Positions 1 to 64,000 of a stretch of DNA of 64,000 nucleotides are shown in pieces (positions within the stretch are counted from its first letter, which is position 1; every line of letters begins with the position of its first letter). The stretch spans positions 30,132,001 through 30,196,000 of the forward strand of contig CM022672.1 of the NCBI GenBank assembly GCA_012295275.1, given 5' to 3'. A program made the translations under genes and the position numbers. This DNA comes from Chrysomallon squamiferum. Its lineage: Eukaryota > Animalia > Mollusca. The notes under the pieces were generated by a model, which saw only the letters and a list, made by a program, of their open reading frames with translations, had not been told where the DNA came from and did no database searches.

Positions 1-180
1 GGGATATTCCTGGTTTTGTTATATCAACTTTGGGAAGTTCAGCCAGTATTTCAATCATCAGGATATTAACTGAAACTTTAAACTTAAAAAATAATTTTAA
101 ACCATCTAGGTTTTCAAATAATATATACTTACATACTTCTAAATTAAATTAATGTTTTTATGTTACTTCTTTATTTGCAG

Positions 181-370
181 CCACAGACAACAGTATATCA
201 ACATTTACCTACCATGGGCTATCAAAACTGGCTACAATGCAAAGTTCCTGATGGCTGTGTACTTTGAAAAACACTGGGAACAGAACCTGGAAGAATTTCA
301 GCGTGAACTGAACATCACACCTCCCCCTAGACCCATCAAGAAAACTGGCAAACGAACACTCACACCATAG
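181..370 (+). CDS. COQ4: Ubiquinone biosynthesis protein COQ4, last coding exon (gene begins upstream of the window)
   Basis: Acceptor ttatttgcag ends at 180. Translation HRQQYINIYLPWAIKTGYNAKFLMAVYFEKHWEQNLEEFQRELNITPPP...TAG matches the COQ4 C-terminal pattern LPWA..G......L...Y(F/Y)E..WEQ.L...R.ELGI. Confidence 0.85.
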
Positions 371-1861
371 TTTTTAAAACATCATTTAAATAATTTGTGA
401 TAAAACATAAATAAAATTTCACATTGGTAACAGAAAAGAAGTTATCTGATATCAACAATGAAAGATGATTAGAAAAAAAGAAAAGATTTCAACAAAATAA
501 AATGTGTTAAAGTTAAAAGAAGAAACGAAATCCATTTCTCCTGTAGTAAAAGTGAAATTGGTGAAATTTCCTATTAGTAATAGAACATTTTTTTAACTGA
601 TACCAGCACTGAAGGATGGTTAGAAAGAGAAAAAATTATATTTCAACAAAATAACAAAATAAAATATGTTAAAGTTAAAAGAAGAAATGAAATCCCAATA
701 TTCTGTGGAAAATTAAAAATAGGTGAAAGGTTGGAAAGTTAAAGGGGTCAAACCTGAATTCAGTTTCTGCTGTATAAGTCATGCAGGGATATTTATTGTT
801 TTTTTACAAAGGATTGTTCTACATATTTAACAGGCTTGCATATGCATATGTGTATTTTTGTGTGTATGTGTACACATGTATGTTTTGGTTATTCCAAATC
901 TAAAGAAAATGTCCTGAAAAAGTTATAAGTTCAGAACTGAAGGTACTGGAAAAGAAAAGAAAAGGTGTTTTATTTTGTTCAGTCTGTGTTCTCATTGGTT
1001 AATATACATAATATTTAAGTGTGTGTGTGTGTGTGTTTTTCCTGTAATAAATTGTATGATGTAGTGTGTGTGTGAAAGAATTCATAGAAAGAACATTTCC
1101 TGTAATAAATATTGTAGTGCAAGTGTATGTATGTGTACACTAATACATTAAACTGTTAGTGTTGTTTGTTGGTTATTTTCTTTTTAAGAATTCTCTAAGT
1201 TTCATTTTCGTCTGCAGTATATCATTTCAGAAAAATATTTATCTACCATTACACTGTTGTTTAGCACATGTTTTCAGTCACATTGTGCTATTGACAATGT
1301 ATAATGTGTTGTTATAAATGTAAAATAAGTACATTTTGTATTTTTAAAAAGTCATGATATTTTTATTTTTCATTATTTTTTGTTTTGTTTTCCTTTTTAA
1401 ATTCCATAGTAAAATGTACTGCAATATTAAAACAAAAGGAAATAAATTTTTACCCAAGAAAACTATTTACTATTTAGTTTAGTTATTATTTTTAATCTAA
1501 GTTTCTATTTATTGTTATTGTTTTGCACAGAATGTGCTGCTACAGTACTGTCTAATAAAGGAGTCTGTTGTTTTATATTTTATTTTTTCTACTTTTATTT
1601 TATTATTTTTTTAATTTATATATTATTGTTGTTGTTGTTAGTATTATTATAAGTATATAGGTGTGTATCAAGAAAAGCAAACAAATCGGCATTAAACCAA
1701 AACACGTTCCTAAAAAAGTAATAATAAACAAATACAAATTTTAAAATTATACTAAAACAAAAATGGTATCTATTCCCATCTCTGTATTTTACTGGAAGAG
1801 TGTGAGCTTTTTTTTTTTTTCAAGGAATATTTCGATTTAAGAACAAAATTCTTCTTGTCAG

Positions 1862-1892
<31 letters not shown>

Positions 1893-2148
1893 CATTAATT
1901 CATTAAATTCAATTAAACCATAAATATAGACTGATGTGGCTACATCGGCACGAAACACCAGCTCAAATCGCTGGGTTTATATCTACTTCCAAAAAATAAT
2001 TATAACGTCTAGCTGTGTTTATAAATGATGTCAGTCTAATTATTGACCTAATATTAAAGACGCCATGATGATTTATTGCGGGGGGGGGGGACTTTTATAT
2101 TTTTCACGTTCCGAAGTTTTATATATACATATAATTATCTTAAATTGC

Positions 2149-2182
<34 letters not shown>

Positions 2183-2857
2183 GTACGTGCTTTATTAAAG
2201 GTATTTTTTATTTATTAAAATTCATGTGCATTGCCAAATTTTTGTGACGACATTCGATAGAGACTACCTCCCTTTCACCTTTTTTAATAACAATTAAAAT
2301 AGAATCCATCAATAAAAGAATACATAGTATAATTAGTTTTAAAATGATCACTACTACTTCTGTTATTACCACTATTGCTATTGCTGCTGCTGCTGTTACT
2401 AAAACTGCTACTACTACTTTTTTGCTCTTAATAATATTGAAACCAATATGAATGTAATAAGTTATTATTTATAAAGCCTCACGAATAAAACGTTCTATTG
2501 CCAAAAACGAATTACAATATTTATAGAGCTGTTACAATCTTTTTTGTTTTTCAATTTTTATTAATACTCGCAGCTTTAGTTGTCAGACGATTGGATAGAT
2601 GGACGTTTATCATTCAGAAAATATTCATATGATAGCATGACTATTGGTTCACAGAAAGAATGCTGAAAATAAATTTAAATGACTGTAGAGCGTCTTAGAA
2701 GCTTTGAATTCCCCAGTTTGCTATTATTTTTATTTATTTATTTATTTTAAATTCAGCATAAATTGTTGTTTTTTTTTTGTTTTTTGTTTTTTTATTATCG
2801 TATATTTCATCCTGCACAGATGTTTGTCCTCTTACAGTTAATGGTAGTGGTGATGGC

Positions 2858-2925
<68 letters not shown>

Positions 2926-3162
2926 TATGTATACATTTATTTATTTGTTTTAATATGCTTGTATGTTTGTCCATAAAAAAAAACAGAATATTAAGCTCCT
3001 ACGATATGGTTGAATATAGGCTAAGTATTAGATTCTGGTTAGCATTTCAGAGTCAATTCGTATGGAGTGGTCTCCCTTTAGAATTAACCAATGAAAATAT
3101 GTTTTAGTCAACTATTTGATTAATTTAGCCAATCAAATTATATTTTATATCAAGCCATTTAG

Positions 3163-3176
3163 GGCGACCTAGCAAC
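3163..3176 (+). promoter_or_regulatory. Candidate RFX X-box in the AK8 proximal promoter, with CCAAT boxes at ~3088 and ~3129
   Basis: GGCGACCTAGCAAC contains the RFX half-site CCTAGCAAC, ~75 nt upstream of the AK8 ATG. RFX factors are established regulators of ciliary genes, and AK8 is an axonemal enzyme. Confidence 0.55.
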
Positions 3177-3246
3177 AAAACAACATTCTCGCTTGTCAAA
3201 CTTTTAAGTTGATTTCGCCTTCATTGGCAAATTATATATTTAACAA

Positions 3247-3434
3247 ATGGATCAGACAAAACGCCCTTTGTTGATTCCACCAGAATTTGCAAATTATGCT
3301 CAAGAGAAAGGGATATTTGATATGTATAAGGTAATTTTAACAATATGCTATTAATATGCACTTTAAACGTTTAGTGTTTTAGTTTAAAAATTATTATTTT
3401 TTAAGACTTATTATAACATTATAGTAATAATAAC

Positions 3435-3469
<35 letters not shown>

Positions 3470-4413
3470 TGTTATTTATTTTTATTAATACTGATACTAT
3501 TAAATTTTACGAAACAAATGCAATTCAAGAGATGAATAATATGTCACGTTGTTTGTTACTATGATGTTTTATTTTTATATTTAGCGGTTGCTTGAACAAC
3601 TCATTATTCACAAGCCAGATGATCCTATACACTTTCTCATTGAGGAGCTGAAGAAGGATAATGACGATGGTGACTGTTATGTTCTTTCCAAATATTTTTC
3701 AACATATTTATATTTATTTAGGAAATGTCTAAGGCCACTAATATGAAATGAAAGATATTTAATGATTTATGTTCCCTTGTATATGCCAATTAAATTACCA
3801 TAAATTAATTAATACAGTGATTACAAGGCTGTAATAAATAACACAATCTGCACAAAAGTACAATAATTAAAACAATACTTCTAGGTTTTATTTTGAGTAT
3901 TACTTTAAAACAATTTCTTTCGTTTGCTTAATGGTATGAAAAAGCATTAATTACCTGTTATAGTTAAATTAAAATAAAAAGTTAATTAAGTGGAGATGAA
4001 AATAAGTATTACTAATTATTTTGTATTTGAAAGATCAACATGATGATTATGTATTTGGCTAAATACAGAATCATCCAACAATGTTTTAAACAAATTTCCT
4101 TTCTTTTCTACATTACTTTTTCTTTCTTTCTTATTCAAACCTTTTCATAATGTCTGACAGCAACAGGCATTAATAATGTTGTGAAACCAACTGCACATCC
4201 AACTGTATTTAATATAAATTTGAAAATGTTTCTCTTTTCTGTATAAAAATTTGGTTGTTTACTGTTGTTTTTTTTGTATACACTATCATACTCAGTGTTA
4301 TAAACATTCTTTATAATTATTACTACTCAGATTCTTTTTTTAATTATTCGTTATTTTAGTAGTATTATTATTATTATTATAAAAATTACTCAGATTTCTT
4401 TCATTAATTTTTA

Positions 4414-4456
<43 letters not shown>

Positions 4457-7265
4457 AAAGCAGGGGCAGATTGTGATGAGTCACAGTTTTGGTGGGGTTG
4501 GTACAAAATAAGAGACGAGGTTCCTATGTTCTTTTTAATTTCTTTGTTTCTCTTACCTTTTATTTCTTTTTCTTCATTTATTCCTTCATCTTATTTATGT
4601 TTAACTTAAATACCAGAAATGTTCAATTTAAAAAAAAAAAAAATTCTATTTAATTTTTTATTATGTATATTTTTTCTCTCTCTCTCTCTCTATAAATGAT
4701 TAGTTCCACAAGTGATAATTCTCGGCCCTCCAGCCTCTGGGAAGCGGTCGATTGCAAAGATGGTTTGTGAGAAAACACGAGCGGCACACCTCACAATGGA
4801 GAATCTTATTGCTGAAGCAGAAGTTGACGTCAAAGAAGAAGCAGAAGCTTACGTAAAGAAACACGAGGTTAGCTGAAAACAGTTTAGTAACCTGTGTTTG
4901 TGTCAGTGTGTGTCTGTGTGTGCATGCATGCTTTGTGTATGTCCATATGTGTATGTCTATATGTGTGTGGGTGTGACTATGCTTTTGTGTTTGTCTGTCT
5001 CTCTGAGTGACTACATGTATGCATTCATGTATCTATGTATAACAACAGTATAGGTTACTGATTGACAGAATCTAAGACATCACAAAAAAGTATAAGAATA
5101 TAATCTGTGAATAAATGTTAATTCCATCTCAAATAGTTAACATGACATTACAGATGTGACAAATAACTGTAGCAAGAATTAAATGAGGATTTATGTCTTA
5201 ATTGGGGTAGTTCAAATTGTTATTAATATTATTATTGCTATTAATGTTATTATTGTTATATAAACTAGGTGATATTATTAACAATCTTCTTCTTTTTCTG
5301 CTTCTTATTATCATCATTATTATTATTATCATTAATATTAATATCAACATTTTGTTATCATTATTATTAATATTATTATCATCATTATTATTACTATTAT
5401 TATTATTTCTTTTTTATAATGTAGGCGATACCGAATGATGTGTGGTTGAAGATAATACAGACAAGGACACAGCTGTTTGACTGTGTAAAGAAAGGCTGGG
5501 TGCTGGAAGGCTTTCCACAGACTCGAGACCAAGCCCAGATGTTACAGCAGATAGGAGTCTACCCCAAACACTGTGGTCAGTAGTCTAATACCTTTCTGTT
5601 ACCTCTCTCATCCATCTGTCTGTCTGTCTATCTGTACATCTGTTTGTCCTAACTTAAGTTTAGAAAGAATAGATATCAGAAGACTTTCTCGAAAAAAAAA
5701 AAAAAATTGAAAACAAAATGAAAATATAATATAACACCATATTGGAATTTGTCTCAGCATTGATACTGATTTTAGACTATTTTATGATCTGTCTGTCTGT
5801 GTCTGTCTGTCTTTCTATCTGTCTCTCTCTTTCTCTCTTTGTGAGTATGTTGTATGCAGAAAATGTGTGTCTTTAGAATTTTCCACACAAACTTTTTAAC
5901 AAGCTAAAATGGTAGAAAAGATTAGGATATATGTTTTGATGAGTGTTTCATAGACTTTCATATTATACAAAATTGTTGTCTTTCTTTTTTTTTTATTATT
6001 GTTTCATTTTTTGTATTTATTTATTCATTTATTTATGGGTTTTTTATTGTTTATTTCGTTCAGTTTTTAAATTTATTTTATTTTTTTAATTTAAAAAAAA
6101 ATTTATTGGTTTTTTTTTTTAATGTTAATAAAAAATCAAAAAATTCAATTTTGAAAATACACCAGCTTATTGCGAGTCTTGACAAAACTCAGTTCTTTTA
6201 TAACAACACTATTTGGCATATTTGACTAACTTTTTATTATTCTTTCTCTTATTTTCAGTCATACTCGATGCACCAGATACAGTTTTTATTGAACGAGCTT
6301 CAGGAAAAAGAGTTGACAAACTCACTGGAGGTAGGCAACATGGATTAAATCTGGTGTTTAGAAAAATTGAAACAATATTTATATATGTACAAAATACAGT
6401 AATAATAATTATAATAATACCAGCTGAAAGTAACAGTGGATATAGTATAGTAGTAGTAGTAGGAGGAGTAGTAGTAGTTGTTGTTGTTGTTGTTGTTGGT
6501 GTAGTAATATAGTAGTTGTAGTAGTAGTAGAGGTAGTAGTTGTAGTAGCTGGAGTGGTAGTAGTAGTATTTAGTAATTAGTGCTGATGGTGGATATAGTA
6601 ATAAAAGGGATAGTAGTTATAGTAAAAGTAACAGAAGTAGTACTAGTGCTAGATGTGATAATAACAACAATAATTATAACAATGACACCAATACTTTAAA
6701 AAAAAAAAAATATATTAACACTAAATGTATAAAACACACATATATAAAATGTATTTTTAATATATTTTTTGTTAATATTATCACTCAGTAACAACAACAG
6801 TAATAACAAACAATGAAAATAATAATTAGTTTCAACAAATAAAACAAATAAAAGAAAAATATAAATTGGGAAATCTTTTTTGAAAAATGTTTATTTTGTG
6901 ACACACTACAAATACGGGTGTTTGAATGTTTGTGCAGACATATACCACACAACATTCGACTGGCCTGCTAACCCTACAATCCAGGGGCGACTGGAAGAGG
7001 TCCCCGGCAACACGGAAGAAGACATCGTGAACAGACTCGTTATTTATCATCGCTACATCGATGGCATCCGTCGCTGTTACGACCATGTTGCCAAGACGAT
7101 TAATGCCGACCAGCCAAAGGCCGATGTCTTTGACCAAGGTAATCACAACACTGTTTCAGTTGTCTCTTCCCTGGAGTTGTTTTTTATTATTATTATTATT
7201 TTGTTGGGTTTTGGGGTTTTTTTTTTTTAATTTTATTATTTTATTATTTATTGTGATGATGTTGC

Positions 7266-7297
<32 letters not shown>

Positions 7298-8965
7298 ATT
7301 AATTGTATTATTATTAAACTTTGATACTATTATTATCATCATAATAATGATATTATTGTTAGTAGTAGTAGTTGTAGTAGTATCACTATCAGTATAATGT
7401 TTTTGATTATTAAAATTAATATTATCATCATTAATATCATTATCATCATCATCATCATATTATTATTTTTATTATTATTATTATTATTATTATGTTTTAT
7501 TATCATTATATTATTATCATTATTATTATTATTATTATTAATATTATTATTATTATAGTATTATATTATTATTATTATTATTACTATCATTATTATTATT
7601 ATTACTATTATTACTGTTATTTTGAATTCAGTGTACACATTCCTGTGCAGTCAGCCTAGGACCAATGCTCCTCACATTCCTAGGATTGTGTTGCTGGGTC
7701 CCACAGGGAGTGGAAAAGGAGTACAGGCAGCCTTGTTAGCAGCCAAGTACAACATTGTCAATGGTGAGATGTTCTATTTATAGTAACTGTACACGTTTAT
7801 TTAATTAATAGGTTTGTGCGTAAATCTCTTCATGTGTTTGTGTTTGTCAGTATGTATAAATATACATACTGATCTGGATACACAGATGCACAGTGAAACA
7901 AGACACACAGTCACATACATACATACAGACAGACAGAGCACAGTTGTATGTACACACACATTCCTATTCACACCTACACATGCACATCCACACCCATTCA
8001 CACACACACTCATACACACACTGATCTACACTCACACACACACTCATTTACATACAACACACACAGAGATAAAAACATACACACAAACGCATGCACACAC
8101 TTCAAGCGTTAATATTAAAGGGAGGTAATTATTATTTCAGTATCGTGTGGTAAGCTGATCAAACAGGCTATAGAGGATGAGAGGAAAGCAGGTTTGGCAG
8201 CCAGAAATTATGTAGAAAAAGACATACCAGGTATCTGTTTATTTATTTATTTATTTACTTAATTATTTATTTGATTATTTACTTATTTATATATTTATAA
8301 CTTTATTTATTTATTAATTTGCATCTGAAAGTTGTTGTATTTGTTTAGATCTCTATATCAGAAAATTATTAATTTCTTAAAGTATTGTGTTTATTTATCT
8401 GTATCAAATGTTAAAGACAGATCAGTGAATGATTAGATATATTAAAATAATAATAAAAGTTATAATAATCAGTAATTAAATATTCCGCAAGCAGACTTAA
8501 GATTTATGATGAATGTATGTGTCTGGGTGTCTGTATGTATGTGTTTGTCTCTGTATGTGTTTATAGGTTTGTGTATGTTTGTATCTGTGTTTTAATGTGT
8601 TTGTGAGTGTGTAATTTATTTAATTATTTACTTACTTACATACTTACTTACTTTGTGTCAGTGTCTGTGTTTTAATGTGTTTGTGTGTTTGTAATTTATT
8701 TGATTATTTACTTATTTACTTACTTACCTACTTACTTACTTACTAACTTACAGTGCCAGACAATCTAGTGATGACAATACTAAAGGAATGTCTGAGTCAG
8801 CTGTACATACATACTTACTAACTTACAGTGCCAGACAATCTAGTGATGACAATACTAAAGGAATGTCTGAGTCAGCTGTACATACTTACTTACTTACTTA
8901 CTTACTTACAGTGCCAGACAATCTAGTGATGACAATACTAAAGGAATGTCTGAGTCAGCTGTACA

Positions 8966-9001
<36 letters not shown>

Positions 9002-9214
9002 GTGCCAGACAATCTAGTGATGACAATACTAAAGGAATGTCTGAGTCAGCTGTACATACTTACTTACTTACTTACTTACAGTGCCAGACAATCTAGTGAT
9101 GACAATACTAAAGGAATGTCTGAGTCAGCTGTACATACTTACTTACTTACTTACTTACAGTGCCAGACAATCTAGTGATGACAATACTAAAGGAACGTCT
9201 GAGTCAGCTGTACA

Positions 9215-9246
<32 letters not shown>

Positions 9247-9301
9247 GTGCCAGACAATCTAGTGATGACAATACTAAAGGAACGTCTGAGTCAGCTGTAC
9301 A

Positions 9302-9333
<32 letters not shown>

Positions 9334-9388
9334 GTGCCAGACAATCTAGTGATGACAATACTAAAGGAACATCTGAGTCAGCTGTACA

Positions 9389-9424
<36 letters not shown>

Positions 9425-9831
9425 GTGTCAGACAATCTAGAGATGACAATACTAAAGGAATGTCTGAGTCAGCTGTACATACTTACTTACTTACTTACTT
9501 ACTTACAGTGCCAGACAATCTAGTGATGACAATACTAAAGGAACGTCTGAGTCAGCTGTACATACTTACTACTTACTTACTTACTTACTTACTTACAGTG
9601 CCAGACAATCTAGTGATGACAATACTAAAGGAATGTCTGAGTCAGCTGTACATACTTACTTACTTACTTACTTACTTACAGTGCCAGACAATCTAGTGAT
9701 GACAATACTAAAGGAACGTCTGAGTCAGCTGTACATACTTACTTACTTACTTACTTACTTACTCACAGTGCCAGACAATCTAGTGATGACAATACTAAAG
9801 GAATGTCAGAGTCAGCTGTACATACTTACTT

Positions 9832-9878
<47 letters not shown>

Positions 9879-9955
9879 TTTACTTACTTACTTACTTACA
9901 GTGCCAGACAATCTAGTGATGACAATACTAAAGGAACGTCTGAGTCAGCTGTACA

Positions 9956-9999
<44 letters not shown>

Positions 10000-10105
10000 T
10001 TTTACTTACATACTTACTTACTTACATACTTACTTACTTACTTACTTACAGTGCCAGACAATCTAGTGATGACAATACTAAAGGAACGTCTGAGTCAGCT
10101 GTACA

Positions 10106-10137
<32 letters not shown>

Positions 10138-11215
10138 GTGCCAGACAATCTAGTGATGACAATACTAAAGGAACGTCTGAGTCAGCTGGACTGTGTCACT
10201 CGGGGCTGGGTTCTTCACGGCTTCCCTCGATCTCGCGACCAGGCCGAACAGCTGGAGAAAGAAGGTTACACACCAAACAGGTAACACGTCTGTTAGCAGC
10301 CTGTGATAAATACACACAGTAAGCCTCATCCTGTGTCTGACAGGTCAGTCAGATCCATTGCAGATTACTAGTTACTAGTTACTACCCATGAACAATTTTT
10401 TTTTGTTTAAAGTTACAGTGAGACAGGTTTGTATAAAACTTGGGCTACAAGCTGTAAAATACAAATAGTGTTTTGATTTTGTCAGTTTTCACAGATATCT
10501 CATAAATCACTAAGAAGATTAGCCCTGCAGAATGTTTAATTTAAAATAGTGAAAAAAGTATGTTTTCAGTTGTATCATGAAATGATAAAAAGCATAAAGT
10601 AAAACAGAGATTAAAAATTAATATCCATCTTTATTTATTCTAAAACAAATATCAGTATTTACTTAAGCAGCATTTGAAGGAGTTTAAGCAAGAACTATTC
10701 AATAACTCGATGGATTCAGTTGTTGTAATTAAAAAAAACCACATGGTTCAAAATTGTAGTAATTGAAATAATACAGTGGTTTTGAATAATTCAGACAACA
10801 TTATAGTTTGAACTGGAGCAGTGTTCTCTGCTGAAGAACATCCAGTAACAGAATGGTTCTGTTTTATAAACGATGTTTATTTATCTGTTTACACTTCAGA
10901 GTGTTCTTCCTCGACGTTCCCAACGACTCCGTGCTGGAACGCCTCACCCTCAGGAGGACTGACCCAGTCACAGGAGAACGATACCACCTCATGTACAACC
11001 CTCCCCTCACCCTCCAGGTCAAAGAACGTCTGCAGAGACACCCCAGAGACAGCGACGATGAGGTCAGGAAGAGGTTGGCGCAGTACCACGCCGAGGTTGA
11101 GGACCTCGGTGACCTCTACGAGAATGGACAACACATAAACGCTGACCAAGATCCACATACTGTGTTTGAGTGTCTGGAGAGCATTATTGTTAACCCACTA
11201 CCTAAACGCTTTTAA
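3247..11215 (+). CDS. AK8: Adenylate kinase 8 (two AK domains), 10 coding exons, ~478 aa
   Basis: GT-AG exons 3247-3330, 3585-3669, 4704-4867, 5425-5575, 6259-6330, 6938-7138, 7632-7763, 8141-8230, 10139-10280, 10900-11215 join in frame (1437 nt). Motifs: P-loops GPPASGK and [47 protein letters not shown], and C-terminal IIVNPLPK, all characteristic of AK8. Confidence 0.95.
8701..10188 (+). repeat. Tandem array of 16 copies of the AK8 exon-9 splice acceptor plus the first ~50 nt of the exon, separated by variable (CTTA)n linkers (15 decoys + the real exon)
   Basis: Unit is ttacag|TGCCAGACAATCTAGTGATGACAATACTAAAGGAA(C/T)GTCTGAGTCAGCTG + tacata(ctta)n. Exon-like starts at 8754, 8829, 8912, 9003, 9082, 9161, 9248, 9335, 9426, 9509, 9599, 9682, 9769, 9902, 10052 and 10139 (real). 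Confidence 0.95.
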
Positions 11216-12014
11216 TTCTTTTTAATGTTGTATGTGAAAATCTGTGGTTGAAGAGCATTATCCATATCCCATTAATTATACAGTTTTAATTTATAGGTTT
11301 TTAATTTATGTTATCTGTGAAATCCAAAGAGCATCATCATTCATCTGTTAATTAAACATTTTTAATTTACAGATGTTTTATTTATTTTATCTATAAAATC
11401 TAAAGTTGAAATGCATTATCATCTATTCAGTTCAAACAAACAGTTAAGATGTGTTTCTCATTAGTTATTTTTAAGTTATTTATTTATTTTATATGTGAAA
11501 TGCATTACCGTCCAAAATTGACAATGTGATACTAAAGTGAACTTTTTGAGTAAGATATTTATTTATTATTAGTATTATTATTATGCCTTCATTCTTTAAT
11601 TGTTGGTTTGTGTAATATTATTATATTACTTTATATATATAAAAAAAAGAAGATAAACACACTTTATTGTACAAAACAATATTGTCAACATTACCTGTAA
11701 AAAAGAAAATACCTATTAATTAATTAATCATTTAACAAATTTATTAAAAATATTTATTTTTATTTCTTATCAAATAAAGAACTTAAAAGTTAGTATCATA
11801 ATTTATTAATTTATTAGTGTGGTTAAAAGTAAATGTTTTATGCATTATATTACATTAATATACATTTCCTATCAAATGAAGAACTTAAAAACTTCTACTC
11901 CAGTATAATTTATTAATTTATTTCTTTAGATTAATGTTCATTGCAATGTATTAGATCTTTCAGGCAAATTTTATAAAATAATTTGTTGTTGCTTTTGTCC
12001 ATGAAAGCCATTAT

Positions 12015-12158
12015 TGGTTGAGGATCTCTTATCTGAAATTCCTGTATCTGAAAAGTTCCAAAATTCATAACTTTTTGCAAGCAACTGAAACAGTGGACAT
12101 CCTACGGTTTTTTAATGGTTTAAGGTGCAGTCGTTTCATATAAGGTATTCTCAACCTG
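12015..12158. mobile_element. Short Tigger/pogo-type MITE remnant (MER46/Tigger4-like ends)
   Basis: Ends ggttgaggatctcttat...taaggtattctcaacctg form inverted repeats. The left part is similar to the element at 14895-15198. Confidence 0.5.
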
Positions 12159-14894
12159 CAGATTATTTCACATTTTAATGATTCCTTCCTAGAGATTATT
12201 TTCATCGTCAGAAGGAAACTATTGTTAAAAAATCAAAATAAATACAGCTTGAATAAATGAGTATATTTCAAGTCATTGTTTTATTGTTTTTTCTTTCTAT
12301 CTGAATATAGAAAGTTTATATAATAAAGGTATATAAAACAAGAGGAATGTATGTATCGTGCTGTATCATGAGAAAATTGTCATTTATAATGGTTTGTATA
12401 TCTATACATGTATACAGGAGGGGAGGGGTTCAGGTGGGCTGAAAGTATATTGTGGGCTGTATAACCATAAATGGTAGGTAGAATAATGTTGGAATAGTGT
12501 TGATACATTTCTATATGGATTTAGTATCAGTGCCCTTGGTAGGGCTGAAAATGGATTAATTAGTCAGTTCAATATTTGTTTTTAATTTGTGAATTTAACT
12601 ATCTGGAACCAATTTCTTGCTCAGTTCAATAATTAAAAAGATCATTTCATTGTTAACCTGCATTAAGTAAACTCGTGTATTAAAACAAAATATTTTTTAC
12701 ATACAAATCATACACTGTTATTGGAACCTCGTTAATGAAAAAGTAATAAAGATGTTTAAAAACGTATTTTTTTTTCAAATTTATAATTAATTGTGATATT
12801 TCAAAACCAAACAGCATTAATATATTTTTCTAATTTATATCCTAATTAACTTTTACTCTTACAGACATCAGCAAACTATCTGTCAAATTCTATCTTCTGT
12901 TCATTTATACTGCTCAGACCAACTTTAATATGGCTTGACACCATCCAGTTGTTTGCAGAAGATACGTCAATGACATCATTGCATGGACTTTTTGTGATGT
13001 ACTGAAAATGTCGTGCAATTATAACTTTATTTTATTTTTTATTTTATTTTCAAGGATTTCTAGTGTTGGGCACATTATCTGGTTTCCCCAGTGTGAAATA
13101 ATTGAATAAAACTCACTTTCCAATAGTGTTAGAAAACAGAAGGAAAAAATTTAAAAATAATAAAATCACACACACACATACACATATAAACAGAAATGCA
13201 TTGTTATTTAAATATTTATTCACAAATATTAAAATAGAGTTTCAAAAATTTATAGTATGAAATTTCAAAACAAAGACTACATACAAAATTAACTTTTATG
13301 TTAAGAAAAAAATACAGCTGAATGTATGTTAAAATAAAGAAATAAATGATACAATAATAATGATGATAATAAAAAGTAGATGTTCTTATTAATCTCAGAA
13401 TGTGGATGCTGCCATTATTAATCTGTTACAATGAGCAATTAAAAGAATTATGAAGTTAAGTAAAAATTTAAGGCATACTGACTTTATATCAGCATTTGAA
13501 TTTACCCAAGATTTTGTGATGTCCACCAGTTTTTTGGTTAAATTCTTACCCTCATAATGGTGTCTACAATGTTTGTTAAAAACAACATCACCATGGAAAT
13601 GTATTTCAATAAATCCCTGATACTGGAGTGCATGACATTAATATAAAAAAAACAATGATCGTTTATTTTATTTTTCTTAGATCAAAAGACAAACATTATA
13701 AAAATAGATAAATAGAAATAAATTTTTACTCATATATATATATGAGTAAAAATAAATATCTGTAAATAATGATAAAAAAAAAATTATAAATAAAACAGAC
13801 AAATAAAAATAGATATTTGTATAATCATACCTAACAGTATTTTATTATTAATAATTAACAAGGTAGTCAGAGGTGGTCAAACATATTTTTTATGTGCCCT
13901 GATATAAAAAAAGAAACCTGCATTAGTACACACATAAGTCCTGTGTTACAGATTTCCTGTGTGAATAATTATTACTTTACAGTGAGCAGGGTTACCCAAC
14001 TGTCAACCTCCATTACATACCTGCCCAACAATCAACAGCAAGGAATCTTTTATATGCTCTTTCTAACACACAGAAAAGCACAAGATACCCTTTTTCATTA
14101 ACCAATCATGCAGCAGTGGCTGGATTGGGAAAAAGTCTCTGAGATCTGCATTAAGTTAACAAAAAAAATATATCTATTTCTTCATACTTTAAAAACTTAT
14201 AATTTATCATAAAGTAATGTTCTTTACAATTTTATGTTATAACTTGTAATATAGATATGAAATTTTTTGCAAAATTCAAAATGGTCAGAAACTGACTCAG
14301 TGAAAACAGCCAAGGCCATAACTAGACAGTTCTTGAAATGAGACAAAAACACTTAGTCACTGATATTGATGTCTGACGTCTTTGAAGTCAGTTATGTCTT
14401 TCATCACAAGAAGACTTCAAACAGAAACCACAGACACAAACGAATTCATTCAGTGGATATCATTTCTATCAGAGTAGAGATTTATATTTTATAATTTTAA
14501 AATAAAATCTTTGAAATAAAAAAAATAAAAATTGTCAGTTTGCCTCATTTGTCACAGCGCGTTACAGGCCTAACAGCAGTTACAAACTGACAAACGTCAA
14601 GTTAATAATTACTTGCTTTTGTTACAATTACCATTGTTATATACTGATGAATTTTTGTTGTTGTTGTTTGTTCTATTATTATTATATTTTTTTAAATATC
14701 TATGACATGCATTTTATTTCATGTCATACTGTTTTTTTATATATCTCACAATAACATTATAGATAACAAAAATAATAATGTATACTAATAAATTACAGTA
14801 TATTACAGTGATTTGGAATATTTTATGACATGATATTTTAATAATGACATCAGATAATATATCAGAATATTACAATGATATTTAGTCAATGGTA

Positions 14895-15198
14895 TAGGCT
14901 GAGGATTCCTTATCCAAATTCCAAACTCTAAAACTTTTTTCCAAGCAGAAGAAACAGAGATACCTTACAGTTTTTTTATTGTTCTGCTAACATAAACTTT
15001 ATACTATGTCCCAAAGTATTCAAACTATTATTTTAAAAAATCCTGCAAACCACTTGTATAAGCTGTAAATGAACTACAAATGGAATTTATATTTAGACTC
15101 AGATCCTATTCTCTATTCTTATATTCCTAAATCACAAAAATTCTGAAATCTGAAACATTTCCAGAAACCAAGCATTTTGGATAAAGGTTTCTCAGCAT
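14895..15198. mobile_element. Tigger/pogo-type MITE (MER46/Tigger4-like)
   Basis: taggctgaggattccttatcca ... ccaagcattttggataaaggtttctcagcata are imperfect TIRs in a TA context. Internal ccaaactctaaaactttt and ctgaaatctgaaacattt resemble MER46-type ends. Confidence 0.55.
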
Positions 15199-15468
15199 AT
15201 AACTTGATTTTACATTTAATTCTTTGTGTTGCCTGCTCACCTAATATATTCTTTAAGACATAAAAAAAAATGGTTTCCTGAAAAGTCTCATTTAAATGTT
15301 AAGAACATAAGTAAATCATGGTTACATTGCATAGATTATGATACAACATCTTTCAGTGACATCATATTATCAAAATGACATCACAGTTATGTTAATGAGG
15401 TATCACATGTTTCAGTGATATTGCATGTAATTATGACATGAATGACTCTGATCTCTCCATGCTGGTTT

Positions 15469-17083
15469 TCACGTCAGGTCTTGTTTGAGCTGTAGAAACT
15501 GTTTTCCAGAAAAGTCTCGTTTAATTCCACGAGGCAGTCCTCGGCACGATGTCAGATTGATCGAGTTCAGACTGGGACACCTCTTTAGAACAAACCTAAA
15601 ACAAAAACAACCTGGAACTTTATTTTACATTGATCGAGTTCAGACTGGGACATCTCTTTAGAACAAACCTAAAACAAAACAACCTGTGACTTTATTTTAC
15701 ATTGATTGAGTTCAGACTGGGACACCTCTTTAGAACAAACCTAAAACAAAAACAACAAAAACAACCTGGAACTTTATTTTACACTGATTGAGTTCAGACT
15801 GGGACATCTCTTTAGAACAAACCTAAAATAAAAACAACCTAGAACTTTATTTTACATTGATTGAGTTCAGACTGGGACACCTCTTTAGAACAAACCTGAA
15901 ACAAAAACAACCTGTGACTTTATTTTACATTGATTGAGTTCAGACTGGGACATCTCTTTAGAACAAACCTAAAATAAAAACAACCTAGAACTTTATTTTA
16001 CATTGATTGAGTTCAGACTGGGACACCTCTTTAGAACAAACCTGAAACAAAAACAACCTGTGACTTTTATTTTACATTGATTGAGTTCAGACTGGGACAT
16101 CTCTTTAGAACAAACCTAAAATAAAAACAACCTAGAACTTTATTTTACACTGATTGAGTTCAGACTGGGACACCTCTTTAGAACAAACCTAAAACAAAAA
16201 CAACAAAAACAACCTGGAACTTTATTTTACACTGATTGAGTTCAGACTGGGACACCTCTTTAGAACAAACCTAAAACAAAACAACCTTTTGATTGAGTTC
16301 AGACTGGGACACCTCTTTAGAACAAACCTAAAACAAAAACAACCTGGAACTTTATTTTACATTGATCGAGTTCAGACTGGGACACTTCTTTAGAACAAAC
16401 CTAAAACAAAACAACCTGGAACTTTATTTTACATTTTACTGTTACATCCCATACACATATCATTAAGTTTACATTTTACTATTAGACAACCCAGACACAT
16501 ACTTAAATTTAGATTTTACTATTAGTAATGGTCATTATTTAACTATTACTAATGGTCATTGTTTGATTATTACTAATGGTCATTATTTGACTATTATTAA
16601 GGGTCATTGTTTGACTATTACCAATGGTAGCTGTTTACTGACCTGATGGACATTATGCTGACCGATGTCCCTGCTAGATTCAGTGTGTGTATTGGAGAAC
16701 TGACTGAACCAGAGGCGAGAGCTTTCAGAGCCACGTCAAGAATTTCAGTCGGGTAACTGTTCCACGAGAGATCTAGATCCGTCAAACTGTGTCTCCACTG
16801 CAGTGTTTCATTATTATTATTATTATTATTATTATGATTATAACAGCAATAATAAAAATGACAGTTGTAACATTAGTAAAAACAATAAATTATAACTGTA
16901 GCAGTACTAGTACTAATAATAATAATTAGCATATCAACAGAAACATTAATAACACTGAAAATAAAAATAATATGACAAGAGTAATAACAACAAAATAACA
17001 ATAACAAAAGCATTAATAATTATCAGTGTAAAATTCATATTAATAAAATAAATAATGTTGATGATTATAATAATGAAAATGAA

Positions 17084-17121
<38 letters not shown>

Positions 17122-19584
17122 AAATATAATTTTAATATTACAAAATATTATCATTATTAGTACCAAAATAATAACAAGAAATAAAATAAAATAATAAAAT
17201 CATCATTAACCATATTAATACTAACACTATTAATAATAATCATAAAATTAGACAAAATCAAATCATCATTAAATCAGCAAATAAAATAATACTAATACTA
17301 ATAATATATACATATGTATATATATAGATAGATAGATAGATAGATACTGTTAATACTAATACTGTATATATTCTATTAGTACTAATAATATAGATAAACT
17401 ATTAATACTAATAATATACTTTTAATATTAATAATATGCATATACTATTAATATTAACCATGTACAAATATTATTAATGTTAATAATATACACACATATT
17501 TGACATGTGAAATACCTTGGTAATCAGTGGTTTGAAATCTTGGTAACTGTTGGATTTGATCACAGAACTCTGAGACAGATACAGCTGCTGAACGCTGCAG
17601 GCAGGCAGACTGAGCAGAGCGCTGCTGGTGAGGTTGCCGCAGCCACGCAGATCAAGTAGCCGTAGTTTTGTTGATGTCACCAACATTCTGCCGAAATAAT
17701 TCACAGAACATTTAGAAACTAATAGAATGGAAAACAAACATAAAACTATTTTTTTGAGTAATTTATGATATTTACATCAGTCATTTCATTACATGTATAT
17801 TTTCTTTGTTTTTCCGTTGCTCATGACCATTCTTTGCTAAAAATAAAGTATGATAATAAAATAATATGAAAAGGCTGCACTAAACATCCAGTCATGTCTG
17901 ACTTCTCATTTCCTTCATCAATAAACAACGAACTATCTTCATAATGTTTTCTTGCAAGCTCAGCTGGTTTCAGTTTTAAGTAATTTCACTAGTTTCATGA
18001 AATGACACGTTTACTGCAGTATCAAAACTCAGTGAATAATCAACCATATTCACTACATTTAATGTATATCATTCATTCTTAACATGTAGGTTGGGGTGTA
18101 TGTTGCTCCCTTTTGTGCCTGGTACATTAGGAAGGGGGACACGGACTGGTAAATATGAGAAGATTTTCTGTCCATCTGTTTATGTTTAATCCTTGTTTGA
18201 TGAGGGGGGAGTATGAACCTGACAAGACACCCTAAAAGGGACATGAGCCAAAAGAAAGTTTTAGATTGGCTCATTTGTACTGGTCCATTTGTGCAAAATA
18301 TACAGACCAACTGCTTGTCCTGAAAACCAAACCATTAATCCCAGACAAAGAGACAAGTATTAGTGTTCTTCTCTACTTTTTAAAAAAAGAGTCAAAAAGA
18401 CTGCTCCAGACAGTGTTACCTCTGAATGAAGTTATCATTAATTCCCAATCCGACATTCATTCCTGTTGTTGTGGTATCACTAACAGCAAGACTGAGTTCT
18501 TCCAGGTCTGGAAATCCACTAGACTCAGTCTAATAAGAAACAGACAAACATTATCTATGTGTTAGTAATGACAGAAATATCTTAAATTAAGAATATAAAA
18601 GAATAAAATAAATATGCATCTGAAAATCACATTATCTATGTCTTACTAATGGCAGAAGAAAATTAAATATGTATTTAATATATATAATACAGATATAAAT
18701 CTGAAATTTACATTATTATACACAAACATACACACAAACACACATATACTGAGACACAGTCACACAGATAGACATACATACACACAGACACGTACACAGA
18801 ATGACCCACTATACACATACTCAGAAGTTCTGACACACACACACACACACGCACAAAATTATACAGACACACAGCTAGAAACACACACACAGACACATAA
18901 AATATACAACACACACAACATCTCACAATTTATCTCACAATTTATTTACAACTCAAAAAAAGCGAATCATGATAATCATAAAAATGTCGTAATCGTTTAA
19001 GATAATCAAACATAATCAAGGTGAGTATGAAACTATGATATGTAATGTTAATCACAACATCATCACATCATCGTCATCATCTTCATCATCATCACCTACA
19101 CCAACCTTCTGTGTTACTGCTGTAGCTCTGAATTTTGAATTAGCAAACCGAATCACTCGAAGTTTGCGGCAGCTTGTCTGAAGTTTCTCGATATTCAGTG
19201 AAACAAAATCAGATGAAAAACTTGCATTGGAAATGTCCAAGTGTTCCAGATTACAACATGAGATCTGTGAAAATAAAATTAAAAATAATCTGCTATCTGG
19301 ATTTTTGTGATTATAATATGATAATAGATATAAAACAAAACAAAAATAATAAAAATAAAAAATAAATTCTTTAAATAAACAAATAAACAAATAAACAATT
19401 GGGTATCAAGATTTTATGATATAATTTATTTAAACCCAAACATCTCTGAATGTATCAGATTATAATGTGTTAAAATAAATAATGATAATAATAATAATAA
19501 TAATGATAATAATAAATAAATAAATAAATAAATAAATAATATCTGGATATCAAAATTATTTGAGATATGTAAAAAATATCATAG

Positions 19585-19618
<34 letters not shown>

Positions 19619-21767
19619 AAAACAACAACAACAACAATAATAATAAGATAAATAAATAAATAAAATATGAATATCAAGATTACATCAGAAATGTAAAAAC
19701 AAAAATCTCCAGATTTTTAAGAACACAATGTATTTTGTGTTGTTATTTTTTTATTCACTGATTGCTGTTTTAAATTTTCTTTTTCACTTTGTTTTCTCTT
19801 TTTCTTCTTCTTACCATCAACTGATTAAGTATGGCAGCGAAAGCTTTAAAATTATTTCCTCCAATATTGAGCAGTCGTAGATGTGACCCAACTGACCCTA
19901 ACACACGATTCAAACACGAAGGTGACGTGGCGTCAGTCTGTAATAATAGTAAAATAAAACTGTAAAAACAATTAAAATATTAAACAATAAAAATCTAAAT
20001 AACAGCATCAGTCTGTAATAATAGTAAAATAATACTGTTAAAAAACATTTAAAATATTAAAAAATATCAATCTAAATAACAGCATCAGTCTGTAAAAATA
20101 ATACTGTAAAAAAACATTTAAAATGTTAAAAAATAAAAATTTTAAATAACAGCATGCGTTAGTGGTATTATTATTATCAGTATTAGTAGTAGGAGTAGTA
20201 ATAGGAGCAGTAATAATAAAAAATATTATTTGTACCATGCATTAGTCTAATAATAATGATACAATGAAAATAATAATAATAATAACACCAATAATAATAA
20301 TATTGAAAATGATAAGATACCAATAACAGTAACAACAATAATAACAATAATAATAACAATAATTAATACTCACTGATGTGAAAGCTAACTCTAACTCTGC
20401 CAGATCTTTGCACTGATCAACCAATGAAATGACAGCATCACTGCTCAGTTTTGTGCAGTATGATAGGTTGATGGATTCCAAGAGGGGGCACTTTTCAGCC
20501 AATAACTTCAAAGGAGATATAATCATACATGCACAGTGATTGGTTAAAAGATTTTCACACAGGATATTTGATGATCCATCAGTTTAATAAAGAAACAGTA
20601 TGAATCAATACAATTAATTTGATCTAAACAATGTGTGTGTGTGAGTGTGTTATTTTTTAATACAGAGAAAATAACTGTTTGGAAGTAAAAAAATAGACTT
20701 AAGCTTATTGTAAGAATCATATATTTCCACTTTAAAATAAACAAAATAAGCAATCAGTCTGAAGGATAATACAATAAAAACTTAATGCAAATCGCAAGAT
20801 CTCGCCAAAATAGCCCTACTTGCAAATTGGTGGACTAAAGCAATTGTGCTGTAATGGGAGGCCATGATCAGTGTTCAGTTATTAACTGTTCCAATCGCAA
20901 ACGTCTAGGAAATGCATATTGGAAACGTGTGTGGGTAATGGCTTCATGTAGAATTTAAAAAGATTTTAATGTTACAGCAAACATGAGGGTTTGTTAAGCA
21001 GATTTTTAAGGTGGGAAATCGGTGAACGACAAGAAACATGTGGACTATATACCCATCCTGAATATGGGACAGGAAATTGTCACAACACCTAGGGTAACAA
21101 AAAACAAATAAAATGAACGACATTGTTCAGATAATTCAGAGAACAACAGTTTCAGTTATGTTCTTAATTATTCAGTCTACTCAACTAGTTGAGGTGTTGG
21201 TTGCTGGCAGTGACAAATAGCAGCGGTTGTACAAGTATGTAGGTGTTTGTGTGTGTATGTGAGTAAAGCATACAATCTTCAATAAAACAACTGTATGTTA
21301 CTCTGAACCAAATGATTTATTTATAGAAAAATTTTTAAGCATAAAGTATTTATACTTGTGAGTGTTTGCATTAATTACACCTAACAATAACTGTAATCAG
21401 ACAAGTAAGGAAATAAGTTGCTCACATTTCCTTCATAAACAAAAGATTTACTGTATGTTTTGTTTGTTGAATATAGTATGTGGCCATATTGTCAGAGTTC
21501 AGTTAGAGATGTGTCTGCTACAAAGGTATAAATACTCTGGCTGTAAATGGTATCGCTACAGAGACTTGCTGAACAAACAAGTTATTACCAATGTTTGCAG
21601 TGCATCTGTTGGGGAGGGGCACCTGCTACCCCTAGTACATAAGAATACAGGCTCCCATTTTTATAGATGGGGGATGATAGGCTGGATAACAGCATTTATG
21701 TATATTAATATTATGCTTACTCATACATAGAGAAACAAATTATATATAATTTATATATACACACACA

Positions 21768-21825
<58 letters not shown>

Positions 21826-23670
21826 CAGTGGTACCTTGAACTACAAGTTTAATTCATTCCATGACCCAGCTCATAACTCAATTTGCTCGTATATCAAATC
21901 AATTTTCCCAAATGAAATTAATTGAAATATCATTAATCCATTCCATCATCCCAAAAACGACCCCAGTTTTTTGTAGCCTGTTTTTAAATAAGAAAAATGT
22001 ATTCATAAATTATTAATATTGTATAAAAACAAAAGAGAATGTAAAGAAATAAATTGATTTTGTAGTGTACAGGGTTAGGTTTTCTCCATCTTTTCATGGT
22101 CAGAGGTCCACAGCTTATAAATTATTTTAATGCCTTTGGCTGGACTTACATCCTTTATCGACTCCTTCTGCTTCAGTATGGTACACATCGTAAAAGTACT
22201 ACACTCGTACTGCCTAGCCATGTTGACTACATGCACACCTCTCATGTTTTTCATTGATTTCATGCTTTAATTCAATGGACATCATCCACTTTTTCTTGTC
22301 AGCACTGTCTTTGCACTCACTTTCTTAGTGCAGAAAACGCAAGCACAACACAACAGAGAAGCTTCCACAGCGAGACAACAATGTCAAGCAATTGAGTGAG
22401 ACGCGGGATGCTGGGCAGATGTTGTGTTGTTCGTTGCGCCAACTAGCAGCGGTGTATCTGAAGCTTGCTCATAACTCGGATTCTGTATTACAACTCAGAC
22501 CAAAAAACTGACCGGGCGACTTCTCGTAACTCGGAAAACTTGTAAGTCGGAGCACTCGTAAGTCAAGATACCACTGTATATAACACACACACACACACAC
22601 GTACATGCATACATGATATACTGAGATGCAAAAATACACCCTGATTTTGACATGGGGGGTATTTACAATATTTATGCATGCATAAACAAATTATCTGAGA
22701 AATATTTATAACTTTTCAAACTTTTAAACGCTCGTATGGAAATCCTGTCAAATGTTCAGTTTGTACTTTTTAATGAAATAGTCTTTTAATCTGGCGTTAT
22801 CAAAATGTGAAATACCTTAATTGCAGATGTAGACAGTTTTTTCCATGAAGACAAGTTGATACTCCTGCACTGGGAGAGTCTATTACTGCACAGCCAATTG
22901 ATGGTCTGGTCCTGAGCTTTAATCCACCCATAGGACAAGTCAACTTTCTGCCATAGGGATGGATGGCAGGTGTGTTCATGCCACAAATGACAAACCTTAG
23001 CAGCCCTGAAAAATAAACCAAAATGAATTAGAACGTTTTTCCCTGTTATTAAATATATCTTTACAACAATTTATTTTAAAAAAATAAAAAAAATAAAAAA
23101 TTTATTAATTTCACCTGCAGAGAAATGGCAAAGCTCCACCACTGTTGACTGCAAAGTGAAAAATCTTCAACCAAATTTCTGGAGGCAAGGACGGAACAGA
23201 AAGATTCTTAACGGCTGCATCAAACTCAGTCTTTGATGAGTTTTTGGACCGTGTGTCACTTTTGTCAGAAAGCTCAGTCTGGCCGTCAGCTTCTTTGTGT
23301 TTTTTCTTCTTTGAGTGTTTACATCTTTTTCTCACTTTTGATAAACTATAAATTAAAAACAAAAATAAAATATTAAATAAAATAACACATATGTGTGTGT
23401 GTATGATTGTACACATATATACAGGGTTTCCATAAAGTTACTACAGAGTTATTTGTAATAAAGAAATGTCATGTTTAGACCAAAAAATTATCAGAAAATA
23501 AATGTATTACAACAGAAAATATTCTAATAATATAAGTAATCGATTTTATTTACTACAGTTATAATAAATGTTCGATTGTAAGCCATCAGCTTCAATGCAT
23601 TAGACAACATGAAAGCACACTATGACAAACTGTATAGTAACTTGAAAAACACCCCATATATATGTATGTA

Positions 23671-23713
<43 letters not shown>

Positions 23714-24194
23714 AATATTAATAAATGTTAAAATTAGTATTTTGTAAATTAATATGAGATTTGGTTACATTGTGAAGTTAAATGATTAATTAATTCACAT
23801 CATTAACAGATTATTTATTTTCATTAATTTCATTATTTTTATTATTTATTTATTTATGTAAGATTATGAAGATAACTGATTTATTTACTGTCATTATTTT
23901 ATTTTAATTATTTTTATTTATTCATTTATTTATTTGTTTATTTATTATTACTTTTCAAGAATGATTGTTCTCCAAAGAAACACGTTTAAATGGGTGCTCT
24001 GATCTATGTGAAACGAGTGTCTACCTGTTCTTTTTCTTGTCGAGGCTGGACGAACTGTCGTCAGGGAGGTAGTCGGAATCGTCAGACTCATCAGACGGCC
24101 ACTCATCTCCTTTTCGAACGTTGAACGAAAACAAAATCTGGTTCTTAGGGTCTTTATTGTAACCAAGTATTCCTCTTTGCCGTTTTCTGGACAT
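15469..24194 (-). CDS. FBXL6: F-box/LRR-repeat protein 6-like, 10 coding exons, ~522 aa
   Basis: Minus-strand GT-AG exons 24194-24025, 23345-23115, 23005-22816, 20505-20374, 19937-19815, 19264-19106, 18529-18420, 17687-17516, 16797-16643, 15595-15469 join in frame (1569 nt). F-box LPPEIWLKIF...ALPFLCRAAKVCHLW; LRRs GFPDLEELSLA, LRLLDLRGC, WRHSLTDLDLS; C-terminal CPSLNSINLTSCRGLPRGIKR, as in FBXL6. Confidence 0.9.
15556..16434 (-). repeat. Tandem array of 12 copies (~73-nt period) of the FBXL6 last-exon splice acceptor plus the first 40 nt of the exon (11 decoys + the real exon)
   Basis: Minus-strand unit is gtaaaataaagttccaggttgtttttgttttag|GTTTGTTCTAAAGAGGTGTCCCAGTCTGAACTC(G/A)ATCAAT. Exon-like starts at 16400, 16327, 16270, 16188, 16115, 16041, 15968, 15895, 15822, 15740, 15668 and 15595 (real). 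Confidence 0.95.
16525..16628. repeat. ~24-nt minisatellite (4-5 copies) next to the FBXL6 exon-9 donor
   Basis: taatggtcatt(a/g)ttt(g/t)actattac is repeated 4 times, plus a partial copy. Confidence 0.7.
19930..20155 (-). repeat. Three-copy tandem duplication (~75-77 nt) of the FBXL6 exon-5 acceptor plus the first 8 exon nt
   Basis: gc(g/a)tcagtctgtaa at 19930, 20005 and 20082, which is ttacag|ACTGA(C/T)GC on the minus strand. Only the 19930 copy continues into the exon. Confidence 0.8.
20854..21069 (+). mobile_element. Degenerate THAP zinc-finger coding fragment (probable transposon relic) in FBXL6 intron 3
   Basis: Broken frames read MGGHDQCSVINCSNR ... RVWVMASCR..KDFNVTANMRVC* ... GKSVNDKKHVDYIPILNMG. 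This fits the THAP pattern CxVxxC...W...R...RVC...AVPT-like box, with a stop and frameshifts. Confidence 0.55.
21826..22576 (-). mobile_element. Non-autonomous pogo/Tigger DNA transposon (deletion derivative)
   Basis: TIRs CAGTGGTACCTTGAACTACAAGT / revcomp CAGTGGTATCTTGACTTACGAGT, flanked by TA. The internal minus-strand ORF 22075-22263 (RGVHVVNMARQYECSTFTMCTILKQKESIK...) resembles the CENP-B/HTH-psq N-terminus of Tigger transposases. Confidence 0.8.
23422..23656. mobile_element. Possible Tc1/mariner-type MITE
   Basis: tacagggtttccataaagttacta ... tagtaacttgaaaaacaccccata are imperfect TIRs flanked by TA. Confidence 0.4.
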
Positions 24195-24399
24195 AACAAT
24201 CTACTCTGAAATCCAGATCAGCCTAAAAAATAACAATGAACATTCTTAAACCCACGAATACATTTTATTTTCTCCATCATCAAACTCATTCCAAACTCTT
24301 CTGTTTGTGATAGTTAAAACAGCCAATAATATTTAAAACATAATAACTGGCTGTAACTGATATTAATTGGAATATTGGTTTCAGTGCGTTGTGCAATAT

Positions 24400-24745
24400 T
24401 TAATTCCGGTCCGATTTTCACTTTTAAACTTTCCGTTTTATTCCCACCTATTTGACAGAAAGCTGTTACAGAAAAATCATATTAATTAATTAATTAATTA
24501 AATTATAATATTAATGACAATGAATGACTAGTCCACAAGGATATAAATACAGTCTAAATTTAATTAGTTGCCTTATTAAATACATACATGATACACTCAA
24601 TTTCAGTTATTCATTATATTCGCGTTCCGCATTCCAGCAAAATTCAAAGTAAAACTGCAACCGTTTACTGAAAAAAGCTACGCAACGCATTAACACCCAT
24701 AAACACTTTTCCAAACGACATTCATAACGACATCCAAAAAAAGGT
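24400..24745. promoter_or_regulatory. Probable bidirectional promoter shared by FBXL6 (-) and TTF1-like A (+)
   Basis: Head-to-head starts ~1 kb apart. A local CpG-containing patch (cgcgttccgc, ctacgcaacgc) sits in AT-rich DNA. There is a putative 5'UTR donor aaag|gtatta at ~24743. The block is retained upstream of paralog B (~42880-43190). Confidence 0.45.
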
Positions 24746-24918
24746 ATTACTTTCAGTTTCTTTTTGATTGTTTCACATAATTTAATTATGGAGTAGTCTA
24801 AAAATATATTTCTTATTTTATTTTTCCTTTATAAGGTGATAATGTAATAAATGATTGAAATGGCTACTTTGAGAATATAGAAGATTAAAAATTAGAATCG
24901 AAACATAAAACGGTCAGA

Positions 24919-25035
24919 ACACGAACGAAAGTTTTGATCCACACATTCAACATGTTTTAGAAAATACATTGCATACATTCTGCAATGTATTTTCTAAAAC
25001 ATGTTGGATGTGTGGATCGAAACTTTCGTTAGTGT
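24919..25035. repeat. Near-perfect inverted repeat (55-nt arms, 7-nt loop)
   Basis: 24919-24973 is the reverse complement of 24981-25035 with 3 mismatches. Confidence 0.9.
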
Positions 25036-25435
25036 AACTGTAGTCACAGTAGTGTAAGTTCAATTTTGTATTACTGTCAGTGTCATTGTGTTACAGCTGT
25101 TACAAACTTAAAATAATAATTTATTAATTATTATTATTCCTATATTCTTCTTCTGATTATTATTATTATTATTATTATTTAAATATACCACTATTTTCTT
25201 TTGCAGAAATAAATGTTGGACACTTCAGGACTTCAAGTAATGACAAAAAAAAAAAGGTTGTTAGGGTCAGTAAATTCTAGAAGTGATGGAGAATATGAAA
25301 TTAATTTAACAAAAAACAACAAAAAAAAAACTGAAAAAAAAAAGAAACAAAATCCAGAACAAGGGAAGAGACAAATTTACAGAAAACTTTATCTTAGACG
25401 AGGTGAATACTGGAAGTGATTCAGAGAATTAAAAT

Positions 25436-27547
25436 AAGTCTGCTAAACAAAAAAAAAAGACAAAATCTAAAACAAATGAAAAAATTATCAATTCAAATGA
25501 CGAGTTGTGTGAAACTTCTGAAAATATAGTATGTGAAATGGCATCTTCACCAGAAAAAAATATCTTTGAGACAGTGAATTCCAGAAGTGAAAAAACTAAA
25601 AATACATCAGCTGACAAGATGTGCAAACCTTCTTCTTCAGTAAATGACAACCATGAAGAGACATCAACAACAGAAAACATTATCTTAGGTGATGTGAATT
25701 GTGGAAGTGATCCAGTGGATGGAAACGAGTCTTCTAAAAGTAAAAAAAAGAAAAAGCATAAAACAATGGAAGAAACAGATGAACAAGAGCTGAAACTACC
25801 AACAGACAAATTTCCATTAGAGACAGTGAATTCAGTAAATGAAACAGAAAATGAAAATAAACGAAAGAAAAGAAAAAAAAAGAAAAAATCTAGATCAGAA
25901 GAAGAATTCATTTCAGTAAATCACAAACTTGTGACATCATCAACAGATGATATTATCTTAGATGAAGTGAATTCTGCAAATGAAATGGAAAATGGAAAAC
26001 ACAGAAAAAGGAAAAAAAGGAAAAGATCTAGAACAGTAGAAGAATCTATTGATTCAGATGAAGAGACATGCATACCTTTCACTTCAGTAAAAATCAAACA
26101 TGAAGTGACATCATTAACAGAAAACATCGTAGATCGGACCAACTCAGAAAATGAAAAGAAAAATATGGAAAGAAAAAAAGAGAAAATATCTAGAAATGAA
26201 GAAGAATTCATTGGTTACAAAACTTTCACTCCACAAAATGACAATCATGAAGTCACATCATTGACAGAAAACATCTTAGATGAAGTGAATACTGGAAGTG
26301 ATCTAGACAATGAAAAGAAGTCTTCTAAAAGGAAAAAACACAAAAAATCTAAAATAAGCAAACAATTTATTATTTCAGCTGAAGAGATGTGCAAACCTTC
26401 TTCAGTAAACAACAATCATGAAGAGACATCAACAACAGAAAACATTATCTTAGATGATGTGAATTGTATAAGTGATCCAGAGGATGGAAACAAGTCTGCT
26501 AAACAAAAAAAAAAGACAAAATCTAAAACAAATGAAAAAATTATCAATTCAAATGACGAGTTGTGTGAAACTTCTGAAAATATAGTATGTGAAATGGCAT
26601 CTTCACCAGAAAAAAATATCTTTGAGACAGTGAATTCCAGAAGTGAAAAAACTAAAAATACATCAGCTGACAAGATGTGCAAACCTTCTTCTTCAGTAAA
26701 TGACAACCATGAAGAGACATCAACAACAGAAAACATTATCTTAGGTGATGTGAATTGTGGAAGTGATCCAGTGGATGGAAACGAGTCTTCTAAAAGTAAA
26801 AAAAAGAAAAAGCATAAAACAATGGAAGAAACAGATGAACAAGAGCTGAAACTACCAACAGACAAATTTCCATTAGAGACAGTGAATTCAGTAAATGAAA
26901 CAGAAAATGAAAATAAACGTAAGAAAAGAAAAAAAAAGAAAAAATCTAGATCAGAAGAAGAATTCATTTCAGTAAATCACAAACTTGTGACATCATCAAC
27001 AGATGATATTATCTTAGATGAAGTGAATTCTGCAAATGAAATGGAAAATGGAAAACACAGAAAAAGGAAAAAAAGGAAAAGATCTAGAACAGTAGAAGAA
27101 TCTATTGATTCAGATGAAGAGACATGCATACCTTTCACTTCAGTAAAAATCAAACATGAAGTGACATCATTAACAGAAAACATCGTAGATCGGACCAACT
27201 CAGAAAATGAAAAGAAAAATATGGAAAGAAAAAAAGAGAAAATATCTAGAAATGAAGAAGAATTCATTGGTTACAAAACTTTCACTCCACAAAATGACAA
27301 TCATGAAGTCACATCATTGACAGAAAACATCTTAGATGAAGTGAATACTGGAAGTGATCTAGACAATGAAAAGAAGTCTTCTAAAAGGAAAAAACACAAA
27401 AAATCTAAAATAAGCAAACAATTTATTATTTCAGCTGAAGAGATGTGCAAACCTTCTTCAGTAAACAACAATCATGAAGAGACATCAACAACAGAAAACA
27501 TTATCTTAGATGATGTGAATTCTGTAAGTGATCCAGAGGATGGAAAC
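25436..27547 (+). repeat. 1056-bp (352-codon) near-exact in-frame tandem duplication inside the large exon of paralog A, built from ~50-aa subrepeats
   Basis: 25436-26491 vs 26492-27547 differ only by a synonymous cga/cgt change and a few bases near the end. The antisense ORFs repeat at a +1056 offset. Subrepeat: HE(E/V)TS.TENI.LD.VN...D.E.G.KS.K.KKKK. Confidence 0.95.
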
Positions 27548-29801
27548 AAATATTCTAAAAGGAAAAAAAAGAAAAAGCATAAAACAGTGGAAGAAACAGA
27601 CAAACAAGCGCTGAAACCACCAACAGATAAATTTCCATTAGACACAATGAATTCAGAGGATGGAAAAAAGTCTTCTAAAAGGAAAAAAAAGAAAAAGTCT
27701 AAAACAAAAGAATTCATTGATTCCTCTTCATTAAACGAACACCATGAAGCAACATCATTGACGGAAGGTGCTCCAGCAGATGTTAATGTAGTTGATGCGA
27801 ATAAGAATGTGTTGGTGAAGAAACCGATTATTCCACTGTGGGTGCCAGATGAGGTATCGGAGATTATTCATGGCACTAACACACTAAACGAAACTTTAAA
27901 GAGAAATTCTCGTTATCTACTACAAAATTTTGGTTAGTTTTTTAATTCTACCAGTATTTTCCCAGTCCTGCCTGTGTGTTAGATTTATGTCTTTTCACAG
28001 CTTCTGTGCGTGTGTGTGCGTGTGTGATCCATTCTTGCTGACCCTAAGAGAGTGGTGTATCACAAGCCTGTTTGTATGGTTCCTGCTGAATGGTCCTTAA
28101 TCAATTGGTACAAAAAATTATTAGTATTAAGTGCTGCTGTGAGAATTGGTTCATGTTCATGTTCATGTAATTAAAAATTCCTTTTTACTGTTATCAGTTC
28201 TTCAACAGTTGTTTTATGTCTGTATCGTTAAAATAAAAATGAATATATCTATATATATATCAGAAAATATGTATTAACAGGAAATATGCATAATGCCTCA
28301 GTATTTCATAAAATGTGTGTAATATCTGATTCACTCAGTAAACTAGCTGAAAAGAAAACCATTTAAACATTTCCAGGCATACGGGTTAGAAAAGGATTAT
28401 GGACACCGGAAGAAGATCGAATTTTGAAGAAGAATTACAAAAGAGCTTTGAAGGTTTGCATTACTGTTTGTGTGTTGTGTATGTGCTTTATAAGTAAATT
28501 TATCTGGATTCAGCAATTCAGGAAATTAACACAACTATTGAACGTTGACTACTCCAGCCATAAACATGACATCAAATTGTCACAAGTAGTTAATCTCTCT
28601 CTTTATAAATTGTGTTATTTTAATTGTTTATCTTGTTGTCTTTAACCCAATAGCCAATACCTTGTTCATGCTGGGCTGTCATTATTCATTCATTCTTGTG
28701 TTGATTCATTTATGTAGCTAGTGTTTCTGAGCTCGTATTCAGCAACACTAAATATGTTGGCAACATGTTAAAATTTAATACTGTCAGTAAATGCCTTTCG
28801 GCAGGCTTTCCCAATCCTGAGAAAGCACCCACACAGGAGAAATCAGCTCAGTTAAGATCTGTCAAAAAATTCATTACTCTTTTTCTTATTAATGCCTTTT
28901 AAAAAACAGCATCAGAAACCAGAAACAAAGTTGTTAGCAATAGTTAAATTCTTTCCACAGTTCTTTGTGTGTGTGTGTGTTGTTGTTGTTGTTTTGTGGG
29001 TTTTTTAATGTTTTGTTTTTGGCGGTAAGACTTGTTCGTGTGTATTTGGTTTTGATAAATGTGGCACGAAATGTGTATATGTGTATACAAGTTTGTCTTG
29101 TATGTGTGTTTGTGTACATACACATACTTACATATAAAATGTTGGCTGGTATAAAAAGTAACAACAAGAAATATTTTATTACATAATTTGGATTTTTGTT
29201 TTTAAATCTAGTCCTGAGAACTAATTACAAATGTATTTATTTTTTCTTTATGGAATACATTTTCGACATTGCAAAATTAAAAATTGATTGGTTTCTTTTT
29301 ATTCGTTGTCCAGGATATATGTAAAGATGATCGCAAGTATATTTTATGCATAACAAGGGAATCACCCTTTGAGTTACAAAGGCGAATTAGGGATATTATG
29401 TGGGAAACACGTTTCTACAGCAAACTTGGTAAGCTTATTTTATTCTTCAGTTTTCACGTTTCTGCTGATTCTTTGTTTTATTACTTCTGTTTTTTCATTC
29501 CTCTTATTTCTTGTTTTTCTTCCACCTTTTTCTTTCATCTTACTTCAGTGTTTTTTTCTTTCTTATTGTCTTTCTTATTTCATATTCACCTGTCTCTTTA
29601 TTTCTTCATATTCTTCATTCCTTGTTTTCTTTTATTACTTCTCCTGTTGTCTTATTATTCACTTTTCTAGTATCTTATTACTTTCCATTCATCTTGTTTT
29701 TATTTGTTAGTCTTGTTTCTTTTTATTCCTTGCTCTCTTTTTTATTGTTTTCTTTTATTTTTGTTTTTATATTTTGTTTCTCTGTTCATTTTTCAACACA
29801 G

Positions 29802-29850
<49 letters not shown>

Positions 29851-32800
29851 CAGAGAGAGAAGATATTTTATGTTCTTGTTATTTATTTTTCTCATTTTCA
29901 CGTATTTACCAGAGATATCGTTTGCACATTCCACTTTCATCTTTATTGTTTCATTTTTCTTACTTTTTATTTCAGCTCTTACATGAGATACATTTCAACA
30001 TTTCTACTCATTATTTGACTTCAGTTGTTTTATTTTTAATTTTTTATTATTATTATTTATTTTATTTTTATGTTGTTTTTATTTATTATTTTTTTTTTTA
30101 ACTGTAATACTTTCTTTTTTAATATAATAATTTATTTATGCTCTAGTGTTTAAGTTATGAATTAGCATTAGTGTTTCAAATACATATTCAAAATGGGTAT
30201 AGTATACACTAACTTTAAGTTATCTGTTTAAATTTATTAATTTCCTTTTTTTTTATTAATATTTATTTTGTTTGCTGATATAAGAAATATAATAGTATAC
30301 AAATGTTTTCTGACAACAGAGTATCATTGAGTTTTTTATTTTCAAATATTTACCACCATATCAAACAACATCCCTGATTTATTTTTTAACAAGAATTATA
30401 AATTTCACAGGTACCATTTTGAATAACAAGAATTATATTTCAGTTTAAATTTTGATATCCATCACAAATTCTTTCTTCTGTAGTCTGAGCCACTGATGAT
30501 GTCATATCCATATCCAAAGGATAACCAATGTTAAACGTTTTTTAAGTTAGATTTTTTAATTTTAATTTTAAATTTTTTTCTTTTTTTTTTCCTTTATATA
30601 TTATTTTATTATTATCATTGTTGAAATTTTTTTATAAATAAATAAATCTTCAGACTGCATATGTTAGTCAGTCTGAGCCACTGATGATGTCATATCCATA
30701 TCCAAAGGATAACCAATGTTAAACGTTTTTTAAGTTAGATTTTTTAATTTTAATTTTAAATTTTTTTCTCTTTTTTTTTCCTTTATATATTATTTTATTA
30801 TTATTATTGTTGAAGTTTTGGATTTTTTTTTTTTTTTTTTTTTTTAAATAAATCTTCATTGTTTTAGACTATATTATTTTATTATTATTATTGTTAAACG
30901 TTTTTTTTTGATTTTTTAATTTTAATTTTAAATTTTTTTTTTTTTTTTTTTTTCCTTTTATAGTTTTTTATTTTTTTTTTTTTCTTTTTGTTATAAATAA
31001 ATAAATCTTCATTGTTTTAGACTGCATATGTTATTTTCAATAAAATATTTATTATCATTACATTGTTTTAAATATTTACCACTATTTTTGGGGAAATAAA
31101 ACTTTTACGATAATACATTGTATTTATATTTGAACTCTGCAAGAATTGTCATACAGAGAAAATTTCAGTAACTGGATTTTACTGTATAATATTACATATT
31201 AGTGAAAATAGTAGTTTGTTCTGACTTACTAGTTTGACAGGTTTTTATTTTTAACAAGAAACCTTAGGACTATGAATACATCATGATATTTTGTAAACTT
31301 AAGATTAAATCTTTCTTCTTCAGCATCATTTCTTTTTAAGTTGACACAAGTAAATTAAGATTAATTCAACAGGTTTAAAACATTTCAACATATAATTTTC
31401 CAAGATATCATAAAAATATTTTGGTTAACAATTATTTCTTCTTCTTTTTTTCTGTTTTTAAATTTATTTATTTATTTTTTAGTCACTAGTTATAAACGAT
31501 CAGTGTTGTAAATATGATTGGGTAAGAGCGACATTACTGAGCATGTTTTATTATTGCTACAAAGAGAGTGTTTACCAAAGATAGAGGAAAACATTATTTT
31601 ATCTCCTTCCTACAAGAAAATAAAATAATTAAATAAAAATAAATAAAATTAAGTAGATGAAAAACACAAATCAAGCTCGCTAATTATTTATAGTTCAGAA
31701 AGTGTTACTGCAAAAAAATAAAAATAAAAAACAAACAAAAAAACAACAACATAATAATAATAAAAGGAAACCCCATTCCTCTTTATATGAAGTGTTAGTT
31801 TTGTATATTTCAAACAAAAATTTACACAATGTTTTAACATAGTTATTTGTGTTTTATGAACAGAAATTATTAGAAGCAAACGAGATCCATTTGAATCATA
31901 TTAGTTTTTGATTATTTATTTATAACATTGCAGATATGTGTCAATAGAAACAAAAAAAATATATTGGAAATACGCCAAATTATTGTAGGTGCGCAAAGCA
32001 TTAAAGACAGACAAATTTTTAAAACATTTACTACATGCCATATTTGTTTCTTGTGTTACAGGTAAGAACTTGAACAGAACACCAAATTCATGCCTAAGAA
32101 GAGCCAAACATATTTTTCAGCAATACAAAGTCAGTGGAAGGTGAATATTGTTTTATACTAGCTAAAGAGTGCTTCAGTATTAGATAATTCAGGTAGAGCT
32201 ATTTTAATAATGTACCGTTAATGGGTGTAGTGTGTGTGTGTCTCTCAGTTTCACACACACACACACTGATGTATATGGAGACACAAAAACATAAACACAT
32301 GGACACAAACACAGTTACACATACGTACATACAGATATACACGTGCACATGCATAATGTATATGCATACCTTTTACACAGAGACACAGTTACACAGTTAC
32401 ATACATACAGATATACACGTGCACATGCATAATGTGTATGCATACCTTTTACACAGAGACATACACAGATAGATACACACACACACACTGACACACAGAC
32501 AGTTATGGACATAAAATGTTGCAGGTTTACAGAGGAGGAGAAGCAGGAATTGGAGAGACTTGTAGACGAGTATGGACACCAGTGGCGCAAAATAGGAAGA
32601 ATGATGGGAAGGTCTGCTGATTCTGTGTCTACCTTCTACTACCAGATAAGAAGCAAAGGAGGTGAGACTTCTATTATAGTGTTTCCCCCAGACTGAAAAA
32701 GGGGCAGGATGCAGGTAGAAAAAGTGACTTCTTCTTTTTGTTTTTTTCATATTACCTGTCTTCAAAATAGCACTGTTGATAAGGTGTCCTAATCAAACTT

Positions 32801-34257
32801 TCATAATTATTTGCTTGACAGACCAGTGCCTGCAGATGACAGTAATTATAGACTCATTAATTAGAATGTTTGCGGAATTTTTTATTTTTATTTTTATTTT
32901 TTGGTGATGCAATATACTATGGTTGGCACTGAAATTAAACCAGATATTTATTTATTTATTTATTTATTTGTTTGTTTGTTAATAAAGGTAAAGGAAGATT
33001 CTCAGATCTAGAGAGACAACAACTGTGTGAGGCTGTAGAAGATGTAATGAAAAAGTACAATATTCCTAGTGACCAGTACCAACATCTTCCCTGGGCAGAG
33101 ATAGCCAGCAAAGTGCCCACTCGGACAGTGCGTCAGTGCAAGAAACACTGGTTTGTCCACTACCTGGTCAGTGAATCGGCACTGGCCATTTGTTTTGTCT
33201 TCTGCCTCTCGTAAAAGAGAAATGTTTTGAAATTAGTTTTTTGTTTCAGAGTCCTGTTATAATAGAAATATGACACTGATCATTAAGACATTATGGTAAT
33301 GATGTTGGAAAACCAATTTCATTGAAATATTTAATGATTAGGCCATCGTGGAGTATTTGTGTGTGGATGTGTTTCTTTCTTATATCTTTTTTTTTCTCCA
33401 GTGTTAACTTAAGGCAGCAGATCGTCATGTTGTTTCTATTATAAAACAGATTACATATAAAAAAGAAAACATTTCAACTAATGACAAACTACTTTTCCAA
33501 ATATTGTTTTAATCCAGGCTCAGATTTTTTTATAAATATAAACAAATACATCAGATCAGCATTTAACACAACAAATTAAGATAGTTTGTAAAAGTGATAG
33601 ATCCTTGTATTCACTTCATTTTGTTTTATTTTCTTGCAGGCTTTTTCGTATTCATGATGACGATAAAAAACGTAAACGAGTATTTGACAAGACAGAAAAC
33701 AAAAGATTGTTCATTAAACTGTGAGTAATATACTTCTGGCAGTAGTTCACTTCTCATTCATAGGACTCTGGTTCACTGCTCTTAATGGAGTCTGAGTGAA
33801 CATTCCTTTGATTTAGTAACTAATTATATCTCGAACAAAAATTGTTTCTAACAAAATAGCTAAATATATTATTTTAAATCTTTAAAATTGTTTGTTATCA
33901 TAGATAATTAATATTTTGATAAAAAAAAAAATATTAAAACTCAAGTTTTAACAATTTATGAATCACCAGTTACTGTATCTTTCTTTCTTATGTAAATGTC
34001 AATTTCAGGATCAAAATACAAAAATTCCTATAAATATAAAAAAAATGATGTATTTCCCTGTGTTTTTTTTTTTCATCTGTGGTGGTTTTTGTTTCAGAAT
34101 AAATGAAGTTGAAGCAGCTCATGAGTTTGACATTGACTGGTCTGAGATTGCCAAGAAATTTGGCAAGTAAGTTTAGTGGTGAAGTCTCACCACTTCACAA
34201 TAGACAGATACTGAGTTCGTATCCCTGCACATGCTTCTGAGTCAGAACTCGTTTACA

Positions 34258-34305
<48 letters not shown>

Positions 34306-35486
34306 CGAGAGCGAATGCGCGCTATGGCTATTTATTTCATATATCATGCAGTCCTGAATAAAAACATTATATTAAAATTCAAAAGTGGCTTTACATTTTG
34401 TAATTAAATAGAGTTAGTTGATTTTATTCATTAAAATTAGACAATGAAAATTTTTTATTTTGTAAACATTGAGATTCATTCTTTTTTATCAATTATTATC
34501 ATTTAAATTAGTTTAAATCAATATTTTTTAATTACAATTCAAATTGAGTCTTTATTTTATTTTTATTTAAATTACAGTTTAAATGAAGATCTTTAAAATT
34601 TCAGTTTAAATCAGGTTTTTTTTATGACAGTTTAATTAGATATTTTTAAACTACAGTTTAAATGACTAGTTACAAAAGCTGATAATTATGTCTACTAATA
34701 TCTGTTAAATTTTATTTACAGCAAGGCAACACCAAAGTATTTACAGTCTTACTGGGGTAGATTGACGAGACATTTTGTTCCTGATTGTAACACAATGACT
34801 TTTGATGGTATGATTTTAATTTTTTCATTTATTATGATTATTTATTTATTTATCACTTCTTTTGATGACCTTTTATGTTTTTTGTTTTTTATTTTTGTCT
34901 TTTTTTTCTTCTTTCTTTTCTTCAGTGAACACTTACGGTCACCATCATCATCATCACCATTTTTATTATTATTATTATTATTTATTATTATTTTTGCTAT
35001 TTATTGTTACTATTATTAATTATTATTATTATTATTATTATTATTATTTTTACTATTTATTATTACTATTACTAATATTATTTTAGAGTCTTATTTTTGT
35101 TATTTTTTTATAGTTACTCTAGTTTTTAAAATGTTAATACTTTTTATTATTATTTACATTTTTATTAACTATCTTTGTATTAATATGTAAATTGCAGAGT
35201 TCAGATGTGATACTGTTCACAACATAAAAGTTTTTATTCTAAATACATAGTTACATATTCAATTTTATTATTATATTTTGCTTTGTGATCCTGTTACGGT
35301 ACATTTTTTTGTTATTTAGACATATAATGCCTGAGATCTTTGCATATTCATCAATTTATTACTCTATTTTGTCCATTATTAATCATTTTATTATTATCAT
35401 AAATCTTTCTATTATTATTATTATTCTATATTTCAGAAATTCGAAAATATCTCTACAAAAAATATTCCTGCCTTCCAATAAAATAA
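25538..35486 (+). CDS. TTF1/Reb1/DMTF1-family Myb-domain protein, paralog A (Lys-rich repetitive N-terminus, ~1083 aa from ATG 25538)
   Basis: Exons (25207)25538-27932, 28377-28453, 29314-29428, 32062-32140, 32525-32661, 32988-33150, 33640-33720, 34098-34166, 34722-34807, 35437-35486 join in frame. Myb repeats KGLWTPEEDRIL, GRFTEEEKQEL..YGHQWRKIGRMMGRS, KGRFSDLE..LPWAEIASKVPTRT..QCKKHW, DIDWSEIA are collinear with TTF1. The start codon is uncertain. Confidence 0.8.
30482..31030. repeat. ~188-nt intronic tandem duplication (2 copies + partial third)
   Basis: agtctgagccactgatgatgtcatatccatatccaaaggataaccaatgttaaacg occurs at 30482 and 30670. Paralog B has a single related copy (~46990). Confidence 0.75.
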
Positions 35487-37253
35487 TTTTGTATGTATAT
35501 ATACATATAATACATATAAATAAATGCCATACTAAATGGATGGATGGAATCACAGATCACACACATATATCACATGTGAGATTTGAATCAAAGACCTGGC
35601 ATTATTTGAAAATATTTTAGGTTCTGTCTTTGTCTTGAAACATCACTTATGACAGAGATTTTTCTCACTATGCCATGCTGTGGAAGTGATTTTGAAAATG
35701 ACAGTTTGTCAGTTACTCAAATGTGACTGGATGAAGAATCAGATACAAATCTCCATGTTTTCATTAAGATTTTCTGACTGTTAAAAATTACAAATGTATG
35801 TACAAAATATGATGAAGCAGTTAAGAAAGTATTCTCTCATAGAAATGCATATGAGTTCATGCATGTGTGTATGTGTATATATTTCAGTATGAAAAACTGG
35901 TATGTGAAGATGTTCTTGTTCCAGAATGTATAAGGTTTTATGTAAGAAAGGTGAAGCTGTGCATAATAATATTCATCTTTACTGTATTAAGTTTGAAAAA
36001 AGCAAATTTTAATATTTCTTCATGAGACGGAATGGGTTTCGTACATGTATATCTATGTGTAATAAAATATATGGACATCATAACAGTGTATCATGTGTAT
36101 CTGTTTCTTTGATTTGTACCAAAATAGAAATTAAAAGATAAAATTAAAGGATTATATTATTAATAAGAACCATACAGTTTTAGATTATTATACCCACATG
36201 CATACCATGTAAATTCTGCATGTCACACTTTAAAAAAAAATTTAACCTTGAGTACACAAGAAAATAACAAAGCATGTTATGTTGCTAATCATCAGTAGAA
36301 ACCAAACTGTATAGAGGATGTTTTAATCATACTGTTTTTATTAACATCATTTACAGCATACTTAGCTTCAACAACATATACTATATTTTTGAATAATTGT
36401 ATAGAAATATATCTTTTTTTTCTTTTTTTATTTTCTGCTATAACTTTGACATAAATTTTTAGTTTGTTTTATTAATTTTAATTTCCATCAAAATGTCAAA
36501 AGGCAAGCCTGATTTTAAAATTGTATTATTATTTTCAATTTATTCAGTTTTTTCCAAGCATGTATATATATGTTTGTGTCTGTGCGTATGTGAAAAATTG
36601 TAATAAAAATTGTATAGGGACATTCCGTGTCATATCACCCAGTGGTTTAAACTTGGCCATCTCAGGTGTTTTAAGATCTAGACCAGCAATCAAACAACAA
36701 AGTAATAACTTTAATAATATACTTAGATAATCAGCAAGAAATTCAATGAAGTAGAAATAGTTCCATCCCATAAAGCTATATTTCTGGTCTAGTACTAATT
36801 ATACTAACACTCCCTCTACATTACAATTATATCTCCTACTACCTATTGCCGCTACTACTACTACTACTACTACATCTATGAGACTACTTCCACGATTTCT
36901 ACTACTACTTGTAGCATTAATATTGCTTTAATTATCGTTATAGATTATTATTATCATTGTTATTGTTATCATCATCATCATCATTATTATTATTATTACT
37001 AGCAGTATTAGTAATAATACTAGTACTACTACTAAAATACAAATACTTCTACGGGTATTACAACACTGATACTTTTACAACAACCTTTACTATTATTACT
37101 TCAACTACTATTACATCTAATATAAGAATAGTGGTACATTTACTAGTACTGTGACCGCTATATTTTAAAATAATACAGTAATTATGCCGGAGATAAAACT
37201 AGTCTGGAGATCAGTTCAGTTCAGTTCAGTTCACTGTGCTGTTTCATGACACT

Positions 37254-37630
37254 GATGGCTGTGCTGAACGTATGAAAACAAGAACAATTTGATAACCTGT
37301 GCCATCATGAAGAGCACTTTGAGTTGGAAGGTGAATGGAACATTTTTGTGGCAAGCCATGGCAAAAGTGCCTGTGATGGAACTGGAGGGGATGGTGACGA
37401 GGTTGCTGATAAAGGCAAGTTTACAGCGTCCCTACACTGACCCAGTCCTGAACAGTGAGGCTATGATGGACTACTGCATCAAATGTATTCCAGGTATCAC
37501 ACCAGAACACAGCAAAGCATGAGTTGGAACTACAAGGGAGGTTTCAAGTGGCCAAAACGGTTAAGGGAACAGCAATTTCTCCGGTTAGTTCCAGTGTCTA
37601 AGTCAAAGATGCATGCCTACAAACTGAGCC
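37254..37630 (+). mobile_element. Degenerate DDD-type transposase fragment (Sola-like, tentative)
   Basis: Frameshifted translation reads DGCA..Y.NKN..NLCHHEEHFELEGEWNIFVASHGKSACDGTGG..RL..KASLQRP, matching the DGC..QYKN / SHGK.pCDG.GG motif pair of invertebrate transposases. Confidence 0.55.
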
Positions 37631-37734
37631 TAATAATATAGTAAAAACAATTGAAATGTTAAAACATAAAAATTTAGATAATAGCATTAGTCGGTACAAA
37701 TAATAATACTGTAAAAACAATTAAACCGGCAAGT

Positions 37735-40700
37735 AAGACTTATGAACAATTGAAAACCTTGATAGGAAATCATCTCAAACCAAAGCCTTTGATGATTGCA
37801 GAACAGTTCAAATTCTATCAACGGAAACAAGAGCCAGGAGAAAATGTAAGTGAATTTTTGGCTGAATTAAGAAAATTGACAGAACATTGTGAATTTGGTG
37901 CATTTTTGACTGAAGCATTAAGAGACATTTTGGTCTGTGGTCTGTCTGAAAAGTCAATACAGAAAAAACTTCTCTCTGAACATGACTTATCACTGAGGAA
38001 AGCCTTGCAAATAGCTGTTAGTATGGAAATGGCAGCTAGAGAAACTGATATGCTGACAATTGGAATGAAGCCAGAAACAGAAAAGTTCCACAAAGTTTCT
38101 GTCATTGAATGCTTCCGGTGCGGTGAAACTAATCATCATCCTGATGCATGTTTTTACAAAAAGGAAAACTTTTATTAGTGTAATGAAACAGGACATTTGA
38201 GTAGAAAATGTCGAATTCAATAGAAAAAAAAATAGAAAGGCAGGAAAGCAAACAGATGGAAAAAGGAAAAAAGAAATTTCAAAGGTTGAAAAAGAAAACT
38301 CAAAACTTCTTGTTGTAAATCAAGATTCTGATAGGGACCTTACGGAATCAGAAAGTGGTTCCAGTAATTCGGAAAGTGAAAATGCTGAATCTGAAACAGG
38401 CTTAAAAGTTCATGAGGTTCATGAACAATCTGGAAATAACAAAAGTGAATCAGAATTTATAAAAGCTGTTCTAGAAAATAAAGAGGTTGCAATGGAAAGA
38501 AATGACAGTGATTTTAAACAGTCAATTTTCTCAGTGAAATCTAAGAAAGCGAAAGAAATTCAAATTTCACTGGAACTCAATGGTGTGCCATTCAAAATGG
38601 AAGTAGATACAGGTGCTTCTGTATCAATAATTTCTAATAAGAGTTATCAGGAAAAATTGAAGAAAACAGTGCCATTGATATCAACATCGATTGTGTTGAA
38701 AACTTATACAGATGAAGTGGTGCCAGTCCTTGGGCAAATTGAGGTGATTGTTAAATATGGAAAGCAGAAAAAACTTTTACCTTTAATTGTGGTGAAAGGA
38801 AATGGACCAACTTTGTTTGGACGGAATTGGTTCCAAAACATTCAGTCGGACTGGAACAGTGTTAAGCTTATGAAAGCTTCGAAGATGAAAGCCTGTGGAA
38901 ACCCCACAAGATTTGTTCAGTAGATATTCAATTTTTTCAAATGAAATGGGAACGGTAAAAGGCATAACAGCTCATCCGAAAGTGAAAGAGGATGCTACTC
39001 CAAAGTGTTTCAAGGCTAGGCCAGTACTTTATGCTTTGAAGGAAAAGATAGCTGATGAACTACACAGACTTGAAGCAGAAGGAATAGTAGAAAAGGTGGA
39101 TTTTTCTGAATGGGCTTCTCCTATTGTACCTGTTTTAAAACCTGACAACACCATTCGCATTTGTGGCGATTACAAGGTTACCATAAATCCTGTGTTGGAA
39201 GTGCCTGAATACACTTTGCCCACTGCAGAAGACATTTTAGTTGCTTGATGAAGAGTCATGAAATTCTGTCACAGTCAGTACTCACCTTGCACTTTATCGC
39301 TATACAAGGTTGCCGTTTAGCGTTGTTGCAGCGCCTGCTATTTTTCAGCAAACTATGGACAAAGTGCTTCAAGGGCTAAAAGGTGTAGGTTACATTTTGG
39401 ATGACATCATAGTCACTGGAAAGGATGACACCGAACACTTGAAACATTTGAAAAACACTTTGAAACACCTAAAAACAAATATGGAATTCAACTGAAAAAG
39501 TCCAAGTGTGCATTGATGAAAGATGAAGTTGAGTACTTTGCATTTATTGTGAACAAAACTAGGATTCAACCTTATAAAAGAAAAGCTGAAGCTATTCTGA
39601 AAGTGCCTGAATCTAAGAACAAGAGTGAGTTGCAATCTTGATTAGGTATTGTGAATTACTATCGCAAGTTTGTACCCAACACGTCAACAGTGGTGGCACC
39701 GCTAACAGTGTTGTTAACCAAAGACTCAGAGTGGAAATGGAGTGACGATTGTCACCAAGCATTTTCCAAAGTGGGGAAAACTGTTAGCATCATCTAAAAT
39801 TCTTGTAAAATTCTTGGTATGACTCGATGAAACCAGTAATGTTGGCAGTAGATGCATCTGTGCATGGTCTTGGAGCGGTAATATCACATGGAAATGAAGG
39901 ATCAGATAGGCCAATAGCATACGCTTCTAGAACTCTGACATCAGCAGAATGCAAGTATTCCCAAATTGAGAAAGAAGCACTGGCAATAATTTTTGGAATA
40001 CACAAGTTCCATCAGTACCTGTATGGTAGAAGATTTACTTTGTTCACAGATCATAAACCACTGACAATGATTCTTGGACCTAAAAAGAATATTCCTGTTC
40101 TGACAGCTTCTCCACTACAGCGTTGGGCTATTCAGTTAGCTGCATATCAGTTTGACATTAAGTACAGAAAAACTACCAAAAATGGAAATGCTGATGCATT
40201 GTCCCAAATACCACTTCTGCAAACTGAAGAAATATCTGAAAGTGTGTTTTGGCATGAAGACAAGCAAGCAATGAGAAATCAAGTCAATGGATTACCTATC
40301 ACTGCAAGGAATATTGAGAAAGCAACTGAAGTTGACAAAGTGTTATCTCGGGTTGTACATTATAACATGTATGGATGGCCAAAAGAGTCTTCTATTTCAT
40401 CTGAGCTGTTACCGTATTTCAGAGTGAAAGATGAATTAACAGTGGAGGAGCATTGTCTTCTCAGAGAATGCGAGTGATTATTCCCGATAAATATCGAACA
40501 GATATTCTGTATTATCTTCATGAAAATCATCCTGGAATTGTGCAAATGAAATCTTTGGCTAGACTGCATGTGTGGTGGCCTCATACAGAAAGTTAGCAAG
40601 TGTAAGCATTGCCAACTACAACAAACAGTCAGGCCAAAAAGTTTAGCTAATGCATGGATTTGGCCAACCAAACCATTCAAAGAATACATGTAGATTTTGC

Positions 40701-41030
40701 TGGACCATTCATGAAAGAAATGTTCATGATTGTGGTGGATGCACATTCTAAATGGATGGAAGTTTTTTGTGTGTCCAGTACCAGAGCAATGCATGCAGTA
40801 AAGACATTGAGAAATCTCTTTGCAAGTTATGGAATGGCAGAGCAGTTGATTTCTGATAATGGACCTCAGTTTGTTGCAGGGGAATTTGAAACATTTCTTA
40901 AGGAAAATGGAGTGAAACAAATCAAATCAGCTCCATACCATCCAAGTTCAAATGGTGAGGCAGAAAGAGCTGTTCGTACTTTCAAAACTGCAATAAAAAC
41001 AGTTGAACATGAGTCACGAACCATGAACAA
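37735..41030 (+). mobile_element. Degenerate Ty3/Gypsy LTR retrotransposon internal region (Mag-like): gag-PR-RT-RH-INT, truncated, no LTRs recognised
   Basis: gag (FYQRKQEPGENVSEF..LRD..VCGL; CFRCG..HHPDAC plus a second broken knuckle), protease VDTGAS, RT WASPIVPVLKPD..IRICGDYK / ILDDIIVTG, RNase H DAS..GLGAV/YSQIEKEALA/TDHKPL, integrase RIHVDFAGP/SDNGPQF/APYHPSSNGEAER. Many stops and frameshifts. Confidence 0.92.
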
Positions 41031-41330
41031 TCTTATCAGACTCAGAGTCGGCTACTTACCAACCTAAACGCAATCAGATTTATAAGTAAAAGCACCACAT
41101 CACCCAAATGCAGCTGTGGACTTTCTGAAACCATGAAACACTACCTATTTCACTGACCAGTTTATACCCAGGAACGACTAACATTACGTGATACATTGGA
41201 CAAACTAAAACTCGAGTTCACACTTCGAAACATCTTGGCACCAGACATGAAATATAGAGGGCTAGTCCTCGGTGCAGTAACAACTTACATTATTGAACAC
41301 AAAACACAAACTTTAAACTCAAAGAGATGA
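41030..41330 (+). mobile_element. 3' end fragment of a non-LTR retrotransposon (LINE, I-group-like) ORF2
   Basis: LIRLRVG...TSPKCSCGLSETMKHYLFH*PVYTQER... is the C-terminal RLR.G / C-x-C-x6-H-x4-C zinc knuckle of LINE ORF2, with the last Cys mutated to TGA. Confidence 0.65.
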
Positions 41331-42258
41331 AAGTTTGATTGATTTTTTATTTATTTATTAACACAATTACAATCAAACACATCAAACAAACACACCATAT
41401 AGAAAACCAAAACAAGAAATAAACAAATTGATTGACTTACAGATTGATTAGTTGAGCAGCCGATTGATCTTCTGATGGATCGGGTGATTCACAAATTAAT
41501 TCACTAGCCAATTAGACTAATATAACAAACATAATAATAATTTAAAAAATACTTACTTTCGGATTATAGGACCCAATAGGTTATTGGAACTTAAAACTGT
41601 ACATAATATATGTAAACAAGTTAACTACGTTCATATTCTTATTCTTTTCAGGTTCACAACTAAACTTTTCATTTCAGGCTTGAAAGAAAGAAATTAAAAA
41701 TTAAATAACCTAACATAGATCAAATGAAATTTTGTCAACACTTGTAAATATGTTCTGCACAAATTGACTACTAGTGTTTTAATTACTGATGTTGCTCATG
41801 TTAAACCAATAAAAATACCATTGGCAAGAGAAAAAAAGAAAAGAATAAAGGTTGGGAATTGTTGGATGATAAAGAAACAGCCAGCAAGGAGATGAAAATG
41901 TCAAGAGCACCCAAGAACTGAACAGCAACACGAACCTGATGATGAAAACAACAGATTGAATGAACTGCACAAGTCACAGACCACCAACAAATGGAAAACA
42001 ACAACAAAACGCTGCAGCCAGTTCGTTGCGATTTGATCTGTTCAACCCTCTCTTGTGTCCCGCAATAATAACGAGAAGCCCTTTCTCTTTACCGAAACTC
42101 TTTTCTGTGACAGACACACCTGCTGGCCTGTCAGAGCGCGAGCCTGTTGTAGACGTGCTTCACAACAGCTGGCTCTGATTAGCACGTTAAATTTTTTCCA
42201 TTCCATTCCATCAATAATAAAAAGGTATGAACCAATTCAATTAATTTGATCTAGACAA

Positions 42259-42294
<36 letters not shown>

Positions 42295-43695
42295 ATAAGT
42301 TAATGGTTAGTTCAAGAAAATGTCTATAAAATGAGAGAGAGAGAGAAAATACTTGTTTGGAAGTATAAAAATATAGTTAAGCTTGTTCTAAGCATCATCA
42401 TATTTCCACTTTAAATTAAACAAAATAAGAAATCAGTATGAAGGATAATAAAATAAAAAATTAACAAATTAAGAAACATAAATAAAACTATACATACATA
42501 CATGTTAAAATTATTATTTTGAAAATTAATATGAGATTTGGTCACACTGTCAGTGTCACGTTCAATGATTAATTCGTGACACTAATTTTGGATCATGAAG
42601 GTAATTGATTTATTTATTTTCATTATTTTCATTATTTATTAATTTAGGATTATGAAGATAACCGATTTATTTATTCTTATTATTTTATTATAATTATCAG
42701 CTTAAAGTAAACAATAACAATCAACATTCTCAAACCCACGAATACATTTTATTTTCTCCATCATCAAACTCTTTCCAAACTCTTCTGTTTGTAAAACAGC
42801 TAATAATATTTAAATCATAATAACCGGCTGTAACAGATATTAATTGCAATCTTGGTTTCTATGCGTTGTGCAATATTTAAATTATGGTCCGATTTTCACT
42901 TTTAAACTGCTCCTTTTATTCCCTCTAGTTTATGACAGAAAGTCGTTACATAAAAATAATATTAATTAAATTATATTCTTAATGACAGTAAATGACAAGT
43001 TAACAAGCATATAAATACAGTCTAAATTTAATTAGTTTGCATAATGAAATACATACAACTTCACTTATTCATGATTTTCGCGTTCCGCATTCCAGTTAAA
43101 TTCAAAGTAAAACTGCAACCGTTTACTGTAAAAAGCTACGCTACGCATTAAAACCCATAAACACTTGTTTTTGGATGGAAAAAAAGGTATTACTTTCAGT
43201 TTATTCTTGATTGTTTCATATAATTTAATCATGGAGTAGACTAAAAATATATTTCCTATTTTATTTTTCCTTTATATGTTGATAATATAATAAATGACAA
43301 ATGGCTACTTTGAAAGTTCAGAATATAGAAGATCAAAATTTAGAATCGAAACATAAAAGGAAAGAATTAAATAAAACACGAACTAACAAAAGTTTCGATC
43401 TCCACATCCAACCTGTTTTAGAAAATAGATCAGAGAATCTATATTTCATAAGTTAAAAGAAAAATAGACGTTTGAAAGTTAACTATCTTCAATTAGTTTT
43501 TTAAGATAACTAAAAACAAAATCGAAAATGCATAAATTATTAACACACTAGAAATGTTAGATTTTGTTTGTTAAATGTGACATCCAGACCAAACTAATTT
43601 TATCATTATTTTTTATTACTGTCATTGTGTTATATCTGTTACAAGTGTAATATAATAATAATTATTATTCCTATATTTTTCTTCTTCGTCTTCTT

Positions 43696-43726
<31 letters not shown>

Positions 43727-43763
43727 TTATTATTATTTTTATTTTGCAGAAAGATTTCAAGTA

Positions 43764-46532
43764 ATGACAGAAAACAAACAATACAATATTATCTTAGATG
43801 AAGTGAATTCTGCAAATGAAATGGAAAATGGAAAACATAGAAAAAGGAAAAAAATGAAAAGATCTAGAACAGTAGAAGAATCTGTTGATTCAGATGAAGA
43901 GACATGCACACCTTTCACTTCAGTAAACAACAAACATGAAGTGACATCATTAACAGAAAACATCGTAAATCAGACCAATTCAGAAATTGAAAAGAAAAAA
44001 AGAAAAAGAAAAAAGGAGAAAAAGTCGAGAAATGAAGAAGACTTCATTGATTGCAAAACTTTCACTCCAGAAAACAACATTCATGAAGAGACATCATCAA
44101 CAGAAAACATTATCTTAGATAATGTGAATTCTGTAAGTGATTCAGAGGATGGAAACAAATATTCTAAAAGGAAAAAGAAGAAAAAGCATAAAACAATGGA
44201 AGAAACAGACAAACAAGTGCTGAAACCACCAACAGATAAATTTCCATTAGACACAATGAATTCAGAGGATGGAAAAAAGTCTTCTAAAAGGAAAAAAAAG
44301 AAAAAGTCTAAAACAAAACAATTCATTGATTCCTCTTCATTAAGCGAACACCATGAAGCAACATCATTGACGGAAGGTGCTCCAGCAGATGTTAATGTAG
44401 TTGATGCGAATAAGAATGTGTTGGTGAAGAAACCGATTATTCCACTGTGGGTGCCAGATGAGGTGTCGGAGATTATTCATGGCAGTAACAGAGTAACAGA
44501 AACATTGATGAGAAATTCTGATTATCTACTACACAATCTTGGTTAGGTTTTTAGTTCTACCAGTATTATCCCAATCCTTATGTCTTTTCATAACTTGCTT
44601 GTCTGTCTGTCTGTGTGTGTGTGTGATCCATTCTTGCTAACCGTAAGAGAGTGGTGCATTATAAGCCTGTTTGTATGGTTCCTGCTGAATGGTCCTTAAT
44701 CAAATGGTACAAAAAATTATTGGTATTAAGTGCTGCTATAAGAATTTGTCAGTTATTCAGGTTCATGTAATTAAAAATTCCTTTTTACTGTTATCAGTTC
44801 TTCAACATTTAAGTTGTTTTATGTCTGTATCGTTAAAATAAAAATGAAAACTACATATTATTTATATATGTATGTAAGTATGTATGTATGTATGCATGTT
44901 AGCGAAAATATGTATTATCAGGAAATATGCATAATGCTTCAGTATTTCATAAAATGTGTCTAATATCCGATTCACTCAGTAAACTAGCTGTGCTTTAAAA
45001 GAAAACCATTTAAACATTTCCAGGCATACGGGTTAGAAAAGGATTCTGGACACCGGAAGAAGATCGAATTTTGAAGAAGAATTACAAAAGAGCTTTGAAG
45101 GTTTGTATTAGTGTTTGTGTGTTGTATATGTGCTTTATAAGTAAACTTATCTGGATTCGGCAGTTGAGGAAATGAACACAGCTATTGAAAGTTGACTACT
45201 CCAGGCATAAATACAACATGAAATTATCACAAGTTGTTATCTTGTTGTCTTTAACCCAATAGCCGATATGTTTTTCATGCTGGGCTGTTGTTATTCATTT
45301 ATTTGTGTGTTGTCTTCATTTATGTAACTAGTGTTTTTCAGCTGTTATTCTCCTACACAAAATATGTTGGCAACATGTTGAAATTTATTGTTGTCAGTAA
45401 ACACCTTTCAGCAGGCTTTCCCAATCCTGAGAAAGCACCCACCCAGGAGAAATCCACTCGATTAAGATCTGTCAACAAATTCATTACTTTATTTGTTATT
45501 AATGCCTTTTAGAAAACAGCATCAGAAACCAAAAACAAAGTTCTTTGTATGTATTAAATTACAGTTTCATTGTGTATAGGTGTCATATTTTGACTACACT
45601 GTGTGTGTTTGCAGGTGTGTATATGTTGGCTGATATAATAAGTTAGTAACAACAAGAAATACCTTTATTATGTAATTTGGAATTTTGTCACATTTGGTTT
45701 TTTACCTAGTTCTGACAACTAATTAAAAATGTATTCTTTTTTTCTTTTTGGAATAAATTTTCGACATTGTAAAATTAAAAATTGATTGGTTTCTTTTTAT
45801 ACGTTCTTCAGGATATATGTAAAGATGATCACCAATATATTTTATACGTAACAAGCGAATCACCTGCTCATTTACAAAAGCGAATTAGGGATATTATTCG
45901 GGAAACACGTTTCTACAGCAAACTTGGTAAGCTTATTTTATTCTTCAGTTTTCACGTTTCTGCTGATTCTTTGTTTTATTACTTCTGTTTTTTCATTCTT
46001 CTTTTTCTTCCATCTTTTTGTTTCATCTTACAGCAGACTTTTTTTTTTTTTTTTTTTTTGTTTTTTCACTTCTTGCTTCTCTTGTTATTTCATATTCACC
46101 TGTTTCTTTATTTCTTCTTTTTCTTCATTCCTTGTTTTCTTTTTTATTTCTTTTTATTTCTTCTTATTCTTTATTCCTCTGTTTTATTACTTCTGTTATG
46201 TCTTATTATTCACTTTTCTAGTATCTTCTTATTTTCCATTCATTTTTTTTTTTTTTTTTTTTTTAGTCTTGTTTCTTTTGATCATTTGGTCTCTTTATTT
46301 TTATTATTTTTTATTTATTATTATATTTTTTATTTCTTTTTTTTTTTTTTTGTCCTTTTCATTTTTCCACACACACACACAGAGAAGATATTATATTTTC
46401 TTGTTATTTATTTTTCTCATTTTCTCATATTTATCACTGATTTTGTTTGCACATTCATCTTTTATCTTTATTGTTTTATTTTTCTTGCTGTTTATTTCAG
46501 TTCTTAAATAATATTTAAAACATTTCTACTCA

Positions 46533-46579
<47 letters not shown>

Positions 46580-49500
46580 CTGTAATATTTTTTTTTTTAA
46601 TATAATAATTTATTAATTCTGTAGTGTTTTGGTTATGAATTACTGTCAGTGTTTCAAATACATATTCAAAACAGGTACAGTATACTGACTATTAGTTATC
46701 TGTTTAAATTTATTAATTTCCTGTTTTTATTATTATTTATTTTGTTTGCTGACATATAAGGAATATAGTCACATACAACTGTTTTCTGACAATAAGGTCA
46801 TTGAGTTATTTATTTTCAAATATTTACCACCATATCAAACAACGTCCCTGTATTATTCTTTATATTATTTGTCATTTTAATAACAAGAATTAACTTAAAT
46901 ATACTCACAGATACCATTCTTGGAATAATTTGGTGAATTTATATTTCACTTTATCTTTTGATATCCATCACAAATTCTTTCTGCTGAAGTCAGACGTGGT
47001 TGCCACTGATGACGTCATAACCTAATGATTTCAAATGTTAAACATTTTATTTAATGTTGTTACATTACCAAGTGAGATTTTATAATGTTTAATGTTTTTT
47101 CATTTTTTTTTTCATTATATTTTATTATATTTTTAAAATTTATATTATTATTTTTTTTTTCATAAATAAATAAATCTACATTGTTTTAGAAATAGTAGTT
47201 TGTTCTGACTTACTAGTTTGACAGTTTTTCTTTTTTAACAAGAAACCTTAGGACTATGAATATAAGTACATCATGATATCTTGTAAACTTAAGATTCAAT
47301 CTTTCTTCTTCAGCATCATTTCTTTTTAAGTTGAAACAAGTAAATTAAGAATAATTCAACAGGTTTAAAAATCTCTAAATATAATTTTCAAAGATATCAT
47401 CATAAACATATTTTTCTTAACAAATATTTCTTCTTTTTTCTTTTTTTAAATTTATTTATTTATTTTTTAGTCACTAATTATAAACAATCAGTGTTGTAAT
47501 GTGAAATATGATTGGGTAAGAGCGACATTACTCCAAAAATAGCACATACCTCAATAGAAACAAAAAAGATATATATATTAGAAATACGCAAAAAATAGAT
47601 AATTCTTTGAAAAAGAATACAAAAAAAAAATTGTTTATATATAATCTAAACATATTATTATATGCATTCAATTATTCATTCTTCTGTAACAGCAGTCAGA
47701 TAAAACTGTTTATTGTAAGTGTGCAAAGCGTGTATCATACCATAACAGACAGACACATTTTTAAAACATTTACTACATGCCATATTTGTTTCTTGTGTTA
47801 CAGGTAAGAACTTGAACAGAACACCAAAGTCATGCCTAAGAAGAGCCAAACATATTTTTCAGCAATACAAAGTCAGTGGAAGGTGAATATAGTTTTATAC
47901 TAGCTAAAGAGTGGTTCAGTATTAGATAATTCAGGTAGAGCTATTTTAATAATGTAGTGTCTGTGGGTGGACTGTGTGTGTGTGTGTGTGTGTGTGTGTT
48001 TCACAGACTTTAACACACACACACACAGACACATAGTCACACATACATACATACACATACATAGATATGTATATGCACATGCATATATACACACACATAC
48101 ACAGACACACACACAAACACACAGTTACATACATACATACATACACAGACATTCACATGCTTAACATATGTGCATGCATATTTTTATACACACAGACATA
48201 GACACACACACTGACACACAGCCAGACAGTTATGGACATAAAATGTTGCAGGTTTACAGAAGAGGAGAAGCAGGAATTGGAGAGACTTGTAGACAAGTAT
48301 GGACCCAAGTGGCTCAAAATAGGAAGAATGATGGGAAGGTCTCCTGATTCAGTGTCTGCCTTCTACTACCAGATAAGAAGCAAAGGAGGTAAGACTTCTG
48401 TTATAGTGTTTCCCCCAGACTGGAAAAGAGGGATTTTTTTCTTCTTCTTTTTTTTACCACCTGTCATCAAAAGGGCAGTGTTGACAAAGTGTCATAGTCA
48501 AACTTTTGTAATTATTTGTTAAAAACTGTCATTTCTATTTTTTTTATTAGCCCCAAAAAGTGTTGTTTGTATTTGTTTATTGGCACTAAAATGTACTGTT
48601 CATATTTGTTTATTACTGGTAAAAAGTGTCATTTGCATTTGTTTATTGGCGCTAAAAAGTGTCATTTGTATTTGTTTATCAGCGCTAAAAAGTGTCATTG
48701 GTATTTGTTTATCAGCCTTTCATTTGTATTTGCACTAAAAAATTTGTATTTACTGTGTCATTGTTTATTTGTTTATTAAAAAGTGTCATTGGTATTTGTT
48801 TATTGGCACTAAAAAGTGTCATTGGTATTTGTTTATTGGCACTAAAAAGTGTCATTGGTATTTGTTTATCAGCGTTAAAAAGTGTCATTGGTATTTGTTT
48901 ATTGGCACTAAAAAGTGTCATTGGTATTTGTTTATTGGCACTAAAAAGTGTCATTGGTATTTGTTTATTGGCACTAAAAAGTGTTGTTTGTATTTGTTTA
49001 TTGGTGCTAAAAAGTGTCATTTGTATTTGTTTATCAGCGCTAAAAAGTGTCATTTGTATTTGTTTATCAGCCTAAAAAGTGTCATTTGTATTTGTTTATC
49101 AGCGCTAAAAAGTGTCATTGGTATTTGTTTATTGGCACTAAAAAGTGTCATTGGTATTTGTTTATTTGTCATTGGTTGGCACTAAAAAGTGTCATTGGTA
49201 TTTGTTTATCAGCGTTAAAAAGTGTCATTGGTATTTGTTTATTGGCACTAAAAAGTGTCATTGGTATTTGTTTATTGGTGCTAAAAAGTGTTGTTTGTAT
49301 TTGTTTATTGGTGCTAAAAAGGTGTCGTTTGTATTTGTTTTTTAGTGTTGAAAATTAATATTTGCTTGACAGATCAATGCCTGCAGATGACAATAATTAC
49401 AGACTTATTTGAGGCAATATTGCAGTAATTATCATCATGTTTTACAGACAATTTAGACAAATGAGGGCAGACATTTTCTGAATTTCAGGCACAATGGTGG

Positions 49501-49642
49501 CCCCAAAATGTTGCAGGGTGGCCGGCCATCCTATTCCTGCATATGAACAAATCTATATTAAACATGTTTCTCATGCTAGGACATATTTTGCTGATAATAA
49601 AAGGTGTTACAAGTGTCTTGCTAACAGGATGATTTAACAGTA

Positions 49643-49689
<47 letters not shown>

Positions 49690-51260
49690 AAGCTGGTTTT
49701 CAAAACATGCACATATATGAAAACATACATGCATGTATTGGAAGAAATAATAAAAAAAAATTAATTATCATGTTTCGGTCTTTTTATTTTTTATTTTTAT
49801 TTTATTTTTATTTTTTTTGAGATGCTGTATACTATGTTTGGCTCCGAAATTAAACCAGATATATATTTATTTATTTTATTTTTTTATTATTATTATTAAT
49901 TTATCTATTTATTTATTTATTAATTTATTTATATGTTTATTTATTTTTATTATTTTTATTTATTTATTTGTTTGTTAATAAAGGTAAAGGAAGATTCTCA
50001 GATCTAGAAACACAACAACTGCGCGAGGCTGTAGAAGATGTAATGAAAAAGCACAACATTCCTAGTGACCAGTACCGACATCTTCCCTGGGCAGAGATAG
50101 CCAGCAAAGTGCCCACTCGGACAGTGTGTCAGTGCAAGAAACACTGGTTTGTCCACTACCTGGTCAGTGAATCAGCACTGGCCATTTGTTTTATCTTTCA
50201 TCTGTCAAAAGAGAGAAAAATTTAGAAATTTAGTTTTTGTTTGGGACTATAATAGAAATGTGACACTGATCATTAAGACATTATGGTAATGATGTTGGAA
50301 AACCAATTTCATTGAAATATTTAATGATTAGGCCATCGTGGAGTATTTGTGTGTGGATGTGTTTCTTTCTTATATCTTTTTTTTTCTCCTTTTTTTCTCC
50401 AGTGTTAACTTAAGGCAGCAGATAGTCATGTTGTTTCTATTATAAAACAGATTACATATAAAAAAAAAAAAAACATTTCAACTAATGACAAACTAGTTTC
50501 CCTAATATTTTTTGAATCCAGTCTTAAATTTTTTGTACAAATATAAACAAATACTTCAGTTCATCATTTAACAGAATAAATTAAGATAGTTTGTAAAAGT
50601 GATACATCCATGTATTAACTTCATTTTGCTTTTTTTTCTTGCAGGCTTTTTCGTATTCATGATGACAGTAAAAATCATAAACGAGTATTTGGCAAGATAG
50701 AAAACAAAAGATTGTTCGTTAAACTGTGAGTAATTTACTTCTGGCAGTAGTTCACTTCTCATTCATAGGAATCTGGTTCACTGCTCTTAATGGAGTCTGA
50801 TTGAACATTCCTTTGATTTAGTAACTAATTTGAATATCTCAAAAAAAAATTGTTTCTAACAAAATAGCTAAATATATTATTTTAAATCTTTAAAAAATGT
50901 TGTTATAGATAATTATATTTTGATAAAAAAAGAATTAAAAAATTAAAATTTTAGCAATTTATGAATTATTGGTTATTATATCTTTCTTTCTCATGTAAAT
51001 GTTGTATTTAGGATCTAAATACAAAAATTCTTATAAATATAATTTTTTTTTATATATTTCCCTGTGTTTATTTTTTCATCTGTGGTGGTTTTTGTTTCAG
51101 AATAAATGAAGTTGAAGTAGCTCATGAGTTTGACATTGACTGGTCTGAGATTGCCAAGGAATTTGGCAAGTAAGTTTAGTGGTGAAGTGTCACCACTTCA
51201 CAGTTGACAGATACTGAGTTCGTATCCCTGCACATGCTTCTGAGTCAGAACTCGTTTACA

Positions 51261-51300
<40 letters not shown>

Positions 51301-52296
51301 TGTTTGTGTGTGTGTGAGGAAGCTCTGTCTATTTTTTTTATATATCTTTCAGTCCTGAATAAAGACATTTCTGTATTAATTATATTAAAAGTTAAAAGTG
51401 CCTGTACATTTTGTAATTAAATAGTCATTTGATTTCATTCATTAAAATTACACTGAAAATATTTTATTTTGCAAAAATTGAGATTCATTCTATTTATATT
51501 TTTTTGTCAATGATTATCATTTAAATTAGTTTAAATCAGTATATTTGAATTACATTTTAAACATTTTATTTAGAATTTTTTAAATTACACTTTTAATCAA
51601 GATCTTTTAAATCAGTTTAAATACCAGAATTTTGAATTACAGTTTAATTTGAGATATTTGTAAACTACAGTTTAAATGAAGATGATTTGAATAGCTCTGT
51701 TAGCAGCTTTTCACTAATGTATGACTAGTTACAAAAGCTGATAATTATGTCTACTAATATCTTTAAATTTTATTTACAGCAAGATGACACCAAAGTATTT
51801 ACAGACATACTGGAATAAGTTAAAGAGACAGTATGTTCCTGATTTTTACACAATGTCTTTTGATGGTATGATTTTAAGTTTTCTTTATTATTTTTTACTT
51901 TTAAAAAAAATTTAAAATTTAAAAAAAAAAAAAATTTCATTGAACAATTAATGTCACCACAATCATCATCACCATTTTTATTATTTTTATTAATTATAAT
52001 TATTATTACTACTACTAATATTGTTTTTGTTATTTTTTTATAGTTACCATAGTTTTTAAAATATTACTTATTTTTGTTATTATTTACATTTTTATTAAAT
52101 ATCTTTATATTAATATGTAAATTGTACAGTTCAGATGTGATACTGTTCACAACATGAAAGTGTTTATTCTAAATACATAGTTACATATTCAATTTTATTA
52201 TTATATTTTGCTTTTTGATCTGGTTATGGTGTCGAGATCTTTGCATATTCATCATTTTATTACTTTAATTTGTCCATTATTAATATTATTTTATCT

Positions 52297-52338
<42 letters not shown>

Positions 52339-52427
52339 AATTATTATTATTATTAAAATTATTATTTTATATTTCAGAAGTTCGAGAATGTCTCTACAAA
52401 AAATATTCCTGCCTTCCAACAAAATAA
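43764..52427 (+). CDS. TTF1/Reb1/DMTF1-family Myb-domain protein, paralog B (~544 aa)
   Basis: Exons 43764-44541, 45024-45100, 45812-45926, 47804-47882, 48252-48388, 49984-50146, 50645-50725, 51101-51169, 51780-51865, 52378-52427 join in frame. The downstream exons have the same lengths and phases as in paralog A; the Lys-rich N-terminus is shorter. Confidence 0.85.
48520..49355. repeat. 33-nt minisatellite (~24 copies) in an intron of paralog B
   Basis: Unit aaaaagtgtcattggtatttgtttattggcact. Absent from the homologous position in paralog A (~32810). Confidence 0.9.
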
Positions 52428-55400
52428 TTTTGTATGTATATATACATATAATATATATAAATAAGTGCCATACTAAATGGATGGATGGAATCACAGATCA
52501 CATGCAAGACTTATCTCAGAAGTGAGATTTGAATCTAAGACTTGGCATTATTTGCAAATACTTTAAGTTCTGTCTTTGTCTGGAAGTATCATTTATGACA
52601 AGGGTTTTTCTCACTATTTCTGCCATATTGTGGAAGTGGTTTTGAAGATGACAGTTTGTCAGTTACTCAAACCTTTTCATTAAGATATTTTGACTGTTAA
52701 AAATGACAAAAGTGTATATAAAATATGATGAAGCAGTTAAGAAAGGCAAAGCTGTGCATAATTAAATTCATCTTTATTAACTTGTATTATTCTAAAAAAG
52801 AAAAGAAAAAGCTAATTTTAATATTTCTTGATGAGAAGGAATGGATGTCATACATGTATATGTAATATAATTTATGAACATCAATAACAGGTGTAGATTT
52901 CAGTTTGTTTCTATTTTTAATTATAGTTTATCATTGGATAATTTTTCTCTCTCTCTGTTTCCTTGATTTGTATAAAAACAGAAAGTAAAAGATAAAATTA
53001 AAGGATTACATTATTAATGAGAACAGTAGTTTTAGATTATTATATCCAAACAATGTAAATTCTATACGTTATACTTTTTTTAAATTTTAATCTTAAATAC
53101 ACAAGTAAATAATAAAGCTTGAAGCTATCATTAATCATCAGTAGAAAGCAAACTGTATAGAGAATGTTTTAATCATACTGTATTTATTAACATCATTTAA
53201 GGCATACTTAGCTTCAACAATATATAGAGACAAAATCTATGTTTGTCAATAATTATATACAAATACATCTTTTTTCTTTCTTTTTTATGCACTACTATAA
53301 CTTTGACCTTTCGAAGTGCAAAATAAAGGTTTGTTTGAATTTTCAATAATCTGGACATCTTTAAGTTTTGTTAATTAACATCAAAACTGCAATAAGATGA
53401 GTAAAAGTTTTGTTTGAATTTTCAGTTAATAGTGTATTATATTCAGTTATACATTAATTTTAAGTTTGTTTGAGTAATTTTAATCTCCATCAAAATATCA
53501 TAAATTTTTTTAAGGCAAGCCCGATTTTAAAATTTTATTATTATTTTCATCTTCTTCAATTTTTTCCAAGCATATATGAAGTTGTTATATAAAATTTTGT
53601 AAGTCCAGCATCCTTTAAAATGTTATCTGATGAATTATAGTATTTAGTAAATTATTACTGTTCAGTTAGATTTATACATCATTTTTGTTAGCATATGTGA
53701 ATTGACAAATAAAACTTCACTTGATTTTTGCTTTAGGTAAAAAGAAATAACTACTAAGTCTTAATGTAACAGTTTTATCCAGCTAAGGTATACTTTTTGT
53801 AATGATGCTGAACATAGCCTCATTGTGTTTGGCATTCTAACCTTTGGCATTCTAACCTTCTAACCTTTAAAAAAAAAATATCATTGTCAATATGTGGACA
53901 CCTTTTCCTTGATAAGCTTCCCTTTATAATGAACAGAATTCAACGTAAAAATTAGAACAAGAGAAATGCATTATATAGAATAAAAAATACAAACACAGTA
54001 TCATAAATGGTTGTTTATTATAACACTTAATTTAGGAAGAAACAAACATCATTGTATGACTGTTTTTCTGATGAATATGTCGCCATTGTGGATATTAAAA
54101 TAATAATATTGACAAATCCTGCTTGCCTGGTCTAATGTAATACAGACGTGCTGCAGTCATAGAATGAATAAAAATAAAAACAATGATAATAATAAAATAT
54201 AATTTGGAATTATCTGACATAAATTACTGTTAACATGGTTTTTTCTGTTTCTGTTTGTGAAGAGGTGCATCTTGTGAAATATGTAAAATCTGTGCATGTT
54301 CATGTGTGTACATGTGTGTAAAAGAAGATGATTTTGGTAGTGGTAAGAATTCATTTAATTTTGAAATTGAAATAAGAAGTGTCATGTTGTTATAAAATAC
54401 ATATCTGAAAATATTTGTAGCTTTAATCTTGTTTTTGTGGTGTTTTGGGGATTTTTCGTTTTTCAGAATTTTTTTTTTTCTTTTTTACCTTATTGTGAAA
54501 ATTATGCACAATATAATGATAAAAATTTTTTTTTAAATAAAAATATATTTATGTGTAATTTAAATCCTTACCCTGAATAATTAGTCAGGAACTAAACACT
54601 GTACAATATATATAAAACCATGTTTGTAATGTAATAATGAGAAGAAAAACACACAAATACCAATTACATTCCATACATTTCCTCTTGCACCCTAGTTTTC
54701 AAAATACTGTGCTAATAATAGAAAGCTTAAGCCAATTAAATGCTTATTAAGAAGAAAAAAAAAAGTATGCTGTCTAACTTGATTATAAAGTAAAAATGTC
54801 GTTTTAGCAGAAATAAATTTGTTGTATCAGTTTGTCAAACTTTTGTTGCAGTGACTAATTCCACTGCATGACAGTGGATAGACTCTGGTGCGAAAGAACA
54901 AATAAAATGTTTGTGTGCTGACTAAATTTGGCTGAAATAAAACTTTGACCTTTTACAAACTGGTCTGATGAATTGTTGAACAGTCTACAGAGATGAAAAA
55001 TCACATTTTCTCATCATAGGATAACAAAAACCTGTAAAGGGGAGAATGTGTTTTTCAAATGTACCAAATCAAAAATAAATCATCTAGGTAAAGAAAAAAA
55101 GAAAACGAAGAAAGCAGCAAAGGTCACTGGGAAATTTAAATTACCATTTTGTCCCCATCTAACATTTGTTTTTTTTTCTTCAACTACACTGACTGAAATG
55201 AAATAATAAAAAAAAAAAATTTAATAAATATAATCACTTAATCTTACTTCTCTACAAATATAATTCAATAAAAATATTTTCTGTAACGTCATTAAAAACA
55301 TGAAACAGTTAATTTGAACAATCACAACATATAAGAAGAAAATTGCAATGGGAAGATTAATAAATTGATTTTCTTTTTTTTCAAATCTGCTAATCACAAA

Positions 55401-56907
55401 ATTCATGTGGCACCCAGTGCTTGAAAAAACCCACCTAAACATTAAAAACTTTATTATTACAATAATTACAAGGTGTTCCTAGTAAAAAAAAAAAAATTGG
55501 TCAGTGTTTTTTTAAAACTTAGTCTGTTTATCAGTCAAATCTAGTGTTAAACAAATCCATCACCATCGTAGCAGAAATCTGTCTCCTTCTTTTTCTTTCT
55601 TTCCTTCATTTCTCACCTCTCTTTGAGACAACCACAATTTTTTTTTTCCTGCAACTCTGGAATTTATTGTCAATAACCTAGAATAGTTAATATATTTAAC
55701 AAAAACAAAAAATTAGTTATTATTCTTATATATTAACATGGACATTTCTACATAGCATTTTTATTTAACTGTATTTGTAAAATTACATCTAATATTTTTA
55801 TAATTTATTATAAGTGAGCTATATTATTCTGTTGTACAAATTTAGTTAAAAAAAAAAAAAATTATATTTTGTTTTTGTATAAATTTACACTGTTTGAACT
55901 ATTGGTGTTCACAATCTTTAAGTGAACTCTAGGTCATACAGCTTTGATAAAGGCTAAATATTTATAACCTATAACTGTTTATAATTACAATGCTCAGTTC
56001 ACCATTCTTCCATCACGGCATATAATTTAACCTAGGGACCCCAACCTTAAGAAATATTTGAAATTTGTTAGCTGAAAAATAAAAAGTCAAGAAGCACTGG
56101 TTTATTTGAATGATGATAATATACTCCAACATGTGCATGCTTGTTTTATAGGCTGACTGAAATTCTAAAATGAAACAAAAATATATTAGGATAATTATTC
56201 CTTCTCCACTGAAAAAAGAAAAAAGACAAAAAGAATCATTGAAATTATAACTGATAATGAAAATGTATGTTGAACCACGTCGGAACAAACTTTTATCTTA
56301 ACTTATTTTTTTTATTTTTTTTTATGAGACTTTTGCAATGAAATTAAGAGATGAACACTATAACAGTTATTCTGCTGATTACATCACTAAGAAAACTAGT
56401 TTTTTCCTACACTCAGGACATCTCTTACACAATCTTTGACTGACACACTGTACAGCATCAAATCAGAAGTAGTCTAATGGGTGACCTGATAAAGAACAAT
56501 CCTACCCAGTAAATAACAGTTTCAAACCAATAAACTACAATCCACTTCTCTTTTATTCGTGTTTTGTTGGTCTGATTTTTGAAGGGCTTAGAATTCGGTG
56601 GTCTAACTCCCAGGAACTCAATTTTTTGGTAACCAATATTAAAATTATTAATGTACACACATTTGTTTCAAAAGTAATAAAAAATTGTTCCCAGGTACAG
56701 TTAAATGTGGCTGACAAGGGTGGTACTGTTCTAGCACTGATAAATCTTGTAAATATCCATCATATGATCCAAATTCAATTTTTGTGTCTACCAGTCTGTT
56801 TCTCTGCCTTTAATGTAATGTATTCAAAGGTATTCAAATATTCTACTTTAAAGCATACATTTATATATAACATAATTTGAAAATTAAAAATGTTATATTA
56901 GCATACC

Positions 56908-59900
56908 TTATAATGATTTATCTGGGAATGCTTCCTTTAACAGTTGTTCAAACAACTGACTGCAGATTTCACCGGATTCATAAGCTTCGGAATCTGGCTG
57001 TAAATAATATCATACAAAAGTAGACTGCAAATGTATAGCTGCATGTATGTGTGTTTTCTTTGTGCAAGCTAATGTATGTATGCATGTATGTGCATAAGAA
57101 TGGCTGTCCTATTTATATAAATTACATAAAAGTGTATGATATTTTTAAGAGGTAGTTCACATATGTATAAACAAACATATACATAAAAACATACACTGAA
57201 TATGGGTACATGTAGAAATGACAATATTTATATGTGTTTCTATCTGCACCTATACATGTTTTGTTTTTTTAATAACTATTTATAATGAAATAAGATATGA
57301 TAAGTATCAATCTTACTGGATAGTAGGCTCTGCAGTTTTTAAAAACAAGTCTAAAATCATCAACAAATTCTCTGAGTGTTTGGTAGATGCCCTGACGAAG
57401 TTTCTGAGCTATCAAGTTTAGCCACATTCCACGTTTGACCACTTTGTAGTAATCAGGTTTTTGCTCAGACAGAATCTCATTACAGAATTCATCACTTCGT
57501 TTGTGATTAAAAACTGTTGTAAAAATCTTGTAACATTTCTGAATTGTAAAAATAAAGAAAAGAGAAAATTTATCAAAGCACAAATATTTTAAATACCTAT
57601 TTTAAATATTCATTCAAAAAAATATTTTCATATGTGTTTGAATACATATGGTAGTGTCCATGTAAACTGAAATGTATACATATCTATATAAATTATGTAT
57701 AAGAGTGTCCCATTAAAATGTACACATACAATCTGCTAACAGTTACTGCACTGAAAGCGAAAATTAAGAATTAATGTGACCAACTACTTATGAAATACAT
57801 CTCTGCATATTATCAACTGTATTTGATCCAAAATGGTCTACAGTGACTGTGTATTCTTAACAAATCAAAGACAGTATTCATTTTATTGGGACATGTCTGA
57901 GTGTGTTTGTTTGTGTGTATATATGTGTGTGCAAAACATACACAGATATGAAAACAACAATACAGATGGGAAAGCAAGTGAAAATGCAGTAATTTTATAC
58001 ATATATTTTTTGTATCAAAACACTTGTCATGTAGGAAATTTTAAGTTTGAATGTTGTAAGAACACAAATCAAAAGGAAATATACCTGTGTATATTCACAC
58101 ACAGACATGCACACACACACACACACACAAGAAGAAGAAAAAGTTTTAAAAAATGCAGTGACTTTACATACATCTGTGTGTTGGAAGCCACGTCGTCTAG
58201 GTGGCCGAATTATTTCTTCGGATGAAGAACTGTATGGAGGTCTGGAAAACTGAGATTTCTTTCTCTTTCTAGAACTCGTCCTTCTCAAAGCTAATCTGTT
58301 CTTCATCACTGCACTTTTGTTTGTGGATTTTTTGGCACTGTCTTCAACAGACACATCATCTTCTAGAAATAGCAGACAACTTAGTGGCCAAATGTTTATT
58401 AAAGCTATTAGTTTGTTCATGTTAATAAATTTGCTTGACAAAATAAATTCAGTAACATAACTTAAAATCAAGTTGTATTATGAAATGTGATTCAGCATTA
58501 TAATCAAGTTACTCTTAGAGTACTGTACAGTACTAATACTATGAAATGATTGATTATTTATTTTATACATCACTATTGTAAGTTATGGTTTACACTTGTG
58601 TTTTTGTCTGTCTTTAGTATCATGATACTGTATTAAAGAATGGAACACTTTGAATCTAGTTTCATTTAGCTGTATGGGTACCAGACCAATTATCTGGACT
58701 CCTTGGGGCCTGAAGCATTCTGGATTTCTGGATTTTCAGGTTTTGTGGTACCAAGGCATCTAAATACGTAAATAATTATGCATAAACATTTTAAAATTAA
58801 AAACATAAAGAAAATTGACAATACACAACAAGTAAACAATGTGGCAAGTGAATTAACACCAAGCAGCTTGAAAGAGTAGTTCCAGTCTGGTGTGGACAAA
58901 TCCTGCAAGTACAAACTATGAAAATAGCATTGGAAAAAAACTTCCAGTTTTCTGGTCTTTCCAGATTTCAGGATGCCAGATAATTGGTCCTGTAACCATA
59001 GTATTTATTATACACAGTACATTATTGTACATTACATGACATGATATAGCATCTTATGAAAAGGTACCGGATATTACATTTATTAAGATTAACTACTTAA
59101 TACGTATCCATACTTTTTCCATACAGATGGAGCTGTCCATCTGTTAAAAATAAATACACATATTTAGTGTCTTACTACTAAATGCAAATGTTACCTATTT
59201 GACTTTTAATTATTTTCTTGCTTAATGATAGGTCTTCACCATAGCCACCAGGAGAATCCACAGACATCTGCCTTTTCCTCCCACTCACATCACCACCACT
59301 TTTCTGACTTCTGTTGGATGACGATTTACTATTTGTTTTTCCTCTTTCATTCTTCATTTTCTTCACTCGTGGCTCTTCTGACTGACCTGAACAAAACTGC
59401 AGAGTGTTGCCAATAGTGGAAATTTTCGGATGAGTGTTTGTTTTCCACTTCTTCGAAGTTCGAGGTTTTCTGGTCGTTGTTTTGTTTTGTTTCTGCATCA
59501 AGTTGATGTTCATGTTTGGAGACGTTATAATGTTAGCTGACAGAGCAGCTGTTGGCGTGGAGACAGTTTTCAGAGGAATGTGAGCACTGTCAGACTGACA
59601 GCTGTCTGGTGAACTTGTTGAAGCAATTCCAACTTCAATGTTGAGGGCAACGTCTGATACCATACCCATTACTTTGGCATCGTGTACATATCCATCACAT
59701 TCAGCTGATTTCATTTCAGCAAGATTCTCTAACTGTGAAGTTTTGTCATCATACTGGACACCTCTGACGTGGCACTCAGGTTCTGTGGATATGATACCTG
59801 CATAACTGACTGGCTGGCTGTTCATCCCACTTTCTTGAATAATTGGCCGAGCTTCATTTCTACACGTGAACATCTGTCTGAAAGATTCTCCACCTTTATC

Positions 59901-62900
59901 TTGATCAGCCTGACTTATGTCTGCAGTACTAACATAGCCATAGTTTTGATTGCTTGACATCATTTCAGTATTCGACTGGTCCTCAGCTAGATTTTCATTT
60001 CTTAAGTTAAGTCCTCTTGATCTCTGTCGCTCTTTTATGTAAGCCATGACCTTCTGGAACTTTGCCATTGACTGCTGGTTAGTCATCTGAGTCATCTCTT
60101 CATGATCATGAGGCGTCAGGTTTGTAATGGTGCCTGGGTTTTCGGTTTTGTCTCTAAAAACAGATGGAGAGTTCATGGTGGCAGCCTGGTTTTGAAAGCA
60201 GGCTGACTTGTCTACACTGTTCTCTTGGTGTGTGTATAGCAGGTGGTTGTAGCCAAACAACATCTTTGTGATGAGAATGACACCATGTCGGATTATTTTG
60301 TCAAAGAAGTTGATCAGACCCATACAGTTCTGGTTTATTTTTCCTTCATTTCTAGCTGTGACCTGATACGCTTTCACAAATGAAATCACTGAGGCAGCAG
60401 ACATCATAATACCATAGAAAAGATCCTTTTCAGACTCACAAGAGATTAATGAGTCATTGAAAACCATCTGACTATTTCCTGAACTTCTTAGGTTTATGAT
60501 TTCATGAAGTTCTGACAATTTCTGAAGCAAAACAGTCAGCTCAAGTTTGGAGTTTGGACTAGAAACCAATTTTTCCAATTCTTTAAGAAGATATTCAGGA
60601 TGCAGCCTACGATAGAAACACTGCATGTCATGATTTCTTGTTTGTTCATTCAAGTAAGAATGGAAATCGCAAGATGAAGAAGATTTTTGTGAATTTCGAT
60701 TAGTGAACTCAGTCTTTTCAGCACTGTCATCTGCAACTGTATATCTCCATTTCTTCCATCGCTGATCACAGTCCCTGCTTGCAGCATACTGTGATGGTAT
60801 GCCATACTTATGAGATCTTTTTCCAGTGCTGTTACCATCAGCTGGCTGTTTAAATGAACTTGGAATTCGGAGAACGTCAAGATTGTCAAAAGCTGGAGGA
60901 CTACCAAAGTCACTCTCCGAGCTAGTGTAAGAATTGGATGCGCTGCATGAATTAGAGGCACTGGAGACATCTGAGAAGGTGGAAAACATTCTACTGTTAG
61001 TGTAATTTCTTGATGTCGTTCCCGTTTTTCCCATGTTAACAGAATTTGTCACTTTGTTATACCTATTAGCACTAGTTGGAGAAGTCAACAGCACATTGGA
61101 CTGTAAGTCTCTACCAGTTCCTAATTTCATCGGATCCTTGGCAACATATGTTTCAGCTGATGGTGAAAACATTTGTTTTTGACATTTTGATGTCATTCCT
61201 TTGCTTGCATAGTTTGAAGATGGAGCTGCCCACAGATCAGTGGCCCTTCCTCTTTTTACTTCATTGTTGGACAAAACTGAATCATTATCATTTGATAAAG
61301 TATATGTGATTGTTCCATCAGTAGCCAATGCATTTCCCTGAGATTGTTGAAGGAAGAGATGCTGCTCTGCACCTGATGAAGTTTTTAACTCATTGTTTAC
61401 AGGAGGTTCTGGCTGACTGGTCAACACGGTTTCGTCAATACAGTCCAGGTTTTTGGCCATCAGAATAACACATGGTTCATTCCCACTGATGAGAACACCA
61501 TCATACTCTGACATCTGTTCAGAAGGCTCTGCGTTCTTTGTTTTCATTTCAGTGACACTGGGACCATCCTGTTTTGGTGTCATCCTTCCTCTGCATAAAG
61601 AGTTAGGGTCAGTGTCGGGTCTGCTGTTCATGAAAACCTTTTGAGCATCAGCAATATTTGACAGGTTTGGAGGTTCAGTCACTGTGTTCATAGAATTAGT
61701 TTTATAGGCTGGTTCTGTTTCATCTGTTGAGGTAAGAGACATTCTTGTACAGAGAATGTCAATGCTGTCTGTGGTTTTACTGCTGTCCATGTTAGTCTGG
61801 TTTGACTGCACAAAAGTCCCCTCACAACATGTGGCCTGAGCTGCAGGAATGCAGTTTTCGTATCTTGTTACAGAATTTGCCATTGTGTAAATCTCTGATG
61901 AATTGTTTTCCAAACTTTCAGTAGGCATTGTCTGTTCCTGAGAAGATGTAGATTCTGATGGAACAATTTTCACTTCAACTTTGTTGGAAAGCCAGTCAGT
62001 AGGCACCAAGAACAAATGTTCTATGTTGCTGCCATCTGGCATCACTTGTTTCTTCAATACTCCAAACTTTGACTCAGCAGCTTGGCTGTCACAGGAATTA
62101 GACTCGGAGTCTGAGCCACTTGTCTGTGGTAAAACGTGAACACATCTTGTATCTGGTTTCACCTCACCCTTGTGCTCAGTTTTGTGAGGCAGAGTGTAAC
62201 TTTTCCTTTTACTTTTGGGTTTGTTGGTTGTGTCCTTTTTACCTTGTGGTTTCTGTGGTGGCTGAAGGAGTGTTTCTGACATAGAGGAGTCTAGATCATC
62301 TTGAATCGAAGCCACTGCAGAAAGTGTCTCAAGATTTTGGGTGTCAAATTTGAGAGATCGAGAGAAAGCTCTGTATTTTGAAAATTTGGAAGAGGATCTG
62401 CCATGAAGGGATGGATAGTCCGACTGTTTGGAAATATGTCTTCCAGCAGATCTTGACTTCTCAAACTTCTTTTGTGGTCCACAAAACGAGTATCCTAAAT
62501 TTTTCAGGTGTCTAGAACGCCCAGGGTGTGAGCTGGTTGGTGACTCAGGCAACAAACACTTATGACAGTCAGACGAAGGGTGAAAAGAAGGCTGCAGCTT
62601 CTGCCCTTTAAACGAGGCAGTGTTACCTTTGATTGGAGAACACCCCAGAGTGTACAGCAACTGTTCCAAATGTTCTTCATCTTGCTGTGCCATAAATTTC
62701 AAGAACTCATCACCAAGCTCAATCTGAGGTGACTTTGATGTCACTGGTGGCTCCTCTGTTGGAATGCAACATGAAATATCTGATCGTGTCATCTGCATTT
62801 GTCTGGTTTGAGTTGGCAGCCTCTGTGATCTCGAGACAGTTGGTGAATAAGCGGCAGTATTAATTTTGTTCAAAACAGATGGGTCAAATGGCTGGACATT

Positions 62901-63378
62901 CTGAGGTAGAGTTTGTTCTGTGTCCAACAGGGCTTTGTTAATCTGCTTTTGGAGAAAAGCAGACATTTCTAGTTTTAACGATCCAGCATCTTGAGTCTTG
63001 TCAATACTTGGGTCCTGTAAACAAATATACCAATATACATTTAAAATACATGTATAAATATAATTTTAAAACAATACATAATTTTTTATTTTTTTTTCCT
63101 TACAAACCACAACAAAACCAGCAGCAGATAAATAAGCGTTTATAATTAATTATTAATAAAGCTCCAGATATCAAATCTCCTATGTAGAATGTAATCCTAA
63201 CTGTTAACACTACTGTATTTAGAATACTATATTAAAAAAAGAAATAAAGAAATAAAGAAAAAAAAAAAAGAAGGACACTTACTAAGATAGGAGAAATTTT
63301 AACTTCAACGTGACAGATTTCACATGTGACTATTTCAGCATCATTAGTGGCTGAATTACACCACTGAACTTCTATACA
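56908..63378 (-). CDS. Large, mostly low-complexity protein with a C-terminal atypical bromodomain (5'-truncated by the window)
   Basis: Minus-strand exons 63378-63283, 63014-59195 (3820 nt open), 58362-58172, 57538-57317 and 56997-56908 (TAA) are phase-compatible. The last two encode KCYKIFTTVFNHKRSDEF...PDYYKVVKRGMWLNLIAQKL..GIYQTLREFVDDFRLVFKNCRAYYPPDSEAYESG..FEQLL, a bromodomain. Confidence 0.8.
58674..59000. mobile_element. MITE with ~25-nt terminal inverted repeats
   Basis: tatgggtaccagaccaattatctgg at the left end vs ccagataattggtcctgtaaccata at the right end. Confidence 0.6.
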
Positions 63379-64000
63379 CTGAAAATAAAAACAAAAATCA
63401 CAGTTGAAAATCTTTTTTAAAGATTATAAGTGTGGATGGAATATGTAAAAACAGAGTCACTTACAAAAAATAAATTAAAAATAACAAAATGTTATTAATA
63501 TTGAATATTTAAAAAATTCAAAACAAAACAAACATTATTTATCATTTTAAACTCAGTTACACTGAGATAGCAGGAAGCAGAATCAATCCTCCTAAGTGTC
63601 TTTATAGAGATATTTCTCATTCCAACCAAAGCATGTAACTGTTATACAAAATCAATGATTATATGATGTCTTCATTATAGGAAAAAGCACCCAAAATTCT
63701 AAAATCTGTAAGAAACTACTCTATACCATATCCTCACATGTATCAACATTTTGTAATTAATATGAGATAATATTAAAATATATTGATCCATGGGCCTAAA
63801 TTTATTTTTTGGTTATGGGGAAGAGTATCAAATTGCCCAACAATTTAAACAGGTCAGAACAAAAGTCCCAATTTCAGTAAAAATAAATTCCCCTTTGTTT
63901 TGTCCTCCATGCTCATGAGCCATACAGCCAAGCATTGATTCAGTTTAATTTGTTTTAATAAAATAATAAAATAATTAATAAATTACAGACCTTAGCACAG

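What the first reader, a model, noticed from the sequence alone, without database searches (positions are those of the whole stretch)
8701..20155. Recurrent splice-acceptor-anchored tandem arrays (decoy 3' splice-site arrays) in two neighbouring genes
Seen: three unrelated tandem repeats within 12 kb, on both strands, share one architecture. Each unit is the intron 3' end + AG + the first 8-50 nt of the downstream exon (AK8 exon 9 x16, FBXL6 exon 10 x12, FBXL6 exon 5 x3). The array always lies upstream of the exon, and the functional acceptor is always the last copy in transcript order. In nearly all units a GT falls at, or within 1 nt of, the end of exon homology (CAGCT|GTACAT, CAAT|GTAAAA, ATGCT|GTTATT), so each decoy looks like an AG-microexon-GT cassette. 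Known: exon-intron-boundary minisatellites ('mirages') were described at the amphioxus Adh locus, but I know of no mechanism for them. Inference: three of 18 introns suggests either a splice-site-targeted duplication process (e.g. R-loop or lariat-templated repair at 3' splice sites) or a splicing mode that tolerates or uses many identical acceptors. This is the best candidate for an undescribed system in the window.
Basis: partly seen in the sequence, partly recalled or inferred. Interest (0 to 1): 0.85.

Follow-up and report, generated by a model that had tools for sequence, protein, structure and literature searches.

The report
Snail splice-acceptor "mirage" minisatellites
In two neighbouring genes of a likely marine snail, short stretches spanning an intron end and the start of the next exon have been copied head to tail 16, 12 and 3 times, yet the RNA seen for the two larger arrays fits use of the last, true copy, so these are likely harmless examples of a repeat type already described in lancelets as "mirages".

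Summary
The three arrays are real: 16 units before AK8 exon 9, 12 before the last FBXL6-like exon, 3 before its exon 5. Sequence of the extra units of the two large arrays occurs in a DNA run of another study, so they are not assembly artefacts; RNA contigs fit use of the last copy, without stacked microexons. Array 3 was not tested with reads. "Array upstream, true acceptor last" follows from the geometry of any tandem duplication across an acceptor. Enrichment is not shown: 3 of 41 acceptors and 0 of 41 donors are spanned; placing the window's 14 genic duplications at random gives P=0.07 for three acceptors. The GTs at unit junctions are a nominally unlikely coincidence (about 0.004-0.007, post hoc) but score as poor donors. 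This is a new molluscan example of amphioxus "mirage" minisatellites; the scan noted the same before in other invertebrate genomes. Likely mechanism: slippage duplication, array turnover, and exon definition choosing the acceptor nearest the intact exon end. One untested twist: in array 2 every acceptor reads AG|GT, so mis-splicing would regenerate a donor. No genome was available for a genome-wide test.

The parts
8721..10188 (+). Array 1: 16 units of (TACT)n-AG plus first 50 nt of AK8 exon 9; the 16th is the used acceptor (AG ends at 10138)
   Evidence: unit junction also in runs X2 and X7 as a loose end at 10188
10139..10280 (+). AK8 exon 9 (true exon, 142 nt)
   Evidence: open gene model; tblastn 79% to named AK8; RNA contigs X8 and X9 join it to exon 10 by a GT..AG joint
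3247..11215 (+). Adenylate kinase 8-like gene, 10 coding exons, 478 aa
15556..16433 (-). Array 2: 12 units of intron end-AG plus first 40 nt of the last FBXL6-like exon; the 12th is the used acceptor (G of AG at 15596); alternating unit variants in the middle
   Evidence: variant units in runs X2, X7, X8
15469..15595 (-). FBXL6-like last coding exon (to the stop codon); begins with GT, so the acceptor reads AG|GT
   Evidence: X9 RNA contig leaves the genomic sequence exactly at this acceptor
19933..20155 (-). Array 3: 3 units of 64-72 nt of intron end plus 5 nt (8 with a mismatch) of FBXL6-like exon 5; the third is in frame with the exon (G of AG at 19938)
   Evidence: not tested with reads
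19815..19937 (-). FBXL6-like exon 5 (true exon, 123 nt)
15469..24194 (-). F-box/LRR-repeat protein 6-like gene, 10 coding exons, 524 aa
8584..8733 (.). Purely intronic 80-nt x1.9 duplication directly in front of array 1
16421..16628 (.). Two purely intronic duplications (40 nt x2.6, 24 nt x4.8) filling most of the 242 nt between the exon 9 donor and the first acceptor of array 2

Best explanation
The three arrays are tandem copies of an intron end plus an exon start that likely arose as ordinary slippage duplications in a duplication-prone genome, likely grew by repeat turnover, and are likely tolerated because the spliceosome picks the acceptor next to the complete exon, which the RNA contigs for the two larger arrays fit. 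Steps: (1, inferred) a 70-90 nt segment that happens to straddle an acceptor is duplicated, with 3 nt of microhomology at the array 2 junction, 1 nt at array 3 and none at array 1; (2, shown by geometry) all extra copies then lie in the intron upstream and only the last is followed by the rest of the exon; (3, inferred from shared variants) unequal exchange or slippage multiplies and mixes the units, which drift without coding constraint; (4, outcome seen in contigs for arrays 1 and 2, mechanism inferred) cross-exon definition with the downstream donor, or with the 3' end signals for the last exon, selects the last AG; (5, inferred) rare use of a decoy mostly meets an early stop, and selection keeps only arrays that splice correctly.
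For: Real in other samples: unit junction as loose end at 10188 in DNA run X2 (another study than the possible source run) and in X7; array 2 variant at 15614 in both, at depth 21.1 against 7.4 and 148.1 against 62.9 in the flank, in keeping with its 3 copies in the window, though the tool warns that depth is no copy number. Splicing: X8 has one 1678-nt contig passing once through exon 9 into exon 10, its 1069 unlaid upstream letters fitting 983 nt of coding sequence plus 86 nt of 5' end; X9 has a 606-nt contig that leaves the genomic sequence exactly at the last acceptor of array 2. General duplication background: 14 genic duplications with units of 20 nt or more, 11 of them purely intronic; expected 1.0 on acceptors and 1.0 on donors, seen 3 and 0; one paralogue of the Myb-repeat gene pair carries a 33-nt x25 array in an intron where the other has none. 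Neutral decay: the commonest changes in the exon-derived parts are CpG transitions (9 of 15 decoys in array 1, 9 of 11 in array 2), those in array 1 amino-acid changing. Literature: same architecture with normal splicing in amphioxus BflGb6 and Adh3 (PMC3087553, passages); exon-centric proximity rule for introns over 200-250 nt (PMC9225289, passages); microhomology-mediated tandem duplication is common and mostly neutral (PMC13167724, abstract).
Against: All three junction-spanning arrays are on acceptors, none on donors, and P=0.069 is not far from significance. GT within 1 nt of the homology end in all three has nominal probability 0.004 (0.007 if array 3 is given the wider window it needs), unexplained except as a post hoc coincidence. 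Array 1 has no microhomology. Both RNA libraries hold some unspliced array sequence (graph branch after 10188 in X9; 43-nt decoy-variant contig at depth 4.8 against 11.1 in X8), which may be pre-mRNA or DNA but may be decoy use. The first acceptor of array 2 lies 242 nt from the upstream donor, where the intron-centric rule could favour it. RNA evidence is two contig sets of one study; contigs drop rare forms; the exon 8 to exon 9 junction itself was not displayed; array 3 is untested.
Confidence: 0.75

Rival explanations
1. Duplications arise preferentially at 3' splice sites (for example through polymerase pausing, R-loops or the pyrimidine-rich microsatellite tracts there), so acceptor arrays are a biased mutation class, still without function.
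For: 3 acceptors against 0 donors; three further intronic duplications end 19-37 nt from a splice site; array 1 is seeded in a (TACT)n tract that serves as the acceptor's pyrimidine tract.
Against: P=0.069 for acceptors, 0.33 for any splice site, on a window picked because of the arrays; closeness of 9 purely intronic duplications to splice sites is not significant (Fisher P=0.38; the two in FBXL6-like intron 9 left out because they fill it); 0 of 23 introns in the other three genes; both donor and acceptor mirages occur in amphioxus (PMC3087553).
Confidence: 0.12
2. The decoys are used at a low or regulated rate and tune output; in array 2 each decoy is also a ratchet point, because splicing exon 9 to any of its AG|GT acceptors regenerates a donor (CAG|GTTTGT) that could re-splice to the last acceptor.
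For: Decoy acceptors score like the used one, some higher; the regenerated donor scores above 55% of 31 real donors, and GTTTGT is a modelled donor elsewhere in the window; 2 of 15 decoys of array 1 give open in-frame insertions of 29 and 79 aa; array 2 decoys give a shortened C-terminus in a last exon, where junction-dependent decay would not be expected (the decay rule is recalled); array sequence is present in both RNA libraries.
Against: An exon starting with GT is common (5 of 32 here), so AG|GT may be chance; arrays 1 and 3 lack it; units decay neutrally; no contig shows an exon joined to a decoy; F7 and amphioxus pseudo-sites stay silent (PMC1557585 abstract; PMC3087553 passages).
Confidence: 0.08
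3. Each unit is an AG-microexon-GT cassette that is spliced in, singly or in stacks.
For: GT at or near the end of the exon part in nearly all units, nominal P 0.004-0.007; the array 3 cassette would be 9 nt and in frame.
Against: The GTs score below 97%, 90% and 94% of 31 real donors; those of arrays 1 and 3 are at the 23rd and 45th percentile of ordinary intronic GTs, that of array 2 at the 89th. Cassettes of 49 and 40 nt shift the frame. A stacked 49-nt cassette would break the X8 contig and would branch after 10187, whereas the branch in X9 lies after 10188, the unspliced unit junction. The last copies have no AG where a cassette would have to rejoin.
Confidence: 0.03
4. The arrays are assembly artefacts.
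For: No long read was seen that spans an array; array 3 was not checked in reads.
Against: Units differ by shared point variants and tract lengths; junction or variant units of arrays 1 and 2 occur in runs X2 and X7.
Confidence: 0.02

Closest known systems
Amphioxus 'mirage' minisatellites: globin BflGb6 (acceptor), BflGb9 (donor), Adh3, troponin C, PGBD5 (PMC3087553 and PMC3902484, passages read; the original Adh3 paper of Canestro et al. 2002 is not held, and is known to me only through these)
   Same: [quoted passage not shown]
   Different: Here a gastropod, three arrays in two adjacent genes, all on acceptors; up to 16 copies against 3-6 at BflGb6; copy-number polymorphism and somatic instability, reported there, were not measured here.
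Human F7 intron 7 37-bp VNTR (PMC1557585, abstract read)
   Same: Minisatellite whose edge unit spans a splice site; identical pseudo-sites are functional but normally silent; the site nearest the exon body is used.
   Different: Donor side, mirror polarity; mechanism tested there by mutation (oriented scanning), not tested here.
Internal tandem repeats at exon-intron boundaries in human segmental duplications (PMC2812944, passages read); intron gain by tandem duplication (PMC3265369, PMC4974935, search listing only)
   Same: Tandem duplication touching splice sites as a source of gene-structure change.
   Different: Those cases create new introns or alternative forms; here no new intron or exon is seen.
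Microhomology-mediated tandem duplication (PMC13167724, abstract and opening of the introduction read)
   Same: Short single-copy segment duplicated between microhomologies, then expanded; mostly neutral.
   Different: Microhomology here is 3 nt, 1 nt and none, too short to establish this route.
Recursive splicing at AG|GT ratchet points (recalled, no paper read)
   Same: Array 2 acceptors read AG|GT and would regenerate a donor of ordinary strength.
   Different: Known ratchet points lie in very long introns; here steps would be 57-82 nt and no intermediate was seen.

Membership tests
Mirage minisatellite | Head-to-tail tandem repeat whose unit spans an intron-exon boundary of the host gene | tested here: met
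   (array 3 carries only 5 nt of exon)
Mirage minisatellite | Splice dinucleotide kept in many or all units | tested here: met
   AG in 16 of 16, 12 of 12 and 3 of 3 units; scores like the used acceptor
Mirage minisatellite | Normal mRNA still made from the authentic site | tested here: met
   Arrays 1 and 2 only, one RNA contig each (X8, X9); array 3 not tested; rare forms not visible
Mirage minisatellite | Signs of repeat turnover (shared variants, distinct edge units) | tested here: met
   Alternating unit types in array 2 units 5-9; TACTAAC variant only in units 1-2 of array 1
Mirage minisatellite | Copy-number polymorphism, germline or somatic | not testable with these tools
   Only assembled contigs were available; depth is no copy number
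Microexon cassette array | Donor of ordinary strength behind each unit | tested here: not met
Microexon cassette array | Inclusion in mRNA | tested here: not met
   Arrays 1 and 2, contigs only; array 3 not tested
Recursive splice sites | AG|GT acceptor that regenerates a usable donor | tested here: met
   Array 2 only, by sequence and score; not met by arrays 1 and 3
Recursive splice sites | Splicing intermediates or lariats at the site | not testable with these tools
   No raw or nascent RNA reads among the 9 runs listed
Splice-site-targeted duplication process (proposed) | Excess of acceptor-spanning repeats over a shuffled null | tested here: inconclusive
   Window only: 3 seen, 1.0 expected, P=0.069; no genome held

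The most novel reading that the evidence does not exclude
Acceptor arrays arise in excess in this genome and survive by self-correction: where the exon begins with GT, as in array 2, each decoy is a miniature ratchet point, so that splicing to the wrong AG regenerates a donor and the spliceosome steps along the array to the true exon. Mirages would then be natural, copy-number-variable substrates of recursive splicing, and AG|GT acceptors should be over-represented among long arrays genome-wide.
Probability: 0.08. Interest if true: 0.7.

Novelty: new member of a known kind. Interest (0 to 1): 0.2.

Why it matters
As found, it extends mirage repeats to a gastropod and gives a natural test bed for 3' splice-site choice: up to 15 near-identical acceptors are passed over, which speaks for exon definition in a mollusc with introns of a few hundred bases. 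My six searches on this topic listed no molluscan mirage and no genome-wide test of acceptor against donor bias, but the library lacks most subscription papers. It would matter more if a genome-wide bias or stepwise re-splicing through array 2 were shown.

Tried and rejected
Whole-genome scan: no genome held. Read check of array 3 and of the first units of array 2: not obtained, so these stay open. Original Adh3 mirage paper: not held. Notes on this genome: none; notes holding all the words for a genome-wide null: none. PMC8724738 (passages) did not bear on the question. Closeness of purely intronic duplications to splice sites: not significant. A 188-nt duplication at 30482-30870 looked like a fourth acceptor array but is intronic: its frames close and the gene model is open without it. 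Microexon cassettes and assembly artefact: rejected above. Lack of cover in parts of run X7 and the depth step at 10188 in X9 (25.3 against 11.4) were not used as evidence. Limits of the statistics: score matrices rest on 31 donors and 28 acceptors of this window; one paralogue and one uncertain donor were left out of them; the models of the Myb-repeat pair and the bromodomain gene rest on open frames and splice dinucleotides, not on homologues; the 14 duplications were chosen by thresholds of mine (period 20 or more, match 75% or more, score 100 or more, plus one found by BLAST), three of them are mostly microsatellite, and one exonic and one intergenic duplication were left out of the count.
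Full report
What is there. The window is 30% G+C. The left gene is adenylate kinase 8-like: its last exon is 82% identical over 104 aa to the Gigantopelta aegis protein, the best of 303 hits, and a 10-exon model gives an open 478-aa frame. The gene facing it is F-box/LRR-repeat protein 6-like (one hit, 80%, same species), 10 coding exons, open frame. The host is therefore likely a gastropod; no whole genome is held.

The observation. Tandem Repeats Finder and a unit-by-unit cut confirm three arrays. Array 1 has 16 units, each a (TACT)n tract ending in AG plus the first 50 nt of AK8 exon 9. Array 2 has 12 units, each about 33 nt of intron end plus 40 nt of the last FBXL6-like exon. Array 3 has 3 units, 64-72 nt of intron end plus 5 nt of exon 5 (8 nt with one mismatch). 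In each, only the last copy in transcript order runs on into the rest of the exon. This polarity needs no special process: a tandem duplication across an acceptor always leaves one complete intron start, extra junction copies, and one complete exon behind the last copy.

Real or artefact. Nine runs of three studies hold the stretch between the two large arrays; four were laid on 10095-15645, which holds the last copy of each. DNA run X2, from another study than the possible source run, and run X7 show a loose end at 10188 that is the unit junction of array 1, and both hold the array 2 variant at 15614, at about 2.9 and 2.4 times the flank depth; the window has that variant in 3 of 12 units. 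The tool warns that depth is no copy number, so this is agreement, not a count. Array 3 was not checked in reads.

Which acceptor is used. In RNA run X8 one contig of 1678 nt passes once through exon 9 and joins exon 10 by a GT..AG joint; its 1069 letters upstream were outside the stretch laid, and fit 983 nt of coding sequence plus 86 nt of 5' end, so the exon 8 junction is inferred, not seen. A repeated 49-nt cassette would have broken such a contig (inference from how contigs are built). In X9 a 606-nt contig covers the last FBXL6-like exon without differences and leaves the genomic sequence at the AG of the last copy, with 222 nt that do not lie on the array. The last copies have no internal AG at which a cassette could rejoin, so these mRNAs use the last acceptors. 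Against a wholly clean picture: X9 branches after 10188, at the unspliced unit junction, and X8 holds a 43-nt contig with a decoy variant of array 2 at depth 4.8 against 11.1 for the exon. X9 also covers part of intron 9, so pre-mRNA or DNA is a sufficient source, but some decoy use is not excluded. Both RNA runs come from one study.

Is it more than chance. Over 41 modelled introns in five genes, 3 acceptors and 0 donors have a junction copy in the same intron. Of 14 genic duplications with units of 20 nt or more, 11 are purely intronic; random placement expects 1.0 on acceptors and 1.0 on donors, P=0.069 for three or more acceptors and 0.33 for three or more of either, on a window chosen because of the arrays. 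Nine intronic duplications are not significantly near splice sites (P=0.38). One of two paralogues further right gained or kept a 33-nt x25 array in mid-intron that the other lacks. The genome seems to duplicate short segments readily, wherever they lie.

The GT at the junction. A random junction has GT within 1 nt of the end of exon homology in 16% of 196,785 trials, so three of three is nominally 0.004, or 0.007 with the wider window that array 3 needs under strict homology. I cannot fully dismiss this, but it was noticed after the fact. In arrays 2 and 3 the GT was already in the parental intron, just behind 3 nt and 1 nt of microhomology; in array 1 it is formed by the junction, with no microhomology. 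Scored on 31 donors of the window, the three GTs fall below 97%, 90% and 94% of them. Cassettes of 49 and 40 nt would shift the frame.

History of the units. Variants are shared among units: array 2 alternates two unit types in units 5 to 9; the first two units of array 1 differ from the rest. The commonest changes in the exon-derived parts are CpG transitions, in 9 of 15 decoys of array 1 and 9 of 11 of array 2; those in array 1 change the encoded residue. This fits neutral turnover of intronic DNA.

How the last AG likely wins. The decoys are not weak: they score like the used acceptor, and two in array 2 and one in array 3 score clearly higher. What they lack is an exon behind them. In human data, for exons between introns over 200-250 nt the splice sites closest across the exon are preferred, while short introns follow the opposite, intron-centric rule (PMC9225289, passages). 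The first decoys lie 523, 242 and 284 nt from the upstream donors, so arrays 1 and 3 are in the exon-definition range and array 2 is borderline. Transfer of this rule to a mollusc is inference. If a decoy were used, 13 of 15 in array 1 and 2 of 2 in array 3 meet early stops, 2 of 15 in array 1 give in-frame insertions, and all 11 in array 2 replace the last 42 residues by a shorter tail, 16 residues for 10 of them.

The one twist. The last FBXL6-like exon begins with GT and exon 9 ends in CAG, so splicing to any array 2 acceptor regenerates CAG|GTTTGT, which scores above 55% of real donors. Mis-splicing there could be corrected by a second step. Exons starting with GT are common (5 of 32), arrays 1 and 3 lack the feature, and no intermediate was seen; I give this 0.08.

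Comparison with what is known. Amphioxus globin BflGb6 carries tandem copies of the 3' end of an intron plus the 5' part of the next exon, BflGb9 the donor version, with normal splicing by RT-PCR and unclear origin (PMC3087553, passages); Adh3, troponin C and PGBD5 are further cases (PMC3902484, passages). Human F7 intron 7 is the donor-side mirror, with silent but functional pseudo-sites (PMC1557585, abstract). Repeats at exon-intron boundaries were surveyed in human segmental duplications (PMC2812944, passages). Microhomology-mediated tandem duplication is reported as common and mostly neutral (PMC13167724, abstract). No supplements were read. Earlier unchecked notes of this scan describe such arrays in annelid, clam, octopod, sea urchin and shark genomes, on acceptors and on donors; one reports equal rates in its genome, another an excess at donors only. 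I did not test these; they gave me the F7 lead and agree with a reading I had reached before the look-up.

Verdict. Observation confirmed with small corrections; a new member of a known kind; interest 0.2. Open: genome-wide bias, rare decoy use, array 3 in RNA, copy-number variation.

Noticed in passing
window 25207-35481 and 43750-52422, + strand: Two tandem paralogues of a gene with Myb-like DNA-binding repeats (Pfam; the likeness to TTF1 is recalled) and the same exon layout; the first has a 1056-nt, 97% identical duplication inside its large lysine-rich exon.
   Followed up: partly
window 48520-49340: 33-nt x25 purely intronic minisatellite in the second paralogue only; the same intron is 1595 nt there and 326 nt in the first. 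Shows how fast such arrays arise here.
   Followed up: partly
window 37678-41067, + strand: Decayed LTR-retrotransposon-like coding region between the two paralogues, in several short open frames with gag-, protease-, RNase H- and integrase-like motifs (labels recalled from motifs, no family search).
   Followed up: no
window 16401-16642: Two intronic duplications make up most of the 242 nt between the exon 9 donor and the first decoy of array 2; collapsed, the intron would be roughly 85-100 nt. Lengthening may have moved it from intron to exon definition and so allowed the array; the order of events is unknown.
   Followed up: partly
window 9901 and 10051: Use of the 14th or 15th acceptor of array 1 would give open in-frame insertions of 79 and 29 aa in AK8; the other 13 decoys meet early stops.
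   Followed up: partly
window 55600-63378, - strand: Gene with a bromodomain exon (Pfam) and an open exon of about 3.8 kb.
   Followed up: no
window 27853-28377 and 44462-45024: The first modelled intron of both Myb-repeat paralogues does not fit in phase with a plain GT donor; a GC donor or a missed small exon is possible.
   Followed up: no
window 14373-14558: Very high contig depth in runs X7 and X2 in the FBXL6-like 3' region points to a dispersed repeat there.
   Followed up: no
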